Assembly: GCA_002347025.1 (NCBI GenBank) | Contig: DEAE01000016.1 | Span: forward strand, 6,877 to 70,876 | Origin: Acidobacteria bacterium UBA2990 | GTDB taxonomy: Bacteria; Acidobacteriota; Vicinamibacteria; Vicinamibacterales; UBA8438 | Direction: 5' to 3' | Length of the DNA: 64,000 nt | In this document: positions 1 through 64,000 of the stretch, piece by piece | How the letters are laid out: every line of letters begins with the position of its first letter | Numbering within the stretch: position 1 is the stretch's first letter | The notes under the pieces: generated by a model | The model's database searches: none | What the model was told of the DNA's origin: nothing | The model's input: the letters and a program-made list of their open reading frames with translations, nothing else | Position numbers and translations under genes: made by a program

Positions 1-123
1 GACTGGCAAAGCCAATTGACGCGGCAGTAAATAATTTCGCGCGTAGCCATTAGCAACCTTCACAATATCTCCGCGACGACCAAGATATTCAACCGGTTCA
101 CGAAGAATAACCTGCACTGCCAT
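1..123 (-). CDS. rplI: 50S ribosomal protein L9, N-terminal part (gene runs off the window start)
   Basis: Reverse complement of 1-123 reads [41 protein letters not shown], the canonical L9 N-terminal domain. It is absent from the ORF track because it is truncated at the window edge. It lies downstream of rpsF-rpsR, as is usual. Confidence 0.85.
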
Positions 124-273
124 CTGTTTCGCTCCGATCAGTAGCTACCCGGGGCCATGTCTCATTTCAAGGACAGCTGGCTCTTGACAGCCAGAAAGCC
201 CAGCCAATTAATCAACTAATTCAAGTTCTCAGAAATCCATCACCGACAAGGACAGGTAATACCCCCACAAAGA

Positions 274-543
274 CTAATCAGTCACATACGGAATTAGTGC
301 CAGTTGTCTAGCTCTCTTAATTGCGGTTTGTAGCTTGCGCTGGTGGGCGGCACAAGTACCAGATAGACGTCTCGGCTGTATCTTGCCCCGTTCTGGAATA
401 CTGCCTATTAGCATTCGAACGTCCTTGTAATCTATATACGGAATCTTGTCGACGCAAAAGCGACAAACCCTCTTACGGCGAAACATGCCCCGACGAGGTC
501 GGTCAGACTTGGTGTTGGGCCCGCTTGAGCGCTCACCCCTCAT
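274..543 (-). CDS. rpsR: 30S ribosomal protein S18
   Basis: The 89-aa product contains the CRFC..IDYKD....L...I.ERGKI.PRR.SG.C...QR.L..AIKRAR.LAL pattern typical of S18. It overlaps rpsF by 4 nt (ATGA). Confidence 0.92.
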
Positions 544-1061
544 TCTTGCACCTCCGGTTTTTCATCTACCGTGACAGCGTCTGCAGGACCCTCTCTAGTT
601 GGGGAAGCTGGTTTTGACTCACCTGTTGAGGGCTCTCCTGCGGACTCACTGCTTTCGATCGATGCACTTGGCGAGTCATTATTATTCATCTCTGTCGTTG
701 ACTCAGATTCAGAAATCTCACTAGCCAACTTCCGCTTCTCAGATTCAACTCGAGCCTTACGTAGGTCCTCGTCGACCCGAACCGTAAGGTAGCGGAGAAC
801 AAGATCTCGAACCCTCAGCCGCCGACCAAGCTCACTTATTATTGTTCCAGGCCCATTAATGTGCTGAACAACGTATATCCCTTCAGTGAAGGGTCCGATA
901 GGATACGCTAGCTTCCGGCTACCCCAAAGATCGGTGCTCTCGACACTCCCGCCCAGTGCTTCGAGGTGCTCCTTAATCTCGCCTTGGACCTCTTGCAGGT
1001 CAGCGTCTGTGGCCGTCGGAGCCACTATATAGACGAGTTCGTATTGTCTTTCGTTTGCCAT
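540..1061 (-). CDS. rpsF: 30S ribosomal protein S6 with long acidic or Ser-rich C-terminal tail
   Basis: The N-terminus (YELVYIV....D....V...I...L...GG.V...D.WG.RKLAYPI) is S6-like, and the gene is in rpsF-rpsR-rplI order. Confidence 0.9.
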
Positions 1062-1198
1062 ATTGCTCCTTCTGGTCTAACGGCCACAGCCGGTGGCAAG
1101 GAGTTGAGTGGAAATTTCGATTCCTCGCGCTTCGAACGAGCCTACCTAACTAGGACACCTCAGGTCAAGATACCCGTGCCAGAACTGCCCACAGCCTT

Positions 1199-1792
1199 TC
1201 AAGACTCTGGCTCCTCGGTCTCCCATTGATTAAATACATTCATCACTTCATCAATACCAGAATCCACAAACAGAACGGCCGCATCGGCAGCTCGTCCAAC
1301 CGCCTCGTCAATCACTGGCCGCTCGGACTCAGTAAACCGCGATAGCACCCGGCCGGCTAAACCACGTTTCGGATCACCACGTCCCACGCCGATCCGCATA
1401 CGCGAAAAACCCTCTGTCGCCAGCTCATCGATGACCGAACGAAGCCCATTGTGTCCACCAGCGGACCCTTTACGTCTGGCCCGGATGCGCCCAAGATCCA
1501 AGTTCACATCTTCCGTGATCACCAGCAAATCCACCAACCGGATTCGGTAATATCGCTGAAGTGCTCCTACTGCGATTCCGCTCCGGTTCATATACGTCAG
1601 TGGTTTCACAAGAACGACGCTTTCACGTTCGCCGGAAACACTTGGGAAACTTGCAACCCCTGCATCGGCAGGACCTGATCGAAACACCAGGTCCAACCGC
1701 CGAGCAACTTCATCAACGACCTCAAACCCAACGTTGTGACGGGTGCCACAATAATTGGCACCAGGGTTGCCCAAACCAACAATAAGCTTCAC
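1199..1792 (-). CDS. pth: peptidyl-tRNA hydrolase
   Basis: MKLIVGLGNPG..Y..TRHNVGF, and later GHNGLRS, are hallmark Pth motifs. Confidence 0.93.
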   Translation of the reverse strand: MKLIVGLGNPGANYCGTRHNVGFEVVDEVARRLDLVFRSGPADAGVASFPSVSGERESVVLVKPLTYMNRSGIAVGALQRYYRIRLVDLLVITEDVNLDLGRIRARRKGSAGGHNGLRSVIDELATEGFSRMRIGVGRGDPKRGLAGRVLSRFTESERPVIDEAVGRAADAAVLFVDSGIDEVMNVFNQWETEEPES

Positions 1793-1885
1793 GGTTCAGT
1801 TAACAAGAATTAGGAACGCGCTATCAATCTTGCCTAAATAAAGTAAATACGATCAACAAATTCACGGGTACGGACTTACCTTGTG

Positions 1886-2560
1886 CTACGAGTCTGACTT
1901 CTCGTCTCCATCCTCTATCTTCGGTTCAGACTCGGCATCTGCCTCAGCAGTATCCGCTTCCTCACCCTCAACTGACGGCTCCTCTTCCAACCTAGGCGCT
2001 ATGACATGGACAATCAGCGTGTCCTGGTCGGTCACCGGTGCCCATGGCACCCCCTCAAGGAGTTCCCGCAAACGAATCCCATCACCAATCATGAGAGCCG
2101 AGATTTCAACAGAAATGCGCTCAGGAATTTCCGATGGCAAGCAGGTTATAGCGACATCACGTTGAACAAAGTCGACCACCCCCCCTTGCACCTTGACCCC
2201 CTCGGGTTCGCCGGTGAGTTCAACAGGCACGGTGACCGTAATGGCTTTGTCCATTGCCACTCGATAAAAATCAACGTGAAGAAGGTCGTGGCTAATCGGA
2301 TCAATCTGATAGTCTTTGATCAAAACTTGGTCGGCCTTCCCACCATCAAGAACCAAGCCAATGAGAGTATTAACACCACTGTCTGAGCGCAGCACATCAA
2401 GCAAAGCTTCTGGCATAACACTGACGGATAATGCTTCTCCGCCTGATGAATCACCACCTTGCCCATACACCACTCCGGGCACACGCCCTCCCCGGCGAAG
2501 CCGGCGACTAACATTCTTCCCACGTTCAGATCGTTCTTCTACATTCAGCGTAATTGCCAT
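1886..2560 (-). CDS. rplY: 50S ribosomal protein L25 / general stress protein Ctc
   Basis: The N-terminus has R...GK...RRLRR.G.VPGVVYG, followed by the long Ctc-type form with an acidic tail. It sits in the pth-ctc-prs synteny. Confidence 0.9.
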   Translation of the reverse strand: MAITLNVEERSERGKNVSRRLRRGGRVPGVVYGQGGDSSGGEALSVSVMPEALLDVLRSDSGVNTLIGLVLDGGKADQVLIKDYQIDPISHDLLHVDFYRVAMDKAITVTVPVELTGEPEGVKVQGGVVDFVQRDVAITCLPSEIPERISVEISALMIGDGIRLRELLEGVPWAPVTDQDTLIVHVIAPRLEEEPSVEGEEADTAEADAESEPKIEDGDEKSDS

Positions 2561-2596
2561 AACTAGACCTAACTAATGCGAATCAAAAAAGTCCGC

Positions 2597-3541
2597 TTAA
2601 ACGAACAGAGACGACACAGATGTCTCTTGGTGAATACTTTCAATCGCTTTCCCAAGCAACGGAGCAACTGATAATATCTCGACCTTATCAGATTCAACAA
2701 TTGCAGACCTCGGCGGTATGGTGTTGGTAACCACCAGCTTTTCGAGCGCCGAGTTATTGATCCGGTCCAAAGCTGGCCCAGATAACACACCATGAACCGC
2801 ACAGGCAAACACACCAGAAGCCCCATTGCTACGTAGTGCCTCAGCGCTATGAGTTAAGGTTCCAGCCGTGTCCACGATGTCATCCTGGATGATACATACT
2901 CGATCCTGAACTTCACCCACCACATTCATCACTTGTGCCGCCCCGTCACTGGACCGCCTTTTATCAATAATTGCTAGCTCTGCTCCCAGTCGTTTGGCAT
3001 AGGCACGCGCTCTCTCTACGCCACCCGCATCAGGCGAAACAATGGTCAGATCCTGGTCCGCCTTGCGGACCAAGTGCTCTATAAACACCGGAGCAGCGAA
3101 TAGGTGGTCGACAGGAATGTCAAAGAAGGCCTGGATTTGCGCTTTATGTAAATCCATGGTCAAGACACGGTTTGCCCCGGCGGCACTCAATAAATTCGCA
3201 ACAAGTTTGGCTGATATAGGAACCCGAGGCTTATCCTTTCGGTCCTGGCGAGCGTAGCCGTAATAAGGCATAACTGCTGTGATCCGTGACGCAGACGAGC
3301 GCCTAAACGCATCGATCATTACACACAACTCAATGATGTGAGAATCGACCGGTGTGCAGGTTGGCTGCAGGATGAAAACATCGGCACCCCGTATGTTTTC
3401 GTCGATCTGAAATGACACTTCCGTGTCAGAAAATCTCTTTAGGCTCGCTCGTCCCAAGGGAGTGCCGATGTGCTCAGCGATCTCCTTCGCTAATTGCGGG
3501 TGCGCAGTTCCGGTAAAGAGTTTTAGCTGTCTGTTCTGCAT
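2597..3541 (-). CDS. prs: ribose-phosphate pyrophosphokinase
   Basis: The 314-aa product shows LKLFTG.AHP.LA.EIA..., YYGYARQDRK and DLH..QIQ.FF..PVDHL, and a PRPP-binding loop (DDIVDTAGT). Confidence 0.95.
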   Translation of the reverse strand: MQNRQLKLFTGTAHPQLAKEIAEHIGTPLGRASLKRFSDTEVSFQIDENIRGADVFILQPTCTPVDSHIIELCVMIDAFRRSSASRITAVMPYYGYARQDRKDKPRVPISAKLVANLLSAAGANRVLTMDLHKAQIQAFFDIPVDHLFAAPVFIEHLVRKADQDLTIVSPDAGGVERARAYAKRLGAELAIIDKRRSSDGAAQVMNVVGEVQDRVCIIQDDIVDTAGTLTHSAEALRSNGASGVFACAVHGVLSGPALDRINNSALEKLVVTNTIPPRSAIVESDKVEILSVAPLLGKAIESIHQETSVSSLFV

Positions 3542-3607
3542 CGCCGTTCGATCAGATTCCCAGCATTTCCCTAGTTAAAGTGAATATGCTCAATGGCCCG
3601 CGTGGAT

Positions 3608-3683
3608 TGGCTGGGGCGGAAGGATTCGAACCTTCGAATACGGGATTCAAAGTCCCGCGCCTTAACCGCTTGGCCACGCCCCA
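3608..3683 (-). tRNA. tRNA-Gln (anticodon UUG)
   Basis: The minus strand reads TGGGGCGTGGCCAAGCGGTTAAGGCGCGGGACTTTGAATCCCGTATTCGAAGGTTCGAATCCTTCCGCCCCAGCCA. It has a 7-bp acceptor stem (UGGGGCG/CGCCCCA), an anticodon stem CGGGA/TCCCG with loop CTTTGAA (anticodon TTG), a T-arm GAAGG-TTCGAAT-CCTTC and an encoded CCA. The track ORF 3552..3743 over it is spurious. Confidence 0.9.
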
Positions 3684-3919
3684 CCTAAAGTGATTCCCCA
3701 CACCGAATGCCGTGTCTACCGACCCCCCGTACACGATAGCCAAGGCTCGAGTTCAGGCAAGGCACGGGCAACGAGCGTGATGCCAGCACAAGGCAACCAG
3801 ACTCGAAGAACAACACGAATCAACCAATACGCAGGGACTAAATTGTTACCCGCACAAACTTTCATTGTAGCCTGAGCTCACTTTACTGAGCAAGAACAGA
3901 CCATCTTCAAAGTGAACCT

Positions 3920-4957
3920 CTAGGACCTAAAGCCAGACTCCTGAGCAAGTCTGTCACGGTTCATGGTCTCTGAAATTTTCACTGTCCAGCCATCCCAACT
4001 CACACCCCTCGCAGCCTCCACTGCCATAGCCCGCTGGGCAAACAACCCAAAAACAGCCGACCCACTTCCCGTCATGGCTGCAATTTCCGCCCCGGAGTTG
4101 GCCAGCTTTCTCACGGCCCGGCGTATCTCTGGACGGCGTCCGGCTACCGGTTTCTCTAGCTCATTATCAACTCCATCCAGAGCAATGGACGAACCAATCA
4201 CCTGAGGAGACCTCCAAACTTGTCGTCCAGGAAAACCACCTCGACCACCCGTGCTGTCCCTATCTTGCTCCAACCAACCATAGGCCTCAACCGTCGAAAC
4301 CCCACGAGGTGGGACCGCAACAACTACCCAGTATCGAGGCAACTCCGCTAGCGGGTATATCTCGTCTCCTCGCCCGATCCCGAGAGCTGTGCCACCAACC
4401 AAGAAAAAAGGCCCATCAGCACCGAGTTCTGACGCAATACCATCAAGCTCGTGGTGGCCGAATGTCAGTCCCCAAAATCGGCACACACCTCGCAGCACAG
4501 CCACCGCATCCGAAGTCCCACCTCCCAATCCTGCCTGAACCGGAATACGCTTGGTAATAGTGACCTTAACACCCGTTGGATCACCATGACGGCCCGAAGC
4601 TGTCCAAAGCTTATGCATCGCGCCCCACACGAGGTTGTCTCGGTCTTGAGGGACTCCAGCCGACGAGCACCTGACCTGACACGGACCACTGATAGCTCGC
4701 AGGGTTAAGGTGTCGTACAACCTGATTGTCTGGATGATAGTGCGGAGATCATGAAAACCGTCAGGACGCTTGGCACCTACTTGCAGATCCAAGTTAACCT
4801 TAGCGTAAGCCCGAAGCCGCACAATCCCAACTGCCCGTTCCTCCGACATCTCAGCACCGAAACGCCGAGCGGTTGCTTCCGACATTTTCCCTTCCGACAC
4901 CCACAAGGATCCGACTACCTTCGCCGTCAGACGCTCTCGCAAGAGCAGTAATGACAC
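3920..4957 (-). CDS. ispE: 4-diphosphocytidyl-2-C-methyl-D-erythritol kinase; true start probably internal (Met at 4885 or 4849)
   Basis: AYAKVNL.L.V...R.DGFH.L......I.L.D.L and the GHMP-kinase loop GLGGGTSDA are present. The ORF is about 40-55 aa longer than typical IspE, so the first Met is probably not the start. Confidence 0.88.
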   Translation of the reverse strand: MSLLLLRERLTAKVVGSLWVSEGKMSEATARRFGAEMSEERAVGIVRLRAYAKVNLDLQVGAKRPDGFHDLRTIIQTIRLYDTLTLRAISGPCQVRCSSAGVPQDRDNLVWGAMHKLWTASGRHGDPTGVKVTITKRIPVQAGLGGGTSDAVAVLRGVCRFWGLTFGHHELDGIASELGADGPFFLVGGTALGIGRGDEIYPLAELPRYWVVVAVPPRGVSTVEAYGWLEQDRDSTGGRGGFPGRQVWRSPQVIGSSIALDGVDNELEKPVAGRRPEIRRAVRKLANSGAEIAAMTGSGSAVFGLFAQRAMAVEAARGVSWDGWTVKISETMNRDRLAQESGFRS

Positions 4958-4976
4958 CGCAAAACTCGTTCAAGAT

Positions 4977-5795
4977 TCACTGCCGTCCGAGAGGCACTCG
5001 CAATGGTCCAGCCCGATTCAGCTCTTCCAATGTCATAGGAACAACATTCATCGGTAGCTGCAGAGAGAAGGTCGACTTCTCAAGCTGAACATTAAGATTA
5101 AGCTGAGATAGGCTGGCTGTAATGTCAATTGGAAGTCCCGCTTGCCTGCCTACTCCCGGTTCCGTCGAAAACACTCGCACTACCGTGGGCATCCCACGCC
5201 GAAATCCACCGTACTCGATCGTCAGCCCGTCTCGGGTCCCAGCTACGAGATGGTAATCGTTTCCCATTAGTCGCAAGTACGCGCTCGCTCCGCCCGACAA
5301 ATCCACCACAATCCACCCGCCAACACTTCTCCCTCGAAGCGGTCGAGATTCTGGAACCAAACAGCCCGTCAGCACTGCAAGGAGATCTCCAGGGCCAAAG
5401 GGTATCCCCGTCAATGCGGCCAGTATATCCACAGCCGGTACATCAGTCACCACACGACCCTGTCGCGTAAGCCACAACGTCGCCTCCTCCTCAGCGGCCA
5501 CCAAATAGAAACCTGGAGTTCCGAACGGTGCAAGACCTTCCAGCCTAATAGATGCCGGCTTCGCCAAACCGGCACGCACTCTCCCGCTGAAATTTGTTTG
5601 GGTACCACGTCCTTGAATGCCAATCATCGCTTCAAAGGTGCGAACACGGCGACAATTAGCCACTACCGTATCGAAGAGGGAAGCATAAGCAGGGTACGCT
5701 ATCCCAGAACCCTGTGGGAGAATGACCCGACTCGGCGCGCAGGCTCCCGCAACAAAAAAAAACGTGACATATAGAGAGGCACGAACGAAAGTCAT
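4977..5795 (-). CDS. putative outer-membrane lipoprotein, LolB-like by position
   Basis: It has a hydrophobic N-terminus ending ..FFFVAGAC (signal or lipobox-like). It occupies the slot between the TPR protein and ispE that lolB holds in the proteobacterial lolB-ispE-prs arrangement. I see no sequence motif that proves LolB. Confidence 0.45.
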   Translation of the reverse strand: MTFVRASLYVTFFFVAGACAPSRVILPQGSGIAYPAYASLFDTVVANCRRVRTFEAMIGIQGRGTQTNFSGRVRAGLAKPASIRLEGLAPFGTPGFYLVAAEEEATLWLTRQGRVVTDVPAVDILAALTGIPFGPGDLLAVLTGCLVPESRPLRGRSVGGWIVVDLSGGASAYLRLMGNDYHLVAGTRDGLTIEYGGFRRGMPTVVRVFSTEPGVGRQAGLPIDITASLSQLNLNVQLEKSTFSLQLPMNVVPMTLEELNRAGPLRVPLGRQ

Positions 5796-5858
5796 CGTTC
5801 GCCAGGGTCTGGTCGAGGCTGGCCGAACGTATAGTGCATGAGGGTTTGCGAGAGGCGA

Positions 5859-7712
5859 CTACCGATTCAGGCGTGTCCGAGCCTCTTGGATTTTGGTTTC
5901 GACCTCTGACAAGTCGAGTCCATTTCCATCACCGGACAAAGCCCGTTCCCACGCAGAAATTGCCTCGGTATATCGTTCCAGTCTGAAAAGCAGATCACCC
6001 ATGTGATCCTGCACCACCGAGTTGCTCTGAAGCTGGTCACTGGCCCTTCGCAACGGCACTTCTGCCAATTCCAGCTCATCCTTCTTGAAGTACGCCCAAC
6101 CGAGGCTGTCGAGATAAGACCCATTCTGGGGATCAAGTTCGAGGGCACGCTGAATCAATAGCACTGACTCGTCGAGTCTCTCTCCTCGTTCAGCCAACAT
6201 ATAGCCAAGATAATTCAAGGTCTGTGCGTCATCCGGGTTGGCATCAAGCACCCTCCTAAACGCCTGTTCGGCCTCGGCAAATCGCTGGGCTCGCTCGAAC
6301 AAGGCACCTAGCTGAAACACAATCAGTGTGCTGCCAGGAAACCGGACCTCTGCTTCCTCCAAAACTCGCACAGCCTGAGAAACCCGACCGTTGTCGCTAT
6401 AAACACCAGCCAAGGCTACATGGGCAATCGGTTCGCCTATATGATCAGGTAGAGCCCGCTCAAGTAGCGAAATAGCATCGTCAACCGAACCGCGAGCCAA
6501 TAAGGCCTGTGCTTCAAGGCGAACCAAGGCCAGACTATCCGGTCTGGCTTCACGGGCCAAAGCTAAAATTTCATCCGCTTCATCGAAACGTTCAGCATCA
6601 AGATAAGTTTGTGCAAGCTGAACCTGTAGCCGAAAATTTGCAGGGACCAACTCGTTTGCTTCAGTTAGTGCGTCGATGGCTCCATCAAAATCGCCTAGCC
6701 TATGGTAGGCGACACTTAAGCTCTGAAGCAGGCCAGCAAGTTGTGGGAGCGATTCCCCATCATCACGAACCCTACCGACCAACAGAACCAGAGTGTCTGC
6801 CATGGCTCGGTACTGTCCCATCGCACCTTGTACCCGTGACAATACGAATGGCCCACGGAGCCCGCTTGGCTCAAGTTCAACAACCCGACGGGCGGCCGTC
6901 TCGGCAGTTTCATGATTATTGTTCTGCAACTCGAGTTCGGCTATCTGGAACCAAGCTTCGGTATCATCCGGGCGTAGATCCACAAGATCTCGGAGAACAC
7001 CAAGGGCGCGGTCAGGCTCCCCTGCGTTAATCAAAGACCCGGCAAGCCTACGACGGTAACGGGCGCGCCGAGGACTCAACAACACTGCCCGCTCATAAGC
7101 AGCAGCCGCAGCATCCCACTGTTGCCTAGTTTCATGAGCCGCAGCCAACATAACCAGAGCCTCTGTAAATTGAGGTTCAGCCTCCAATACCTCAGTCAAA
7201 ACCTCAATCGCACTCTCGGCTTGACCACTGGTGATGTAGAGCCTACCCAGAGTCAGATAAAGCCCGGCATCCGGCAACCCTGGGTTCCGAGCCCGCTCTA
7301 AATGATCAACAGCCTGTTCAACATCCGTCTGAACAGGATCATTCTGAGAGCTAGCTCTGGCAGCATATACAAGTCCCAGAATGCGATGGGCGTCACGGTT
7401 GTCGGGATCTCGGTCGAGAGCCGAATTACCGGCCGAAATTGCTTCATCTGACCGATTTTGACGAGCGTAAAGTTCAGCAAGCTCTGACCATATGCCAGAA
7501 GCACTCGGGTCAAGCTCAGCAGCCTGCAGATAGGCCGCTACCGCAGCATCAAAATCACCTCCACCCTGGAGCAAACGACCCAGCATAAAAGCATGGTAAG
7601 CGGTTGCCCGATCCTCAAAGCCTGACGGTTCAGATTCCGCCGACTGAGCGTGGGCAAATACTCCAGAAACCAACATGACCGCGGCAAAAAACGAACTGAC
7701 TGTTAACCGCAT
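5859..7712 (-). CDS. secreted TPR-repeat protein
   Basis: A signal peptide (MRLTVSSFFAAVMLVSGVFAHAQS) is followed by many 34-aa A/L/Y/G-patterned TPR-like repeats over 617 aa. Confidence 0.8.
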   Translation of the reverse strand: MRLTVSSFFAAVMLVSGVFAHAQSAESEPSGFEDRATAYHAFMLGRLLQGGGDFDAAVAAYLQAAELDPSASGIWSELAELYARQNRSDEAISAGNSALDRDPDNRDAHRILGLVYAARASSQNDPVQTDVEQAVDHLERARNPGLPDAGLYLTLGRLYITSGQAESAIEVLTEVLEAEPQFTEALVMLAAAHETRQQWDAAAAAYERAVLLSPRRARYRRRLAGSLINAGEPDRALGVLRDLVDLRPDDTEAWFQIAELELQNNNHETAETAARRVVELEPSGLRGPFVLSRVQGAMGQYRAMADTLVLLVGRVRDDGESLPQLAGLLQSLSVAYHRLGDFDGAIDALTEANELVPANFRLQVQLAQTYLDAERFDEADEILALAREARPDSLALVRLEAQALLARGSVDDAISLLERALPDHIGEPIAHVALAGVYSDNGRVSQAVRVLEEAEVRFPGSTLIVFQLGALFERAQRFAEAEQAFRRVLDANPDDAQTLNYLGYMLAERGERLDESVLLIQRALELDPQNGSYLDSLGWAYFKKDELELAEVPLRRASDQLQSNSVVQDHMGDLLFRLERYTEAISAWERALSGDGNGLDLSEVETKIQEARTRLNR

Positions 7713-7811
7713 ATGGGTGAGATTGTTCCACAGGATAGGGAAGCGAACAACCCACTAGCGATAGCGGCACGTCAGAATCTGGTATAGTCCGGCCTTGGAG
7801 GAGGGCTCATC

Positions 7812-7982
7812 ATGGGGATTGACGCGAAATTGTTGGAGATACTTGCCTGTCCCCAATGCAAGACACCGGTCGAATTGGTGGATAACAGCAGCGGTCTTAA
7901 ATGCCAAACCTGCAAGCGGATATTCCCTATCAAAGACGATATTCCAGTAATGCTCATCGATGAAGCTACCATGGCAGATTGA
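7812..7982 (+). CDS. Trm112/YcaR (UPF0434)-like small zinc-ribbon protein, 56 aa
   Basis: My own translation is MGIDAKLLEILACPQCKTPVELVDNSSGLKCQTCKRIFPIKDDIPVMLIDEATMAD*. The LL.ILACP.CK....L........L.C..C...FPI.DGIPVML..EA pattern is characteristic. It is below the 60-aa track cutoff. The antisense track ORF 7772..8002 is spurious. Confidence 0.8.
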   Translation: MGIDAKLLEILACPQCKTPVELVDNSSGLKCQTCKRIFPIKDDIPVMLIDEATMAD

Positions 7983-8050
7983 CGAGCGACGCCCCCGCTC
8001 AACTAACCGTAGGACACTTCAGGAAGACCAAATGTCGGGAAGGCCCTGCC

Positions 8051-9202
8051 ATGATCGCCGCCCTGGATAATTACGACAGTTCAAATCTTGAAACCACAGC
8101 ACTAATTTCCCTGTTAGGTTTTGTCGCTGCTATTCAGATCTCAATAGCCGCGGCAGGCATTCTTCTCGCGGTCACAGTGGTCCTATGGATCGCTTTACTC
8201 GGGTCTAAACGGGAATGGCCTACAGCCCCGCCGTTTTTCGGGGCCCTATTGATCTATGCCGCCATAACCCTAACATCCGCCCTATTTTCTCTAGACCCCA
8301 TCAGCAGCTTCAGCGATTCCCGCGAGATATTGCTTTTCCTAGTTGTACCGCTAGTTTACCGACTGGCTCGTGGTCGCCATGCGCAGACTGTAGCAACAAT
8401 TGTTGTAAGTGTAGGCGCCGCCAGTGCCGTTTTCGGCATTGTGCAATACGGCATACTCGAGTACGACAATCTTGGGCAGCGACCCTCCGGCAGCATGGGC
8501 CATTACATGACCTATTCAGGTCTCCTAGTACTGGTCATCGGATTGGCGACTGCTCGCGCTCTTTTTGACACACGTGAACGGACTTGGTCGGTATTGGTGC
8601 TGCCGGCACTCATCGCAGCACTAGCCGTCACTCTAACCAGAAGCAACTGGGTCGGGGCAGGCGCGGCTATAGGAATCCTGTTTCTCCTCAAAGACATTCG
8701 TCTACTAGTGGTCGTACCAGTACTTGCCGCTTTAGTTTTAGTACTGGCGCCTCCCCAGATCACAGCAAGGGCATACTCAGCATTTGATCTCCAGGATCCG
8801 ACCGTGCGTGACCGTTTCGCAATGGCACGTGCCGGCGTCAAGATCATTAAGGATTATCCACTAACAGGGGTTGGACCAGACATGGTTCAGGAAGTCTATC
8901 CTGACTATAGAGACGCGAATGCGGTTCAGAAAGAAAATCCCCACCTCCACAACGTACCGCTACAGATAGCAGCCGAACGAGGCCTGCCAGCTCTAACAAT
9001 CTGGATCGGTTTTCTGGGCCTAGTAGCGCGGGATCTCATCAAACGTCTCCGAGCCGACAAACATCATGCTCTTAGCGCCGCTGGGCTAGCAGCGGTGGTC
9101 GGAATGTTGGCCGGAGGTCTCTTCGAATACAACTTCGGTGACTCGGAATTCCTGATGTTGTTTCTTGTTCTGATCACCCTGCCTCACTGCGAAGAAACCT
9201 AG
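8051..9202 (+). CDS. O-antigen ligase / O-antigen polymerase family (Wzy_C-like) polytopic membrane protein
   Basis: It has about 10 hydrophobic segments, a central loop (LTRSNWVGAGAAIG...) and a later NPHLHNVPLQIAAERG, typical of the WaaL/Wzy_C family. The start is set at the ATG at 8051, because the track start at 7979 would overlap the Trm112-like ORF. Confidence 0.7.
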   Translation: MIAALDNYDSSNLETTALISLLGFVAAIQISIAAAGILLAVTVVLWIALLGSKREWPTAPPFFGALLIYAAITLTSALFSLDPISSFSDSREILLFLVVPLVYRLARGRHAQTVATIVVSVGAASAVFGIVQYGILEYDNLGQRPSGSMGHYMTYSGLLVLVIGLATARALFDTRERTWSVLVLPALIAALAVTLTRSNWVGAGAAIGILFLLKDIRLLVVVPVLAALVLVLAPPQITARAYSAFDLQDPTVRDRFAMARAGVKIIKDYPLTGVGPDMVQEVYPDYRDANAVQKENPHLHNVPLQIAAERGLPALTIWIGFLGLVARDLIKRLRADKHHALSAAGLAAVVGMLAGGLFEYNFGDSEFLMLFLVLITLPHCEET

Positions 9203-9270
9203 GCAATAGAAAGCGCCATGAGGTCCTCTTCCGGTGTCATGAAGGTTAGCTGGTTGGGGGCCTTGGCCAC

Positions 9271-10881
9271 TCAGTGCCGGAAATGCCGTGTTCCAGTGAA
9301 CACCATAGCGAGGCCGTGCTCCTCAGCAGCAGCAATTACCTCTTCATCTCGAACAGAACCACCTGGCTGTACAACAGCAGTTGCCCCAGTTGCTGCAATT
9401 GCGTCGAGCCCATCTCGGAACGGGAAAAAAGCATCCGAGGCCGCTACCGTGTCCAATAACGGCTTACCAGCCTTCATTGTCGCCACCTTGACGGCATCTA
9501 CCCTACTCATTTGGCCGGCACCAATGGACACCAGCCGATCAGGCGAAGCAAAGACAACAGCGTTCGACTTAACATGTGCTGCAACACGCCAGGCAAGCCT
9601 TAAAGCGGAGGCCTCTGCCTTAGTAGGCTTGCGGGAAGTCACCACCCTGCAAACAGCCGGTTCCCCCTCTGCTCGATCTCTATCCCATGAGGCACTAGCT
9701 TCGGCCACATGGTCGCTGTCCTGAACCAAGATCGCCCCCATAATCGAACGGATTTCACGGGTCAAACTAAGGTCGCCAGCGGCTGAAGAAAAATCTGCTA
9801 ACACCACTCTGAGATTCTTCTTTGTGGCCAAGATCGCTCTAGCCTCTTCGTCAGCATCAGGTGCAACGACAGCCTCAATGAAGGTAGAAGTGATCGCCGC
9901 TGCAGTTGCCTGATCAATGGGACGGTTTAGACCGACGATACCGCCAAATGCCGACAGTGAATCTACCTCTCTCGCCAAAATATAGGCCGAAGACAGCTTC
10001 TGGGCAATCGCTAGCCCGCAGGGATTCATATGCTTCACAACAACAGCAGTTGGTTCACCGAACTCGAGTGTCAATCGCGCAGCTGCATCTAGATCCAGCA
10101 GGTTGGTGAATGACAGCGGCTTGCCCTGCACCACCCTAGCTCCACCGAAGCCGGCTTTGCCTCCAGCGTAGATCGCTGCGACCTGGTGTGGATTCTCACC
10201 ATAGCGTAGAACTCGCTGTCGGGATAATTCTAAAACCATCTCGTCAGGAAGCAGGGGTTGAGTTCGCGCCGCCAACTTGCGCGTCAAGCAGCCAGCATCC
10301 ACTCCAACCGTCGATAAGACAGAAGCGATAGTTTGGTCGTACGACTGAGTGTGAGCAAATGCTTTCTGGGCTAAAGCTAGTCGGTAAGAGACACCTGGAC
10401 CGTCTGGCTGGCTCAACTCCAATAACGTCTTCTCATAGTCGCTAGGATCTACAACGACAACCACATCGCAGAAATTTTTGGATGCAGCTCGTATCAACGT
10501 AGGCCCTCCGATGTCGATGTCTTCGATCAATGCATCGACGCTAGCTTCTGGATTAGCAGCCGTCTGGGCAAACGGGTATAAATTCACTGCAACCAGATCA
10601 ATTGCCCCTATCCCATGTGCTTGAATGGCCTGGAGGTCCCCAGGCTTATCGCGCCGTGCCAAAATGCCAGCGTGTACTCCTGGGTGCAAAGTCTTAACCC
10701 GGCCGTCCATCATCTCCGGAAACCCTGTCACCTCTGAGACCTGGGCAACTGTGAACCCAGCCTCTACCAAGACTTCTGCAGTCCCGCCTGTCGAAACCAG
10801 CTCGAAACCACAAGCAATTAATCCTCGGGCAAATTCAACAACGCCCGTCTTGTCAGAAACACTGAGCAGCGCTCGTTTCAA
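9271..10881 (-). CDS. purH: bifunctional AICAR transformylase / IMP cyclohydrolase
   Basis: The product is 536 aa. The N-terminus (KRALLSVSDKTG..EFA..L...G.E.VSTGGTA) is the MGS-like domain, and the C-terminus has GGSVRD..VI.AA.EHG.AMVFTG.RHFRH. The start codon is TTG, preceded by GGAG. Confidence 0.95.
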   Translation of the reverse strand: MKRALLSVSDKTGVVEFARGLIACGFELVSTGGTAEVLVEAGFTVAQVSEVTGFPEMMDGRVKTLHPGVHAGILARRDKPGDLQAIQAHGIGAIDLVAVNLYPFAQTAANPEASVDALIEDIDIGGPTLIRAASKNFCDVVVVVDPSDYEKTLLELSQPDGPGVSYRLALAQKAFAHTQSYDQTIASVLSTVGVDAGCLTRKLAARTQPLLPDEMVLELSRQRVLRYGENPHQVAAIYAGGKAGFGGARVVQGKPLSFTNLLDLDAAARLTLEFGEPTAVVVKHMNPCGLAIAQKLSSAYILAREVDSLSAFGGIVGLNRPIDQATAAAITSTFIEAVVAPDADEEARAILATKKNLRVVLADFSSAAGDLSLTREIRSIMGAILVQDSDHVAEASASWDRDRAEGEPAVCRVVTSRKPTKAEASALRLAWRVAAHVKSNAVVFASPDRLVSIGAGQMSRVDAVKVATMKAGKPLLDTVAASDAFFPFRDGLDAIAATGATAVVQPGGSVRDEEVIAAAEEHGLAMVFTGTRHFRH

Positions 10882-11283
10882 CGGCCTATTCTCCTCTCTG
10901 AAACCTGGAAAAACCTCCCCTATTCAGTCAAAACCCTTGCTCAAGGCTACCACCGTGACAGGAATTTTTCGTCACCGCAAAAGCCAAACAACGACTGCAA
11001 AGCTTTCACTGGTGGCTAAAGCACCGCTTCTTGAGCACCGACGGAGAGGACAATCGAACTTTGCGTGTTCTTTCGAAAATCTCCTTGTCAAGAACGTAAC
11101 AGAAACAACATGATGCCAGAGACTGGAAGGTCAAGTGGCTCAATCAGCAAATATTTGCCGATCACCAACGACTATTCTGTACCTGCGTCAGGTCTACCGC
11201 TAAGCTACTCGACGCTTTATTCAACTGAAGCTACAGGCGCACACATTGCACGGCTGTAGGCTATTTGGCTAGGCTGGACAGTA

Positions 11284-11799
11284 TCAGCGAATCAGGAACC
11301 AGAATAACGGCAACCACAGCTCACGCGCATAGGGAACAGCACGATCGTCAATCAACACGTCGCACAGATCAAGTGCTCCTACCAATTCAAAAAGAGCCCT
11401 AAGCTTGAGTGCCTCATGAGGCCTGAAACGGGCTCTGTGTCGTGTGCCTGATCCAGTCCCAGAAACAAAATACTCGGTCGAGTCCTTAGCTAATTCAACA
11501 GCCCGTTCATAGTCATCCCCATCAAATCTAGGGAAGACAACCGTCACAGAAAAGGGTGGCTTCGACGTTTCACCTAACACTATTCTTCGAAGATCTGGGT
11601 TAAGGATCGCTAACTCCTCAGCAGTCGGCTCCTCGGAAACGCCAACATAGGGCCAAAATCGATCAGAGGGCCGATAGGCAGGCTGGTTGGTGCCGCCGTG
11701 TGGGGTATTGCCGGACTGGCTTGAAGCCTTGCTCATTGGTCGAGGAAGATCAGATGATATCCTGAACCCCTTCGTCTCGGCAAGAGACTGACGCACCAT
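11284..11799 (-). CDS. hypothetical protein (171 aa; start may be the internal Met at 11736)
   Basis: This is a long ORF with no competing frame and no motif I recognise. It is divergent from selA, with only 24 bp between the track coordinates. Confidence 0.5.
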   Translation of the reverse strand: MVRQSLAETKGFRISSDLPRPMSKASSQSGNTPHGGTNQPAYRPSDRFWPYVGVSEEPTAEELAILNPDLRRIVLGETSKPPFSVTVVFPRFDGDDYERAVELAKDSTEYFVSGTGSGTRHRARFRPHEALKLRALFELVGALDLCDVLIDDRAVPYARELWLPLFWFLIR

Positions 11800-11823
11800 T
11801 AAGAATTACGTCCTTATTTAGCG

Positions 11824-13206
11824 ATGACCAAACTCAGGCTCCTACCGTCTATCGAGCATCTACGTCAGCGTGATGCCATCCGTAGCCTCACAACAGATTA
11901 CGGACCAAAAGCAACCCTAGCCACCTTGCGCACGGTGGTCGAGAGCCTTCGCCAGGAAATCAGCAATTCAGACCAGCCACAACCCGACGACCGCGAGCAG
12001 GCCGCTATCATCATTGAACAACGTACAGCCTTAAAGCTCGCATCCGCATTCAAGCCATCCCTCACGTCAGTAATCAACGCGACTGGGGTCATTGTCCACA
12101 CAAATCTAGGCCGAGCACCTCTAGCAGCAAACATTGCCCAGCATGTTGCCGGGCTAGCAGGCAACTACACCAACCTTGAATATAGCCTAACCACGGGTCA
12201 ACGCGGCTCTCGGCACATACATTCAGCACACCTGCTGACTCACCTCACTGGCGCACCGGCCGCTTTGGTCGTCAACAACAACGCAGCCGCCGTAATGCTT
12301 ACTCTTGCCGCACTTGCCAAAGGACGAGAGGTTATCGTTTCACGCGGCGAACTCGTAGAAATCGGTGGTGGCTTCAGAATCCCAGACATTATGCGGCAGT
12401 CTGGCACCCAACTTCGCGAGGTCGGCACAACCAACAAAACCCGAGTTGCAGACTTTGCAGCTGCCATAAATGATAGAACGGCCTTGATCCTAGTTGTGCA
12501 CCCATCGAACTTCCGAATAGAAGGATTCACCGAAAAACCCAACCTCACCGACCTAGTTACCCTTGGCAAACGTTTCAATATTCCCATCGTAGAGGACCTA
12601 GGCAGCGGAAACCTACTACCTCTCTCCAAAGAAACAATCGATGATCCGTCGGTAAGAACCAGTATCTCGGCCGGTGTCTCTGTGTGTTGCTTTAGTGGCG
12701 ACAAGCTTTTGGGTGGACCTCAGGCTGGCATCATCATTGGGCACGAAGATCTACTCAAACAACTGAGCAGACACCCTCTGATGCGCGTTCTTCGAGTCGA
12801 TAAATTGACCCTTTCGGCCCTCGAAGCCACGCTACTTGAGTATGCTAGTGGCCGAGCATCTGCAACCGTTCCTGTGGTCAGAATGATCCAAACAACGGTG
12901 GAAGAGATCGAAGTCAGAGCCACCGCCCTGGCTGGTAGTCTACTGGAAAACCAATACCTTAAAGTCGATACAATCACAGGCACCTCCACTGTCGGCGGCG
13001 GCAGCGCACCAGGCTCGTCGCTACCGACCAGACTCGTGCGCCTGAGGCCGCGACAAGGTTCAGTCACCAAGCTCGAAGCGAGGCTCCGGTCTCTCCAGCC
13101 ACCGATCGTCTCCCGAATAGAGAATGATGGAGTCTTACTCGACCTCAGGACAGTCATGCCTGAGCATGACAAGCAACTCACTACGCTACTGTCAGACCTA
13201 GACTGA
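11824..13206 (+). CDS. selA: L-seryl-tRNA(Sec) selenium transferase
   Basis: The product is 460 aa and shows INATGV.VHTNLGRAPL and the PLP-lysine region FSGDKLLGGPQAGII, both hallmarks of SelA. Confidence 0.9.
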   Translation: MTKLRLLPSIEHLRQRDAIRSLTTDYGPKATLATLRTVVESLRQEISNSDQPQPDDREQAAIIIEQRTALKLASAFKPSLTSVINATGVIVHTNLGRAPLAANIAQHVAGLAGNYTNLEYSLTTGQRGSRHIHSAHLLTHLTGAPAALVVNNNAAAVMLTLAALAKGREVIVSRGELVEIGGGFRIPDIMRQSGTQLREVGTTNKTRVADFAAAINDRTALILVVHPSNFRIEGFTEKPNLTDLVTLGKRFNIPIVEDLGSGNLLPLSKETIDDPSVRTSISAGVSVCCFSGDKLLGGPQAGIIIGHEDLLKQLSRHPLMRVLRVDKLTLSALEATLLEYASGRASATVPVVRMIQTTVEEIEVRATALAGSLLENQYLKVDTITGTSTVGGGSAPGSSLPTRLVRLRPRQGSVTKLEARLRSLQPPIVSRIENDGVLLDLRTVMPEHDKQLTTLLSDLD

Positions 13207-13444
13207 CGAGTTAACAGTCCAGAACTCTCGAGCTGAGTTCAGTAGCACCTTCTTTTATTTACCTGTAACTCCCGACCGATTACCGGATTCGGGTTGCAAC
13301 ATGCTGAAACAGCCAGCATCAGGTTCCCTCCGTTGGCAAACACGGGCGGCCACCTCAAGCTAGTTCCCCGCAAAATAACCCTTGCTGCTCGAAGTTACCC
13401 AAGTCAACTTGTGCCTGCTGAATGGACTAGAAAAGCAAGCGCGC

Positions 13445-13636
13445 TCAATCATTGGAAACTGGAGATGGTTTCTTACGTCGAGGACAGGCGACGCAAGTCA
13501 AAGGCTCACCAGCTGGACCAGCAAGCTCTGGCCCTCCACAGGAACCCCGGAGACAACGACCGTTGAGCATTAGGCCAACGGCCATAAAAGCTACCAAAAG
13601 TAGCATCACACCGAGAGTAAGTAAGAACAGAACCAT
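13445..13636 (-). CDS. nqrM: (Na+)-NQR maturation factor NqrM (DUF539-type)
   Basis: The 63-aa product has one N-terminal TM helix (VLFLLTLGVMLLLVAFMAVGL), then ..L.GSCGG... and a C-terminal C..C (four Cys in total). It lies immediately downstream of apbE, at the end of the nqr operon. Confidence 0.8.
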   Translation of the reverse strand: MVLFLLTLGVMLLLVAFMAVGLMLNGRCLRGSCGGPELAGPAGEPLTCVACPRRKKPSPVSND

Positions 13637-13689
13637 GACAGCGCTATCCTAGCCTGAGGTCCACTGACTAGACAGCTGGCGCTGCCCAG

Positions 13690-14742
13690 TCAGTGGACCT
13701 CTGCAACGAGTTCCTCAAAGGCAGGGGTCGCGTGGGCGGTGAAGGCATCAACACCGTCACGGACGAGGAACAGAGCTGCCCACCCCATTTTCAAAGCCAA
13801 AGCATATCCATCATCAGGACCGAGCACCTCCAGAGCCGTGGCCATCCCGTCAGCGAGCAAGCAGTGGTCAGCTATAACGCTGACCGAACCAAGCCTATGC
13901 TCAACCGGACGTGCGCTACGTGGATCGATGGTATGCGAAAAGACCAGACCGTTCACCTCCCGCGTGTTGTGATAGTCGCCAGATGTGGCCATCGCTAGAT
14001 CTTGGAGTGGCACGACTCTATGAATCCCACCTGCAGCAGTTGGCCGCTGGATCCCTATTCGCCATGGAAGATCATCCTGGTTCAGACCAGCGGTCATAAT
14101 TTCACCACCAACCTCAATCATAAAGCGCGCCAACCCGTCCTCCCGTAAAGTTGTCGCGAGTCGGTCCACTCCATAACCCTTGGCAACCGCCGAAAGGTCA
14201 CACTCGATGGCTGGATCTGTTTTACGAACTGACAATGCCACAGGGTCTAACTCAAGCTTGGCATAGCCAACCTGGTCACGCAAACGAGCCAACTCTTCTG
14301 CATTAGGAGGCAACTGAGTCGGTTCGACCGGGCCAAAGCCCCAAGCATTAACCAACGGAGCAACAGTGACATCAAGAGCCCCCCCTGACACCTCGCTCAA
14401 TTCCTGGGCGAAACTCAAGACCGCGAAGGTCTCTGGTGAAACTTCGAACCACTCTGTCCGCCTTAGTCGATTAAACTTGGACAACTCTGACGCCAGGTCA
14501 TAGTGAGACATCTTCGATTCAACCGTGTCAAGGGTCGCTTGAATCCGGTCAGCTAAACGGTCCCTCTCGGCCTGCTTCCAAATGCCCATCGCCACCACGC
14601 GCACCATATAGGTTGTTCCCATCGTTGCGCCGTCAAATACATAGACTGTCGGTTTGTGGACACTAGGTGAACACGCAAGAGCCAAGCTGAGAACCAGCAG
14701 CGCACTTGCAGACCTAAAAAACGTTGAAGCGCGTAACCCCAT
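13690..14742 (-). CDS. apbE: FAD:protein FMN transferase (flavin transferase ApbE), lipoprotein-like N-terminus
   Basis: MGT.Y.V, AxGYxVD (AVAKGYGVD), SGDY and the C-terminal ADG.ATA motifs are present. It lies directly after nqrF. Confidence 0.9.
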   Translation of the reverse strand: MGLRASTFFRSASALLVLSLALACSPSVHKPTVYVFDGATMGTTYMVRVVAMGIWKQAERDRLADRIQATLDTVESKMSHYDLASELSKFNRLRRTEWFEVSPETFAVLSFAQELSEVSGGALDVTVAPLVNAWGFGPVEPTQLPPNAEELARLRDQVGYAKLELDPVALSVRKTDPAIECDLSAVAKGYGVDRLATTLREDGLARFMIEVGGEIMTAGLNQDDLPWRIGIQRPTAAGGIHRVVPLQDLAMATSGDYHNTREVNGLVFSHTIDPRSARPVEHRLGSVSVIADHCLLADGMATALEVLGPDDGYALALKMGWAALFLVRDGVDAFTAHATPAFEELVAEVH

Positions 14743-14750
14743 GCAATAGC

Positions 14751-15980
14751 CTACGAACCAAAATCGTCATAGAGGATGTTCTCGCGTTCAACGCCCAGTG
14801 TGTCAAGCATATCCATGCACGCCTTGAGCATCATTGGTGGGCCACAGAGGTAATACTCTATGTCCTCCGGTGCGGGGTGGTCCTTGAGGTAGTTCTCGAG
14901 CACAACCTGGTGGATAAATCCTGTGTGGCCGGTCCAGTGGTCTTCTGGCAGCGGCTCGGATAGTGCCAGATGCCAATTAAAGTTCTCGTACCTTCTGGCA
15001 ATGGCGTCAAAATCATCGCAATAAAACGCTTCGCGCAGACTACGTGCACCATACCAGTAAGAAACCTTTCTGGATGTGCGTAGACGTTGGAATTGGTCGA
15101 AGATATGTGACCGCATTGGTGCCATGCCAGCTCCGCCACCTACAAAGACCATCTCAGCCTGACTTTCCTTAGCGAAAAACTCACCAAATGGTCCCGAGAT
15201 CGTAACTTCGTCTCCGGGTTGCAAACCGAAAATATAGGAACTCATCTTACCTGGCGGGGTGCCTTCTGGCGCACGGGGAGGCGGTGAGGCAACCCGCACG
15301 TTCAGCATTATGACACCACGCTCTTCAGGATAGTTCGCCATCGAATAGGCCCTTGTGACTGGTTCATCCACCGTCGATGTGTATCGCCACAGATCAAATT
15401 TGTCCCAGTCAGGACGGTACTCCTCATCGATTTGAAAGTCAGAGTATTTGACCGAGCCTTCGGGGGCTTCAACCTGGATGTATCCTCCCGCGCGAAACGG
15501 CACGGACTCACCCTGAGGTAGTTCCAAAACGAGCTCCTTGATGAACGTCGCAACGTTGTTGTTCGAGCGGACCTTGCAACGCCACTTTTGGACGCTGAAG
15601 ACTTCTGGAGGCAATGTAACCACCATATCTTGTTTGACCTTCACCTGACAGGAAAGCCTCGAGCCGCAGCGAGCCTCACCGCGTGAGATATGGCTCAGCT
15701 CAGTTGGTAATATTGCCCCCCCTCCTTGCTGAACTTTGACTACACAGACACCACAACTGCCCTTGCCTCCACAAGCCGACGGTATGAAAATTCGGTTGGC
15801 TGCAAGAGTTTCAAGCAAGGTTCCACCAGCGTTTGCACGAAATGCCTTATCGAGATCGTCATTTACCGTAATCGTCACATCGCCAGTAGAAACCAACTGC
15901 TGCCTTGCAAGCATTAACAGGCCCACGAGTGACACAATTGTCAGCGTAAACATTCCGACCCCGAGTAGCACAGTGGTCAC
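14751..15980 (-). CDS. nqrF: Na+-translocating NADH:quinone reductase subunit F
   Basis: It has a TM helix, a 2Fe-2S ferredoxin motif (CGG.GSCG.C) and FAD/NADH-binding motifs (RAYSMAN; GGGAGMAPM). The track ORF (488 aa, to 16217) over-extends. A GTG at 15980 overlaps the nqrE stop (GTGA) and gives a 409-aa protein. Confidence 0.92.
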
Positions 15981-16591
15981 AACTGCACTCCCGCAAAAGC
16001 CATAAACCCAATGGCCATCAAACCAACCAGAATGAAAGTTAATCCCAACCCTCGCAGACCAGCAGGTGGATTGCTGTAGCGCAAACGTTCGCGAATGCCA
16101 GCCAAAGCAACTATTGCTAGTGCCCACCCAAGACCAGATCCAAAACCGAAGACAGCACTTTCCCCAAGGCCGTAGTTGCGCTCCATCATCCAAAGAGAAG
16201 CTCCAAGAATTGCGCAATTGACCGCAATCAATGGGAGAAAAATACCAAGCGCTGTGTAAAGTCTTGGCATAAAACGGTCTAGGGTCATTTCGACGATCTG
16301 GGTCATCGCTGCAATAGTGCCGATAAAAGTCAGGAATGCAAGAAACGACAGATCATAAGTGGCCAGTGCTGGGGATATCCAAACCAAGGCTCCTGGCTTC
16401 AGAGCATAGGTATAGACCAGGTTGTTAAGGGGCACTGTCACGGTGAGCACAAACACGACAGCGCCACCAAGTCCGAGTGCTGTGGAAACCTGCTTCGAAA
16501 CCGCAAGGAACGAACACATACCCAGAAAAAACGCAAGGGCCATGTTTTCCACAAATATCGATTTGACTACTAGGTTCAGGTAGTGCTCCAT
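15977..16591 (-). CDS. nqrE: Na+-NQR subunit E
   Basis: A 204-aa polytopic membrane protein starting MEHYLNL..K.IF.ENMAL.FFLGMC.FLA.S, typical of the NqrE/RnfA family. Confidence 0.92.
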
Positions 16592-17211
16592 CAGTCTTGC
16601 TCAACCTGCTCTGGCTTCCACACACGAAGGACCCAGATAAAGAATCCAATGATAAAGAATGCACCGGGCGATAGAACCATCAGCCCGTTCGGGGTGTACC
16701 ATCCACCTTCACTAACCAACGGAAAAATCTGAACACCTAGCAAAGACCCAGCCCCGAACAACTCCCGCAGGACGGCAGTCCCGGCAAGAATGATGGCGTA
16801 ACCCAGGCCGTTTCCCACCCCATCGATCAAACTCATTTTCGGGGGGTTTTGCATGGCATAGGCCTCAGCGCGTCCCATAATGATGCAATTGGTGATGATC
16901 AACCCTACGAATACAGACAACTGTTTAGAGATCTCGAACAAATAAGCTTTGAGCACCTGGTCGACAACTATCACAAGCGACGCAATGATGGTTAACTGCA
17001 CGATAATCCTGATATTTGTAGGTATCAAATGTCGCAATAAGCTCACAAACAGGTTCGAAAACAACAGCACAAAGACTACAGCACCGCTCATGACTAGAGC
17101 CGAATCGAGCTTAGTGGTAACCGCAAGGGCCGAACAGATACCAAGGACCTGTAGAGCAATTGGGTTGTTGTTGAACAGGGGGTCGATTAGTGCATCACGC
17201 GACTTAGACAT
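16591..17211 (-). CDS. nqrD: Na+-NQR subunit D
   Basis: A 206-aa membrane protein with L..P...NNP...Q.LG.CSALAVT, typical of the NqrD/RnfE family. It overlaps both neighbours by 1 nt. Confidence 0.92.
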
Positions 17212-17999
17212 TAGCCTACACCCATCGCCATGCTCTGGCGCAAGCGCATCAAGTAGGGCTCGAATCCATCAAACCCAAGCCAGAATTGCAGCAAATTTGT
17301 AACACCACGGCTAGTAATCGTGGCACCAGACAACCCGTCAACAGCATATGGATCATCGGTAAGCGAGCCAGCCACCCCTTTAACAACCCTGACCACCGGA
17401 ACTAACTCATCGTTGAACGCAAGACGGCCAGGCCACAAAGCTTTCCAGCGTGGATTATCCACCTCTCCTCCCAGTCCAGGGGTCTCCTTATGCTCGTAGA
17501 ACGTCAAACCCCGTATGGTTCGCAAGTCACCGTCTAGCGCAACGAAGCCGTAAAGGGTTCCCCAGAGGCCAAGCCCTTCAATAGGCAGGACAACCAACTC
17601 AAGCTCTCCACCGTCACCTCGAACCTCATAAACAAGCGCTAACTCTGGCAACCGAGCCACTCCCGCCATATTGTCTGGAGCAACGCGGCTTCGGGCTTGA
17701 TCATTTGTAGCTAAGCGCTGATCGAAATCTTCCGGATCAAGGCCAACAACAACCTCACCGGTTCCCAAATCCAGTATGACTGGTTGGATAGGCGCAAACC
17801 GTAACTCGATCTCATCGGGCGTTAGCCGCTCCTCCTCATTGACAAGTCCAGCAACCAATAACACGTTGCGCTGCTTGTCGAGGAAAGCGTTGCGAGCCTG
17901 TAGGTCAGCCAAGACCACGTTAGACGACGACACCACCACAGCGCAGGCGAGGCAGACGCAGCCTGCAAAGACGAGGTTATAACCCACGCTACCTTGCAC
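17211..17999 (-). CDS. nqrC: Na+-NQR subunit C (FMN-binding)
   Basis: It has an N-terminal TM helix, DKQ..VL.VAGL, and the covalent-FMN site ..[11 protein letters not shown]. The likely start is the GTG at 17999, with GGAGG 6 nt upstream. The track start at 18041 overlaps nqrB by 53 nt. Confidence 0.88.
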
Positions 18000-19209
18000 G
18001 ACGAGCCTCCATTCGCCTTCGGTTGGCTCGCACAAAGACATAGTCGATCACTGGTGCAAACAGGTTCATGAATAGGATTGCCAGCATCATCCCTTCCGGA
18101 TACGCCGGGTTGACAATGCGGATTAGCACCACAAGAAAGCCAATAAGAAAGCCATAGGCATAATGCCCCGACCGTGTGGACGGACCAGATACCGGTTCGG
18201 TAGCCATGAAAACCGTGCCAAAAGCCCAGCCACCTAGCAAGAAATGCCAAAGGGGAGTCACTTCGAAGGCAGGATTGGTGTTTGAACCAACCGCATTAAT
18301 AGCCCATGCTGTCACCACCGTACCGATCGCGACGCTCACCATGATGCGCCACGAAGCAACACCTGTTGCGATCAGTACCACAGCTCCAGCTACACAAGCC
18401 AAAACCGAAGTCTCACCCATAGAACCAGGTATCAGCCCGATAAAGGCTTGCCAGGAATTAGCTATTTCTGCCACCCCCTCAACACCTGCTTCCGCTGCCC
18501 TGGCCAGAGCAGTAGCTCCACTGACCCCATCGGGAGCAGTCTCCGCAGCAACCCAAACAGAATCGCCAGACAGATTAGCCGGGTAGGCAAAGAAAAGAAA
18601 TGCTCGCCCAGTCAACGCTGGGTTCAGAACGTTCATGCCGGTTCCACCAAAAATTTCTTTACCAACAACCACGCCAAAGCTAACACCTAGCGCCACCTGC
18701 CAGAGGGGAACCGTGGCAGGCATCGTCAATGGGAAAAGCATCCCAGTCACTAAGAACCCTTCGTTGATCTCATGGCCGCGCACCACAGCAAAAACTGCCT
18801 CCCAAAGCCCGCCAACGATAAAAGTCACAAGCAACACGGGCAAGAAATACAGGGCCCCATGCACGAGACATGCCAAACTGTCACCAGGGGCAAACGCAAG
18901 TCCGAGAGCCTGCATGGCACTGGTCTGCCAGATTTCCAGTGGCTCTGCACCGGCCGCAATCGCCAAATTAGCCTGGTACCCGGTATTGTAGAGCGCCATA
19001 TAGACGCAACCAGAAAGTGCTATGACGACCGTCATCATCAAGCGCTTCATATCGAGCGCGTCGCGAACATGCGGCGCGACACGAGTTACCTCGCCAGGCG
19101 TATAGAGAAAAGTGTCCGGCGCTTCCCAAAGGGGATGGAGCCTCTCAAAACGGCCGCCGCCCTCAAAATGCCGGGCCTGCCGATCGAGCATTACACGCAA
19201 CCACTTCAT
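17989..19209 (-). CDS. nqrB: Na+-NQR subunit B
   Basis: A 406-aa polytopic protein. The FMN attachment region (DGVSGATAL) and the NqrB/RnfD-type sequence are present throughout. Confidence 0.92.
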
Positions 19210-19249
19210 CTATTTCTTGGCCTCCCAGCTCAAACCAGCCAAACCCGAG

Positions 19250-20623
19250 TCACCCTTCTGCCTCGATTGTGGCCAACACCCGACGTAGTGAGGTTCCAAA
19301 GTCCAACTTGCTCGGGCATACAAAGCTACAAAGCGCCAGATCTTCTTCATCGAGTTCAAGACAGCCTAGTTCCTCTGCCCGTTCAACATCCTGCATCACG
19401 AGAGCCCGCAACAACGGTGTCGGGAACAAGTCCATCGGCATCACCCGCTCATAGAGACCAATTGGCACAATCGCACGGCGGGAACCATTGGTCGAAGTTG
19501 TGAATGCAAAGCGACGGCCCCCGGCCAGAATTGACAGAAAAGCCCTTGACGCAGAAAACTTGTCAAGACTAGGCACTAGCCAACCAAACAGCTCACGTTT
19601 ACGTCCCTCTCTGATGAGACAGACCTGGCGATGATAACGCCCCAGAAACCCGAGAACATCACCCCCAGCCAATCGCCCACCCAAAAGAGAGCCTGATATG
19701 ACCCGGACATCACCGTCTATCGGGTCATTACCAAGGATGTCTGTAATGGCTGCTCCCAGCCTGGTCCTAATCAGTCGGGGTTGTGGCTGAGCCGGCCCAG
19801 CTAGGGCAACTACGCGATCAACAGCCAACTCACCAGTGTCGAAAAGTCGGCCGATGGCAACCACATCTTGGTAGCCAACGTGCCAGACCTGTTTGTCACG
19901 ACCAACCGGATCAAGTCGATGAATGTGCAAACCGGGAGTCCCCGCTGGATGGGCACCGACGAACTCCTCGTGGCGTACCCAGTCAGCTACTGGCACGGGC
20001 ACGCCGCTCTGGGGAGCTGTGCACAGATACACCACTCCATCGGTCAATCTCGAGAGTGCAGCTAGACCGACCTCGAAGAGCCTGTGAGCCCCCTCGAGCA
20101 CAACATCCACACGAGGAGCCAATGGCTCCGTGTCCATGGCGGTAACAAAAATCGAGCTGGGCCGTAGGCCGGGATCAGCCACTCGACTGAAGGGTCTGGC
20201 TCGAACCGCCACCCACAGACCAGACTCAACGAGGAGTTCACGCACCTCGTCGCCGGAAAGCCCAAGTGGAGACCGACCAGAAAAAGCACTAAAGCTGACT
20301 CCAGCCCCCCCCCGCCCTTCTTGCTCATCTCGACTGAGTCCGATAACAAGAGACTGGAAGCTACGGCGCTCACCTCGGTTGATCGCCACCACCGTTCCAG
20401 CCGCTGGTGCTGTGTAGCGTACGCCCCGACGCTTCTTGTCCTCGAACAGCAACTGACCGCGGCGAACATCGTCGCCTTCAGTCACGTGCATCGTGGGGCG
20501 TAAGCCAACGTAATCTTCTGCCAACAAAGCGACCCTGCGTGTCATCCGGGCAGGAGCGATCATCTGCTCTGGCTCGCCAGCAGAAGGTAGCCGTAGTCCC
20601 TGGCGGATATTATGTAGGCCCAT
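19250..20623 (-). CDS. nqrA: Na+-NQR subunit A
   Basis: A 457-aa soluble subunit. The N-terminus has I..GL.LP..G.P and the C-terminus has the CxxxCPSK-like FVCPSK, typical of NqrA. It is the first gene of the operon. Confidence 0.9.
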   Translation of the reverse strand: MGLHNIRQGLRLPSAGEPEQMIAPARMTRRVALLAEDYVGLRPTMHVTEGDDVRRGQLLFEDKKRRGVRYTAPAAGTVVAINRGERRSFQSLVIGLSRDEQEGRGGAGVSFSAFSGRSPLGLSGDEVRELLVESGLWVAVRARPFSRVADPGLRPSSIFVTAMDTEPLAPRVDVVLEGAHRLFEVGLAALSRLTDGVVYLCTAPQSGVPVPVADWVRHEEFVGAHPAGTPGLHIHRLDPVGRDKQVWHVGYQDVVAIGRLFDTGELAVDRVVALAGPAQPQPRLIRTRLGAAITDILGNDPIDGDVRVISGSLLGGRLAGGDVLGFLGRYHRQVCLIREGRKRELFGWLVPSLDKFSASRAFLSILAGGRRFAFTTSTNGSRRAIVPIGLYERVMPMDLFPTPLLRALVMQDVERAEELGCLELDEEDLALCSFVCPSKLDFGTSLRRVLATIEAEG

Positions 20624-20691
20624 GCTTACTCGGTGGAGACCTCTGAACGTCGGGCATATTCAGATTGTGAAAATTTTCTCAAACTCAGTCA

Positions 20692-20719
20692 GAAAAAACG
20701 CCGTCGAGTTTTCGACGGC
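20692..20719 (-). terminator. intrinsic-terminator-like hairpin inside the nqrA 5' leader (possible attenuator)
   Basis: The minus strand reads GCCGTCGA-AAAC-TCGACGGC, a perfect 8-bp stem at 20700..20719, followed by G-TTTTTT-CTGA. The element lies about 70 nt upstream of the nqrA ATG, and no minus-strand gene ends just upstream of it. Confidence 0.5.
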
Positions 20720-21087
20720 CAGCAGCCTCGCTTTCGATCCCCGATGTCGCATCCTACAGGATGCCTGTATGGCAAGTCAATTTACACATATCCAAACCTT
20801 CCTAATCTCATGTAACTCCAAAAACGACAGACGTTTAACCTTGACTTGTCAAGCAAGCGCGGGATAGGCTGGCCGGAGTAGGTTACGAGTTCACAGGCAG
20901 CCTTAAAGCACTGTGATATTTAGCCGGTAGCCCTAGAATGTTTGATTAGTTGTGTCATGATGGCTTAAATCTATAGAAGTTGTCCATGGAAGCATCCAAA
21001 GGCCTCCGAGCCGGCCAAAAGCCAGCAGTGTAGACCACCCCCTGGATGAGAGTTCAACCTTCTGACCAAAGAAACTAGGCCCAAAAC

Positions 21088-21288
21088 GTGCGTATCACCG
21101 TAAACGGCGACCCTTACGAATTGGACCAACCAATAACCATAAGCCGCTTACTCACCCGTCTTGAAATCGATCCGCGACGTGTAGCCATTGAGCACAACCT
21201 CGTTGTCGTTAAACGAGCCACCTACGGCTCAGTCACCCTCCAGTCTGGAGATGAGGTCGAGATCGTCAACTTTGTTGGCGGTGGGTAA
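21088..21288 (+). CDS. thiS: sulfur-carrier protein ThiS
   Basis: A 66-aa product, I.VNG......ITI..LL..L........A.E.N..VV.R......L..GD.VEIV.FVGGG, with a C-terminal Gly-Gly. It has a GTG start and lies directly upstream of thiG. Confidence 0.88.
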   Translation: MRITVNGDPYELDQPITISRLLTRLEIDPRRVAIEHNLVVVKRATYGSVTLQSGDEVEIVNFVGGG

Positions 21289-21300
21289 ATCAAATCGCCA

Positions 21301-22095
21301 ATGACACCAAATACACAGAATGACTCACTCGTAATCGCGGGCAAGACTTTCTCGTCGCGTCTGATTGTTGGCACTGGCAAATATCCCTCTCACGAGATCA
21401 TGCGGCAGGCCCATGAAGCCTCAGAAGCCACCCTCATTACCGTCGCAGTCCGCCGAGTCAATTTGACCGATCGCAACCAAGAATCGCTCCTTGATTTCAT
21501 CGACAGGGATAGGTTCGTACTCCTGCCTAATACAGCTGGTTGCTATACCGCCGAGGATGCCATTCGTACAGCGCACCTTGCCAGAGAAGTCGGGCTGTCT
21601 GAGTGGATAAAGCTGGAAGTAATCGGTGATGAACGTACCCTATTTCCTGACAACGCTGGCTTACTTGAAGCTACCAGAGCGCTAGCTAAAGAAGGCTTCG
21701 TCGTCCTACCCTACACCAATGACGATCCCGTGGCCTGTCGAAAACTGGAAGATGCTGGAGCAGCAGCTGTCATGCCACTTGGAGCGCCGATCGGTTCTGG
21801 TCTTGGCATTCAGAACCAGAACAACATTCAAATCATCCGCGAGTTTTCAAGAGTCCCGGTAATAGTCGACGCCGGTGTTGGAACAGCCTCAGATGCTGCA
21901 GTTGCCATGGAACTTGGGGCCGATGGGGTCCTGATGAATACCGCGATCGCCGGGGCTAAAGATCCAGTTGCCATGGCCGATGCCATGAAATTCGCCGTCA
22001 TAGCCGGCCGGAGAGCCTACCAGGCTGGACGGATAGTTCGACGCAGATACGCAACCGCTAGCAGTCCCCCAGAAGGCCTAGTCACAAACCCTTGA
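21301..22095 (+). CDS. thiG: thiazole synthase
   Basis: The 264-aa product shows L.I.GK.F.SRL.VGTGKY, LPNTAGC.TAE.A, KLEVIGD and VMPL.APIGSG.G, all ThiG hallmarks. Confidence 0.95.
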
Positions 22096-22289
22096 TCTCC
22101 TAACCCCAGGTCCCACGCACCGCCTACTCGCTGGGACCCCGCAGAGTATCAACTGCTGGCCGTCTATTGTTCGAGGTTGGGGACACCCGGTCAGCTGCGC
22201 CGACTGCTGCTTGCTGCGGAAGCCCTCCAGAGCCAATTTGTCACGAACAACTGCAATGCCCTTGATACAACCGTCTGCTAGCTATTGGA

Positions 22290-24353
22290 CTACGGGTCAT
22301 AGAAGGTCCACCGCACACCTGGTCCCAGTTCTCGAGTGTCCTCCTCCCCATAATCGATCGGCCGCCAGGTTCGACTCACCCAAGTCTCGATGACTACACT
22401 ATTTTGCCTGGCTTGGCGCCGCACCATAAGGCTAACCGGTTCGCTATTCTCCCGCAGGCTGTAGAGTGCCAACTTACCATCAATCCAGATCTTCAGCTCC
22501 ACTGGGTGTCGACCGGCATCTGGATGATGTACCCAGGCCGACAGCTCAATTAGTGCCCCGGACACTGGCACGACAGCCGCAGCGCGCCCAGCCGCCCATC
22601 GAAAACCATTATTAGCCCTGTCCGTTTCTTCATCGTAGAACCCATAGCCATAGTCCCAACCCGCCCGTTGTGCCCGGAAAGGAACTCGTAATTCAGACCC
22701 AGACAGGTAAGCCAATCCACCGGCATGGGTAAGCGCCACCACCCAAACACCGATCCAAAGCCGACGACTAACGCGTGGTGAAAAACTTTGGGGAATGTGA
22801 CCCACGAGTAGGGCATACCAAAAGGCCAGGGTCCAGAAAGTCAATGCAAGTGCTGGATTCTGCGTTGGCATACCAACTAGGGACGCCAAGCCCAACGCTA
22901 CTAAGGCACCACGAACAAGGCGGGCTGAGGACCCAGCAGCAATCAGACGCCTATCGGCGAGAAGCCTTAAAAACATCCATACCCACACCAGCCATCCCAC
23001 GCTACCTAACAAACCGAATTCAACCAGCTGGTGGCGAAACCAATTCTGCGCATTGTCCGGCACGACTCTCCCATAACCGAGAAGTGCGGCTACATCGGGA
23101 CTAATCACATTAAAGGCTCCAACCCCCACACCAACGAGTGGGTTCTCCAGGAACATCTGCGTAGCAGCAGCCCCGTAACCATTACGATTCCACAGCTCAA
23201 CTATCAATTCACCAACAGACACCCATGACAGAGACGGCAGCATTGGTAGGAGACGTTGCCAAGGTCCGACCATCGCCGAATTCATTGCCACTAATGAAAC
23301 TACAACCAGGCAACCAGACACCAGACCGGTGGACAGACGACCTCTTCTCCCAAATATCCTGGATTCACGTGCAGCACACCGCAACAGGACAAGCAGTACC
23401 AACAAACCTGCTATCAAGGCAGAACGGGACCCAGACACCCAAATGCCGTACCAAGACGCCGCTAGGACCAAGCCAACCAGCCAGACTGTGGCATCAGTCC
23501 GAGACCCAGCCTTCTCCTCATCCTTCCGCCCATGAGAAGCAAGAACCATGCAGATTCCGATTGCCCCCCACAACGCTGCCAGCATTCCGAATGGATTTGC
23601 ATCCATCAACATGCCAGACGAACGTCTTAAGACAGCCCAGTGGCCGGCATTAATAAAACCCGGATCCACCAGAGACTGATAGATACCCACGGACATAGAC
23701 ATCATCCAACCAACTGCTAATGGAAGGATAATGACCTTCTGAAATTGAGAGACACGGGCTCGCTGAAATTTCCCACACAACCAATCAAACCAGAGTATTC
23801 CGACACCGTGGGTCAACACGACCGACAGGAGCCAGAGATTTGCCGTCACCGGCGGCACACCAACCCCGTTGTTGGCCAGTCCGGCAGTACTACGCACCAG
23901 CTCTGGGGCGAAATCTAACTCACGCCACCAAACCACTGGCCACGATAAAGCTACCACCAAGCTCCACGATGCCAAGGGAACTCGCCAAACCCCTGGCAAG
24001 GTCCAGCGAGTCGGGTCACTCGTCCCCACCATTACGCCGACTAATCCGGCGAACCAAGGGGCTAAATCCCAAGAGCCAAAACTCCCCAACCAGAGGGCCA
24101 ACAAACCAGGTGCCAAGTAGCTGAAGGCAAGCAACATCTGGGTTGTAGCTGTCCGGAAGATACGAGCTGCTAGAAAAGCGCCAACTAAAGCCAGCAGGCT
24201 TAGCCACGCCAACGGCGGCCAAACAGCGACAGACCGTACCATCAGTGTTCCCCCTGTTAGAAGGGAGCCGACGAGGACCAGCTTAGTGCTGCGCTCGATC
24301 CACTCTGTCGCGAATGTAAGACGATTCGAGCTTTCAGCCCTCTGATCGGACAT
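22290..24353 (-). CDS. large O-antigen-ligase/polymerase-like (Wzy_C-type) membrane protein with soluble C-terminal domain
   Basis: The product is 687 aa with at least 12 hydrophobic segments and a central SGSRSALIAG loop, as in WaaL/Wzy_C proteins. The last ~130 aa are hydrophilic and look beta-rich. It is the last gene of the glycan supercluster. Confidence 0.6.
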   Translation of the reverse strand: MSDQRAESSNRLTFATEWIERSTKLVLVGSLLTGGTLMVRSVAVWPPLAWLSLLALVGAFLAARIFRTATTQMLLAFSYLAPGLLALWLGSFGSWDLAPWFAGLVGVMVGTSDPTRWTLPGVWRVPLASWSLVVALSWPVVWWRELDFAPELVRSTAGLANNGVGVPPVTANLWLLSVVLTHGVGILWFDWLCGKFQRARVSQFQKVIILPLAVGWMMSMSVGIYQSLVDPGFINAGHWAVLRRSSGMLMDANPFGMLAALWGAIGICMVLASHGRKDEEKAGSRTDATVWLVGLVLAASWYGIWVSGSRSALIAGLLVLLVLLRCAARESRIFGRRGRLSTGLVSGCLVVVSLVAMNSAMVGPWQRLLPMLPSLSWVSVGELIVELWNRNGYGAAATQMFLENPLVGVGVGAFNVISPDVAALLGYGRVVPDNAQNWFRHQLVEFGLLGSVGWLVWVWMFLRLLADRRLIAAGSSARLVRGALVALGLASLVGMPTQNPALALTFWTLAFWYALLVGHIPQSFSPRVSRRLWIGVWVVALTHAGGLAYLSGSELRVPFRAQRAGWDYGYGFYDEETDRANNGFRWAAGRAAAVVPVSGALIELSAWVHHPDAGRHPVELKIWIDGKLALYSLRENSEPVSLMVRRQARQNSVVIETWVSRTWRPIDYGEEDTRELGPGVRWTFYDP

Positions 24354-24357
24354 GGTC

Positions 24358-25500
24358 CTATATGAGCGAACGAAGTGCCAGGGAGATTAAACGGGGCTGC
24401 GCCAAACACAATCGAACCAAGATACGCCCTGCTTCATCCCGAGTATGGGTGCCCAAAATATCTAACACCTCTGGATTGAGTACGTCGAGCAATACTTCAT
24501 AATCGCTCTGGCTAAAGTGCCCAAGAGTACGCCGAACGAAACGGTGCCAATCAAGTTCCCATCGTAGGCCTCGCAAGACTCCACTGCTGCGACCCTGAAG
24601 AATTGTCTCGGCCACACCAAGCGCCCCACGGAAACCCGTCACAATGCCACCAACTGTCGTCACCTTGACATGAGCCGCCGCGTCCCCAACCAAGTAGATG
24701 TCAGCCCCACCCAACCGGCGCAATGGTTGTAGCCACTTTGTGTAGCGAGGAATTCGAGCAGCCTGAAATTCTAGTGGCTCCAAATGATGACGTTCCAGAA
24801 ATTGCTCTAGGTATTGCCGCGTGTCTGAACCTTCTTCACCAATCAGACCAAGAGCGCCTTGGGTGGGAGATTCCGGGATCAGCCAGTAAAAATAGGGGGT
24901 GTCGTCTGGTTGAAACCACACTCGAGTAGTGTCTGGCGGCAAATCTTGAGGCAAACGGACGATGGCTTGGACCAGTGGCACAGTCTGTGGCGCTGGCCAC
25001 CCAGCCGCGTGGGCTACGCGACTGAAGGTTCCATCGGCTCCAATAACAGTGGTCGCATTCAGCTCCTCAGGTTTACCGCTTCGACCAACCTCAAGGGCGA
25101 CGCCGTCGTGGGTTCCACGAAGGGTGCGAACACGGCACCCCATACGCAGTTTGACACCGGCAGCCAAAGCTTGTTCAACGAGACCTTCGTGTAAAACCGA
25201 TCGCTCCACCACCAAGTCTGGTTCTGACAGCGGGACAGTGGCCACCCTACCGTTAGTCATCAATTCAAAACGATTGATGATATTAACGACCGACCGATCA
25301 CCTGACTTTCCCAAAAGATCACGCATCCTCCGGGTGACAATAAGCGTGCGTGGTTCTGGCGCCCAGTGACTAGCTCCCTCCAATAAAGTGACAGCACGTC
25401 CCCCCCGGGCCAACAACATCCCGGCGTAAAGACCGGTCACCGAACCGCCGACTACTGTCACCGGCCTAGACGCCGCACTGCCACTAGAGTGCTCTATCAT
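24358..25500 (-). CDS. FAD-dependent oxidoreductase, geranylgeranyl-reductase-like
   Basis: It has an N-terminal GxGxxG (VVGGSVTGLYAGMLLARGGRAVTLLE) and a late LVGDAAAHVKVTTVGGI motif, typical of the geranylgeranyl reductase / FixC flavoprotein family. Confidence 0.65.
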   Translation of the reverse strand: MIEHSSGSAASRPVTVVGGSVTGLYAGMLLARGGRAVTLLEGASHWAPEPRTLIVTRRMRDLLGKSGDRSVVNIINRFELMTNGRVATVPLSEPDLVVERSVLHEGLVEQALAAGVKLRMGCRVRTLRGTHDGVALEVGRSGKPEELNATTVIGADGTFSRVAHAAGWPAPQTVPLVQAIVRLPQDLPPDTTRVWFQPDDTPYFYWLIPESPTQGALGLIGEEGSDTRQYLEQFLERHHLEPLEFQAARIPRYTKWLQPLRRLGGADIYLVGDAAAHVKVTTVGGIVTGFRGALGVAETILQGRSSGVLRGLRWELDWHRFVRRTLGHFSQSDYEVLLDVLNPEVLDILGTHTRDEAGRILVRLCLAQPRLISLALRSLI

Positions 25501-25502
25501 CC

Positions 25503-26567
25503 CTAAGAAGTCGGTTCTTGACGTTCGAACGGCGCGAGTTCAAGCCAGATGAGCGCTCCCACAGAGCAGAACCCTACAGCTCCTACCACTAAGCCGCTAA
25601 CAGGAGGCCCGAACAAGACAAGCAACCAGGCTAGCAAGCCTCCCAATATCCCGCATATATAAAGCACACTAACCGCTTGGCGATGACTCAACCCAAGTGC
25701 TACGAGCCGATGCGCCGTGTGATCTTTTCCAGGGGAGGCGAATGGAACCAGCCCACGCCGAAGCCGGGACACCGTTACTAAAGTCGTGTCAAATATTGGC
25801 ACGAGTAGCACCAAAATCGGCACCATCCAACTCACAGAAGGTGCAGTGTCTGGAAAACGAAGCTTGATGCTAAGGGTGGCCGCGATGAGCCCTAACAACA
25901 TGGCACCACCGTCGCCCAAGAATATACGGGCCGGTGCAGCATTCCACCAAAGAAAGCCGAGCGACGCTCCTAAAGTCGCTGCAGCCATCGTGCCGACCAA
26001 CACTTGTCCAGCTGCGGCGGCAAAAGAGAAAGAAAACGCTGCCACGATAGCCGCGATCCCAGCACACAGGCCATCCATATGGTCGAGAATGCTAAAAGCA
26101 GCGATGATCCCAACAAACCAGACAAAAGAAACAGCAAAGTCGAGCCAAGCCCCAGGCCAACCCAACACCGGCAGCACTGTTACAGGATGAAAAATTTCAC
26201 TGTGCATGTCGGTAGCAATCAAAATGACTGCGGCAAATGGCATCGCCAGCATTAGCTTAACCTGGTGGTGCAACATGCCTCGGTCGTCCAGCATACCGAC
26301 CACCAGAGCGAGGGTTGATGCTACAAAGATTCCCAACATCTGCGACCACTCGTCATCAGTCACAAAAACGCTAATCGAAAACACCGCAGCCAGATATACG
26401 GCCAAACCACCAAGTACCGGCATCGGTGTTGCGTGCAATTTTCTCGGACCTGGCGTATCGACCAGTCCGAACCGGAAAGCAAGGTCTCGAGCAGCAGGCG
26501 TAAAGGTCGCCGCTGCAAGAAAGGCGGCGGTGCACGCCAATAGATCAGTCATCAAGATTTTGGTCAT
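25503..26567 (-). CDS. polyprenyl-phosphate N-acetylhexosamine-1-phosphate transferase (MraY/WecA family, GT4 of the PNPT superfamily)
   Basis: A polytopic membrane protein with LDD...L....KL, DHMDGL.AG and F.GD.GAM.LG motifs. Confidence 0.85.
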   Translation of the reverse strand: MTKILMTDLLACTAAFLAAATFTPAARDLAFRFGLVDTPGPRKLHATPMPVLGGLAVYLAAVFSISVFVTDDEWSQMLGIFVASTLALVVGMLDDRGMLHHQVKLMLAMPFAAVILIATDMHSEIFHPVTVLPVLGWPGAWLDFAVSFVWFVGIIAAFSILDHMDGLCAGIAAIVAAFSFSFAAAAGQVLVGTMAAATLGASLGFLWWNAAPARIFLGDGGAMLLGLIAATLSIKLRFPDTAPSVSWMVPILVLLVPIFDTTLVTVSRLRRGLVPFASPGKDHTAHRLVALGLSHRQAVSVLYICGILGGLLAWLLVLFGPPVSGLVVGAVGFCSVGALIWLELAPFERQEPTS

Positions 26568-27628
26568 GGACGGCTAGAAGCAACGTCGAGGTCAACGAGC
26601 GGTAACCGCTCCCTCTCAATCAAATCAAATAACGGTTGCGAATCACTCAATAATCTAGGGTGCAGGCTCGCCGTGGAGGACTCAGGTATATCAACTCCCA
26701 CGTCATTCCGCAGGAAATAGGCATTCGCACCACGAGGTTCAACAAGTACAAGGCGGTATCCCTTGTCGCGACCTAGTCGCGCCAACGCCGCCAGCGAGGC
26801 TCCATAGAAATGCATGGTCAGAGACTTATAGTGCGCTCGGTCAAACGCAGGATCATACTGCACTGTGACTACTCGCTCTGGTCCGAAGGCTGGATTGAAT
26901 TCGGCGATGATCATCCGAGGCGAACAGACCGTCAGCGCCTTCCACACCCAATAGTCTGTTCCGTCAAGATCAATACTGAGCAAATCGATCTCACCTGATA
27001 GACCCCCGTCTCGCACGAGAGCATTAACATTATCAGCAGTAATCCATCCTCCATGGACGGACACTCCAAAACGTCCAAAACGTCCGGACAACCTTTGAGC
27101 CCGCCTCCTGCTGCCATCCACCATTAGACCAGTCCAGCCACATGTCTCAACCAAGAATCCTGAATTGCCACCGTTGACACCAGCCCCTAATTCCACAAAT
27201 CTGCGATTAGTGTCACCAATGAGTTTGAATAGCGCTAACGTAATGCCATCTTCCTCGTTTTGCGACAATAAATGGAACCGCTGCGACAGAACATTATGCG
27301 GAAACTCCAACCTCCCTTGGTCGACATACTGGTGACGAATCAGCGCATGCAAGTTGCGTTCGATATGCCTTAATCGACCGTCGACACCGCGATGGCCCAA
27401 CTGAGCCTCGAGTCGATCCAGTTGTGTATATATCCGCTGCAATTGGCCGATTTCTTTTGCAAGGTGCTTTTGTTGACGCACCAAAACATTAAGTCGCTCC
27501 TGCATATCTATCTGCCCGGCCCGTGACGCCAAGCCTAGTGCTTCAAGAGCAACCCTTCGGAAACGTCGACACCACAACACCAGCGTATGCATCAGACGGT
27601 TGTCCACCCGCCTGCAAAACACGGCCAC
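26564..27628 (-). CDS. family C paralog 1: N-terminal coiled coil + FkbM-like SAM-methyltransferase-like domain
   Basis: The key sequence is SQNEEDGITLALF..IG.TNRRFVELGAGVNGGNSGFL....GWTGLMVDG ... IDLLSIDLDGTDYWVWKAL. It is paralogous to 46705..47655 and 55476..56441. The true start is uncertain (M1, M13 or M42). It overlaps the WecA-like gene by ATGA. Confidence 0.6.
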   Translation of the reverse strand: MAVFCRRVDNRLMHTLVLWCRRFRRVALEALGLASRAGQIDMQERLNVLVRQQKHLAKEIGQLQRIYTQLDRLEAQLGHRGVDGRLRHIERNLHALIRHQYVDQGRLEFPHNVLSQRFHLLSQNEEDGITLALFKLIGDTNRRFVELGAGVNGGNSGFLVETCGWTGLMVDGSRRRAQRLSGRFGRFGVSVHGGWITADNVNALVRDGGLSGEIDLLSIDLDGTDYWVWKALTVCSPRMIIAEFNPAFGPERVVTVQYDPAFDRAHYKSLTMHFYGASLAALARLGRDKGYRLVLVEPRGANAYFLRNDVGVDIPESSTASLHPRLLSDSQPLFDLIERERLPLVDLDVASSRP

Positions 27629-27662
27629 AATCGGGTTCCCCGATCCAAAAAATTCCTAGCTT

Positions 27663-28904
27663 TCAAGCGAGATTCGCCTTTGTCTCATCGGTGTCACCAA
27701 ACTGCGGCAGACAGATCCCCTTCGAACCGAGCAGCTCCAGATACAACCGCTGCACATCAGTCACGAGGCGAGAGGCCATAAAGCGTCCACGCACTTCGGA
27801 ACTCGCTGCGGCTCTCATCTGCTCACTACTACCTGGGTCTGCTAGCAACCGACCTAACGCCGCCCCCAAAGCCACAGCATTGCCGGAAGGAACGAGTATA
27901 CCCGTGCGAGCATGATCGATCAGATCAGGTAATCCGCCCACCCTAGTAGCCACGACCGCACAGCCAGCCGCCATAGCCTCGATAGCCGACACAGGCGTCC
28001 CTTCATTTATCGACGATACCGCAAGTACATCTAAGTCCGAATACACCTTGGGCAAATCGTGACGCCACCCCGTAAAGAACACTCGGCCTCTTAGGTCTGG
28101 CTGACTCGCCCGTTCCTCCAAGCTACCGCGCAAGGGACCATCCCCAACCACCACAAAACGGGCCTCAGACCCGGAGGCTCGCATACAAGCAGCAGCCTCT
28201 AGAAACAGACTGTGGTTTTTTATTGGGAACAGACGCCCCACAATCCCTACCAACGGCACATCAGGCTGTAATTCAAGTTCGCGGCGAAACATACCCTTGT
28301 AACGCTTGGCATCAAACATGGGCTCCAAGTCAAGCCCCAAAGGTACAACGGTGAAACGGCTAGCTGGAGCAACCCCCAACGAGACCAAATCGTCACGCAC
28401 TCGGTTACTAACCGCAATCAGCCGATCAGACATCCTGGCTAAAACCCGTTCCATGACTAGCAGACCCGCGCTTCGCATTCGACCGTAGTAACCGGCTAGC
28501 ACGTGACCATGATATGTATGGAGAACGACGGGTACTCCGACCAGCCACGCAGCCAAACGACCAAGAAACCCGGCTTTGGCTGTGTGAGTGTGCACCACAT
28601 GTGGTCGGAACCGCCTAATAAGCGCAATCAACTTTATCAGCGCTGCCACATCCCGAGGCGCTAGGCTTGCCTGCCCGAGTATTTCTGGAATAACAACCGG
28701 TTCGACACCACGGGCTAGAGCATAATCCAGAAGTGTGCCCTCACCCGGGTTCTCCGTACCCGTCACTAACCAGGACATGAAACGTTTATCCATGCCAGAA
28801 TTCAAGAGCGAGACATGCAAAGCCGGCCCCCCAACATTGAGCCGTGCAATGACCCGCAACACCCGGATTTGGCGAGAGGATATCCCAGCAGGACTGTAGC
28901 TCAT
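27663..28904 (-). CDS. glycosyltransferase, GT4-type (GT-B fold)
   Basis: The N-terminus has R.NVGGPA.HV and the C-terminus has the EX7E region S..EGTPVSAIEAMAAGCAVVATRVGG.PDLI. Confidence 0.8.
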   Translation of the reverse strand: MSYSPAGISSRQIRVLRVIARLNVGGPALHVSLLNSGMDKRFMSWLVTGTENPGEGTLLDYALARGVEPVVIPEILGQASLAPRDVAALIKLIALIRRFRPHVVHTHTAKAGFLGRLAAWLVGVPVVLHTYHGHVLAGYYGRMRSAGLLVMERVLARMSDRLIAVSNRVRDDLVSLGVAPASRFTVVPLGLDLEPMFDAKRYKGMFRRELELQPDVPLVGIVGRLFPIKNHSLFLEAAACMRASGSEARFVVVGDGPLRGSLEERASQPDLRGRVFFTGWRHDLPKVYSDLDVLAVSSINEGTPVSAIEAMAAGCAVVATRVGGLPDLIDHARTGILVPSGNAVALGAALGRLLADPGSSEQMRAAASSEVRGRFMASRLVTDVQRLYLELLGSKGICLPQFGDTDETKANLA

Positions 28905-30835
28905 GACAGGGTTGGCAAACTCGTAGGAGCACCAGTCTGATCAAGATCGGGTCTGCGATCAATAAACGTCCGATGCCATAGTTCAAGCATGATTAATCCC
29001 CAGATCCGCATGTGATGCTGAGCTTGACCCGATTCGTGCTCATCGAGATAACGCTGCAAAGTAGCCGGTTCGAAATAACCGCGTTCGGTAGCAGTCCGTC
29101 CAAGAAGAAGGTCGCGAGCTAATTCCCGCATGCCCCCTCGCAGCCACTGGTCGATCGGAACCCCAAAACCCATCTTTCGCCTCGTCAGTATCCCTGAGGG
29201 CAAGTAGGCCCTCATTACCCGACGAAGCAGGTATTTAGGTGTCCCCAACCGCAACTTGAAAGACACTGGTAGGCTAGCAGCAAACTCCACAACGTGGTGA
29301 TCGAGCAACGGGGAGCGGACTTCAAGCGAATTCGCCATTGATGCAATATCCATCTTGACTAGAAGATCATCAGGCAAATACATCCCAACATCAGCATGAG
29401 CGAATCTCTCGACCACAGCTAACGCATTTGCGCTACGCCAGTGGCTTTCCATCAGACCCAAGGAGTCGGACTCGCCCCACGCCGCAGTAAACTCAGGTGT
29501 ATAAAGCTTGAGCTTATGCTCGACGAGTAACATACTCATCCAGCGCCCATACCGTTGAGCGGGCTCAAGATCTAAACCTCCAACAAATCGTCGTAAACGA
29601 GCCACCGCAGTTTTCGGAGTCGCTGCCGGTAACCACGCGGCCGCACTGGCGACCTGCCGCCGCAGCACCATCGGCAAGCAGTCAAGACGACTTGCCAAGA
29701 CTGCCCCAGCATAGCGGTCATAACCAAGAAACGCTTCGTCACCTCCATCGCCGCTAAGAGCTACCGTAACCGAACGTCCTGCCATTTCGGTCAGGCACCA
29801 AGTCGCCAACGCCGACGAATCAGCAAAGGGCTCATTGTAGTGATAAACCAACCTAGGCAAGAAGTCTGTAACAGCAGGTTTGACAACAAGCTCATGATGC
29901 TCGGTCTCGAAAGCAGCGGCAACCGCCCGAGCGTACGGAAGTTCGTCATACTCTGGCTCTTCAAAACCTATCGAAAATGTCTTAATGGTGCCGGACATCG
30001 AACGACGCATTAGGGCCACGACTGCGCTTGAATCAAGCCCACCACTCAGCAATGCACCCAAGGGAACGTCAGCCACTAGACGCCGCTCCACCGACCTAGC
30101 CAACAGTGCGTCAAGTTCAACCCCAAGATCACCCATAGATCCCTGCAGCTTCGGCTCGTAGTCTAGTGTCCAATAACGTGACAACCGCAATTCTCCGTCT
30201 GTCACTAACATGTAATGAGCTGGGGCCAATTTACGAATGTTCTTGAAGGCACTCAACGGCGCAGGTACGTAACCATAAGTCAAATAATGGTGGATAGCTT
30301 CCTCGTCCACCTCGTTCGGCACCGTTGTATCCTGCAGCAAAGCCTTGGGTTCAGAACCAAAAACCACCGTGTCCCCACGGTGCCAGTAAAATAGCGGCTT
30401 CTGGCCGAGGCGGTCTCGAGCCAGCATAAGGGTACGGGTCCTAGCATCCCAAAGGGCAAACGCGAACATCCCGTCAAGCTTGCGGACACATTCAGGGCCT
30501 TCATCTTCGTAAAGATGAACGATCACCTCGGTGTCGGTCTCCGACCTAAATCGGTGACCACGCATCTCAAGCTCATGACGCAGCTCGCGGAAGTTATAGA
30601 TTTCGCCGTTGAACACCAATCTGATCGAACCATCCTCATTCGACAGAGGTTGACGAGCCCGGTCCGACAGATCAATCACAGCTAACCGACTGCTACCAAG
30701 GCCAATACCGGAGGCAGTCCAAACACCCTGCGCGTCTGGTCCACGATGACTCAGAGCAGCCGTCATGTGAGCCACCAGTTTGGGGTCTACGGCCGGTTCT
30801 CCGGAACGAACTAATTTGCCTGCGATGCCACACAT
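28901..30835 (-). CDS. asparagine synthase (glutamine-hydrolysing)-like amidotransferase
   Basis: MCGIAG provides the catalytic Cys2. The Ntn glutaminase domain is followed by the PP-loop SGGLDSS. The product is 644 aa. The start overlaps the upstream GT gene by 25 nt and cannot move, because Cys2 must follow Met1. Confidence 0.85.
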   Translation of the reverse strand: MCGIAGKLVRSGEPAVDPKLVAHMTAALSHRGPDAQGVWTASGIGLGSSRLAVIDLSDRARQPLSNEDGSIRLVFNGEIYNFRELRHELEMRGHRFRSETDTEVIVHLYEDEGPECVRKLDGMFAFALWDARTRTLMLARDRLGQKPLFYWHRGDTVVFGSEPKALLQDTTVPNEVDEEAIHHYLTYGYVPAPLSAFKNIRKLAPAHYMLVTDGELRLSRYWTLDYEPKLQGSMGDLGVELDALLARSVERRLVADVPLGALLSGGLDSSAVVALMRRSMSGTIKTFSIGFEEPEYDELPYARAVAAAFETEHHELVVKPAVTDFLPRLVYHYNEPFADSSALATWCLTEMAGRSVTVALSGDGGDEAFLGYDRYAGAVLASRLDCLPMVLRRQVASAAAWLPAATPKTAVARLRRFVGGLDLEPAQRYGRWMSMLLVEHKLKLYTPEFTAAWGESDSLGLMESHWRSANALAVVERFAHADVGMYLPDDLLVKMDIASMANSLEVRSPLLDHHVVEFAASLPVSFKLRLGTPKYLLRRVMRAYLPSGILTRRKMGFGVPIDQWLRGGMRELARDLLLGRTATERGYFEPATLQRYLDEHESGQAQHHMRIWGLIMLELWHRTFIDRRPDLDQTGAPTSLPTLS

Positions 30836-32025
30836 GACCCTGAATGTCTCAATCGTTCCAAAGAAGCGTTAATCAGGCTCGACATCTCCTCTATACGAGA
30901 CTCCCAGCTGTTACTCCGAGCCACATCCAGTCGCCGATCGACCTGTAGTTGATCAACATCAGCAAGAGCTGCTGCTATCGCCAATTCGAAAGATTCAGCA
31001 TCAGCACCAATCCGTACAATGTCGCCATGTCTTTCATTGAACCGCTTGATCTCTGCCAAAGGGGTTGACACAACCCCGAGGCCCATAGCCAAATACTCAT
31101 TCAGCTTCGCTGGATAAACGTGACGGGTGTATTCCGCCATCCGGTAGGGCACGATCGCTACATCGAACGCGGCCAAATAATGCGGTACCTCAGCTGGCGC
31201 ACGAGGACCGACAGCATGCACATTAGGCAAGTTCGTCAACCTTGAAGCGTCTACCTGCAACGGTCCCACCAGCACAAAGCTCCATTCAGGTCGCCGAATC
31301 GCCACCACTTCCACCAGTTCCTGATCGACCCACTGGTGGACACCACCGAGGTACCCAACAATGGGTCTAGGGAGAGCCTGCATCTCATGCGGCCTAGTCA
31401 ATCCACCGTTTCTGGACAGCTCAAAACGCGGAAGATCGACGCCAGATGGTACCAGGTGCACATTGCCATTGACTAAGCTAGCCCTCTCAAACAAGGCTTG
31501 GGAAGTCACAAAAACCAGATCAGCTTCAGCCAAACACCGAGCTTCCGTATGAGCTAGCTGACCAGCAGCGGGTGTACTAGCTGCCAAATGGTCCACACAA
31601 TGAAAGATGGATAGCAGCGGGTTCAATGAATGGACCAGAGAGCGGCTTAAGGGAGTCGGCAGGAAATTCCAAATAATGGGCCGTTTGGCTCCCCAAGTCG
31701 ATGTCATCCGAAGAATCGCCCTTTTCATGATCGATCGATTGATCGCTTGCGCGACACCCGAGTATGGGAGTGGAAGCACTAACGGCGAATACACCTCTAC
31801 ATTCTCAGGTCTGGGCAATTGCGAGCCGTCCCCCAGCCCACCTCCACGGAGTCTGCGCCACATACGGGGTAGATCCCGTACAACCGGCGGTCGAACTCCC
31901 GTAGTCTCGACAAACAACACCCGATTGCCCTGCTCTGCGAGCGCAGACATGATCTGCTGGTGGCCTTGCCACAAGAAATCCCAGTCTATCGACGAAAGGC
32001 ATACGATGGCGTGATTCCTTAGCAT
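30811..32025 (-). CDS. glycosyltransferase, GT-B fold (GT1/GT4-like)
   Basis: The N-terminus has CLSSIDWDFLWQGHQQIM..LA..GNRVLFVE and the C-terminus has KLNEYLAMGLGVVSTPL, a pattern seen in TuaH-like GT-B enzymes. Confidence 0.65.
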   Translation of the reverse strand: MLRNHAIVCLSSIDWDFLWQGHQQIMSALAEQGNRVLFVETTGVRPPVVRDLPRMWRRLRGGGLGDGSQLPRPENVEVYSPLVLPLPYSGVAQAINRSIMKRAILRMTSTWGAKRPIIWNFLPTPLSRSLVHSLNPLLSIFHCVDHLAASTPAAGQLAHTEARCLAEADLVFVTSQALFERASLVNGNVHLVPSGVDLPRFELSRNGGLTRPHEMQALPRPIVGYLGGVHQWVDQELVEVVAIRRPEWSFVLVGPLQVDASRLTNLPNVHAVGPRAPAEVPHYLAAFDVAIVPYRMAEYTRHVYPAKLNEYLAMGLGVVSTPLAEIKRFNERHGDIVRIGADAESFELAIAAALADVDQLQVDRRLDVARSNSWESRIEEMSSLINASLERLRHSGSCVASQAN

Positions 32026-32031
32026 CGCTCC

Positions 32032-33177
32032 TTACCCACCATGTAGCTCCAGATACAGCTCTTCAGTCATGCCTACCATCCGATTGGCAGAAAAACGCTG
32101 CCGGGCAACTGCCTGACCGGCCTCGCCCAGCCGCCTCGAACGCTGTGGTGCTTTAAGTAGTTCTAACATGGCCCCCGCAAGCGCTGCAGGGTTTCTTGGT
32201 GGGACAATTCTGGCGGTGACACCATCCTCAACCACTTCAGGGATGCCTCCTACGTCTGTAGCGACCACCGCGCGACCGAGCGCCATCGCCTCAATCAACG
32301 TGATCGGCAGTCCTTCAGAGATCGATGGCACTACAACCAAATCGCTCCTTTTCATCAGCTCAAGGCTATCCCTGATCTCCCCCGTGAACGTTACCCGGTC
32401 AGCAACACCAAGCTGCTTAGCGAGCAGCTCAGCTGACGCCCGGCTCTCCCCATCTCCAGCCAAAACAAACCGTACTCGCGGGTAGACTCGAACAACTTGC
32501 GGGATTGCCCGAATCAGATACCGATGGCCCTTGATAGGGAAGAAGTTGGCCACAACTGCCACCACGGGGCTTCCTGAGCCCCAACGTTCAGACGAACCAC
32601 AAGCGACGTGTCGTTCCTGCCGCTCGACTTCATGGACGTCGACCCCATTCTGAATGACCGAGATCCGGCCTCTAGGCACCCTGATCCCAGATCTAGCCGA
32701 TAGGTCATCAGCAACGTATTGGGACGGCGCAATCACACGGTCGCAACCCCAGTAAATAGAACGAAAGACACAAGAAAACGCTTGCCGCCTAACCCGTTTG
32801 CCTCCTGTGACATCGATAGGCAGGAAGTAAGCTCCAGCGACACTACTAACCACTCGCCTAACTCCTGCCAAACGAGCTGCCAATCCACCCAAGACATCAG
32901 CGGTCCACAGATGGGTGTGCACGATGTCACAGCGAGACTCCCGCATCATTCCAGCCAACCTAGTGACTGTTGATAGCCTCCTCAAGTCGACCAAGTCAAG
33001 ACTGAATACCCTTGTGGCGTCTCGCCGATAGGTATCGAACATCACTCCTTGACCGTGGCATGCCACCGTTACTTCAAATCGGCCTGGATCCAACCCCTGT
33101 AAGAGGGTAGAGAACACTTGCTCAGCCCCCCCTACACCAGAGGCGGCAATCACGCTAAAGATTCTGATTCGTTCCAC
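32032..33177 (-). CDS. glycosyltransferase, GT4-type
   Basis: It has GVGGAEQVF and the EX7E region PSISEGLPITLIEAMALGRAVVATDVGGIPEVV. Confidence 0.8.
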   Translation of the reverse strand: MERIRIFSVIAASGVGGAEQVFSTLLQGLDPGRFEVTVACHGQGVMFDTYRRDATRVFSLDLVDLRRLSTVTRLAGMMRESRCDIVHTHLWTADVLGGLAARLAGVRRVVSSVAGAYFLPIDVTGGKRVRRQAFSCVFRSIYWGCDRVIAPSQYVADDLSARSGIRVPRGRISVIQNGVDVHEVERQERHVACGSSERWGSGSPVVAVVANFFPIKGHRYLIRAIPQVVRVYPRVRFVLAGDGESRASAELLAKQLGVADRVTFTGEIRDSLELMKRSDLVVVPSISEGLPITLIEAMALGRAVVATDVGGIPEVVEDGVTARIVPPRNPAALAGAMLELLKAPQRSRRLGEAGQAVARQRFSANRMVGMTEELYLELHGG

Positions 33178-33195
33178 GGATGGTCGACAAAAGTG

Positions 33196-35142
33196 CTAGG
33201 TCGCAGTCTCGACAAGAGCCGCCTTTATAGACGCGCTCAATCCATCAACATCCAACTGATGATGGGCTAAAACCTCATCGTTAGTTCCGCATACCGGCAA
33301 ATCTCGAACCCCAATAGATATCACCGGTAGCGCTACACCGAATCGTGCGATTCGGCTAGCTAACATCTGGCCTTGTCCAGCCTCGACATAATGGTTATCC
33401 AGAGTCACCACAAGCTTTACGCCCACTAACGTTTCCCTGAGCCAATCGGTGTCAACCCGATTTAACCAGGGCAGATCAATAACCTTCGCGCTCACACCCT
33501 CATCGCGGTCGAGTTTCTCTGCCGCATCGTAAGCGTTAGCTAGCAGCCACGGCCCAGCCCCGAAAATGACGACATCGCCACCGGCTCGGACCTCGGTCCC
33601 GATACCCAGACACAGAGCATGGTCGGCTGGTAGCCTGAAAGGTAATGGCCACCCAAGCGACACCAGACGAATGTAGCTACTCGCCTTTGTTCGATTTACA
33701 CAAAAATCAAGTGTCGCCTTCACTTCAACCTCGGAGCAAGGTTCAATAAGCAGCAAGTTCGGTACCGCGGTTAAAGCTGAGATATCCCTTACAGCTTGAT
33801 GTGAATGTCCTGGACCTCCAGGTAACAGGCCTGCCAGTGACCCTACATAGATCACCTTCGTTCCTTCGCTAGCGTTGTTGTAGATTTGCTCGTTTGGTCG
33901 AGCTGAAAGAAAGCAGGCAAACGAGTGCACGAGCGGAATCAGGTCCTGACGGGCCAGAGCACCAGCCTGTGAAACCATGTCCTGCTCAGCAATCCCACAT
34001 TCGATGAAACGCTCTGGAAATCGGCGCCGAAATTCAAGTAATCCACAATCCTTAACTAAGTCTGCATCGAGTACTACAATTGAGGAATTCCTAGCAGCCT
34101 GCTCCACCAGCGCACTCGAATAAGCGTCGACCAAACGTTCAACAGCCAAGACCGGCTTTCGAGGAGGTCGTCTTCCCTTTTCGAGAATCAATTCGCTCAG
34201 CCCAGCTTCCCGGGTGAGAACATTGGCCGAATCAATGAGTTCTGCCAATCCTCTCGCGTAAGCCTCCTCATTTGGCGCCCCGCTATGGAAGAGATAGAGG
34301 TCGTTGTCGTCTAGAGCAGTTGGGCCTTCCATAAACGACACGCCTTTACCTTTCACCGTATCGGCTATGAGCACCTTTGGGACCCCACCAATTTCGTCTA
34401 GTCGATTAAGGGCCAGTTCGATCGCACTGAAGTCGTGACCATCACAGCGTGCGGTCAGCCACCCAAAGCTAGTGAACTTCCCCTCAAGGTCGCCCAGTGA
34501 ACCCACTTCTTCGACCCAAGTGTCAGATTGGATCTTGTTGTGGTCGACTATCACGGTAATTTCGCCCAATCCAAGCTGCACAGCAGATCCAAGAGATTCC
34601 CAAATCTGTCCCTCTTGTAACTCACCGTCTCCAGTCAACACAAAGATACGACGCACCTGACCCTTCATACGCTGGGCTAACGCCATCCCCTTGGCCTTCG
34701 AAATTCCCATTCCGAGCGAACCGGTATTTGCCTGAATAAATGGTGTTTCTACATGCGGGTGACCTGCCAATCCTTCAACACGACGCAAGTTGTGCAACTG
34801 ATCGAAGTCGAGTAGCCCCAGACCGGCCAGCACGGTATAGAGTGCTGGTGCATCATGGCCTTTTGAAGAAAAGAAGAAGTCGCATTTATCTTGACCTTGG
34901 TCAAGTCCTTGCATCCTCTCCAAGAAAAGCCATGTCATGATGTCAACGGAACTGAAGCAGGTCCCAATGTGTCCAGACCAAGCTCGTGCTATCGAGTAGA
35001 AGACATTGATACGTGCGTAGGCTGCAAAAAGTGCAGCGCATTGCTCGGCTGCCAGACCAGCTTCTCTCAACTCTTTGAACGCCAGATACGGCACGTAAGA
35101 CAGCTCGTCTGATTCGACTTCTTCGAGCTGCGATTCACCCAT
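33196..35142 (-). CDS. transketolase-family enzyme (N- and C-terminal halves fused, 648 aa)
   Basis: The TPP-binding region has GH.......TGSLG.G...A.GMA and LTGDGELQEGQIWES. The pyrimidine-binding half has FIECGIAEQDMVSQAGALA. Confidence 0.8.
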   Translation of the reverse strand: MGESQLEEVESDELSYVPYLAFKELREAGLAAEQCAALFAAYARINVFYSIARAWSGHIGTCFSSVDIMTWLFLERMQGLDQGQDKCDFFFSSKGHDAPALYTVLAGLGLLDFDQLHNLRRVEGLAGHPHVETPFIQANTGSLGMGISKAKGMALAQRMKGQVRRIFVLTGDGELQEGQIWESLGSAVQLGLGEITVIVDHNKIQSDTWVEEVGSLGDLEGKFTSFGWLTARCDGHDFSAIELALNRLDEIGGVPKVLIADTVKGKGVSFMEGPTALDDNDLYLFHSGAPNEEAYARGLAELIDSANVLTREAGLSELILEKGRRPPRKPVLAVERLVDAYSSALVEQAARNSSIVVLDADLVKDCGLLEFRRRFPERFIECGIAEQDMVSQAGALARQDLIPLVHSFACFLSARPNEQIYNNASEGTKVIYVGSLAGLLPGGPGHSHQAVRDISALTAVPNLLLIEPCSEVEVKATLDFCVNRTKASSYIRLVSLGWPLPFRLPADHALCLGIGTEVRAGGDVVIFGAGPWLLANAYDAAEKLDRDEGVSAKVIDLPWLNRVDTDWLRETLVGVKLVVTLDNHYVEAGQGQMLASRIARFGVALPVISIGVRDLPVCGTNDEVLAHHQLDVDGLSASIKAALVETAT

Positions 35143-35229
35143 TTCTAACTCCCTCTCCCAAGGTCCTTACTTCAAACATCCCACCATATGAACCAGCCAA
35201 ACCTAGACCAGATCGTCCAGCCCTCGTTT

Positions 35230-36006
35230 CTAGCTTCCTGAATTCAACGATTGCCTAGAAAAGGGCAGCCGGACTATGTCCGGCAGAACAACCTCTCCCT
35301 GTCGCACCAACTCCTCAGCCAACCACCAATCTGCCTGTTCGTTGATGTCAAAACCTTCATGCCCTTCCGTAACAAATGGGACCAAGGTACTACCAGCTAT
35401 CGTCCGGGTTTCCGAAACAACACGAGTCCAAGCGATCTCCAAGCTCGCGTTTTGCACCCAAACCTCAGGAAGCGCTGGCATTTGGCTACTGTGCCAAGGT
35501 TGTTCGGATGGACCAAATGGCAGCAGCGGCAAGAGTCGATCACCTCGAATCATCCACATCTTACCGGGGTGCTGGCTAACCCTCTCTACCGCTCGCAGCG
35601 AATCAACTCCTTTAGCTCGGCGAAACACAGCCCAAGCCCGACGAATAGTCTCTACTGTTCGAAAAGGACTAGTAGGTCTGAGAATCGCGAAGCTATCGAA
35701 AGCGTCGCCACTTTTCTCAAGCGCAACCAAAGCATGATCCACCCATTCGATGTCCGGTGACCTCCCACCTGCCAACGATGCCGGTCTAAGGAACGGCACG
35801 CTGGCTCCGTAGTAACGTGCAATCTCGGCAGTCGCTGCATCATCCGTCGACACTACCACCGAACTAAAACATCCAGCGTCGAGCGCAGCAGCAATCGTGT
35901 AGGCAATTAGTGGGTGACCCGCAAACAACCGCACATTTTTCCCAGGCACACGCGCGGAACCAGCTCGGGCCGGCACGAACGCCACACAACTAGGAACAGC
36001 GCTCAT
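35230..36006 (-). CDS. acylneuraminate/ulosonate cytidylyltransferase (NeuA/KdsB family)
   Basis: AFVPARAGSARVPGKNVR.FAGHPLIAYTI is the signature N-terminus of the CMP-sugar synthetase family (CTP_transf_3 type). Confidence 0.8.
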   Translation of the reverse strand: MSAVPSCVAFVPARAGSARVPGKNVRLFAGHPLIAYTIAAALDAGCFSSVVVSTDDAATAEIARYYGASVPFLRPASLAGGRSPDIEWVDHALVALEKSGDAFDSFAILRPTSPFRTVETIRRAWAVFRRAKGVDSLRAVERVSQHPGKMWMIRGDRLLPLLPFGPSEQPWHSSQMPALPEVWVQNASLEIAWTRVVSETRTIAGSTLVPFVTEGHEGFDINEQADWWLAEELVRQGEVVLPDIVRLPFSRQSLNSGS

Positions 36007-36065
36007 TGCTCCAGGTCCTCAGACACGTTCATTCTTGAGTTCTGTTTGGAATAAGTTCCATCATG

Positions 36066-37589
36066 TCAAACACACGTGGGATCGGCATTGATGTAGATCG
36101 TTTTCCAGTCTGAATAAACATCGAGTGCCTCCGCACCGGCCTCGCGCCATCCAGTACCTGACTGCCTCACACCACCAAAGGGCATATGCGGCTCACTGCC
36201 ATAGGTAGCACCATTAATAGAGGCCACCCCGGCCTTGATACGACTCAGAAAAGTCATACCCCGGTCGATGTTCGCCGTATGAATAGCAGCAGTAAGCCCA
36301 AAAGGCGAATTGTTAGCCAGTTCTAGCGCTTCCTCAAAATCTGACACCCGATAAAGACAGGCAATCGGACCGAAAAGTTCAGCTTGAGAGATCTCGTCGG
36401 AACCGGTCGCACCTTCCAACAGTGTGGGCATCATGAAAAACCCGTTTCGGTGCGCATCATCTGTCAAACGGCCCCCACCGGTCAGTACTGTAGCCCCAGT
36501 TTGGCGGGCTCGCTCAACTGCTGCAATCATGTTCTCAAGCTGTCGCTGATTGATTACTGGTCCCAAATCATCATCATCGGCAGACCCAAGCGTCAGCCCC
36601 TGGGTGTGCTCAAGTAATTGCTCCTTGAAACGGTCATAGATTCCATCGAATACGATAAGGCGACTGCCTGATGCGCAGCGCTGTCCGGCGTTGCTAAAAG
36701 CAGACATTGCAGCCGTCGCCACAGCTCGATCGAGATCGGCGTCATCACACACAATAAGTGGATTTTTTCCGCCCAGTTCCATGCATACCTTGGCTAGCCT
36801 AGCACCAGCCGAAGCCTGAATTTGACGCCCGACATCACATGACCCAGTAAAGCTGATGAGATCGACATCCTGATGCTCAACTAGGGGTGCCCCGGCTTCT
36901 GGCCCAAATCCCTGCACGACGTTGAACACCCCAGGAGGAACTCCAACCTCGTGGAATAGTTTCGCCGCTGCCCACGCTGTCGCCGGTGTATCCTCGGAAG
37001 CTTTCATCACAGCTGTGTTACCACATAAGAGCGCCGGGTACACCTTCCACGCAACGTTCGCTATGGGTGTATTGGCTGCAATGATCAAGCCCGCGACACC
37101 AAGAGGCTGGCGAACCACCAATGAGGTACGGTTTGGGACAGCGCTAGTAGTCGTCTTACCGAAAAACCGCCGCCCTTCACCGGCCACAAAAAGCCCCATC
37201 TCGACTGCTGCCCCAGTCTCCCCTCTGGCATCCTGCCTCGATTTTCCGGTTTCAAGCGACACAATCTCAGCAAATTCTTCGGAACGATCGCGCATCAACA
37301 GCGCAGCCTCTCGCAAAAGATCGCCCCGAGAGACCGGGGTCATATCGGCCCACTCCGACTGCGCTAGGCGAGCTGCCGCCACCGCTCTCTCTATGTCAGC
37401 ATTCCCAGAACGGGCCACCGTACACAACTGTTCCCCTGTCACTGGATCAATATTCAACAGCACCTGACCATCCAGAGCCTGTTCCTCTTGGCCCTTGATG
37501 ACATTTGGAATGTAGTCCGGTATGGGTGACCTAGCGTGCATTTGAATCCGTTCTTTCGAGTATCTAGATGCGACCGCGTTGGTAAGCAC
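36066..37589 (-). CDS. NAD(P)-dependent aldehyde dehydrogenase
   Basis: It has FTGS..VG, the catalytic Glu region MELGGKNP and the catalytic Cys region NAGQRCAS. The start is either M1 or M17. Confidence 0.85.
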   Translation of the reverse strand: MLTNAVASRYSKERIQMHARSPIPDYIPNVIKGQEEQALDGQVLLNIDPVTGEQLCTVARSGNADIERAVAAARLAQSEWADMTPVSRGDLLREAALLMRDRSEEFAEIVSLETGKSRQDARGETGAAVEMGLFVAGEGRRFFGKTTTSAVPNRTSLVVRQPLGVAGLIIAANTPIANVAWKVYPALLCGNTAVMKASEDTPATAWAAAKLFHEVGVPPGVFNVVQGFGPEAGAPLVEHQDVDLISFTGSCDVGRQIQASAGARLAKVCMELGGKNPLIVCDDADLDRAVATAAMSAFSNAGQRCASGSRLIVFDGIYDRFKEQLLEHTQGLTLGSADDDDLGPVINQRQLENMIAAVERARQTGATVLTGGGRLTDDAHRNGFFMMPTLLEGATGSDEISQAELFGPIACLYRVSDFEEALELANNSPFGLTAAIHTANIDRGMTFLSRIKAGVASINGATYGSEPHMPFGGVRQSGTGWREAGAEALDVYSDWKTIYINADPTCV

Positions 37590-37631
37590 GCCCCAGTTTC
37601 AGTACAGGTGGCAGGGCGACACGGCCTTCCT

Positions 37632-38447
37632 TCACCAAGCTGTGAAACCCCCGTCCACCCTCAATTCTGTGCCTGTGACATAGGAAGATGCGTCCGACGC
37701 CAAAAACCGTAACGGTCCCCTCAGGTCAGCGTCCACAGCCATTCGACCTAGCGGAACGCGATCATTAAATTTTCGCTGAAACTCAGGGTCTTGGTCTCCC
37801 AGCACCCCTCCTGGAGATAGCGTGTTAACCCTCACTCCGTACGGCCCCCAAACCGTCGAGAAATATCGAGTCAAGTTGACCACGGCTGCCTTGGAGGCAC
37901 CGTAGGCCGGCGGCTTCAAGAAAGGTGGTTCAAGAGCCATATGGTCATAGAGACGAGCATCAGGCGAAACACTGGCATAAAGCGACCCTATGTTGATAAT
38001 CGACCCTCGACGAGCCTTCACCATCTCAGCCCCAAACACCTGTGTCACCTGGAATGTGCCCAAAGTATTGACTTCCAAAATCGTGCGGCAGACATCAAGA
38101 GGCACATCCTCTAGGCGATGAGATACTAACCCACCAACCGAAGCCGGCTGATCAATACCAGCATTGTTGACTAAGACATGTACCCCACCCAAGGTTCTCC
38201 CACAAGTGTCCCGCGCCACGATTAGTGCATCTCGATCAAGCACGTCGGCCCTATGTAGCACCAACCTGGTCTCATCGTGAACCCCTCGCAAGGATTCAAA
38301 TGCAGAGCTAATCTCGGCCCCATCCAACTCAACAGCAAAGACGGCGGCCCCCGCATCTAACAGTGCCTCAACCCAGATAGGTCCAAGCTTACCGGCCGCA
38401 CCAGTCACCACCGCAACAAGACCATCGAGACGAAACGGGTCTGACAT
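37632..38447 (-). CDS. short-chain dehydrogenase/reductase (SDR)
   Basis: It has VTGAAGKLG (TGxxxGxG), NNAG and the catalytic YGASKAA (YxxxK). Confidence 0.85.
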   Translation of the reverse strand: MSDPFRLDGLVAVVTGAAGKLGPIWVEALLDAGAAVFAVELDGAEISSAFESLRGVHDETRLVLHRADVLDRDALIVARDTCGRTLGGVHVLVNNAGIDQPASVGGLVSHRLEDVPLDVCRTILEVNTLGTFQVTQVFGAEMVKARRGSIINIGSLYASVSPDARLYDHMALEPPFLKPPAYGASKAAVVNLTRYFSTVWGPYGVRVNTLSPGGVLGDQDPEFQRKFNDRVPLGRMAVDADLRGPLRFLASDASSYVTGTELRVDGGFTAW

Positions 38448-38465
38448 AAGGCAACCAACAACCGG

Positions 38466-39545
38466 CTACTGTTCCGGGTTCGTGGAGTCCGAAGCCTCCG
38501 CTAGCTGGTCCAATGAAAGGTCGTCATCCTTGGACAAGGACACAGTGACAACAGACCCAATAACTCGGTCGATTTCGACTGGTGCAAGGCCATCACCTGG
38601 CGATTTCACAGCAACATCATCGGCGGTCAAGCGATGTCCTAGAGCTATATCGCGCGCCGCAACCAACTTCTTTCCCATCTTCACGACTGGGGCCGATTCG
38701 CTCGCAAAGACAGTCTTACGCCCATCTCCCAAGCTCTGCCGTGCGCGCTCCAAATCCCTAGTCATTTTCTTCATACCAACTGGTTCAAGCGAGAACACAT
38801 GGTCAGTGCCCTTCATTGCACGGTTAAGAGTGAAGTGCTTCTCGATTACGCGTGCACCCAAAACATATGTCACCAATGGCATCGCGATGCCATTGTCATG
38901 ACCCGAGTAACCGACAACAATATCTGGGAACTGCTTGCGATAAGTTTCGACAACCCGAAGATTGAGTTCGTCAAATTCCGCCGGATAGCCACAGGTGCAC
39001 TGCATGAGACAAAGCTGCGAATTGATCGGCATGATGGTCTCATAAGCACGTATGACATCTTCCATCGATCCACCACCAGTGCTAACAATCAGCGGCTTAC
39101 CAAACCCGGCGATATGACGTAGCAATGGCAGGTTCCGCAAGTCAGCGGACGCCACCTTATAGGCCGGCATATCAAGCATTTCCAGCATGTCGGCACTAGC
39201 AACATCAAACGCAGTGGCAAAGAAGTCTAGACCCAATTCAGCCGCATACTGCTGTAATTCAACATACTGTTCTCGGTCGAACTCAAGAGCCTCTCGGTGT
39301 TGACCGTATGTTGCACCGAAGCTATTCTCGTTCTCGTACGGCCGGTCGAACGCCGCCTGGGTAAACAGCCCGCGGTTATCTCGCTTCTGCAGCTTCACAG
39401 CACTGACCCCACAGGCCTGTGCCTGCTTGAACATCTCCTTAGCTGTTTCAAGCTTGCCTTGGTGATTGTGGCCCACTTCTGCAATCACGTAGGCAGGGCT
39501 ACGGTCGTTTACAACATGCCGTCCCAGCTTCAACTCGCGTGCCAT
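38466..39545 (-). CDS. NeuB-family ulosonic (sialic-acid-type) acid synthase with C-terminal SAF domain
   Basis: YVIAEVGHNHQG....AKEM.......GV.AVKLQKR is the NeuB TIM-barrel signature. A C-terminal SAF-like segment (..L..DD...K.PGDGL.P) is also present. ATG 39545 is preferred over the track's TTG at 39560 (GGAG lies upstream). Confidence 0.85.
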   Translation of the reverse strand: MARELKLGRHVVNDRSPAYVIAEVGHNHQGKLETAKEMFKQAQACGVSAVKLQKRDNRGLFTQAAFDRPYENENSFGATYGQHREALEFDREQYVELQQYAAELGLDFFATAFDVASADMLEMLDMPAYKVASADLRNLPLLRHIAGFGKPLIVSTGGGSMEDVIRAYETIMPINSQLCLMQCTCGYPAEFDELNLRVVETYRKQFPDIVVGYSGHDNGIAMPLVTYVLGARVIEKHFTLNRAMKGTDHVFSLEPVGMKKMTRDLERARQSLGDGRKTVFASESAPVVKMGKKLVAARDIALGHRLTADDVAVKSPGDGLAPVEIDRVIGSVVTVSLSKDDDLSLDQLAEASDSTNPEQ

Positions 39546-39699
39546 CACCCGTTTCTCCAAATTCGGAATTCATTCTTACCAAAAAATATTTAGCATTCTA
39601 GCCATGCCACCAGCGCAGAAGCCATTCTCTAGGGTTGGCATTGGTCACTCGCTGCCCTCCTACTGCCCTTGACCGGCCCTCGAGACCCCGTCCCTGACT

Positions 39700-40647
39700 T
39701 CATAACATCTTGATCCTAGCCACTAGTGAATCCCATCCCATAGCAGTGGACGCTGTTGCACGAGCATTGCCGGCAAGTGAACCTAGAATATCAGGTGACA
39801 CGGGCAGACCATCACACCGGTTGATATCGATCACATTATGCATATGCCCAAACACCTCTGGCGAATATTCATCAAGATTAGTAACAACGACTGCTCCACA
39901 GTCCATAGCTGCATTGACTGTTGTGTTGTTCGCGCGGACCCCTTTTTCAAAGAATGCCGTGAAAAAAGTTGTGTCGAGCAAATAGTTGTAGACCGCCGTG
40001 TCTGACAAATAGCCCAAGAAATAGATCTTGTTGCCATAGATTTTCTTCAACTCTTCAAACACCGCCGTAAAACTCTCATCGAAGGCGGTCCCTTCGTGGA
40101 GGGCCGTGGAGAGATACACCGAATAAGGCCGACCGGTCTTTTCGAGCAGGGCCTGGAACGTGCGGTGTAATTCCGGACGAACCTTATGAGCCATCCCAAA
40201 TGCAAACACCGAAATACCGTCCGACGCAAACCGCTGTGGTTCCAGTAGTGTCGATGGGCACCACAACTTCTCGACAGCGGCTCGGCGATTTCGCAGGCTG
40301 GCCACCAATTCGTCGTTCCCGCAAAATACCACTTCCGCCAGAGAGAGCAGCAGTTGCTCTGTTGGTGTTTCTGTCCACTCATGCAAGAAAAGCGCGAAGT
40401 GATCCCTCCACGGCGCAGTCTCTACAAGTGATGCAAGGGCCTCAGCATCGGCCTCCGCGAACTCAGAAATCTTGACAGACAGCAGAGGCCGCCGCAGCGC
40501 AGCTGCTCTATTATCAAACAAACCAAAGATCTGAACCTCCAGATGCCTGGCCAACATCACGTTAAACTTGGCAACGCCACATGTCAGCGGGTTCAAGTGG
40601 TAACCGACCACCCCATCGACATCACCACCGAACGCTGTTTCGCTCAC
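39700..40647 (-). CDS. hypothetical protein, possibly a divergent GT-B-like glycosyltransferase
   Basis: The product is 315 aa. The only hints are a C-terminal ..GVRANNTTVNAAMDCGAVVVTN.. segment resembling the EX7E region of GT4 enzymes, and ATGA coupling to the upstream gene. Confidence 0.35.
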   Translation of the reverse strand: MSETAFGGDVDGVVGYHLNPLTCGVAKFNVMLARHLEVQIFGLFDNRAAALRRPLLSVKISEFAEADAEALASLVETAPWRDHFALFLHEWTETPTEQLLLSLAEVVFCGNDELVASLRNRRAAVEKLWCPSTLLEPQRFASDGISVFAFGMAHKVRPELHRTFQALLEKTGRPYSVYLSTALHEGTAFDESFTAVFEELKKIYGNKIYFLGYLSDTAVYNYLLDTTFFTAFFEKGVRANNTTVNAAMDCGAVVVTNLDEYSPEVFGHMHNVIDINRCDGLPVSPDILGSLAGNARATASTAMGWDSLVARIKML

Positions 40648-41759
40648 CGTTGATTCTCCGGCTTTTCATAAACCAAGACGCGCCCTTTTCCCATCCAGTC
40701 AATTTTCGACTCAAGATCCTGACAACGACGAAAGCCTTCCAGCACAAACAGCACCCTCAAAAAATCCTTGTTGAGCAAAGTTATATGGGAAGGGTCAACC
40801 TCAAACTGGGTTGTCACATCCAGTAGTCCATTGGGGTCTGGGTGAAACCTCGTCGTGACATATACGTATCGGGAACTAATCCGACACAGATTTCTGACCG
40901 TCTCACGTACCTGCAAGACTGTAAGGTGTTCCATCACTTCGCGGCAGATAACAAGCTGGTAGGTATTGTCAGCAAACAGCTCAGGGTCGGCCGTGGTTCC
41001 CACTATAATCCGCTCTCTGACCTCAGGAGGGGCAAGATCGCGGCAGCTAGGGCTAAAATCGACGCCATCAGCCATAATGCCTTGCTCTTGCAGCAAATAC
41101 AGCAATACCCCTGGGCCACAGCCCACATCAAGCACGGATTCCGGTTGAAACACCTCCTTGACCACTTCCGGATGCCGCCCTTCGATCTTACGTCGAGCCT
41201 CGATCGTGTAGTCGTTATCTCCTTCTCGCCAATCACTGACAAAATACTCTGCATCATAGTGGGACGCCTGAACTGGCGCCTGCGAGCTCACAAGCTGCTC
41301 AAAGTCACAGACCTCACCGTCTGCGTCCCTCCCCAGTTGATACCGACGGAGTAATTCAGTCGAAGAGTCCAACACCGTGTCCAAGAACACGATCTCGATA
41401 CCATGTTCTACACAGATTCGGTCCTGTTCGGAAGGCAGGCGCCCCTGCCAGTCCTTCCCCTTGATGTAATGAGTTGGCCTGAGTTCTCTCAAAACCGTGC
41501 CGGTATCGCAATGGCTCACCATCGTATAGTCGATGACAGACAAGGCATCGATGACCAAGGCGCGCTCTGCACCACCCAGCAACGGAGGGTGTTTCGTAGC
41601 AACATAACTATCTGAAGCGATGTTGCACAATAACGGCATGCCAAGCGCACGAGCTTGCCTGAAATACTCAATATGTCCATGATGCAAAGGGTCAAATGCG
41701 CCGTCCACCATTGCGACACGGCCCCTATACTCTTTCAATTCATCAAATTCGAGAATCAT
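40644..41759 (-). CDS. fusion: HxGH cytidylyl/adenylyl-transferase (TagD / RfaE-domain-II-like) + class I SAM methyltransferase
   Basis: The N-terminus (VAMVDGAFDPLHHGHIEYFRQA..LG..L........D......K.......R...........VD.........KG.DW) is nucleotidyltransferase-like. The C-terminus has VLDVGCGPGVLL......G....GVDFS, methyltransferase motif I. Confidence 0.7.
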   Translation of the reverse strand: MILEFDELKEYRGRVAMVDGAFDPLHHGHIEYFRQARALGMPLLCNIASDSYVATKHPPLLGGAERALVIDALSVIDYTMVSHCDTGTVLRELRPTHYIKGKDWQGRLPSEQDRICVEHGIEIVFLDTVLDSSTELLRRYQLGRDADGEVCDFEQLVSSQAPVQASHYDAEYFVSDWREGDNDYTIEARRKIEGRHPEVVKEVFQPESVLDVGCGPGVLLYLLQEQGIMADGVDFSPSCRDLAPPEVRERIIVGTTADPELFADNTYQLVICREVMEHLTVLQVRETVRNLCRISSRYVYVTTRFHPDPNGLLDVTTQFEVDPSHITLLNKDFLRVLFVLEGFRRCQDLESKIDWMGKGRVLVYEKPENQR

Positions 41760-41777
41760 AAATAGTTTCTAATGCCT

Positions 41778-43997
41778 CTACGACAAGACACGCATGCGCG
41801 AGGCTAATGCAGGAGAGATAATCGGCTCCGCGATACCACTATCAGCCCCATCTAGTGTGTCACACAGCAACTCGACCATCGATAATTCCTTCACATCTAG
41901 AGTTACAAGGGAGGTGCCCAGATGCCTTGCCAAGCGTCGAGACACATCAAGATGAGTTGGCACCAGCTCGGCTTCATTCGAAAACAAACCGATAGTCGGC
42001 ACACCATAGAAGGGTCCAAGATAGGACAGCCCACCATATGTCCCAACAAATGCTCGAGACCGGGCAATAATCGAGCTTTGAACCTCAAGATTAGTCGTTG
42101 GCGTCATTAAGTGGTCGACCGTATGAATGCCCCTGCCGACTCCAGGATCGAAATCACGATGATCATCGACGCTCAAGCCAGTGTTCAGAAGTACCACGGG
42201 CATACGATTCGCTAGCCTCTTTATCATTCGAACAACTAGCCCGCGGTTTTCAGGCGTATCAGGAAATGATGGGCGAAAATAGAAACGGACCGCTATGAAT
42301 TTCTCTGGCAGGGTCTTGGCTAGAGCGTCGCCCCCAGTCGCAGGCATGGTCCGATAGACTGAATGCTTGTTTAATAAGCTAATCGCTCCTTTCTCATACC
42401 AGTAATAGCGGAGCAAACGATACATAATCGATGGATGTATAACGTTGACGTCGGTGAGACCGCGACGATTTTTTACAAGATTGACAATAAACTCATCGAA
42501 TGTTCCAGAAACCATCTGTTTTTGGTTGCCGCCGTCCCTCCATCTAGCATCATTGCGCTTACGGAACTGTTTCAGCGACATCATGCCGAAAATATCTTCG
42601 TGGTGCTCGGCAAAGTCTCGATACCAAGCGTGTGCGCCACCACGAGATACGACAATCAGCCGATCGCGGTCGATCTCGAATTCCTTGGTAGCCCACACCA
42701 GAAACGGAATCCAGTAAAGCACCTCAAAGCCAACCTCAGACAGCCATGGTCCGACAATGATCGGCCCTTGACCGCTCGAGGCAACTTTCAAAGCCTTTCG
42801 CATCGAGAAGACTTCAGGCCCGGATGGAACTTGATGAATTTCTTCGCGAGCCAACCAGGGAATCACCCAACCACGCATCAGTGGCAATGAAACCAAAATC
42901 CTGAGCAGAACACGACCTAGTGGAAAAGTTGCTGAACGAACCAAATCGCCCAACCTCACTCTCATGTCGCGCACGAACTTACGTCTCCCTTCATCCGTAG
43001 TAGCAACCTGCCGGCATTGTCTTTCAAGTTTTCCACAGAAGCGCATCGACCTTCTGAAAACACCTCGGCACTTTACATAAATCGGCTTCAAGAATGTTGC
43101 ATGCTCAAAGAGATCGACACGCAATTGCTTAAGTTGCTGCCTGGCATGCAGCAGACCAGCCAGCCATAGGTATCTAACACCAAACCTGAATCCAACAACA
43201 CGACCGATACGTGGGCAACATTGCCCGAGAACACCGAGGTTCCAACTCAGCACCGCAGCGTGGCCAATCCACCAAGGTAAGAATGCATACAAAGGCCGTC
43301 CATCGGGAAAGAACGCACGGCGTTGTCGTCCTAGACTAAAGATAGGACCATACCATCGCCTAAACCAAAGCACTTCTGGAACCTGCTGAAATTGTCCCTC
43401 AAGGGCAAGCTCCATCAGCAATAAGCGGTCCGGCACCAGCACCCGGCGAAAAACGCCGGCTCGTTTGATGGCGTCGGCTCTCCCTAGACCATAAATCATA
43501 TTGCCAGCGGACATATGCCTCATCGTCAACCGAAAACGGGTCCGGATATCATTAAGACCTACCGTCTCGAACATCCAAGGCTTCTTCTCGGTTAAACCAT
43601 CTGGTCCAATCCGATGGTTCTGGGGATATGCCAAAACCACGCCGGGTGATTGATCGAGAGCCCTAACAAGAACCTGTAACCAACGAGGATGCCAGATGTC
43701 GTGATCACTAGCCCAGGCAAAGTATTCCGCCGCAGGCACCTGCTCCATCGCCAAGCAGAACACTCGACGCCAATTGCCGATCATGCCCAAGCGCCTAGGG
43801 TTGCGGGAATACGTGATCCGTGAATCGTGTTTAGCGTATTCCTGAACGATATTTCCAGTCCCATCGGTCGACTGGTCGTCGACACACACAAGCCGGAAGT
43901 CCAGGAATGACTGGATCAGCAGTGATTCCAACGCTTCTGGCAGATCTTCAGCATGATTGTAAAGTGGTAGCCCAATGACGACTCGGGTCACACTCAT
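41778..43997 (-). CDS. fusion: GT2 (GT-A) glycosyltransferase + hydrophobic/basic linker + family-B GT9-like domain (B1, approx 41781..42770)
   Basis: The N-terminus (VVIGLPLYNHAEDLPEALESLL.QSF.DF.LVCVDD.STDGT, then ASDHD) is GT2-like. From about residue 405, GPIIVGPWLSEVGFEVLYWIPFL ... FIAVRFY ... FVGTYGGLSYLGPFYGVPTIGLFS matches the C-terminal domains of 47652..50348 and 50345..52219. Confidence 0.7.
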   Translation of the reverse strand: MSVTRVVIGLPLYNHAEDLPEALESLLIQSFLDFRLVCVDDQSTDGTGNIVQEYAKHDSRITYSRNPRRLGMIGNWRRVFCLAMEQVPAAEYFAWASDHDIWHPRWLQVLVRALDQSPGVVLAYPQNHRIGPDGLTEKKPWMFETVGLNDIRTRFRLTMRHMSAGNMIYGLGRADAIKRAGVFRRVLVPDRLLLMELALEGQFQQVPEVLWFRRWYGPIFSLGRQRRAFFPDGRPLYAFLPWWIGHAAVLSWNLGVLGQCCPRIGRVVGFRFGVRYLWLAGLLHARQQLKQLRVDLFEHATFLKPIYVKCRGVFRRSMRFCGKLERQCRQVATTDEGRRKFVRDMRVRLGDLVRSATFPLGRVLLRILVSLPLMRGWVIPWLAREEIHQVPSGPEVFSMRKALKVASSGQGPIIVGPWLSEVGFEVLYWIPFLVWATKEFEIDRDRLIVVSRGGAHAWYRDFAEHHEDIFGMMSLKQFRKRNDARWRDGGNQKQMVSGTFDEFIVNLVKNRRGLTDVNVIHPSIMYRLLRYYWYEKGAISLLNKHSVYRTMPATGGDALAKTLPEKFIAVRFYFRPSFPDTPENRGLVVRMIKRLANRMPVVLLNTGLSVDDHRDFDPGVGRGIHTVDHLMTPTTNLEVQSSIIARSRAFVGTYGGLSYLGPFYGVPTIGLFSNEAELVPTHLDVSRRLARHLGTSLVTLDVKELSMVELLCDTLDGADSGIAEPIISPALASRMRVLS

Positions 43998-45073
43998 AGC
44001 CTAACTCGACGCCACCCCACGACATGCTTATAGCCACTCTTTGGTAAATCGGCACCAGCGTCGAGCATCTTGGGATAACTGACCGGAAGCATCTTAACTT
44101 CATGCGGCCAGTAATATTCGCCAATTATCGAACGAACATTACTCAGTTCGCGATTGTGATGTGAGCGGTCACGGTTCAGGCTATAGAGATACGGACACTC
44201 TAGCTCGTAAGCATGGCGCACGTAGGCATGCACCTGCTGAGTAGTCATTTCCTGAAACGACACCATATTTAGCATCAAGTCGACCTGCTCTGGTTTCGAC
44301 TCAGCGTGGAACGTATCAGGAAGAAACACAAAATCAAATTCTTGCCAGTTATCGAAGGTTTCGCCAGCAGGAACCTCTCCGTAGAAGCGCACTCTAGCCT
44401 CAGGAAAAGCAGCCAACAGGTAGGTAGCTGAAAAAAGAAATAACTCCGGAAAATCAGTGATCACATAAGTTACATTGGGACACAAAGTCTTTAGCTGATA
44501 CGCAAACCCACCCCACCCAGCTCCAATCTCCCATACCAACCTTCGCTCAGTACTGTCACGAAACTCCGCAAGCACCGCTCCTGAATGCAGTGCGACCAGA
44601 ACCTCATAGAACTTCAGTGTGTCGATGTTGACAAGTTCACCATCGATTTCGAATCCGAATCCCCCCAGAAGAGGGGCTTCTGGCAACCACAAGTCAGCCT
44701 GATCTAGATCGCGAAGAGCCTCTAATTTTTCAGCAAACTGCTGGCGCTTCGTATCCAGACTAACCCTGTAATGCTGGGGCAGCAATCCCGTTAAGTTGTG
44801 CGTATGGTGCCTAAGCTGAGCAATCACCAACGGCGATGCATCCAGCATGTAATCAAACCTAGACAACTCACCAGACCAATAGTCACTCGGCACATGACCA
44901 CTGGACCTTCTGTTGTGCCCAAGAGCCAATTGGGCAATCACATGTCGGCGCACTCGAAGATATGCTTGATAAGCATGGGCATCCCGAGCCACCTGCAGGC
45001 GACGCTGCAGCTCTTTTTCCGCCAGGTCTGCCTTTGGCTCAGCGCCTGTCGTCATAGCACTCCGTTCTAACAA
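43994..45073 (-). CDS. putative class I SAM-dependent (sugar O-) methyltransferase
   Basis: VWEIGAGWGGFAYQL......V.YVITDFPE resembles a methyltransferase motif I plus an acidic post-I residue. The rest is unrecognised. It is ATGA-coupled to the GT2-B1 gene. Confidence 0.5.
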   Translation of the reverse strand: MLERSAMTTGAEPKADLAEKELQRRLQVARDAHAYQAYLRVRRHVIAQLALGHNRRSSGHVPSDYWSGELSRFDYMLDASPLVIAQLRHHTHNLTGLLPQHYRVSLDTKRQQFAEKLEALRDLDQADLWLPEAPLLGGFGFEIDGELVNIDTLKFYEVLVALHSGAVLAEFRDSTERRLVWEIGAGWGGFAYQLKTLCPNVTYVITDFPELFLFSATYLLAAFPEARVRFYGEVPAGETFDNWQEFDFVFLPDTFHAESKPEQVDLMLNMVSFQEMTTQQVHAYVRHAYELECPYLYSLNRDRSHHNRELSNVRSIIGEYYWPHEVKMLPVSYPKMLDAGADLPKSGYKHVVGWRRVRL

Positions 45074-45079
45074 AAACAG

Positions 45080-46708
45080 TCACCGAGGGTTCTGGCTCTG
45101 CTCTGATTGGGTCTTAGGCACATCACCGGATGCACTTACCGCATCTAACGCCGCCTTCGTCAATTGGGGTCGCTCTATCGTCCGAGACAAGCGGGGCAAG
45201 CGCCACTCCTGCTTAAGGCGTCCCCACCTGTTAATCATGAAACGAATCAACCGTTTCTTAAGCCTCTTGCGACTAGCTGCAAGCCCAATAGCCCACAAAA
45301 ACGCCTTAAGGGGGACGAGAAGCCCTGACACAGCGTCTGGCGGAATCGGCGCTACATGGTCTAGTCCCTCCAGCGCAGTTACGAACCGTGGTGTAGCGGG
45401 TACGTCAAATCCATGAGGCCTCACAAAGGCTTCAATGAATCGCCGACTTGAATGCGATCCACCAGTATCAATTATCGACACAAGCTGAGAGACGTGCTCA
45501 TCGAGGCTCGTCGCTCGTTGTAGATGTCCGCCATTCTCAGGCAGTAGATACTGGAAATGAAGAGTGCCAGTCTGTGTTCGGTCGAAAGAAGAGTCTATGA
45601 TTGTGAATACGGGTCGGTCTTGTATGCCGGCCTCAATCATTGCCGAGGTATTGATACCCACCACGGCCATACTGTGATGGAGGGTGTCGTAGTAATCGGC
45701 CCTGTCATCATCATCAACTGGGTTGGCACCTTGGTTCGGAAATACCACAACACTTCTATAACCTGTCAAATCAACATTCTGCCAATGGTTTGAATTATAG
45801 GGATGTGGCCTAATAAGGATCCCCAGTGTGCTCAGCGTTCCCGGTCCAAGACGGATCGCTTCAATCCACCGTTTCACGAACCGAACCTCAGTATCAGGGG
45901 CGGAAATCGAGGCCGTGGACCCAACAAAAACGATAAATGCTTCATCTACCGGAAGACCAACACGGCGGCAAAATCTTTCGCGAGACAGACGAGGCTTCCG
46001 ATCAAACCAACGATCAAAACACTGTGCGCCAGTAATAGCGATCCTGTCACCAGAAGCAGCATGAAACTCAATGGCCTCTCTCCGCTGATGGTGGTTCCAC
46101 AAAGTAACCAAATCCGGTTGAATACGCATGAGCCCCTTGGTCGTTAGGTGATCCCAAGAAGCGACGCCCAAGACGCTCGGTATCCCAACCCTCCTAGCCG
46201 ATTTAATCATATCGACCTGTGGACATTGATCGGTGACAAGAGGTGAGACAATAAGCACATCTGGGCTCACCTGTTGAAGAAACGAATCGAGATTCTTGTT
46301 ACTTGGAATCGCACGTTCACAAGCATCAAGCAAGGCAAGCAAGCGGCGAGTCTTACCTTCGGTGCTCATCTGCCACCGACCCAAGAATCGTGTCAAAGGA
46401 GGCAACACCTTACGCATTCGATTCCGCAGGTAGGGTGAGTCCGCAAAGCGAGGATGCAGATAGCGGATGTAATCCACTGTCCCACGTACACCACGAGCCA
46501 CTGGCTCCCAAACATCAGCTCGAACTGGAGTCCTACCCAGCACCTCGACCGCCCGGCCTGAGGCCTTAAATGCTGCAAGTCCTTCAGCCTGCTTGTGAGG
46601 TTGATCGAAGGCAACGGACACCTGGTGGCCGCGGGTCAATAGAGCCTCGACAACCGAATCAAAATAGCGCAGATAGCCTGGATACTGGAGGACAAACAAG
46701 AACTTCAT
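45080..46708 (-). CDS. family A paralog 1: uncharacterised GT-B-like transferase (542 aa) with basic C-terminal tail
   Basis: It starts MKFLFVLQYPGYLRYF.....L..RGHQV. Other motifs are GIPSVLGVASWDHLTTKG, FIVFVGSTAS, ILIRPHPYN, VVGINTSAMIEAGIQDRPVFTI and GTLHFQYLL. It is collinear with the N-terminal half of 47652..50348, and more distantly with 53069..54586. Confidence 0.6.
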   Translation of the reverse strand: MKFLFVLQYPGYLRYFDSVVEALLTRGHQVSVAFDQPHKQAEGLAAFKASGRAVEVLGRTPVRADVWEPVARGVRGTVDYIRYLHPRFADSPYLRNRMRKVLPPLTRFLGRWQMSTEGKTRRLLALLDACERAIPSNKNLDSFLQQVSPDVLIVSPLVTDQCPQVDMIKSARRVGIPSVLGVASWDHLTTKGLMRIQPDLVTLWNHHQRREAIEFHAASGDRIAITGAQCFDRWFDRKPRLSRERFCRRVGLPVDEAFIVFVGSTASISAPDTEVRFVKRWIEAIRLGPGTLSTLGILIRPHPYNSNHWQNVDLTGYRSVVVFPNQGANPVDDDDRADYYDTLHHSMAVVGINTSAMIEAGIQDRPVFTIIDSSFDRTQTGTLHFQYLLPENGGHLQRATSLDEHVSQLVSIIDTGGSHSSRRFIEAFVRPHGFDVPATPRFVTALEGLDHVAPIPPDAVSGLLVPLKAFLWAIGLAASRKRLKKRLIRFMINRWGRLKQEWRLPRLSRTIERPQLTKAALDAVSASGDVPKTQSEQSQNPR

Positions 46709-47655
46709 CTCACCGCCTCTGCCGGCACCGCACTACCCGGTTGGCCCTGCTCATCAACAGGCACCAGCATAAGGTCGAAACGAGTGAACTTACCGAACAC
46801 ATTCTTAATACGGTTCCCAGGCGCCTGATACGCCAGAGCTGAAGTCAGGGTCGGAAAATTCGAAGCTACGTCCTCGCGGAGAAACACCGCATTAACCCGT
46901 TCACTCGTAACTAACCGGTAGCCTTTCCGACGTCCCAAGCGGACCATCGCCTCAAGTGAGGCACCACGATAAGCTCGAGTTGGAGCAGTCTTGATAAAGA
47001 AATTTGGATCATAGGGAATCGTTGCCGAGACAGTAGGACCTAATAAATAGTTGTATTCAATGATAACCACCCTTGGTCGGCAGATAGTGAGGGCATCCCA
47101 AAGCCAAAAATCATTACCGTCAACATCTAGACTCAGGAGATCAATCTCACCTCGGAAACCAGCCTCCGCCAACACAGTATTGATATTCTCTCGAGACATC
47201 CGATGGGATTCCGTCAGAACATCCTCACTGGCGAAACGAACAGCCACCTTTTCAACTGCGGCTGGCTGTGCATCGATCATTAAACCGCTCCAACCGCACT
47301 CCTGAGCAAGAAACCCGGAGTTTCCTCCGTTGACTCCACAACCAATCTCAACGAACCGGCTATTCGTGATACCCACCTGCTTGAAAAGTTCGACCAACAA
47401 CCCGTCTTCCTCATTCTGGGACGTAACACCAAATCGACGAGAGCGAAGAAGTTTTCTTGGTGGCAAGTCAACATCTTCGAGAAACATCCTGCGAGCGACC
47501 GCACTCACAGTTCGATGCGTCTTCTGGAGTTCAACCATCGAACGTTCGAGACGTTCGAGACGTTCGAGTACCTTGTCCAGGCGGTCAGCAAGATCCGCAC
47601 CAGTCGACCTGCCAAGAATTCGCTCCCAAAGCTTTGTCAAATTCATCAGTCTCAC
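46705..47655 (-). CDS. family C paralog 2: coiled coil + FkbM-like methyltransferase-like domain
   Basis: It shows SQNEEDGLLVELF..VG.TNSRFVEIGCGVNGGNSGFL....GWSGLMIDA ... IDLLSLDVDGNDFWLWDAL. The N-terminus contains LERLERLER. It has 4-nt overlaps with both neighbours. Confidence 0.6.
   Translation of the reverse strand: MRLMNLTKLWERILGRSTGADLADRLDKVLERLERLERSMVELQKTHRTVSAVARRMFLEDVDLPPRKLLRSRRFGVTSQNEEDGLLVELFKQVGITNSRFVEIGCGVNGGNSGFLAQECGWSGLMIDAQPAAVEKVAVRFASEDVLTESHRMSRENINTVLAEAGFRGEIDLLSLDVDGNDFWLWDALTICRPRVVIIEYNYLLGPTVSATIPYDPNFFIKTAPTRAYRGASLEAMVRLGRRKGYRLVTSERVNAVFLREDVASNFPTLTSALAYQAPGNRIKNVFGKFTRFDLMLVPVDEQGQPGSAVPAEAVR
47542..47568. repeat. perfect 3 x 9-bp tandem repeat (acgttcgag) inside family C paralog 2
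   Basis: 47542..47550, 47551..47559 and 47560..47568 are identical. On the minus strand the unit reads CTCGAACGT and encodes LER-LER-LER in the coiled-coil segment. Confidence 0.95.
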
Positions 47656-50348
47656 AAACGATCTTGGGTAACCGTTGCCAACCCATGGTCAACGGCCGAC
47701 CGAGCACCGTTAGGCATTGAGGCCACGTCGCCTCCATCAGGCTGCATCAGGACATGGCTCAGCAAATCGAGCCCTTCTACATCAAGGGCTACATAGGATC
47801 CACGTTTTAACTTCGCTGCAACTCTGTACATTAAGTCCAAGTGGTGGGGTGCAACATGAGCCGGGCTGGAATAGAACGCCAACGACCTTACCCCATAGAA
47901 CGGAGCGAGGTAAGACAGTCCTCCATAGTTGCCTATGAAGGCCTGAGCTCCACAGATTACCTTGGTCTGGACGTCGAGGTTATTACTAGGCTCAAGAAGG
48001 TGATCAATTGGGTGCACCTTTCTTGTAACGTCCGGCTTTAGATCCCAATGATCATCAAGATCATAACCAGGGTTTAACAGCACGACATCCGTAGTCTCCG
48101 TTATCCGCGTGAGCAACTTTCGAACGAAGATGACATTGGCTTCGGTCTCTGGGAACGCCGTATTGTGATAGAACCGAACCGCAATATACCTGTCAGGCAA
48201 TTTAGCCGAGATATCTGATATATCGAGGCTCGGCAGGCGCTTAAAAGATGCGAAATTCTCGATAAGATTGATTGATGTACGGCTCTTCCAATAGGGATAA
48301 AAAAGTCTATACATATACATTGGGTGAAACATCTGCACGTCTCTACGCTGAATGGACACCTTTACAAGTTTGACAACCTCTCGCTCAAAATCCGTGAAAG
48401 CTCTCTGCTTCATCTGTCCAGACGCGATCTGCTCTTCATTTCTCTTTTTCAACTGCTCAGGTGTGAAAAAATCAAACACATCGACGTAGTGATTACCTAT
48501 GTTCCTGTACCAGGAAGCTACTCCGCCACGAGATACGATAATCATGCGTTCTTGATCAAATTCTCGATAAGTCTTCACCCAATTCAAGAACGGCAACCAA
48601 TAAAGCAGTTCGAACCCAACCTCGCTCAGCCACGGCCCCACAATCAGCGGGCGGTCAATCTTGTGCATCTTGTCAATGACGCGGGGAATGGCCACCATCT
48701 CTTCTGTTGGCTCATCAGGATTCATTCGCGACATAACTCGCGGAACCATATATTTCTTAACGAACCCTTTTGCCGGACGCCAACGCAACACAAGATCAAG
48801 AAGATCGAACAATGGTTTAAGTAGAAACCCGCTAACAGTCAGTGGCCTTAGCTTGCGCTGCCGTTTCACCCGCACCCGTGCAAAGTGGCGTACCACCTTC
48901 AGCCCGAGAGCCGCCGGCCACAAAACACACCTAAACAGATATAGGGGCAGTCCAAGGCGCTCAGGCGAACCAGGAGAAAGCCGTCCTAGAGCTTCAATCC
49001 CGTCGGCTATGAGCGGCGTTGCTGGTACAGCTAAGCCTTCTGGGCGAACGAACCCCTCCAGAAAGCCTTTTCGCCTCGCGTCCTCCTTGAGTCCTTCAGT
49101 GAAAGCATGACTCAGTTGTTCGACATGGCGATCAAATCCTCTGGCGTTCTGAGCCAGGCCACCACCAACTTCAAGCAAATAGTGAAAATGCAGGGTACCC
49201 TCTTGAGTTCCAGCGTGTTCCTCACTTTGAATGGTGAAGACCGGTCGACCCACAACTCCGGCTTCAATTTGAGCACTCGTGTTTACGCCGACCACCATTG
49301 CACTATGAAAGAGGGAATCAAAAAAATCGTTCTTCGAGACCTCGTCTACTGGATTGGCACCACCCAATGGCCACACTACAACATCGTTAAACTCAGCTAG
49401 ATCATACTTTTGCCATGGTTGCACATTCTGGGGATGGGGCCGAACTAGCACAGCCGCTTCGCGCACCCTGACGTCGGTCGACGTTCGCAAAGCTCGGACC
49501 CAGCGATCGACGAACGCCGCTTCATTCGGAGCGATAAACCCAGAGGAACAAACATACAGAATGAAAGGCTGGTCAACTGGTAATCTGACCTTGCTACAGA
49601 ACTCCTCTCTCGTGGTGCTCGGCTTTCGATTGAACCACTGGTCGTAGACAGGAGCCCCAGTCACCAGGACATCAGCAGCATCTACACCATGCATCTCAAC
49701 TGCCTCGTGTTTCTGGAACTCGTTCCAGACATACACGCGGTCCGGTAAGAGCCGTATCAGGCCCTTGTTTGTCAGGTTGTCCCAACTGTGAACGCACAAG
49801 CCAGTCCGGATGCCACGTGCTTGAGCACTCTTGATGTAGTCAACCTGATCTGAGCCCAGATCAACCAGTGGAGTCACCAACACAACATCTGGCTCTTGTG
49901 CAGCGATGAGCCCATCAACCCAAGAATCGGTAGGAATCGCCTGCTCAATCCACAACAGCAACTTCCAAAGCAAACGCCGGCCAGTCGCGGAGTCCACTAG
50001 GGGCAACCCGCTGAACCAAGCGATTGTTCCGGGAAGCCGTGTCTCGGCTCGTTCCCTAAGCTTTTCAGCGATCTGATACTCAGGCGCACGATAGCGCAGA
50101 TAGTCAGCCCACAGCCTTACGCCGCGAGCAAGCCCCAACCAATAGCGATACGGGGTCTTCTTTGTCAGCTCAGAATAGGTAACGCTTGGGCAATCGTCGG
50201 TCAGCTCCCAAAGCAAGCGGCCGTCACCCAGGCGGTCTTGCATCACGAACGACAAATGTATGTCGTGCCCCCGAGAAGCTAACTCACGCACGGTGGAGCC
50301 AAAATTTCGGAGTGTTCCTGGATGACGCATCGAAAAGAAGATCTTCAT
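47652..50348 (-). CDS. fusion: family A domain (A2, approx 48930..50348) + family B GT9-like domain (B2, approx 47655..48653), 898 aa
   Basis: The start is reset to the ATG at 50348 (MKIFFSMRHPG, matching MKFLFVLQYPG of A1), which forms an ATGA with the stop of the Wzt-like gene. The A motifs are GIRTGLCVHSWDNLTNKG, LVRPHPQN, VVGVNTSAQIEAGVVGRPVFTI and GTLHFHYLL. The B motifs are RPLIVGPWLSEVGFELLYWLPFL, YIAVRFY and FIGNYGGLSYLAPFYGVRSLAFYS. Confidence 0.7.
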   Translation of the reverse strand: MKIFFSMRHPGTLRNFGSTVRELASRGHDIHLSFVMQDRLGDGRLLWELTDDCPSVTYSELTKKTPYRYWLGLARGVRLWADYLRYRAPEYQIAEKLRERAETRLPGTIAWFSGLPLVDSATGRRLLWKLLLWIEQAIPTDSWVDGLIAAQEPDVVLVTPLVDLGSDQVDYIKSAQARGIRTGLCVHSWDNLTNKGLIRLLPDRVYVWNEFQKHEAVEMHGVDAADVLVTGAPVYDQWFNRKPSTTREEFCSKVRLPVDQPFILYVCSSGFIAPNEAAFVDRWVRALRTSTDVRVREAAVLVRPHPQNVQPWQKYDLAEFNDVVVWPLGGANPVDEVSKNDFFDSLFHSAMVVGVNTSAQIEAGVVGRPVFTIQSEEHAGTQEGTLHFHYLLEVGGGLAQNARGFDRHVEQLSHAFTEGLKEDARRKGFLEGFVRPEGLAVPATPLIADGIEALGRLSPGSPERLGLPLYLFRCVLWPAALGLKVVRHFARVRVKRQRKLRPLTVSGFLLKPLFDLLDLVLRWRPAKGFVKKYMVPRVMSRMNPDEPTEEMVAIPRVIDKMHKIDRPLIVGPWLSEVGFELLYWLPFLNWVKTYREFDQERMIIVSRGGVASWYRNIGNHYVDVFDFFTPEQLKKRNEEQIASGQMKQRAFTDFEREVVKLVKVSIQRRDVQMFHPMYMYRLFYPYWKSRTSINLIENFASFKRLPSLDISDISAKLPDRYIAVRFYHNTAFPETEANVIFVRKLLTRITETTDVVLLNPGYDLDDHWDLKPDVTRKVHPIDHLLEPSNNLDVQTKVICGAQAFIGNYGGLSYLAPFYGVRSLAFYSSPAHVAPHHLDLMYRVAAKLKRGSYVALDVEGLDLLSHVLMQPDGGDVASMPNGARSAVDHGLATVTQDRL

Positions 50349-52219
50349 GACAAGACCTGATCTAACCAAGCACTGAGTCGCGTCGCGGTAAGTTCACTAG
50401 CTTTCTCAAGATCGACGCACTCATCCGTAACTGTCTTCACCATGGAGCGCAAGACCCGAACATGATGCGAAAAAAGTCTGCCTTCCTTTTCAAAAATCAT
50501 CAAAGTCGGCACCCGGTAGAAAGGAGGCAATAAGGAGATGCTACCGAATGTCCCAATGTAGGCACGGGCCCCGGCTATAACCTTAGCTTGCTCCCTCAAC
50601 TGGCTCTCAGATCGGCCTGGCGCTGGCACGACCTGAACATTGTTCGAATCAGAGTTCCCCTGTAGCCGAGGAACAAAACCATCAGAATCGACCAACCTAA
50701 CCGGTAGACGTTTGGCTAGATCGAGCGATATCCAATTCATTAAATCGCGGTGCGGCTTAGTATCCTCAAAAGAAGAGCTAAACCGGAAACCTAACACCGC
50801 GTAAGGCTGAGCTTCCTTTTGGATTGACTCGGTCGTAGCTACCGGCGGAGTCAACGGCTCATAACGCGAATGCTCATCCAACCACGAATCTGGCAATGAT
50901 CCATCCCAAACCCTCGAGCATGCATTGAAGAGAAGAGAGGGATGGACTACGGCATAGTCCTTCGTATCAATCCGCTGTGCGACACATTCAAGCAGCTCGG
51001 TATCAAAATTCGATATCTGCTTCTGTTTCCAGGACCCAGTCTCTTTGATTCGGTCTCGATTTCGATGCTCAAACACATCAAATGAAACTAGGTCGCACAC
51101 ATCGATATAAGATCCCACAAGGCTGCCATACCACTCATCAACCCGTCCGCGCGACACCGCAACAACAGGCCCAGGCGGCCTACCGAATTGACTAAACATC
51201 CAGGCAACAAACGGTCGCCAATAAAGCAATTCCAGTCCCACATCAGAAAGGCACGGACCAATAATGATTGGCCTGTGTCCGTCCCAAGCCTGAGTCACAT
51301 GATGGGACACATCAGGAGCAACACCTGTTCTTTCAAGACTGCGCACAGCCCGGCGAACGATTTCGCCAGGTTCTAAGCGAACAGGGGCATCAGGTGACCG
51401 GCTACCATCCTCGACAAGCCGAGATTGCACTTGGTCTAGGCGATTGAGCCGATAAACAAACTTGTCATAAACCGGTAGGACCATCTGAGGACTACCCTCA
51501 TAAACAACATCGCCTTCATGCAAGATCATCGCGCGTGAGAAGTTCGCTTGCTCTGGAAGACCTGCCGCTACTGACGATAGAATGAGATTCGCGCCCTGCT
51601 CTAGGACCAGCCCTACACGATCCGCCACCCGTCTCGACACCGGATCGTCACCGGCCCTCGGAAAACCGTCAAAGATACGAATGTCCTTCGGAACAACTAG
51701 AGCTGACACCAACCCCAATTGACCTCCACGCTCCTTCGGCAGGTCGATGAGCTTAGTGTCCCTCTCATCTGACAACCCTGTAATATCAAGCACCTCTTCA
51801 CAGCACTTACCGGAAAGTTCGGGCTCGACGCCATGAATGGCGGTAGCAAGCTGCACACACTCCCAAACCGTCAAAAAAGCAACCATTCCCACAGGTCTGG
51901 CACCCACCAGACCCACGCGGCCACCAGCATGGACATGCCCCGCATCGGCACGCAACATCCCCGTCAACAGCTTTGCGATAGTCGTCTTGCCAGAACCTGC
52001 CGCTCCGAGAACAAGGACGTTCTCACCTTCTCGCATCGTGACGGAAAATCCTCGGATCGCCACCCACTCATCAGGTCGGAGACGATTCAGCGACCGCTTA
52101 CCAAAACGAAAAATATCTGCGAACACATGTCGACGTCCCAGCTCAAAATCAGAGGTAAATACCTTGGCAAGAGCTTTACATTCAAGCAACGTCCTGGGCC
52201 TAGCCGTGCTCATCATCAC
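50345..52219 (-). CDS. fusion: Wzt/TagH-type ABC nucleotide-binding domain with degenerate catalytic motifs (approx 51425..52219) + family B GT9-like domain (B3, approx 50348..51274)
   Basis: The Walker A motif LGAAGSGKTT is intact. The Walker B region reads IRIFDGFPRAGD, against the subfamily pattern hhhhDE.L.VGD, so Gly185 replaces the catalytic Glu. The H-loop reads LILSSV, against VSH. The signature region reads KERGGQ. The C-terminal part (RPIIIGPCLSDVGLELLYWRPF ... YIGTFGSISLLPPFYRVPTLMIFE) is homologous to B1 and B2. Confidence 0.7.
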   Translation of the reverse strand: MMMSTARPRTLLECKALAKVFTSDFELGRRHVFADIFRFGKRSLNRLRPDEWVAIRGFSVTMREGENVLVLGAAGSGKTTIAKLLTGMLRADAGHVHAGGRVGLVGARPVGMVAFLTVWECVQLATAIHGVEPELSGKCCEEVLDITGLSDERDTKLIDLPKERGGQLGLVSALVVPKDIRIFDGFPRAGDDPVSRRVADRVGLVLEQGANLILSSVAAGLPEQANFSRAMILHEGDVVYEGSPQMVLPVYDKFVYRLNRLDQVQSRLVEDGSRSPDAPVRLEPGEIVRRAVRSLERTGVAPDVSHHVTQAWDGHRPIIIGPCLSDVGLELLYWRPFVAWMFSQFGRPPGPVVAVSRGRVDEWYGSLVGSYIDVCDLVSFDVFEHRNRDRIKETGSWKQKQISNFDTELLECVAQRIDTKDYAVVHPSLLFNACSRVWDGSLPDSWLDEHSRYEPLTPPVATTESIQKEAQPYAVLGFRFSSSFEDTKPHRDLMNWISLDLAKRLPVRLVDSDGFVPRLQGNSDSNNVQVVPAPGRSESQLREQAKVIAGARAYIGTFGSISLLPPFYRVPTLMIFEKEGRLFSHHVRVLRSMVKTVTDECVDLEKASELTATRLSAWLDQVLS

Positions 52220-52253
52220 CTAACCAGTAGCATCAACAAACGGTCACCCATCC

Positions 52254-53072
52254 TCAACGCCTTGCCTGAGGCAGGCTCTGCACTGCCAGGGGCATAGCTC
52301 GTTGAAAAAACAAGTAGATGCCCCCAGCCAGCACAGCGAGAAGGGCAACACACATGAGGAAAAGCAAATCATTATCCGTGGCCCCACTAACAAGCCACCG
52401 CCGAGGAATGTTAATTAGATAAGTCAGTGGATTCCAACGGTTAACCACAGCCAGTAACCCCGTTTCTGGTTCCGCGTACAAAATAGGGGCCGTCCACAAC
52501 AGGACCGGAGCAAGCATTGGCAAACCGAAGCGAAAATCAAGGTAAACGAAGGTCAAGGGAACAAAACAAGCACCCACAATTAACCCACCCAAGACGATCA
52601 CGGGCAAGGCAAACACCCCCAGAGGTAGCGTCAAGGGTGGCGAAGCACTCGTCAGTAGGTAGGCAGATAAGAATAGCGCCCCATAAAACATCGAGTTAAA
52701 CAACACAAGTCCAGCACCGGCCGTCAGCACTGCCTCAGGACGCAATGGACCATCAACGAATGTCCGGCGCAGTCGTCTGCCGAGCCACTGCGGAGCGATG
52801 ACGGCGTCCCAGAACATCTGCCACAGTAAGAATCCGCTCAAAGCGTAAAGCACATACTCACCTGCACTCATATCACCACCGAAACCAAAGGCATTGCCTA
52901 CTAGAATCAACGGTAATACCGCCATCAAAGGACGAGCAATAGCCCATACGTATTTCAGAAAAGCCTGCCGATAGCGCGCGCGAAAATCCCTCAGGAAAAG
53001 CAGTCGTCCGACGAAAACTAATTGCCTCACACTCGATTGCTGGGTCGACTGACATCTCCAATGCTTATTCAT
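52254..53072 (-). CDS. ABC-2-type polysaccharide exporter permease (Wzm/TagG/KpsM-like)
   Basis: F.RDFRARYRQ.FL...WA...PL, followed by 6 hydrophobic segments, is typical of ABC-2 permeases. The start is reset to the ATG at 53072 (MNKHW..), which forms an ATGA with the stop of 53069..54586. The track start at 53120 would overlap by 52 nt. Confidence 0.75.
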   Translation of the reverse strand: MNKHWRCQSTQQSSVRQLVFVGRLLFLRDFRARYRQAFLKYVWAIARPLMAVLPLILVGNAFGFGGDMSAGEYVLYALSGFLLWQMFWDAVIAPQWLGRRLRRTFVDGPLRPEAVLTAGAGLVLFNSMFYGALFLSAYLLTSASPPLTLPLGVFALPVIVLGGLIVGACFVPLTFVYLDFRFGLPMLAPVLLWTAPILYAEPETGLLAVVNRWNPLTYLINIPRRWLVSGATDNDLLFLMCVALLAVLAGGIYLFFQRAMPLAVQSLPQARR

Positions 53073-54586
53073 GATTCGTTGCCCCACGCTGTTGTCTGTC
53101 GCAACGTACGGAGGACCCACCCAGCCAGACGTTCACTCGCACCACCAGCAGGAACTCCACAACAACGATGGACCAATTCACATCTCGCTTCCTCATCCTT
53201 ACTTGGGTCCACCAGATAGGAACGTACTAACTCGATTAGATCGCCTGGGCTTGTTGCAATACGAGCCGCTTGAGTCTCAACTACCGCCTGGTAGTGCTCG
53301 TACTGATAATACCGACTAATTGACAATGGTAAATCCAAGTTCGGCACCTCATCGTAGCCAACATTGACCACGGGAGTATCGAACAGGGCTGCTTCTATTG
53401 TCGTAGTCGATGCGAAATTCACGATGACGTCACTGTGCGCTAAAGTGCCAGCCAGACGACGACGGTCGCCGATGTCCGGCGTGAAAGCATCAAAGTAATG
53501 TACGCCAGGCCCACACTGAAGCCGGTGGAACGGCTTTTCCACAAACACCCGGTGCCCATCATGAAGACCTTGATACGACTCAGTGGCATCCCTGGGGTGG
53601 ACTCGCACAAGCAGCTGGACATCAGTCCCCAACTTGCTGTCTCTTGCCGCTGCAACCAAGGTTTCCACGACTTTCTCTGTGGTTGGGTACACCGGGGCAG
53701 GGGCGCTTGCTAAAGTCACTAATGGCCTTGCCGGGTCAGCCCCAAAAGCTCTAAAAAACTCCTGCCTCGTCGGAATGGTGTCACCCTGGCTATACACATC
53801 AAACGACACTGGTCCTGTGACCGCCACGCGATCGGGATGAAACCCGTGATAACGAACCGCCTCGGTCCGCATGGTCTCATTCCATACAGCCAAATGGTCA
53901 ACAGGGAGAACGGTGTGGTATTTGGATGAGAGATTGTCCCACCCAAGATCGACTCCCATTTGGGGCACACCAAAGGCCTTGGCTGCATAAATAAGCGGTA
54001 CCTCCAGGGGAAGGAATCCTGCAGTGGAAGTCACCAACATTACCGGCCGATAGGTTTCGAATAGACTTCGGTAACCTTCTAGATTAGTTATAGCCTGCGC
54101 TAGACGAAACCACCTACTCCGCGATAGCGGTAGGCGGCAAACGACTGCCTTGATCGCACTTAACAATTTCCGTCCACGCCACCCATCGAGCAATCTGGCC
54201 CGATCACGCTGAAGGCGAACCGCACGCAGCTTAGACTCCAGAAGAAATTTCTCGCTCAGGATAGAATCGACCACCCGCTCGAGGATTCCTGGTCTGAACT
54301 CAGGTAACGGCAGACAAATCACACCGGCACATTTGAGTTCGTTGGCCAGCCGGTCGTCTGAAGCGAACGGCGACAAGACTGCAATTCTTAGACTCGGCCG
54401 CGCATCAAGCAGGAAACGGAGAAACGACCCGCGAGCTAGGTCGGCCACATGGTGACCAGCCGGCACTGACAAAAAGATCGTCGACTGGCCGACTCGTGGA
54501 CCAGACAAAGAGTGATCTAATAGCCCTTCTATCGTCTCTTTCGTTGGTCCTATCGGCAAGCTCGAAGTGACCATCATAGGATGCAA
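53069..54586 (-). CDS. family A paralog 3 (divergent): uncharacterised GT-B-like transferase, 505 aa
   Basis: GVPQMGVDLGWDNLSSKY, AVWNE..R.EAV.YHGF..DRV.VTGPV.FD, LLVRVHPRD and VIVNFASTTTIEAALFDTPVVNV are collinear with the A1/A2 motifs. Confidence 0.55.
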   Translation of the reverse strand: MHPMMVTSSLPIGPTKETIEGLLDHSLSGPRVGQSTIFLSVPAGHHVADLARGSFLRFLLDARPSLRIAVLSPFASDDRLANELKCAGVICLPLPEFRPGILERVVDSILSEKFLLESKLRAVRLQRDRARLLDGWRGRKLLSAIKAVVCRLPLSRSRWFRLAQAITNLEGYRSLFETYRPVMLVTSTAGFLPLEVPLIYAAKAFGVPQMGVDLGWDNLSSKYHTVLPVDHLAVWNETMRTEAVRYHGFHPDRVAVTGPVSFDVYSQGDTIPTRQEFFRAFGADPARPLVTLASAPAPVYPTTEKVVETLVAAARDSKLGTDVQLLVRVHPRDATESYQGLHDGHRVFVEKPFHRLQCGPGVHYFDAFTPDIGDRRRLAGTLAHSDVIVNFASTTTIEAALFDTPVVNVGYDEVPNLDLPLSISRYYQYEHYQAVVETQAARIATSPGDLIELVRSYLVDPSKDEEARCELVHRCCGVPAGGASERLAGWVLRTLRQTTAWGNES

Positions 54587-54587
54587 G

Positions 54588-55088
54588 TTACGTCTTTGCT
54601 TGTGCGATCAAGTCGCAGACTTCACGCACAGCGCCGTAGCCCCCCATCCGCGAAGTAATGAATTGGGCAACGTCCTGTACTTCAGGATAAGCATCAGCTA
54701 CACAAATCGAAATGCCAACATTTCGCAGACAGTCCAGATCGTTGACATCGTTACCAACATAAGCCACGGCCCTCAGATCAAGCCCACGCTCTGTAATAAT
54801 TGTTCGAAGGGTCGCCCATTTGGTATCACCAAGGCCTTGTTTACACTCTAGTTGTAGCTTCGTAGCACGAGCCGATACAACAGGATTGGTCTCTGTTGAC
54901 AGAACCATACAATCGACGCCGACCCGACCTAACATCTGCACACCTAGCCCATCCGACCTGGAACAATAAACAGATTCCCGGCCATCTTCTCCGACTAAAA
55001 CTCGGTTGTCCGTGAACACCCCATCAAAGTCAAAAACAACGAAGGTAACCGCACTGAGGTGATCCTTTGTGATTGGTATAGCCATCAT
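54588..55088 (-). CDS. KdsC-family HAD phosphatase (ulosonate-phosphate phosphatase)
   Basis: It has VVFDFDGVFTDN (the DxD nucleophile motif), ....DG.G...L...G......ST......V..RA..L and YVGNDVND, typical of Kdo-8-P / Kdn-9-P phosphatases. Confidence 0.8.
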   Translation of the reverse strand: MMAIPITKDHLSAVTFVVFDFDGVFTDNRVLVGEDGRESVYCSRSDGLGVQMLGRVGVDCMVLSTETNPVVSARATKLQLECKQGLGDTKWATLRTIITERGLDLRAVAYVGNDVNDLDCLRNVGISICVADAYPEVQDVAQFITSRMGGYGAVREVCDLIAQAKT

Positions 55089-55297
55089 TCGGACCGAACT
55101 TGATGAATCTTGGCCCTACCAGTCTTAAAACGGATGGTGCCGACATGCCTAGATCCAAAATTCGAACCAAGCAGAACATCAGTCATACCACCCCGCATAA
55201 TCTGACGCAGCCGCCTGAAACCGGCCAAAAGAAAGTAAATTTCCCCTCCCGCCATCAAGTAGCACGCTGACTCGCCCTTTGCCGACCCGACGCCCAT
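55085..55297 (-). CDS. possible small ORF translationally coupled to the KdsC-like gene (up to 70 aa; very uncertain)
   Basis: The only support is that its TGA overlaps the kdsC-like ATG as ATGA (55085..55088), and that it lies in an otherwise unexplained 387-bp gap. It has no recognisable motif. Confidence 0.2.
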   Translation of the reverse strand: MGVGSAKGESACYLMAGGEIYFLLAGFRRLRQIMRGGMTDVLLGSNFGSRHVGTIRFKTGRAKIHQVRSE

Positions 55298-55475
55298 GGC
55301 TCCCGGCCAACTTTGCCGACGAATTTTCTCGGTGAAGCCTCTGAGAGGGAAAACTGATCAGGGGATACAGGGGTAACAGCCAACAAGTTGAACAAATTTT
55401 ACAGTATGGCACGGCGGCGATCAATATGCATCACCTGCTGGTATCACTACCTAGGACACCGACAGTCTGGCCAAA

Positions 55476-56441
55476 TCACACTTCGAACTCGACAAGCGGT
55501 AGGTTGGCGGCCGCCACATATTTGTAGATGTCCTCTTGTTTCCTACGCATCCAAACGTCGTAACGCTTTAGCAGTCTAAAAGCATCAGCTGGGCTACAAG
55601 CTGGAATCTCTGCACCGACATCATTACGGAGAAAATAAGCATTTACCCCGGTGGGCTCAGTTGCTACTAGTCGATACCCTTTAGCAGCACCGAGTTTAGC
55701 CAGAGCCGCTAGCGAAGCACCATAGTAAACAAATCGATGCTTATGCACGTCAAATTGTGGATCGTAGGGAATCGTAACGGCTCGGTCTGGTCCAAAAGCA
55801 GAATTGTATTCCACGACAACGACCCTCGGCGAACAAGCTGTTACAGCCTCCCAAACCCAATAATCATTCCCATCAAGATCGATACTCATAAAATCGATCT
55901 CGCCATCCAGTCCAGCATTGGCAATCAACTCGTTAATGTTTTCACGGGTAATCCAGGCACCTAACGCGACCACGCCAGGAAAACGCCGACCAACTTGCAC
56001 CATCCGCTCTTTATCACCATCAAGCATCAACCCTGTCCACCCCAACTCACTTGCGAGACAGGCTGAATTACCTCCACTCAGGCCAGACCCTACTTCCACG
56101 AACCGACGATTAGTTGAACCAATCTGTTCAAAGATCGCCAATGTGATGCCATCCTCTTCGTTTTGAGAGTTCAGACGATACCTACGAACCATTAAACGCT
56201 GAGGGTAGGGCAGGCTTTCTGAATCCAAGTGGTGCATACGAAGGACAGCCTGCACGTCCGGACCCAACCGCGAGACCCGTCGAGACACCTTCATCAAAAC
56301 CGTAGTCATTGCCTGCTGCTCAGTCTCGAGGGTTTCCAACCTCTTGTTGGCTGCGGTCAATTCCAAACGCAGGAGGCGAATCTCATCTAGCAACTCTTGA
56401 TAAGCACGGCCGGTCTCCACATCTTCATCCTCAATCATCAC
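55476..56441 (-). CDS. family C paralog 3: coiled coil + FkbM-like methyltransferase-like domain
   Basis: It shows SQNEEDGITLAIF..IG.TNRRFVEVGSGLSGGNSACL....GWTGLMLDG ... IDFMSIDLDGNDYWVWEAV. It is ATGA-coupled to the upstream 133-aa gene. Confidence 0.6.
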   Translation of the reverse strand: MMIEDEDVETGRAYQELLDEIRLLRLELTAANKRLETLETEQQAMTTVLMKVSRRVSRLGPDVQAVLRMHHLDSESLPYPQRLMVRRYRLNSQNEEDGITLAIFEQIGSTNRRFVEVGSGLSGGNSACLASELGWTGLMLDGDKERMVQVGRRFPGVVALGAWITRENINELIANAGLDGEIDFMSIDLDGNDYWVWEAVTACSPRVVVVEYNSAFGPDRAVTIPYDPQFDVHKHRFVYYGASLAALAKLGAAKGYRLVATEPTGVNAYFLRNDVGAEIPACSPADAFRLLKRYDVWMRRKQEDIYKYVAAANLPLVEFEV

Positions 56442-56839
56442 GATTTTAACTTTCGAGCCAGGTCAGCCTCTAAGTCAACATGGCGACGCACCCCTGTGAG
56501 CTCCTTGGCTGCCCTGTCCAAACGACTTTTAACTGCCAGTGCTTGCGATCGAAATGCCGCCGTTACAAGTGACAGATCAGACAACAGCAGCCCGTGAATT
56601 AATACTTCATCAGCCTCAAACGAAGGTCCTTCACCGAGCTGGACAGCCAGACGCCCTGCACGTTGTAACAAAGGCTCAAGCACAGGTTCCATCTCCCGAC
56701 ACATCGTAGCGTCAGGTTCGTCCGGCATAGCAATGGAGTTAGCAACCCGGACTGCACGAATAGCAGACCGGAGCCTGCAGTCCAATGCCTCAAGACGTTG
56801 TTCCAGTGTATTCGCAGCCATCGGACTAGCAAGATTCAA
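56438..56839 (-). CDS. hypothetical alpha-helical / coiled-coil protein (133 aa), first gene of the minus-strand supercluster
   Basis: The sequence is heptad-like and Leu/Arg/Ala-rich. It overlaps family C paralog 3 by 4 nt and has no enzymatic motif. Confidence 0.45.
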   Translation of the reverse strand: MNLASPMAANTLEQRLEALDCRLRSAIRAVRVANSIAMPDEPDATMCREMEPVLEPLLQRAGRLAVQLGEGPSFEADEVLIHGLLLSDLSLVTAAFRSQALAVKSRLDRAAKELTGVRRHVDLEADLARKLKS

Positions 56840-56950
56840 GCTAGGGTTGGTTGGGTTTCATCTTAAGCCAACGTGCGATTTTACCCCCAACGTCAATTCA
56901 AACGGCATGAAAATTGTTGCACCGAACCTACTGTGCCGATATCGTAGAGA

Positions 56951-57397
56951 GTGCTGGCAGTTGCCCAACCCATAGCAATGATTTCAGACTTTCTGGCGCT
57001 CTTTGGGCTGACATCACTAAGGCAGCTACATGCTGCCACTGCTCGAGCAGACGAACTCAAGGCTCGCGCCACCGCCTTGCAGGAGCGGCTCGAAGCAACC
57101 AAGCAAGACTCCGAACGCTGGAAACGGAAGAGTCAGCAGACTGCCGCTCGACTAGATTCAGCGAACAAGGAAGCCGAACGGTGGAAACAAAAAGACGCCG
57201 GACACCTCACCGAACTTAGCCGACTCAGTCGCGCCGAGAAATTAACCAAGCTGGCTCGAGAGCACCTATTGCTAATGGAAACCAAGCTAGACGTCATGGA
57301 AGGAGCCATAACAGTGCTCGATCGGCGAACTCGAAGCCAAAAAGAGCCGAGCAAAGTAGCTATAACGGAACCACCAGCCAATACCCACCGTGACTGA
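56951..57397 (+). CDS. hypothetical coiled-coil protein (148 aa; start could be Met at 56978)
   Basis: It contains a long charged helix, ELKARATALQERLEATKQDSERWKRKSQQTAARLDSANKEAERWKQKDAG..., with an internal ERWK(R/Q)K repeat. It is divergent from the 133-aa gene and overlaps the next gene (GTGACTGA). Confidence 0.5.
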   Translation: MLAVAQPIAMISDFLALFGLTSLRQLHAATARADELKARATALQERLEATKQDSERWKRKSQQTAARLDSANKEAERWKQKDAGHLTELSRLSRAEKLTKLAREHLLLMETKLDVMEGAITVLDRRTRSQKEPSKVAITEPPANTHRD

Positions 57398-58352
57398 CAC
57401 ACCTTTTCTCAGCATCGTCGTCACTGGCCGAAACGACGACTACGGGGGGCAGTTCGCTAGGCGCTTCATTCGTGCCCTCACCTTCAACATCGAGCAACTT
57501 GCCAACCAGAATTTGTCTGCCGAAATCCTTCTTGTTGAATGGAGTCCGGTTCCAGGCCGGCGATTACTCGCGGAAGAGGTCTTAACTTTTTTGCCGCCAT
57601 GGTGCCACAAATGGTTCACTAGCTTCATAGTCGATAGCCGATATCAAGAGGCCCTTAGCCTCAATCCAAACCTGGGGTATCTCGAATACATTGCAAAGAA
57701 TGTCGGCATCCGACGAGCCAAAGGCCACCTGATCCTAGCCACCAATACTGACATTTTGTTCAGCTCAGCCCTCATCAGCAAGATGTCGGCAGGTCAATTA
57801 ATCGATGGTCGAGTCTATCGAGCTAACAGGATCGACCTCAAACTTGGCATCGATGAAAGCAGGCTCCATAACGATTTGCTCGACAATCCAAATAACCACG
57901 TTCCTCGCACACCGATCAAGCCACCGCTCTATGCAGGTGCTGCAGGTGACTTCATCCTCCTCGACCGAGAGACTTTGAAACGGCTACGTGGGTTTAACGA
58001 GGTTTATCGAATGGCCCGTTTCGGTGTGGACCACAACTTCCTTATAAAAGCACGCTCTTCTGGGATACCCATCGAAGACATTGAAGCCCCCGTCTACCAT
58101 ATTAGCCACACCACGAGTTTCCAAGTTGCGAAACATATCGCAACCCCTAAGCAAGCCGAGCGCCTCTGGGGCTCCAAGTGGCACAACCATAACGTTATCT
58201 ACGACAACCCGGAAGAATGGGGACTAGGCAACGCGCCTGTCACAAGGATCGGAGAACGAATCTGGCAGATAGATTTTGACTGGATATCGGTTGCTCCCTT
58301 AACGGACTTACGGCGCATCGTGCTAGCCGACGTCCCCGAATTAAATTGCTGA
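57390..58352 (+). CDS. GT-A-fold glycosyltransferase-like protein (GT2-like)
   Basis: FLSIVVTGRND.....F.RRF...L......Q........EILLVEW.P, then ATNTDILFS and GDFILLDRETLKRLRGFNE, resemble GT-A enzymes with a C-terminal galactosyltransferase-type segment. It has a GTG start. Confidence 0.5.
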   Translation: MTDTPFLSIVVTGRNDDYGGQFARRFIRALTFNIEQLANQNLSAEILLVEWSPVPGRRLLAEEVLTFLPPWCHKWFTSFIVDSRYQEALSLNPNLGYLEYIAKNVGIRRAKGHLILATNTDILFSSALISKMSAGQLIDGRVYRANRIDLKLGIDESRLHNDLLDNPNNHVPRTPIKPPLYAGAAGDFILLDRETLKRLRGFNEVYRMARFGVDHNFLIKARSSGIPIEDIEAPVYHISHTTSFQVAKHIATPKQAERLWGSKWHNHNVIYDNPEEWGLGNAPVTRIGERIWQIDFDWISVAPLTDLRRIVLADVPELNC

Positions 58353-58669
58353 CATCACCCAGACATCAAGGCACTGAGATCTGTTTTCCCTCAGTAAAAT
58401 CGGCCAGCACCTTCGACAAGTTGGACAACTCACCGCCCACTTTCGGCATAAGTTTGGCGCACGAACCACTAATCAAGAATTGAAAATCAGACCAGCTCAA
58501 GCGCCTCCCAACAACAACATTGCTACCACTATGAGTGGCACAAAACCCTGATTTAGAATTTTATCCAAAACCCAAGCTGGAAACCGACAGGAGCATATAA
58601 CTGACAATCAACACTAGGCCTAGCGTCTTGCTCAAGACAAAGTCTATGCACAAATTCTCATAACCAGTC

Positions 58670-59662
58670 CTAAACCGGTTCGTTGTCAGTGGCGAGGGGT
58701 TCACATTGAAGGCGATGCAGATCGGCATCCACCATCATGGTAATCAAGCCTTTGAAATCTACAGTCGGTTGCCATCCTAACTGCGCTCGTGCTTTTGACG
58801 CGTCACCTATCAGGTGGTCGACCTCTGCAGGCCGCAGGAGATTTGGGTCGGTGTCTACATAGTCTTGCCAGTCCAACCCGACATGGCCAAAAGCTATTTG
58901 AACCAACTCTTCAACAGAACTACTAACCCCAGTGGCAACCACGTAATCATTTGGGGAATCCTGCTGTAGCATCGCCCACATCGCTCGTACATAATCGCCG
59001 GCAAAGCCCCAGTCTCTACAAGCGTTTAGATTTCCAAGCGATAAACGTTTGCCAAGCCCAAGCTTAATTCTTGCTACTCCGTCAGTAACCTTCCTAGTAA
59101 CAAACTCAAGTCCCCGACGAGGCGACTCGTGGTTGAATAGGATGCCAGAAACGGCAAACAAGTCATAACTCTCACGATAGTTGACGGTCATATAGTGGGC
59201 GAATACTTTCGACACACCGTATGGGCTTCGTGGATGAAATGGGGTTTCTTCTGTCTGCGGCGTTGCCCGCACTTTTCCAAACATTTCACTCGACGAAGCC
59301 TGATAGACCCGAATCGAAGTATCAACACGTCGAATCGCCTCGAAAAGCCGTGTTACCCCTTGGGCATTGAATTCGCCTGTCAGCAACGGTTGCTCCCAGG
59401 AAGCAGGAACGAAAGACATAGCCGCAAGGTTGTAGACTTCGTGGGGCCTTACATCAGCAACCAGATCCAATAGGGACGCTTGGTCGAGCAGGTCGGCAGA
59501 ACGCAACTGGATACGGTCCCGTAAGTGTTGAATTCGTTGCATATTGGGAGTGCTGAGGCGCCGAGTCACTCCTATGACCTCGTAGTCCTTCTGGAGCAAC
59601 AATTCCACCAAGTAAGATCCATCTTGGCCAGTAACACCGGTAACGATCGCACGCTTGGACAT
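58670..59662 (-). CDS. gmd: GDP-mannose 4,6-dehydratase
   Basis: It has [27 protein letters not shown], the SSSEMFG and YG.SK motifs, and NHESPRRG. Confidence 0.92.
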
Positions 59663-60015
59663 AGGTTGAAGTAAGAATCGATACAGTGGGTTCTCAGAAA
59701 GTGATCAAACCCCATCAAATCGGGCAGGCCGTGGAACACGGCCACGTCACATGCACACAACAACCGACCAGGCAACCCGCCGAACCCGCAAGAGGTGCCA
59801 GTGTAACCATCGGCCTTGCAAATAATCTCAGCATAGCCCAACCTACCCTAAGGTGTGACCGAGCTGGTAAGCGGGCTCCATGAAAGCCCCCCTCTGAGCG
59901 AGCGGAAACGCCAACTTAGAGACGCACCTCCAAGCAGCACGTAAAGGCTAGAGACTTTATCATAGAAGCTCTTAGGAGAATTTATTCTAGGATCTGAACT
60001 TTTAGGTATCTCGGA

Positions 60016-61116
60016 GTGGAAGAAATCGATCTACTGATCATCGGAGGCGGGGTCATAGGCTTAGCATGCGCGTGCGAAACAGCCAGTCCAAAACGAACGG
60101 TTTGCCTACTTGAACGGCACCAACGGTTAGGCACCGTAACAAGCACACACAACAGCGGAGTCATCCACTCCGGCATCTACTACCCAACAGGCTCACTCAA
60201 GGCTAAGTTGTGCCTAGAGGGACGAGAAGCACTTTATGGGTTCTGCGCACAGCACCATGTCCCTCACCAACAGACCGGAAAACTGATCTTGGCCGAAGCT
60301 GGAAAAGACAGTAGTGGCCTCCAAGCCCTTCTCGACCGTGGCCTAGCCAACGGTGTCGAGAATCTTGAGATAATTGCCGGCAGTGTTGTTACCAAACTCG
60401 AACCGAACGTGGCCGCTCGCTCGGCATTGTGGTCTCCATCGACCGGTATTGTTGATACAGAAGCTCTGGTGCGAACATTGCAACATAAAGCTGAAAATCA
60501 AGGTGTGATCATACTGCCAGCCATGCCCTTGATCGGTGGCAACGCTCATCAAGATTGGGTGGAACTTCACACACCAGTCGAAGCGATTCGAGCGCGGACA
60601 GTTATTAATGCTGCAGGCCTTGAAGCAGACAACATCTCAGCCATATTGGGCGGCCTAAGGTTTCACATCTATCCTTGTCGTGGTGAGTATGCTGAACTCG
60701 ATTGCAAAGGTCCTGAACAAATCAGCAGGCCCGTTTACCCTGAGCCGATAGCAGTCGCCGGGCATCTGGGAGTTCACCTCACACCAACAACCTGGGGCAC
60801 AATCATGATTGGGCCAACTTCTCACTATCAAGAAGCCAAAGACGACTACGAGAGTGAGCGTATTCCAGTCGAGGAGTTCTTGGAGCCTACGCGAAACCTT
60901 CTGCCATCAGTGCAACTCGAAAATCTGAGACTTGGCAGTAGCGGTATCAGGGCCAAGCTTAGCGCCGATCCAACAGTATTTTCTGACTTCCTTATCGAAC
61001 GCGATCCGAAACAACAACTCATGATTCATGCGGCTGGAATCGACTCACCTGGACTCACAGCATGTATTGCTATAGCTCGCCGGGTAGCAAAACTTGTCGA
61101 CGATGTACTGAATTAG
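60016..61116 (+). CDS. FAD-dependent oxidoreductase, L-2-hydroxyglutarate oxidase (LhgO)-like
   Basis: DLLIIGGGVIGLA (GxGxxG) sits at the N-terminus, and HNSGVIHSGIYYP.GSLKAKLC.EG is typical of the LhgO / glycerol-3-P-dehydrogenase-like family. It has a GTG start. Confidence 0.7.
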   Translation: MEEIDLLIIGGGVIGLACACETASPKRTVCLLERHQRLGTVTSTHNSGVIHSGIYYPTGSLKAKLCLEGREALYGFCAQHHVPHQQTGKLILAEAGKDSSGLQALLDRGLANGVENLEIIAGSVVTKLEPNVAARSALWSPSTGIVDTEALVRTLQHKAENQGVIILPAMPLIGGNAHQDWVELHTPVEAIRARTVINAAGLEADNISAILGGLRFHIYPCRGEYAELDCKGPEQISRPVYPEPIAVAGHLGVHLTPTTWGTIMIGPTSHYQEAKDDYESERIPVEEFLEPTRNLLPSVQLENLRLGSSGIRAKLSADPTVFSDFLIERDPKQQLMIHAAGIDSPGLTACIAIARRVAKLVDDVLN

Positions 61117-61127
61117 CAACAATAAAA

Positions 61128-62018
61128 TCACTCCATCTTTCCCAAAGCCATCGCTTGCCGTTCGGCAAGATAGCGACCAAGAGCATCTTCCCATGTTGGC
61201 ATGGGAATACCTGCAGCCGCGAGCTTTTGGTTCGACAGCGCACAAAATTTTGGCCGGACAGCACGTAGCTCTACCTCGTCAATAGTTACAGGCAAAAGGT
61301 CAGAGTCACTCTCAAGTCGCCCCGCCGCGGCCCGGGCAATCTCAAACCAAGTTGCCGAACCAGTGTTGACGCAATGATAGATCCCAGCCTCAGGCTGAAG
61401 CCGAACTAACTCTAGAGTCGCTGTCGAAACATCAGGAACATAACTCGGCGATACGGTGCGGTCTGAGAAACCATAAACTGGACGTCCCTCCAGCAGGGCA
61501 TCCACCATCCGATCAAGAGTGCTTCCACTCTGCAAACGTCCACCAACTGCTGGTTCTTCCCCACCACCAAAGAGACTTTCGACGCGGAGAACGTAGTGAT
61601 TCGGCGCTAACCTTGCAAACCACTCGCCAACCAATTTCGAAGTCGCATACACACTCTGGGGCCTCGGATCCGTGGACTCACAATGCAGTCGATCTGTCTC
61701 GCCATCGAACACAAAATCAGTGCTGTAATGTACAAACATGGCCCCAATCTGCTTTGCGGCTTCAGCCAATGATCGCACAGCCAACCCATTTACCTGCATG
61801 GCCGTAACGGGTTCAACCTCGGCCCCATCAACATCGTTGTATGCGGCACAGTTGACTATGACAGCAGGCGCAGCTTTCTTGATGACCCGCAGAACTGCCT
61901 CTTGATCGGTGATATCAAGCTCATCGCGAGGCAACGCTACAACCTGCCATTCATCAGCAAACACCCTAGCCATTTCTCGCCCTAATTGGCCGGCAGCACC
62001 GGCGACAAGAACCGTCAT
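61128..62018 (-). CDS. dTDP-4-dehydrorhamnose reductase family (RmlD-type) NAD(P)-dependent sugar reductase
   Basis: It has VLVAGAAGQLG.........W.V.AL.R.ELDITD, NCAAYN.VD.AE and YSTDFVFDG, with the catalytic Y..SK (YATSK). Confidence 0.8.
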   Translation of the reverse strand: MTVLVAGAAGQLGREMARVFADEWQVVALPRDELDITDQEAVLRVIKKAAPAVIVNCAAYNDVDGAEVEPVTAMQVNGLAVRSLAEAAKQIGAMFVHYSTDFVFDGETDRLHCESTDPRPQSVYATSKLVGEWFARLAPNHYVLRVESLFGGGEEPAVGGRLQSGSTLDRMVDALLEGRPVYGFSDRTVSPSYVPDVSTATLELVRLQPEAGIYHCVNTGSATWFEIARAAAGRLESDSDLLPVTIDEVELRAVRPKFCALSNQKLAAAGIPMPTWEDALGRYLAERQAMALGKME

Positions 62019-62485
62019 TGCTGTTTTATCGCGGCTCTGGCTTCCCTATCAGCCTCCCGCCGTCGAAGCGTCTCCCTTTTATCGTGCTCACGCTTGCCTT
62101 TAGCCAAGCTCACTACCACCTTCACAAATCCGCTCTTAAAATACATCCGGACAGGCACCAGGGTCATTCCTCGCTCTAACACCTTTCCAATCAGCTTTCG
62201 GAGCTCTCCTTTGTGGAGAAGGAGCTTACGTCGGCGCATAGGTTCGTGGTCAGCGTAACCACGGTGACTATAAGGGCTAATATGGGCATTGTAGAGAAAA
62301 ATCTCCCCCTTCTCGACGCGTCCATAGCTATCCCTCAAATTCACGCGGCCTTCACGAATTGCCTTTACTTCAGTTCCGAGTAGCACGATCCCAGCCTCAA
62401 AAGTGTCAAAGAGAATGTAATCGTGCCTAGCTTTCCGGTTCTCCGCAATCAACTTCGCGTCCGGTGGTATTTCAGTAGCGCGCAT
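62015..62485 (-). CDS. smpB: SsrA-binding protein
   Basis: It shows IAENRKARHDY.....FEAGIVL.GTEVK..R.G...L.DSY, and later LLLHK.E..KL. Confidence 0.95.
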   Translation of the reverse strand: MRATEIPPDAKLIAENRKARHDYILFDTFEAGIVLLGTEVKAIREGRVNLRDSYGRVEKGEIFLYNAHISPYSHRGYADHEPMRRRKLLLHKGELRKLIGKVLERGMTLVPVRMYFKSGFVKVVVSLAKGKREHDKRETLRRREADREARAAIKQQ

Positions 62486-62643
62486 AGTGGTGAGGTTTAT
62501 TCCAACTCAATTCACTCGGTGGCAAAAGTGCAATTCTTTTCTACAGAATTGCTTGCAACCACCTCAGCTGAGTTTCTCAGTCGACACGGCCCTAGAATTG
62601 ATGTCCTCAGACAGCTCGAATGACTTCCGCGGCAAGAAAAAAT

Positions 62644-63582
62644 TTAATGAGGTTGGCCATTACCGCTTGGGAACCTTCCTTCCGACATCGAAAACGATCT
62701 CCCGGCCAATTTTGCAGCCAGCTCAACCGCATTAATCAAACTCGTCTCATCAGCCACACCTTTACCTGCGATATCAAACGCAGTCCCATGGTCTACAGAT
62801 GTTCTTATGATCGGAAGTCCTAGGGTGACGTTGACCGCCTCCCCAAACGCGGCCATTTTGATAGGAATCAGTCCCTGGTCGTGGTAACAAGCAATAACCG
62901 CATCATACCGACCGTCGATCGCCTGCCTGAATACTGTGTCCGCTGGAAGCGGACCCACCACATTCACTCCCCTTTCTCGAACCGACTTTACTGCCGGAAC
63001 AAGCACATCGAGGTCCTCTTGCCCGAATAAGCCGCCTTCTCCGGCGTGAGGATTGAGGCCAGCCACCGCAAGCCTCGGCTTCTCCACACCGAAACGAGGC
63101 AACTCAGCCGCAGCAAGTAAGACAACAGTCTCCACCCGAGATTGGGTAAGTAACTGAGGCACCGCTGAAAGAGGCACATGCACCGTTGCCAAGATGACGG
63201 AAAGGCGAGGAGAGTAAAACATCATCGCCACATCCTCAACTCCGGTGAGATGGGAAAGTAATTCTGTGTGACCACGCCATACTGAACCAGCTAGATCCAA
63301 GGCTTGCTTATTAATTGGGCCAGTAACTATTGCGTCAAGGCGCCCAGCCAAGGCATCGGCGACAGCCTTCTCAATCGCCTCGAGTGCGGCTAAACCAGCA
63401 GCAGCGGACAAAACCCCAGGACTGAAGCAAGCACGCTCACTCGATGATTTAGGACCGTAGAGTACCGGCTGACAGACACTAGTGACCCGTCTGTTAGCAA
63501 TCGCTGCCAAAGCTATCTCAGGCCCGATCCCAGCTGGATCTCCCATCGTAACGCCAACCCGAACACGATTCCTGACTTCCAT
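62644..63582 (-). CDS. pdxA: 4-hydroxythreonine-4-phosphate dehydrogenase
   Basis: It has GDPAGIGPEI, GLNPHAGE.G.FG.E, YHDQGLIP.K and TSVDHGTAFDIAG. Confidence 0.92.
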   Translation of the reverse strand: MEVRNRVRVGVTMGDPAGIGPEIALAAIANRRVTSVCQPVLYGPKSSSERACFSPGVLSAAAGLAALEAIEKAVADALAGRLDAIVTGPINKQALDLAGSVWRGHTELLSHLTGVEDVAMMFYSPRLSVILATVHVPLSAVPQLLTQSRVETVVLLAAAELPRFGVEKPRLAVAGLNPHAGEGGLFGQEDLDVLVPAVKSVRERGVNVVGPLPADTVFRQAIDGRYDAVIACYHDQGLIPIKMAAFGEAVNVTLGLPIIRTSVDHGTAFDIAGKGVADETSLINAVELAAKLAGRSFSMSEGRFPSGNGQPH

Positions 63583-63639
63583 GAATCAATCAACGACTGC
63601 CTGATCGACAAAGGTTTTATAAACCCGTCCCGTCACAAC

Positions 63640-64000
63640 TCAAACTCTGCGGCCACAGTCGCCGCAATCCTTTCCACAGTCTGTCCCGCAACCACCGACT
63701 GCTCGATCACAGCTTGACTCATGGGCGCATCCAGCAAACTGGTCACCCTTGGCATTAGGGAGTTCATATCGAAGACAGCACTTTAAACGACCACAGGCAC
63801 CTGAAAGTCTGGACGGATTCAGGCTAAGGTTCTGCTTCTTTGCCATCTTGATAGAAATTGATTCAAACGAGTTCAACCAGGTCGTGCAACACAGTGGCCT
63901 GCCACATGTTCCGTAGCCGCCAAGCAACTTTGCCTCGTCCCGCGCACCGATCTGCCGCATCTCAATCCGCACTCTAAATTCGCTAGCGAGCTCTCGAACC
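63640..64000 (-). CDS. PSP1 domain protein (YaaT-like), C-terminal part; gene continues beyond window end
   Basis: It shows IEMRQIGARDEAK..GG.G.CGR.LCC..WL..FE.ISIKMAK.Q.LSLNP...SG.CGRLKCCL.YE, the PSP1 C-terminal signature. Confidence 0.85.
   Translation of the reverse strand, partial: VRELASEFRVRIEMRQIGARDEAKLLGGYGTCGRPLCCTTWLNSFESISIKMAKKQNLSLNPSRLSGACGRLKCCLRYELPNAKGDQFAGCAHESSCDRAVGGCGTDCGKDCGDCGRRV

What the first reader, a model, noticed from the sequence alone, without database searches (positions are those of the whole stretch)
45080..50348. A1 - C2 - A2::B2 block: tandem family A paralogs bracketing a family C gene, all joined by 4-nt overlaps
The order on the minus strand is A2::B2 (898 aa), then C2 (316 aa), then A1 (542 aa). 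The junctions at 47652..47655 and 46705..46708 are both ATGA-type overlaps. The A2::B2 start itself overlaps the stop of the Wzt-like gene (50345..50348).

A1 and A2 are collinear over about 470 aa and share long identical strings: PVFTI, GTLHF.YLL, FVRP.G..VPATP.

- A1 continues into a Lys/Arg-rich tail (..SRKRLKKRLIRFMINRWGRLKQEWRLPRLSR..).
- A2 continues through a similar basic, hydrophobic segment (..VVRHFARVRVKRQRKLRPL..) into the B2 module.

This looks like a duplication followed by a fusion or fission event. It suggests that A, B and C act as a stoichiometric complex. The basic tails could be membrane-anchoring amphipathic helices.
Basis: partly seen in the sequence, partly recalled or inferred. 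Interest (0 to 1): 0.7.

Follow-up and report, generated by a model that had tools for sequence, protein, structure and literature searches.

The report
Paired orphan glycosyltransferases flanking a methyltransferase
Three tightly packed genes in a long surface-sugar operon of an uncultured marine Acidobacteriota bacterium most likely encode two anciently diverged sugar-adding enzymes, one fused to a second such enzyme, with a methyl-adding enzyme between them; this is ordinary sugar-chain machinery built from enzyme families that nobody has studied.

Summary
A1 (542 aa) and the first ~500 aa of A2::B2 (898 aa) are 41% identical (E 9e-114). The gene order and two ATGA overlaps are real. The third junction is GTGA and depends on a GTG start; a public gene call starts C2 9 nt later.

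What the parts are:
- **A:** a GT-B-fold family with no Pfam or PDB sequence match. It has an invariant RPHP motif and weak profile similarity to Tannerella pseudaminic/legionaminic-acid transferases.
- **B:** a second complete GT-B domain, closest in fold to GT9 heptosyltransferases.
- **C2:** a distant FkbM-like methyltransferase with a helical N-terminus.

The block lies in a ~34 kb operon with a WecA-like initiator, a Wzm permease, a Wzt-like protein, a NeuB-type sugar-acid pathway and several methyltransferases.

The duplication is ancient. A1-type and A2-type form separate clades across Acidobacteriota, and relatives fuse them in the same order (A::B::A, A::A). The A::B fusion is widespread.

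I read the block as modules of a membrane-associated glycan polymerase plus a modifying enzyme. A fixed A/B/C complex is not shown, since C was not found fused in the 360 homologues whose domain order I censused. Donor sugars remain uncertain.

A side finding is that the Wzt-like protein carries a degenerate B domain where a carbohydrate-binding module normally sits.

The parts
45080..46708 (-). A1: single-module family A protein (542 aa), predicted GT-B-fold transferase of the A1-type clade
   Evidence: ORF. It is 41% identical to A2 over 500 aa. It has no Pfam hit and a weak hit to the NCBIfam BFO_1060 glycosyltransferase model (7e-6). It keeps all invariant family residues, including W185-D186, K191, R300-H302-P303 and E359. 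It falls in the A1-type clade.
45272..45337 (-). A1 residues 458-479: hydrophobic helix (VSGLLVPLKAFLWAIGLAA)
   Evidence: Kyte-Doolittle 19-residue mean of 1.78, the only segment of A1 above 1.5. The position is conserved across the family.
45083..45271 (-). A1 residues 480-542: Lys/Arg-rich tail with an amphipathic stretch
   Evidence: Net charge +12 with 17 K+R over residues 476-542. Hydrophobic moment 0.62 for RLIRFMINRWGRLKQEWR.
46705..47655 (-). C2: distant FkbM-like SAM methyltransferase with a helical, possibly coiled-coil, N-terminus (316 aa from GTG; 313 aa if it starts at the ATG at 47646)
   Evidence: PF05050 at 23.7 bits against a 22.7-bit cut-off. Five of 8 family members hit PF05050. 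It is 46% identical to C1. A third paralog lies at 26564-27628.
48969..50348 (-). A2 domain of A2::B2 (residues 1-460): family A GT-B module of the A2-type clade
   Evidence: AF2 model with mean pLDDT 84.9. Foldseek hits to GT-B enzymes at E about 1e-10: UDP-GlcNAc 2-epimerases, WaaG and TagF. Clade placement.
48705..48968 (-). Linker of A2::B2 (residues 461-548): two hydrophobic helices (465-483, 503-521) separated by a strongly basic stretch
   Evidence: Kyte-Doolittle values 1.53 and 1.58, and net charge +14 over residues 480-545. Predicted helices 467-499, 505-521 and 524-538 have low pLDDT. The same sequence forms the N-terminus of some B proteins called as separate genes.
47745..48704 (-). 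B2 module of A2::B2 (residues 549-868): second complete GT-B domain, GT9-like in fold
   Evidence: AF2 model with pLDDT 88.4 and pTM 0.85. The best Foldseek hits are GT9 enzymes 3tov, WaaC, WaaF and TibC at E 3e-7 to 1e-4. It is 42% identical to the B module of GT2::B and 26% to the B domain of the Wzt-like protein. It carries the near-invariant motifs GPWLSEVGFELLYW, SRGG, DDHxD and GTYGG.SYL.
50345..52219 (-). Wzt-like::B (context): ABC-type nucleotide-binding domain fused to a divergent B domain. Its stop overlaps the A2::B2 start.
   Evidence: Partial ABC_tran hit and a B-domain match at E 1e-32. The B domain lacks DDHxD and HxxDHL in all orthologues examined. The nucleotide-binding domain motifs are degenerate.
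41778..43997 (-). GT2::B (context): GT-A family 2 glycosyltransferase fused to a B module
   Evidence: PF00535 at 2e-23. The B module is 42% identical to B2 over 309 aa.
43994..45073 (-). NanM-like sugar O-methyltransferase (context). Its gene directly follows A1, and in relatives it is fused to A1-type proteins.
   Evidence: TIGR04371 at 2.8e-24, 86 bits against a 44-bit cut-off. The A::NanM fusion is seen in P0026 and L002.
53069..54586 (-). A3 (context): third, more distant family A paralog
   Evidence: 27% identical to A2 over 260 aa, E 1e-14. BFO_1060 glycosyltransferase model at 2e-12 and TIGR04396 at 5e-7.

Best explanation
The block encodes three enzymes of one long operon for a surface glycan. 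The operon has the outward form of a Wzm/Wzt (ABC transporter-dependent) pathway and belongs to an uncultured marine Acidobacteriota (Vicinamibacterales-like) bacterium.

**A2::B2** is a two-module glycosyltransferase.
- Its N-terminal A module has a GT-B fold and an invariant RPHP motif. It is distantly related to the TagB/TagF-like nonulosonic-acid transferases of Tannerella.
- A roughly 90-residue hydrophobic and basic helical linker follows, and probably sits on the cytoplasmic face of the membrane.
- Its C-terminal B module is a second GT-B domain that resembles GT9 heptosyltransferases.

**A1** is a single A module followed by the same kind of hydrophobic helix and basic tail.

**C2** is an FkbM-like SAM-dependent methyltransferase.

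A1 and A2 belong to two old, distinct orthologous groups that travel together. Relatives fuse them in the same order (A2-type, B, A1-type). They most likely add different residues or linkages to the same undecaprenyl-linked polymer, as complementary polymerase modules do in other ABC transporter-dependent systems. C2 and the neighbouring NanM-like enzyme would methylate the product.

**Shown:** the paralogy, the folds, the conserved motifs, the fusions and the conserved gene order.

**Inferred:**
- transferase activity;
- donor types, with a CMP-linked nine-carbon sugar acid for A and the product of the locus's rfaE-domain-II-like nucleotidyltransferase for B;
- membrane association through the linker and tail;
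- any physical complex.
For: **Paralogy and age**
- A1 and A2 are 41% identical, E 9e-114.
- A1-type and A2-type form two clean clades.
- There is no DNA-level repeat between the two genes.

**Family A**
- It has no Pfam or PDB sequence match.
- The AF2 model (pLDDT 84.9) matches GT-B enzymes at E about 1e-10, including TagF.
- All three window paralogs keep W-D, K, W-N, T-G, R-x-H-P and E.
- Matches to the BFO_1060 glycosyltransferase model are A3 2e-12, A1 7e-6 and A2 1e-5. Knock-outs showed that family to be needed for Pse/Leg transfer, and it carries an HP motif (PMC5420450).

**Family B**
- The model (pLDDT 88.4) matches GT9 enzymes best.
- Two of 30 members give weak PF01075 hits.
- The motifs are strongly conserved.

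**Modularity**
- The 360 fetched homologues comprise 128 A::B, 106 B alone, 103 A alone, 16 A::A, 5 A::B::A, 1 A::A::A and 1 A::NanM.
- A::GT2 and A::methyltransferase fusions also exist.

**Conserved gene order**
- KdsC-like, A3, Wzm, Wzt::B, A::B, C, A1, NanM, GT2::B, CTP::MT, a 315-aa protein of unknown family, NeuB is kept in L006. Parts of it are kept in L001, L002, L004, L005, L009 and L012-14.

**Operon content**
- WecA-like initiator, GT4 enzymes, NeuB, a CMP-sugar synthetase, a KdsC-like phosphatase, an rfaE_dom_II-like nucleotidyltransferase fused to a methyltransferase, and an O-antigen-ligase-like protein.

**Precedent**
- In characterised systems polymerase modules are variably split or fused and work as complexes (PMC11231755).
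Against: - No member of family A or B has been assayed, so activity is inferred from fold and context only.
- The BFO_1060 matches are far below the family cut-off (25-47 bits against 200).
- The best structural hits for A are UDP-GlcNAc 2-epimerases, not transferases.
- TM-scores for B against GT9 structures are modest, about 0.45.
- A relative with the A::B::A fusion has no NeuB gene within 10 kb and sits next to amino-sugar genes (L016). An A1-type gene also occurs alone in an unrelated neighbourhood (L017). A fixed CMP-sugar-acid donor is therefore not established.
- The Wzt-like nucleotide-binding domain of this locus has degenerate catalytic motifs. Even the export route is less certain than the gene names suggest.
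Confidence: 0.62

Rival explanations
1. Family A modules are TagF/TagB-like polyol-phosphate or sugar-phosphate transferases. They would use a CDP-activated donor made by the locus's cytidylyl/adenylyl-transferase-like enzyme and build a teichoic-acid-like phosphodiester polymer, not glycosidic bonds from a CMP-sugar acid.
For: - The HP motif is shared with TagF. TagF appears among the Foldseek hits (3l7m, E 3e-8).
- One of 20 family A members gives a weak PF04464 hit (0.014).
- The Tannerella relatives were themselves described as having a TagB-like domain.
- The nucleotidyltransferase at 40644-41759 also weakly matches glycerol-3-phosphate cytidylyltransferase (2.3e-6).
- The A::B::A locus L016 has no NeuB gene nearby.
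Against: - The nucleotidyltransferase matches rfaE domain II far better (8e-20) than TagD.
- PF04464 is not significant for A1, A2 or A3.
- The window and most syntenic loci carry a full NeuB, CMP-synthetase and phosphatase set that needs a transferase.
Confidence: 0.2
2. A recent local duplication, followed by fusion or fission, produced A1 and A2::B2. A, B and C then form one obligatory stoichiometric complex, which is reflected in the 4-nt overlaps.
For: - Real paralogy.
- Overlapping stop and start codons.
- C lies between the two A genes in L001 and L006 and in related positions in L004, L005, L009 and L012.
- Complexes are documented in model systems (PMC11231755).
Against: - A1-type and A2-type are old, separate clades, and the genes share no DNA similarity.
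- A::B is conserved across distant MAGs.
- Overlaps occur throughout the operon, and one of the three depends on a doubtful GTG start.
- C is not fused to A or B in any of the 360 censused homologues and is absent between A::B and A1 in L002.
Confidence: 0.12
3. Family A is not a transferase. It would be a GT-B-fold nucleotide-sugar 2-epimerase or hydrolysing epimerase (NeuC-like) that supplies the hexosamine or hexose precursor for the NeuB-type synthase.
For: - The top Foldseek hits are UDP-GlcNAc 2-epimerases, including NeuC (E 1e-10 to 1e-9).
- Two of 20 members give weak PF02350 hits (0.036).
- No recognisable NeuC-type epimerase was found in the cluster.
Against: - The locus has three diverged paralogs, and relatives have tandem A::A and A::A::A fusions as well as fusions to GT2, B and methyltransferase modules. 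This is typical of polymerising transferases, not of a soluble precursor enzyme.
- The conserved hydrophobic and basic membrane-type tail points the same way.
- The only significant sequence-profile link is to a glycosyltransferase family.
Confidence: 0.05

Closest known systems
Tannerella forsythia nonulosonic-acid (Pse/Leg derivative) transferases Tanf_01245 / TFUB4_00887 / BFO_1060 (NCBIfam NF046086)
   Same: - This is the only significant sequence-profile link for family A (A3 2e-12, A1 7e-6, A2 1e-5).
- The match covers the WD..K / WN / TG..FD region.
- Both have an HP motif and a predicted GT-B/TagB-like fold.
- Both sit in loci that make a NeuB-type nine-carbon sugar acid.
   Different: - Scores are far below the family cut-off (25-47 bits against 200).
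- A proteins carry a C-terminal hydrophobic and basic tail.
- A proteins occur as several paralogs per locus and are often fused to other modules.
- A proteins act in a Wzm/Wzt-type polymer operon, not in protein O-glycosylation.
TagF/TagB CDP-glycerol glycerophosphotransferases (PF04464; PDB 3L7M)
   Same: GT-B fold, an HP-type motif in the C-terminal domain, peripheral membrane association, polymerising role and frequent multi-module architectures (Foldseek E 3e-8).
   Different: No significant Pfam match for A1, A2 or A3. The donor is unknown.
GT9 heptosyltransferases WaaC / WaaF / TibC (PF01075)
   Same: - These are the best structural matches to the B module (E 3e-7 to 1e-4).
- The B motif GTYGG.SYLAPFYGVP occupies the place of the GT9 C-terminal glycine-rich nucleotide-binding loop (my reading against general knowledge of GT9).
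- The locus encodes an rfaE-domain-II-like nucleotidyltransferase.
   Different: - No significant sequence similarity.
- TM-score is only about 0.45.
- B has its own near-invariant DDHxD and HxxDHL motifs.
- B occurs fused behind GT2, A or Wzt-like domains.
Multi-module polymerases and coiled-coil terminators of ABC transporter-dependent O-antigen assembly (E. coli O9a WbdA/WbdD; Klebsiella O12 WbbB, O4 and O7)
   Same: - Und-P-linked synthesis started by a WecA-type enzyme.
- Catalytic modules that are variably split or fused.
- Methyltransferase-type modifiers with helical or coiled-coil regions.
- A Wzm/Wzt pair (PMC11231755).
   Different: - The module families differ: A, B and C here, against GT4, GT1, GT25, GT99 and GT137 there.
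- The Wzt-like protein carries a GT-B-like B domain instead of a beta-sandwich carbohydrate-binding module.
- Its ATPase motifs are degenerate.
FkbM-family methyltransferases (PF05050)
   Same: C2 passes the Pfam gathering score narrowly (23.7 against 22.7 bits). It shows the VE.G.G..GGNS and S.D.DG.D motifs.
   Different: The match covers only 65 residues, and three of the 8 relatives miss it. The N-terminal helical extension is not part of the family.

Membership tests
GT-B fold glycosyltransferase superfamily (A module) | Two Rossmann-like alpha/beta domains with an inter-domain cleft | tested here: met
   The AF2 model has pLDDT 84.9, and residues 1-460 show alternating beta/alpha elements in two halves. 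Foldseek probability is 1.00 against many GT-B structures, with TMt 0.58-0.69.
GT-B fold glycosyltransferase superfamily (A module) | Demonstrated glycosyl (or phospho-sugar) transfer | not testable with these tools
   This requires an enzyme assay. UDP-GlcNAc 2-epimerases share the fold and are the top hits.
BFO_1060 family nonulosonic-acid transferases (NF046086) | Whole-protein score at or above the curated cut-off of 200 bits | tested here: not met
   A1 scores 25.3, A2::B2 24.6 and A3 47.0 bits. They are distant relatives at best, not members.
Bacterial sialyltransferase-type motif set (HP and D/E-D/E-G, as used in PMC5420450) | HP motif in the C-terminal domain | tested here: met
   R300-x-H302-P303 is invariant in 20 aligned family A sequences, including A1, A2 and A3.
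Bacterial sialyltransferase-type motif set (HP and D/E-D/E-G, as used in PMC5420450) | D/E-D/E-G motif upstream of HP | tested here: inconclusive
   No invariant D/E-D/E-G is seen in the alignment. The conserved upstream acidic residue lies in S-W-D-(H/N)-L-T. Without a structural superposition the equivalence cannot be judged.
TagF-like glycerophosphotransferases (PF04464) | Significant match to the Pfam model | tested here: not met
   There is no hit for A1, A2::B2 or A3 at E <= 0.01. One of 20 members hits at 0.014.
GT9 heptosyltransferases (PF01075) (B module) | Significant match to the Pfam model | tested here: not met
   There is no hit for B2. Two of 30 members hit at 0.028 or weaker. 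A profile search of PDB sequences gives no hits.
GT9 heptosyltransferases (PF01075) (B module) | GT9-like three-dimensional fold | tested here: met
   The top Foldseek hits are 3tov, 2h1f, 1psw, 2h1h, 6dfe and 4rap, at E 3e-7 to 5e-4 with probability 1.00, but TM-score is only 0.40-0.48.
FkbM methyltransferases (PF05050) (C2) | Score at or above the Pfam gathering threshold | tested here: met
   23.7 bits against a 22.7-bit cut-off, E 6e-5, over residues 141-205 only. Five of 8 relatives match. This is marginal.
ABC transporter-dependent (Wzm/Wzt) glycan assembly locus | Polyprenyl-phosphate initiating transferase, cytoplasmic glycosyltransferases, ABC-2 permease and an ABC ATPase in one cluster, with no Wzx flippase | tested here: inconclusive
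   - Present: a WecA-like PF00953 protein, several glycosyltransferases, a KpsM-like permease (5e-6) and a Wzt-like protein.
- Doubts: the Wzt-like protein lacks the catalytic Glu, the H-loop His and a normal signature motif. A Wzy_C/ligase-like protein is present.
- Wzx was not specifically searched for beyond the Pfam scans of the cluster genes.

The most novel reading that the evidence does not exclude
In this clade the B domain at the C-terminus of the Wzt-like protein is a catalytically dead copy of the polymerase's own GT9-like module. It has lost DDHxD and HxxDHL in every orthologue examined. It would take the place of the usual beta-sandwich carbohydrate-binding module. It would either recognise the finished, methylated chain end or dock the A/B polymerase modules directly onto the exporter, so that A2::B2, A1, GT2::B and the transporter form one membrane-bound assembly line. 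[quoted passage not shown] That would imply a non-canonical energising or gating mechanism.
Probability: 0.2. Interest if true: 0.7.

Novelty: new variant of a known kind. Interest (0 to 1): 0.42.

Why it matters
- **Two large enzyme families are unstudied.** Families A and B are large and mostly environmental. Family A has 7,692 clusters at 50% identity (E <= 1e-3), and B has more than 2,000 clusters at 90% identity. Neither has a Pfam model, a solved structure or an assayed member. They appear to be the main building enzymes of surface glycans in Vicinamibacterales-type Acidobacteriota, an abundant soil and ocean group whose cell-surface chemistry is almost unknown.
- **The fusions guide experiments.** The natural fusions (A::B, A::B::A, A::A, A::NanM, GT2::B) show which modules to express together.
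- **The transporter-fused B domain is a possible new coupling mechanism.** It would be a new way of linking glycan synthesis to export, if it holds up.
- **The block itself is conventional.** It is glycan-assembly logic carried out by uncharacterised families, not a new kind of system.

Tried and rejected
- **Sequence searches against solved structures.** Searches for A1, A2::B2 and profiles of families A, B and C found nothing meaningful.
- **Pfam at lenient thresholds.** Members of A and B gave only sub-significant hints: GT4 N-terminal domain, Epimerase_2 and Glyphos_transf for A, and Glyco_transf_9 for B.
- **Locus search with an alignment.** The single-protein query worked.
- **DNA repeat search.** A search across 45080-50348 for traces of a recent duplication found only one out-of-register 18-mer.
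- **RNA and signal scans.** An Rfam scan of 39000-57500 found nothing. Promoter-like and terminator-like sites were no more frequent than in shuffled sequence, which fits one long operon.
- **Plus-strand ORFs inside the block.** The ORFs at 45803-46147, 47330-47671, 48324-48824 and 48661-49110 were treated as antisense artefacts of long minus-strand genes. They were not searched separately.
- **GT137 Kdo transferase of Klebsiella O4.** I considered it as a relative and rejected it. It is described as having a non-GT-B topology, whereas A and B match canonical GT-B structures.
- **Literature.** A search for a Wzt fused to a glycosyltransferase-like domain found no description in the held library.
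- **Not possible with these tools.** I could not extract model coordinates to check whether D186 and H302 face the cleft. I could not run multimer predictions.

Full report
**1. The observation**

The three minus-strand ORFs are present as described.
- A1 is 45080-46708 (542 aa).
- C2 is 46705-47655 (316 aa from a GTG).
- A2::B2 is 47652-50348 (898 aa from the ATG).

Homologues of A2::B2 start at the same MKI(F/L)F and cover the whole 898-aa form. The upstream TTG at 50369 is therefore not the start.

I read the junctions directly.
- The Wzt-like stop and the A2::B2 start share ATGA at 50348-50345.
- The C2 stop and the A1 start share ATGA at 46708-46705.
- The A2::B2 stop and C2 share GTGA at 47655-47652, and only if C2 begins at the GTG.

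An ATG lies 9 nt downstream. An independent gene call on an identical public contig uses it, giving 313 aa and no overlap. Four-base overlaps also occur at several other junctions of the same operon, so they mark a tightly packed operon and not this trio in particular.

The two genes share no DNA-level repeat.

**2. What family A is**

A1, A2::B2 and a third paralog, A3 (53069-54586; 27% identical to A2 over 260 aa), have no Pfam match. They have no relative among PDB sequences, even with a family profile.

The AlphaFold model of A2::B2 has mean pLDDT 84.9. Residues 1-460 form two Rossmann-like halves. Foldseek matches them to GT-B enzymes at E about 1e-10, including UDP-GlcNAc 2-epimerases, WaaG and TagF.

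An alignment of 20 family members, including all three window paralogs, shows these invariant residues:
- W185-D186 and K191, in S-W-D-(H/N)-L-T-x-K-G;
- W204-N205, T226-G227 and D232;
- R300-x-H302-P303;
- E359, in N-T-S-A-x-I-E-A.

All three paralogs therefore look catalytically intact.

The only significant sequence-profile link is to NCBIfam NF046086, the BFO_1060 family glycosyltransferase model (A3 2e-12, A1 7e-6, A2 1e-5). All three scores are far below the 200-bit family cut-off. Knock-out and complementation in Tannerella forsythia showed that family to be required for adding pseudaminic or legionaminic acid derivatives. It was described as having an HP motif and a TagB-like GT-B domain (PMC5420450).

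Family A is large. A profile search finds 7,692 clusters at 50% identity with E <= 1e-3, and 2,392 with E <= 1e-30. Of the 240 best homologues listed, the sources name all but two either not at all or only as hypothetical proteins. The two exceptions, P0026 and P0155, are named after a fused or extra domain.

**3. What module B is**

The C-terminal 350 residues of A2::B2 recur in two other window proteins.
- The GT2 protein at 41778-43997 carries a copy that is 42% identical.
- The Wzt-like protein at 50345-52219 carries a copy that is 26% identical, E 1e-32.

More than 2,000 database proteins carry the module, and many are called as stand-alone genes of 330-430 aa. None has a Pfam domain.

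The module modelled alone has pLDDT 88.4 and pTM 0.85. It is a complete GT-B domain. Its best structural matches are family 9 heptosyltransferases (3tov, WaaC, WaaF, TibC), at E 3e-7 to 1e-4 and probability 1.0, but with TM-scores of only about 0.45. Sequence searches do not reach GT9 significantly.

The family has very strong motifs: GPWLSEVGFELLYWIPF, SRGG..WY, FPDT..NR, DDHxD, H...HL, NL.VQT and GTYGG.SYLAPFYGV. This level of conservation suggests an enzyme and not a scaffold.

**4. What C2 is**

C2 narrowly passes the Pfam threshold for the FkbM methyltransferase domain. Five of eight relatives match that domain. The alignment shows a glycine-rich SAM-type motif and the S.D.DG.D motif.

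The N-terminal 50-90 residues are helical and heptad-like. I infer this from the sequence and from weak matches to coiled-coil proteins.

The window has three family C paralogs: C2, C1 (55476-56441; 46% identical) and one at 26564-27628.

**5. Context**

The block lies in one minus-strand cluster running from about 22.3 to 56.4 kb. Its genes are as follows:
- an O-antigen-ligase-like protein;
- a WecA-type initiating transferase;
- GT4 enzymes and AsnB;
- a transketolase-like enzyme;
- a CMP-sugar-acid synthetase, PseF-like but below the cut-off;
- an aldehyde dehydrogenase and an SDR;
- a NeuB-type synthase, at 288 bits against a 400-bit cut-off;
- a conserved 315-aa protein of unknown family;
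- an rfaE-domain-II-like nucleotidyltransferase fused to a methyltransferase;
- GT2::B and a NanM-like sugar O-methyltransferase;
- A1, C2 and A2::B2;
- Wzt-like::B and a KpsM-like permease;
- A3, a KdsC/Kdn-9-P-phosphatase-like enzyme and C1.

dTDP-sugar genes lie just beyond the cluster. No Rfam family matches the region, and promoter-like and terminator-like sites do not exceed shuffled expectation.

Related loci all come from Acidobacteriota or Vicinamibacterales metagenome-assembled genomes, several of them marine.

**6. Evolution of the pair**

A neighbour-joining tree of 59 A domains splits cleanly into two clades.
- The A1-type clade holds the stand-alone proteins, the last A of A::B::A and the second A of most A::A proteins.
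- The A2-type clade holds the first A of A::B, A::B::A and most A::A proteins.

A1 orthologues are 63-73% identical to A1 but about 40% identical to A2. The ~890-aa A::B architecture is conserved: 116 of the 120 listed clusters are 873-916 aa, at 55-100% identity.

A census of 360 fetched homologues gives 128 A::B, 106 B alone, 103 A alone, 16 A::A, 5 A::B::A, 1 A::A::A and 1 A::NanM. A::GT2 and A::methyltransferase fusions also exist.

The A::B::A proteins reproduce the window's gene order without C. The order Wzm, Wzt::B, A::B, C, A1, NanM, GT2::B, CTP::MT, 315-aa protein, NeuB is fully kept in L006. Variants of it are kept in L001, L002, L004, L005, L009 and L012-14.

A NanM-like gene directly follows an A-family gene in L001, L003-L006, L009-L012 and L014. 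It lies about 80 nt downstream in L013, is fused to A1 in L002, and sits next to an A gene as a NanM::GT2 fusion in L008. The one exception is L017, where an A1-type gene stands alone in an unrelated neighbourhood with no NanM-like gene.

C is absent between A::B and A1 in L002. It is not fused to A or B in any of the 360 censused homologues.

**7. The tails**

Each A domain is followed by a hydrophobic helix.
- In A1 the helix spans residues 458-479 (Kyte-Doolittle 1.78).
- In A2 it spans residues 465-483 (1.53), with a second helix at 503-521 (1.58).

A strongly basic, partly amphipathic segment comes next, with net charge +12 in A1 and +14 in A2. The pattern is conserved in position across the family.

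In A2 the segment forms the low-confidence helical linker to B. The same linker sequence forms the N-terminus of some B proteins called as separate genes.

A highly charged 60-residue tail is unlikely to cross the membrane, and both GT-B domains need cytoplasmic donors. An in-plane or hairpin association with the inner face of the membrane is therefore the most plausible reading. This is an inference and has not been tested.

**8. Mechanism proposed**

The fold, the motifs, the modular fusions and the operon content all fit one model. A2::B2 and A1 would be complementary catalytic modules of a membrane-associated polymerase acting on an undecaprenyl-linked glycan. C2 and the NanM-like enzyme would be O-methyltransferases acting on the product.

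The locus encodes two unusual donor pathways: a NeuB-type CMP-sugar acid and the product of an rfaE-II-like nucleotidyltransferase. It also encodes two orphan GT-B families, one HP-type and one GT9-like. Pairing A with the CMP-sugar acid and B with the ADP- or CDP-linked donor is the simplest assignment.

That assignment rests on association only. L016, which has an A::B::A fusion, has no NeuB gene within 10 kb and sits beside amino-sugar genes. L017 has an A1-type gene in an unrelated neighbourhood.

Characterised Klebsiella and E. coli systems show that such modules are variably fused or split. They also show that the modules assemble into complexes and that terminators carry coiled coils (PMC11231755). 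This gives precedent for an assembly but does not show one here.

**9. Side finding: the Wzt-like protein**

In every orthologue examined (the window, L001, L002, L006, L007 and L008), the B domain fused to the Wzt-like protein has lost DDHxD, HxxDHL and NL. It keeps the structural core motifs.

The nucleotide-binding domain is also atypical.
- The signature motif is degenerate (KERGGQ, KLDTRY).
- Walker B reads IFDG, without the catalytic Glu, in all orthologues but one.
- There is no H-loop His.

More distant loci (L012-14) instead have a canonical 422-aa Wzt with a normal signature motif, a normal Walker B and a CBM-like tail. They also have a stand-alone B that keeps LDEHSD.

No paper in the held library describes a Wzt fused to a glycosyltransferase-like domain.

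**10. Verdict**

It is wrong about timing and unsupported on the stoichiometric A/B/C complex.

The system is a conventional kind of glycan-assembly operon built from large, uncharacterised enzyme families. Its transporter subunit is unusual.

Noticed in passing
window 50345-52219 (-); L001 566-2458, L002 4038-5969, L006 8972-10924, L007 2278-4326, L008 2550-4478: The Wzt-like protein carries a divergent B (GT9-like) domain where Wzt proteins normally have a carbohydrate-binding module. That domain has lost the DDHxD, HxxDHL and NL motifs in all orthologues examined. It looks like a dead copy of the polymerase module.
   Followed up: partly
window 51350-52219 (-), N-terminal ~290 aa of the Wzt-like protein: The ABC nucleotide-binding domain is degenerate. 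Walker A is present. The signature motif reads KERGGQ (KLDTRY or KDRLRY in orthologues). Walker B reads IFDG, without the catalytic Glu, in five of the six sequences. No H-loop His is evident. No other ABC ATPase gene was found in the 64 kb window.
   Followed up: partly
L012/L013/L014 7862-9995 and 12661-13644: More distant relatives (58% identity at A::B) have a canonical 422-aa Wzt with a normal signature motif, a normal Walker B and a CBM-like tail. They also have a stand-alone B gene that keeps LDEHSD. The Wzt::B fusion is therefore clade-specific. It may have replaced both a canonical Wzt and a free B.
   Followed up: partly
window 40644-41759 (-): A fusion of an rfaE-domain-II-like sugar-phosphate nucleotidyltransferase (8e-20) with a class I methyltransferase, conserved in L004, L005, L006, L009 and L012. 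It suggests an unusual, possibly methylated, nucleotide-activated donor.
   Followed up: no
window 38466-39560, 35230-36006 and 54588-55088 (-): A NeuB-type synthase, a PseF-like CMP-synthetase and a KdsC/Kdn-9-P-phosphatase-like enzyme all score below their equivalog cut-offs. The nine-carbon (or eight-carbon) sugar acid made here is of unknown type and may be made through a phosphorylated intermediate.
   Followed up: no
window 33196-38447 (-): A transketolase-like enzyme, an aldehyde dehydrogenase and an SDR sit inside the glycan cluster. This is unusual content that may build a non-standard sugar precursor.
   Followed up: no
window 26564-27628 (-) and 55476-56441 (-): Two further family C (FkbM-like) paralogs give three per locus, matching three A and three B modules. 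L003 also has three C genes in tandem (14018-17327).
   Followed up: partly
window 39700-40647 (-): A 315-aa protein with no Pfam or NCBIfam match, conserved next to NeuB in L005 and L006 (50-71% identity).
   Followed up: no
L017 10001-11611: An A1-type gene (59% identical to A1) lies alone among MMPL, PQQ and unrelated genes, with no NanM-like, B or Wzm/Wzt genes within 10 kb. Family A is therefore not confined to these operons.
   Followed up: partly
L016 16203-22834: The locus with the A::B::A fusion is flanked by two DegT-type aminotransferases, a dehydratase/epimerase, a GFO/IDH oxidoreductase and a hexapeptide acetyltransferase. This is a diamino-sugar pathway and not a NeuB pathway.
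   Followed up: no
window 13690-20623 (-): A Na+-translocating NADH:quinone oxidoreductase (Nqr) operon with ApbE lies directly downstream of the glycan cluster on the same strand. It is unrelated to the finding.
   Followed up: no

What the first reader, a model, noticed from the sequence alone, without database searches (positions are those of the whole stretch)
50345..52219. The locus's only ABC ATPase lacks the catalytic Glu and the H-loop His, and carries a glycosyltransferase-like domain where Wzt proteins carry a carbohydrate-binding domain
**The NBD.** It aligns by eye with the Wzt/TagH/KpsT subfamily: Walker A LGAAGSGKTT at residues 71-80, GGRVG..., and the subfamily-typical ..GD after Walker B.

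- The Walker B segment reads IRIFDGFPRAGD. Codon 185 (51667..51665) is GGT, so Gly occupies the position of the catalytic glutamate (hhhhDE).
- The H-loop segment reads NLILSSV where VSH is expected.
- The signature region is KERGGQ, with no Ser.
- No second NBD gene is present in the window.

A homodimer of this protein would have two hydrolysis-deficient sites.

**The C-terminal half (residues about 316-624).** This is the third and most divergent copy of the family B GT9-like module. Characterised O-antigen Wzt proteins carry a beta-sandwich cap-binding domain at that position.

**Possible readings.**
- An ATP-binding but non-hydrolysing scaffold that tethers the family A and B enzymes to Wzm.
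- A transporter energised differently, or by an NBD encoded elsewhere.
- A decaying gene. The intact 624-aa frame and the ATGA coupling argue against this.
Basis: partly seen in the sequence, partly recalled or inferred. Interest (0 to 1): 0.8.

Follow-up and report, generated by a model that had tools for sequence, protein, structure and literature searches.

The report
Dead Wzt ATPase fused to pseudo-glycosyltransferase
The partner of a polysaccharide-export channel in uncultured Acidobacteriota keeps the fold of the channel's ATP motor but has lost the residues known to be needed to hydrolyse ATP, and it carries a similarly degenerate sugar-transferase-like domain, so this export system probably works or is powered differently from the studied ones.

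Summary

- **The gene.** ORF 50345..52219(-) encodes a 624-aa protein. Its N-half is a Wzt/TagH-type ABC nucleotide-binding domain, by sequence and by predicted fold.
- **Motifs kept.** Walker A (G72..K78-T79-T80) and the Walker B Asp184.
- **Motifs lost.** Q-loop (Phe115), signature (L160-P-K-E-R164 opposite Y-S-S-G-M), catalytic Glu (Gly185), D-loop Asp (variable across the family) and H-loop His (S216/V217, with a one-residue deletion).
- **Family-wide.** The same pattern holds in all 36 family members examined, down to 27% identity.
- **Only one in the window.** It is the only ABC domain and the only real P-loop in the 64 kb.
- **Its neighbour.** It sits directly after a bona fide, strongly conserved Wzm permease in every intact locus examined.
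- **The C-half.** It has a GT-B fold, nearest to GT9 heptosyltransferases. It is a paralogue of a large family with no Pfam model, but has lost residues invariant in 41 non-fused members (Glu, Asp-Asp-His, Asn).
- **Selection.** dN/dS is 0.24, so the gene is selected and not decaying, but it evolves faster than its neighbours.

**Best reading:** a non-hydrolysing pseudo-Wzt adaptor on a Wzm channel. How export is energised is open. No description was found in four full-text paper searches. I rate it a new variant of a known kind.

The parts
50345..52219 (-). Whole gene: pseudo-Wzt fusion, 624 codons plus stop. The real start is probably the ATG at codon 2, 52216..52214.
   Evidence: The orthologue P0001 has 623 aa and starts one residue later.
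51410..52219 (-). Residues 1-270: ABC nucleotide-binding-domain fold of the Wzt/TagH/TarH subfamily.
   Evidence: - Pfam ABC_tran scores 34.8 bits (cut-off 25), but only residues 56-100 match.
- phmmer against the PDB aligns residues 50-268 to TarH 6jbh (E 1.7e-11) and residues 50-254 to A. aeolicus Wzt 6amx (E 7.2e-11).
- Foldseek top hits are TarH 9cfl_B, Wzt 8dne and 6m96, and TagH 7dd0, with E from 2e-16 to 9e-15 and target-normalised TM 0.75-0.80 against the NBD-only chains.
52109..52147 (-). Residues 25-37: helix inserted between beta-1 and beta-2, in the position of the Wzt/TarH cytosolic 'gate helix'. F25, R29 and D35 are invariant in 28 orthologues.
   Evidence: AF2 secondary structure is E10-22, H25-37, E51-63. 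The definition of the gate helix comes from PMC6379404.
51980..52006 (-). Residues 72-80, GAAGSGKTT: Walker A, intact.
   Evidence: G77, K78, T/S79 and T80 are each present in 35 of 36 family members.
51875..51877 (-). Phe115 in the place of the Q-loop Gln/Glu.
   Evidence: The position holds F in 33 and Y in 3 of 36 members, never Q or E.
51728..51742 (-). L160-P-K-E-R164 opposite the Wzt signature Y-S-S/T-G-M: the signature motif is lost.
   Evidence: The signature consensus comes from PMC6379404.
51665..51682 (-). I180-R-I-F-D184-G185: Walker B, with the Asp kept and Gly (GGT at 51667..51665) in place of the catalytic Glu.
   Evidence: Asp is present in 35 of 36 members. The next position holds G in 29, E in 3, D in 3 and S in 1.
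51569..51577 (-). S215-S216-V217 opposite V-S-H: the H-loop His is absent, and there is a one-residue deletion.
   Evidence: His occurs in 0 of 36 members and the deletion in 36 of 36.
51284..51490 (-). Residues 244-312: long helices linking the two domains. This is the least conserved part.
   Evidence: AF2 places helices at H244-270, H284-298 and H300-312. The linker has lower identity and high dN/dS over only 42 codons.
50348..51283 (-). Residues 313-624: GT-B-fold domain, a degenerate paralogue of 'module B'.
   Evidence: - The AF2 model has pLDDT 87.4 and pTM 0.86.
- Foldseek hits are WaaC 2h1h and 2gt1, WaaF 1psw, GT9 3tov and TibC 4rap, with E between 6e-7 and 3e-4.
- BLASTP matches it to the window paralogues.
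- The family profile hits 1547 representatives.
50663..50671 (-). P517-R518-L519 where 41 non-fused module B proteins have D-D-H.
   Evidence: In the non-fused set, D is present in 41 of 41, D in 36 of 41 and H in 41 of 41. The triad is intact in 0 of 35 fusions, and His is kept only in P0193.
52254..53072 (-). Wzm homologue (ABC-2 type polysaccharide permease), 272 aa counted from the ATG at 53072. It lies immediately upstream of the fusion with a 34-nt gap.
   Evidence: - NCBIfam KpsM NF050053 matches at E 5e-6 over profile positions 6-217 of 257.
- The family profile hits A. aeolicus Wzm 6m96_B end to end, E 1.6e-3. Apart from a second Wzm construct, the only other hit was a chance match at E 0.29.
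- ATGA overlap with the upstream gene.
- dN/dS is 0.07.
47652..50348 (-). Downstream gene translationally coupled by ATGA: module A plus an intact module B (E, DDH and N all kept).
41778..43997 (-). GT2 domain plus an intact module B.
53069..54586 (-). Module A protein (weak match to the BFO_1060-family glycosyltransferase and surf_polysacc models). It lies upstream of wzm and is coupled to it by ATGA.
25503..26567 (-). Polyprenyl-phosphate sugar-1-phosphate transferase (Glycos_transf_4), the likely initiating enzyme of the same locus.
22290..24353 (-). Membrane protein with about 12 predicted TM segments and a weak Wzy_C (O-antigen ligase) match, at the distal end of the locus.

Best explanation
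The protein is a pseudo-Wzt, the cytoplasmic partner of the adjacent Wzm channel.

**What it keeps:** the Wzt/TagH NBD fold, the gate helix and the cis Mg-nucleotide ligands (Walker A Lys/Thr and Walker B Asp).

**What it has lost:** the canonical elements that act in catalysis or across the NBD dimer, namely the Q-loop, the signature, the catalytic Glu, the D-loop Asp and the H-loop His. It therefore cannot run the canonical ATP-sandwich hydrolysis cycle. At most it binds nucleotide as a structural ligand or switch.

**Its C-terminal domain:** this sits where Wzt proteins carry a carbohydrate-binding domain. It is a GT-B paralogue of the locus's own module B transferases that has lost family-invariant residues (E, DDH, N). 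It is therefore most likely non-catalytic.

**Proposed function (inferred):** an adaptor that sits on the Wzm dimer. The pseudo-transferase domain either holds the growing or finished lipid-linked glycan, or recruits the active A and B transferases at the channel entrance. This would couple assembly to translocation.

**Shown:** the folds, the motif losses, the synteny and the purifying selection.
**Inferred:** docking on Wzm, nucleotide binding without hydrolysis, and the adaptor or reader role.
**Open:** the energy source for export.
For: **Register and motif losses**
- Four independent methods confirm the register.
- The losses are family-wide in 36 members spanning 27-92% identity: Q-loop F/Y in 36 of 36, no His in 36 of 36, catalytic position G 29 / E 3 / D 3 / S 1, no SSG or SGG signature in any.
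- Walker A GK(T/S)T and the Walker B Asp are kept in 35 of 36.

**Subfamily assignment**
- The NBD is Wzt/TagH-type, with a helix between beta-1 and beta-2 that carries invariant residues.

**The permease partner**
- A Wzm homologue lies immediately upstream in the window and in L081, L082/L083, L084, L085, L087 and L088.
- No other gene with an ABC_tran hit lies within 8-10 kb in any of these loci.
- That Wzm aligns end to end with A. aeolicus Wzm. It keeps the equivalents of Pro32 and Asp167; family D195 is invariant.
- It is the most constrained of the three parts (Wzm, NBD half, GT-B half): dN/dS 0.07, and 49-67% identity where the fusion halves have 28-57%.

**The C-terminal domain**
- It has a GT-B fold and is a module B paralogue.
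- It lacks E326 (E in only 2 of 35 fusions), DDH (0 of 35) and N540 (1 of 35), which are invariant in 41 non-fused members.

**Selection**
- dN/dS is 0.24 for the fusion (NBD 0.16, GT-B 0.28), against 0.05-0.19 for most neighbours.
- The gene is selected but relaxed, as expected for a non-catalytic adaptor.

**Effect of losing the catalytic Glu**
- In A. aeolicus Wzt the single E167Q change is enough to stop hydrolysis (PMC6379404).
- Lack of the catalytic Glu is the hallmark of a degenerate site (PMC7544095 abstract).
Against: - No biochemical data exist, and an unconventional hydrolytic mechanism cannot be excluded by sequence.
- The rest of the genome is not visible, so an unlinked canonical Wzt may exist.
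- The locus has an initiating polyprenyl-phosphate transferase and an O-antigen-ligase-like protein but no Wzx-type flippase. The Wzm complex is therefore the only visible export route and presumably has to transport, which a pure scaffold does not explain.
- The strong conservation of Walker A and the Walker B Asp shows that nucleotide binding still matters in some way.
- Loss of E, DDH and N could mean a changed donor rather than loss of activity. One relative, P0193, keeps D-x-H but has lost Walker A, so the family is not uniform.
Confidence: 0.55

Rival explanations
1. The Wzm channel is powered by a canonical Wzt-type NBD encoded elsewhere in the genome. The fusion would then be an accessory subunit, or would form a heterodimer with that NBD.
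For: The locus appears to need export, since it has an initiating transferase and a ligase-like protein but no Wzx. Only 64 kb of the genome is visible.
Against: - There is no second NBD in the window.
- No other gene with an ABC_tran hit lies within 8-10 kb of the cassette in six other loci.
- wzm and the fusion are adjacent in every intact locus examined, which is the usual signature of a cognate TMD-NBD pair.
- In a heterodimer, the fusion's missing signature would cripple the partner's site and its missing Glu and His would cripple its own. Both sites would be defective (inference).
Confidence: 0.15
2. The protein is a working transporter ATPase with an unconventional catalytic arrangement, and its GT-B domain is an active transferase. 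Chain elongation or termination and export would then be physically coupled in one polypeptide.
For: - Walker A and the Walker B Asp are kept in 35 of 36 members.
- The core module B motifs are retained: GP, E330, W334, P336, SRG, WY, KQ, HP, GT.GG.
- The protein is under purifying selection.
- The Wzm partner is highly conserved.
Against: - Five separate catalytic or dimer-interface motifs are missing or variable. The positions are not replaced by a new conserved polar residue: the catalytic position is G, D, S or E, and the H-loop position is S, A or K.
- A single E-to-Q change already inactivates A. aeolicus Wzt.
- The residues lost from the GT-B domain are variable within the fusion lineage rather than switched to a new consensus. 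That pattern indicates relaxation, not a new specificity.
- Both halves evolve faster than all the neighbouring enzymes.
Confidence: 0.12
3. The gene is decaying, a pseudogene in the making.
For: It has lost many catalytic residues in both halves and is the fastest-evolving gene of the cassette.
Against: - The 624-codon frame is intact.
- The gene is translationally coupled to the next gene by an ATGA overlap.
- Full-length orthologues occur in at least 34 clusters at 90% identity, down to 27% identity.
- dN/dS is 0.24.
- Many invariant residues remain, including a conserved aromatic at the former Q-loop position.
Confidence: 0.02

Closest known systems
WzmWzt O-antigen ABC transporter (A. aeolicus 6m96/7k2t/8dne; E. 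coli O9a; K. pneumoniae O12)
   Same: - The gene pair is wzm followed by wzt.
- The permease aligns end to end with A. aeolicus Wzm.
- The NBD fold is nearest to Wzt, TarH and TagH, and includes a helix between beta-1 and beta-2.
- A C-terminal extension follows the NBD.
- The locus context is a lipid-linked glycan pathway with an initiating transferase and a ligase-like protein.
   Different: - The signature Y-S-S/T-G-M, the catalytic Glu (E167 in AaWzt), the H-loop His, the Q-loop and the D-loop Asp are all absent.
- The C-terminal domain has a GT-B fold rather than the beta-sandwich carbohydrate-binding domain.
TarGH / TagGH wall teichoic acid exporters
   Same: These give the best sequence and fold matches for the NBD: 6jbh, 9cfl and 7dd0.
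   Different: TarH and TagH are active ATPases with the full set of motifs. In B. subtilis TagH the C-terminal region is unrelated (my own knowledge).
Degenerate nucleotide-binding sites of heterodimeric ABC exporters (TM287/288, BmrCD, MsRv1273c/72c, CFTR, ABCB11)
   Same: They lack the catalytic Glu, and ATP is bound but not hydrolysed at the degenerate site (abstracts of PMC7544095 and PMC12038006).
   Different: Those transporters always keep one consensus site. The degenerate site combines the Walker B and H-loop of one NBD with the signature of the other NBD. Here a single NBD, encoded once next to a single permease gene, lacks both sets. A homodimer would therefore have no competent site.
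GT9 ADP-heptose:LPS heptosyltransferases (WaaC 2h1h/2gt1, WaaF 1psw; TibC 4rap)
   Same: These are the closest solved folds to the C-terminal domain: two Rossmann-like halves, Foldseek E between 6e-7 and 3e-4, probability 1.00.
   Different: - There is no sequence-level relationship: no Pfam Glyco_transf_9 hit and no PDB sequence hit for the family profile.
- TM scores are only 0.40-0.52.
- The fused copy lacks its own family's invariant residues.
Non-catalytic GT-B partners of active glycosyltransferases (for example GtfB of the streptococcal GtfA-GtfB complex); recalled from my own knowledge, not tested here
   Same: A GT-B paralogue that has lost catalytic residues and serves in substrate binding or as a partner of an active transferase.
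   Different: It is not fused to an ABC domain and is not associated with a Wzm channel. The analogy is functional only.

Membership tests
ABC ATPase (ABC_tran, PF00005) | Walker A, GxxGxGK[ST] | tested here: met
   G72-AAGSGKT-T80. GK(T/S)T is kept in 35 of 36 family members.
ABC ATPase (ABC_tran, PF00005) | Profile match over the whole cassette | tested here: inconclusive
   The score is above the gathering cut-off (34.8 bits against 25), but only residues 56-100 align to profile positions 2-46 of 137. NCBIfam and PDB alignments do cover residues 50-268.
ABC ATPase (ABC_tran, PF00005) | Q-loop Gln/Glu | tested here: not met
   Phe115. The position holds F or Y in 36 of 36 members.
ABC ATPase (ABC_tran, PF00005) | Signature (C-loop) motif: LSGGQ, or YSSGM in the Wzt subfamily | tested here: not met
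   L160-P-K-E-R164. No member has SSG or SGG.
ABC ATPase (ABC_tran, PF00005) | Walker B hhhhD followed by the catalytic Glu | tested here: not met
   IRIFD184 is present, but residue 185 is Gly (GGT at 51667..51665). Across the family the position is G 29, E 3, D 3, S 1.
ABC ATPase (ABC_tran, PF00005) | H-loop (switch) His | tested here: not met
   No His in 36 of 36 members, and a one-residue deletion in all of them.
Wzt/TagH/KpsT polysaccharide-export NBD subfamily | NBD fold closest to Wzt/TarH/TagH, with a gate helix inserted between beta-1 and beta-2 | tested here: met
   Foldseek top hits are 9cfl_B, 8dne, 7dd0 and 6m96. H25-37 lies between E10-22 and E51-63. The definition comes from PMC6379404. 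Residue-level equivalence of the electropositive pocket was not established.
Wzt/TagH/KpsT polysaccharide-export NBD subfamily | Encoded next to an ABC-2 (Wzm/TagG/KpsM) permease | tested here: met
   The synteny holds in 7 loci.
Wzt/TagH/KpsT polysaccharide-export NBD subfamily | ATP hydrolysis that drives export | not testable with these tools
   Sequence predicts no canonical hydrolysis. An ATPase assay is needed.
CBD-bearing Wzt (E. coli O9a / A. aeolicus type) | C-terminal beta-sandwich carbohydrate-binding domain | tested here: not met
   The C-terminal domain is alpha/beta with a GT-B fold.
GT9 glycosyltransferases (Glyco_transf_9) | Sequence-profile membership | tested here: not met
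   No Pfam or NCBIfam hit for the domain or for 40 family members. No PDB sequence hit.
GT9 glycosyltransferases (Glyco_transf_9) | GT-B fold | tested here: met
   Foldseek E between 6e-7 and 3e-4 to WaaC, WaaF, 3tov and TibC.
'Module B' family (unnamed; 1547 representatives) | Profile membership and core motifs (GP, E330, W334, P336, SRG, WY, KQ, HP, GT.GG) | tested here: met
'Module B' family (unnamed; 1547 representatives) | Family-invariant polar residues: E (LSEVG), D-D-H after the second strand of the C-terminal half, and N (NL..Q) | tested here: not met
   In the window these are D326, P517-R518-L519 and Q540. Across the fusion lineage, E is kept in 2 of 35, DDH in 0 of 35 and N in 1 of 35.

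The most novel reading that the evidence does not exclude
An ABC polysaccharide exporter has been converted into an ATP-independent conduit. The dead NBD cannot form the ATP sandwich, so it would hold the Wzm dimer permanently in the open-channel (nucleotide-free-like) state. The pseudo-glycosyltransferase domain would feed the lipid-linked chain into the channel. Directionality would come from cytoplasmic polymerisation by the A and B transferases, from periplasmic ligation, or from both, rather than from ATP hydrolysis at the transporter.
Probability: 0.2. Interest if true: 0.85.

Novelty: new variant of a known kind. Interest (0 to 1): 0.62.

Why it matters
All studied Wzm-Wzt, TarGH and KpsMT systems are ATP-driven pumps with two competent sites. 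Degenerate sites are known only in heterodimers that keep one working site.

This family differs in three ways. A well-conserved Wzm channel is paired, in every intact locus examined, with an NBD that has lost all canonical catalytic and dimer-interface motifs. That NBD keeps its nucleotide-binding P-loop. It has also swapped the usual glycan-cap-binding domain for a degenerate copy of the pathway's own transferase.

This raises testable questions:
- Can a Wzm channel translocate polymer without ATP hydrolysis?
- What does nucleotide binding alone do in such a system?
- Can a pseudo-glycosyltransferase act as the substrate reader?

The work also flags a large glycosyltransferase-like family (1547 clusters at 50% identity) that has no Pfam model and no solved structure.

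Tried and rejected
1. **Genome-contig scan.** I ran it with the family alignment to name organisms and obtain whole-genome context. One of the two back-translated patterns was the Walker A region, so the 80 loci returned were generic ABC ATPases.
2. **Pfam and PDB phmmer on the 288-aa upstream protein.** Both gave nothing. It was identified only with NCBIfam KpsM and with a family profile against the PDB.
3. **Foldseek with the full-length model.** It returned only NBD hits. The C-terminal domain needed a separate model.
4. **Module B family profile against PDB sequences.** This was meant to place the lost residues on a GT9 structure. It found no real hit, so the mapping of DDH to the nucleotide-binding side of the cleft rests on secondary-structure position and on my recollection of GT9 structures.
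5. **Formal alignment of the N-terminal 50 residues to A. aeolicus Wzt.** This failed because HMMER alignments start near residue 48-53. Equivalence with Tyr11, Lys12 and Tyr14 is therefore not established.
6. **Literature searches.** I searched for a Wzt-glycosyltransferase fusion or a degenerate Wzt and found none.
7. **Locus L086.** It is broken by frameshifts and was not used.
8. **Pseudogene reading.** Considered and rejected.

Full report
**1. What is there**

The ORF 50345..52219 on the minus strand is intact, with 624 codons. The start listed is GTG, but the ATG at codon 2 matches the start of the closest relative. The DNA reads att cgt atc ttt gac GGT ttt ccg, so codon 185 (51667..51665) is Gly directly after the Walker B Asp. 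The stop overlaps the start of the next gene in an ATGA at 50348..50345.

**2. Is the by-eye register right?**

Yes. Pfam ABC_tran matches above its cut-off, but only over residues 56-100. NCBIfam models of DrrA, ECF ATPases, TagH and the galactan Wzt align residues 50-260 at scores far below their cut-offs.

Three alignment-based tests agree:
- phmmer against the PDB aligns residues 50-268 to TarH (6jbh) and residues 50-254 to A. aeolicus Wzt (6amx).
- A 28-sequence family HMM aligns residues 48-282 to TagH, Wzt, TarH and ABCA4, with E from 1e-26 to 3e-24.
- MAFFT with the Wzt, TarH and TagH fragments printed gives the same columns.

An AlphaFold2 model (pLDDT 83.7) has as best PDB matches S. 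aureus TarH, A. aeolicus Wzt and B. subtilis TagH. E values run from 2e-16 to 9e-15, and target-normalised TM is 0.75-0.80 against the NBD-only chains.

| Motif | Canonical residue(s) | This protein |
|---|---|---|
| Walker A | GxxGxGKS/T | G72-AAGSGKT-T80, intact |
| Q-loop | Gln/Glu | Phe115 |
| Wzt signature | Y-S-S/T-G-M (consensus from PMC6379404) | L160-P-K-E-R164 |
| Walker B | Asp | D184, present |
| Catalytic base | Glu (E167 in AaWzt) | G185 |
| D-loop | Asp | D191 here, but variable in the family |
| H-loop | His | S216 or V217, with a one-residue deletion |

That condition is not met.

**3. It is a family trait, not an accident of this gene**

A search of 5.8 billion proteins found 34 full-length relatives at 27-92% identity. 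Where the source names them, they come from Acidobacteriota metagenome-assembled genomes, including Tara Oceans samples. A profile search of 1.84 billion representatives added more distant members of the same architecture.

Across 36 members:

| Position | Count |
|---|---|
| Walker A GK(T/S)T | 35 of 36 |
| Walker B Asp | 35 of 36 |
| Q-loop position | F 33, Y 3 |
| Catalytic position | G 29, E 3, D 3, S 1 |
| D-loop Asp | 16 of 36 |
| H-loop His | 0 of 36 |
| SSG or SGG signature | none |

So the residues that bind Mg-nucleotide within one domain are kept. All the canonical residues that catalyse hydrolysis or reach across the NBD dimer are gone. One outlier, P0193, has lost even GKT and the Walker B Asp.

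**4. Context**

*Only one NBD in the window.* Seventeen canonical ABC ATPases used as queries hit no other six-frame ORF. No other predicted protein has a real P-loop.

*The upstream gene is a Wzm.* The gene immediately upstream is 52254..53072, whose ATG overlaps the stop of the gene before it in an ATGA.
- Pfam and single-sequence PDB searches were blank.
- It matches NCBIfam KpsM (E 5e-6).
- A 27-sequence profile matches A. aeolicus Wzm over its whole length (6m96_B, E 1.6e-3). Apart from a second Wzm construct, the only other PDB hit was a chance match at E 0.29.
- The equivalents of the mechanistically noted Pro32 and Asp167 are conserved.

*The pairing is conserved.* In the window and in six independent loci, this Wzm subfamily is followed by a 610-626 aa fusion (L081, L082/L083, L084, L085, L087, L088). 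No other gene with an ABC_tran hit lies within 8-10 kb.

*The surrounding locus.* The locus 22290..56839(-) encodes:
- a WecA-like initiating transferase;
- GT4 and GT2 enzymes;
- three copies of an uncharacterised 'module A';
- methyltransferases;
- NeuB, cytidylyltransferases and a KdsC/KDN-9-P-phosphatase-like enzyme;
- an O-antigen-ligase-like membrane protein.

It has no Wzx-type flippase. The Wzm complex is therefore the only visible export route.

**5. The C-terminal half**

Residues 314-615 match the C-terminal modules of 41778..43997 (GT2 plus B) and 47652..50369 (A plus B) at 31% and 26% identity. Those two modules are 42% identical to each other.

A separate AF2 model of residues 301-624 is confident (pLDDT 87.4, pTM 0.86). 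It is a two-lobed alpha/beta GT-B fold. The best PDB matches are the GT9 heptosyltransferases WaaC and WaaF, a Veillonella GT9 and TibC. GT1 enzymes and UDP-GlcNAc 2-epimerases also rank among the top hits (E 6e-7 upward, TM 0.4-0.5).

There is no sequence-level link to GT9 or to any other described family:
- no Pfam or NCBIfam hit for the domain;
- no Pfam hit for any of 40 family members;
- no PDB sequence hit for the family profile.

The family itself is large, with 1547 representatives at 50% clustering. Most are stand-alone proteins of 310-450 aa.

**6. The fused copy is degenerate**

This is the main addition to the finding. In 41 non-fused members (39 stand-alone proteins plus the two window paralogues), four polar positions are invariant:
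- the Glu of LSEVG (41 of 41);
- the Asp and the His of an Asp-Asp-His triad that follows the second strand of the C-terminal lobe (D 41 of 41, H 41 of 41; the middle D is present in 36 of 41);
- an Asn (41 of 41).

In the fusion lineage these positions are substituted and variable. E is kept in 2 of 35, the DDH triad is intact in 0 of 35 (His only in P0193), and N is kept in 1 of 35. The window protein has D326, P517-R518-L519 and Q540. The structural core motifs are retained.

Variable replacement, rather than a new consensus, points to relaxation of an active-site or donor-site constraint. By position in the fold, DDH lies where GT9 enzymes contact the nucleotide of the donor. That last point rests on my recollection of WaaC structures and was not tested.

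**7. Selection**

Against the 92%-identical relative on L088, dN/dS values are:

| Gene or part | dN/dS |
|---|---|
| Fusion, whole | 0.24 |
| Fusion, NBD | 0.16 |
| Fusion, GT-B | 0.28 |
| Wzm | 0.07 |
| A+B | 0.09 |
| Other neighbours | 0.05-0.26 |

Against more distant loci, both halves of the fusion are always less conserved than the cassette genes that have a clear orthologue in that locus. The NBD is 51/57/31% identical and the GT-B half 43/50/28%. Wzm is 60/67/49% and A+B is 65/78%.

The gene is therefore maintained by selection, but under weaker constraint than the true enzymes and the channel. That is the expected pattern for a non-catalytic adaptor and rules out decay.

**8. How it most likely works**

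*Shown:*
- a Wzt-type NBD fold with the gate-helix insertion;
- retention of the cis nucleotide ligands;
- loss of all canonical catalytic and trans-acting motifs;
- obligate adjacency to a conserved Wzm;
- a GT-B domain that has lost its family's invariant polar residues;
- purifying selection.

*Inferred:*
- The protein docks on the Wzm dimer like a Wzt.
- It may bind nucleotide but does not hydrolyse it. A single E167Q change suffices to stop A. aeolicus Wzt.
- Its pseudo-transferase domain stands in for the carbohydrate-binding domain. It would either bind the glycan terminus or recruit the active A and B transferases to the channel mouth.

A heterodimer with a canonical NBD would not rescue activity cleanly. 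This domain would contribute a dead catalytic half to one site and a missing signature to the other.

*Open:* the energy source. The candidates are an unlinked Wzt (rival 1), an unconventional mechanism (rival 2), or an ATP-independent open channel driven by polymerisation or ligation (the novel case).

**9. Comparison with what is known**

The system is built like WzmWzt or TarGH and should be filed next to them. It fails the defining catalytic features of an ABC ATPase, and the C-terminal domain is not a CBD.

Known degenerate ABC sites occur in heterodimers that keep one consensus site (abstracts). I found no report of a Wzt-like protein with all sites degenerate, or of a Wzt-GT-B fusion, in four full-text searches. 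The library is incomplete, so absence there is not proof.

**10. Verdict**

I rate the finding a new variant of a known kind, of moderate-to-high interest (0.62). The anomaly is real, conserved and experimentally tractable. However, the function and the energy source are inferred from sequence and predicted structure only, and the rest of the genome was not visible.

Noticed in passing
window 41781..42800(-), 47655..48677(-), 50348..51283(-): 'Module B' is a large uncharacterised GT-B-fold family. It has 1547 representatives at 50% clustering, mostly stand-alone proteins of 310-450 aa. It has no Pfam, NCBIfam or PDB sequence match. Its motifs are sharply conserved: GPW.SEVGFE.LYW.PF, SRGG..WY, KQ, HPS, SFPDT..N, LLNTG...DDH.D, NL..Q and GTYGG.SYL.PF.GVP.
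   Followed up: partly
window 45080..46708(-), 48800..50348(-) (approximate N-half of the A+B gene), 53069..54586(-): There are three copies of 'module A', at 26-41% identity to one another. They give only weak NCBIfam hits to the BFO_1060-family glycosyltransferase and surface-carbohydrate-biosynthesis (surf_polysacc) models. They may be ulosonic-acid transferases.
   Followed up: partly
window 55476..56441(-), 46705..47655(-), 26564..27628(-): Three paralogues at 41-49% identity have no confident family assignment. One has a weak FkbM methyltransferase hit.
   Followed up: no
window 22290..24353(-) and 7979..9202(+): There are two Wzy_C (O-antigen ligase/polymerase-like) membrane proteins. 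The 687-aa one closes the glycan locus. The 407-aa one sits about 13 kb away next to a TPR protein. No Wzx-type flippase is present in the window.
   Followed up: partly
window 33196..39560(-) and 54588..55088(-): The locus carries a set of ulosonic or nonulosonic-acid pathway genes: NeuB, a CTP_transf_3 cytidylyltransferase, an SDR, an aldehyde dehydrogenase, a transketolase-like protein and a KdsC/KDN-9-phosphate-phosphatase-like HAD enzyme. A cytidylyltransferase-methyltransferase fusion lies at 40644..41759.
   Followed up: no
P0193 (599 aa), P0016, P0109 (relatives, not in the window): The family is not uniform.
- P0193 has lost Walker A (GPEDV..RR) and the Walker B Asp (now N), yet it keeps D-R-H in its GT-B domain.
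- P0016, P0109 and P0193 have Glu at the catalytic position, but they still lack the signature and the H-loop His.
   Followed up: partly
L084 and L085 (distant relatives of the cassette): In the most divergent lineage, the wzm-fusion pair is flanked by a sulfotransferase and two methyltransferases rather than by A and B transferases. Enzymes of these kinds make chain-terminating caps in CBD-dependent O-antigen systems (my own knowledge).
   Followed up: no
window 53069..53072 and 50345..50348: ATGA stop-start overlaps couple the module A gene to wzm, and the fusion to the A+B gene. wzm and the fusion are separated by 34 nt.
   Followed up: yes
window 13690..20623(-), 11824..13206(+): A Na+-translocating NADH:quinone reductase (Nqr) operon with ApbE, and a selenocysteine synthase (SelA), lie upstream of the glycan locus.
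   Followed up: no
L086: A relative of the cassette lies on a 72-kb ENA contig and is broken into many short ORFs, including a split NeuB. This looks like frameshift errors in the assembly rather than biology.
   Followed up: no
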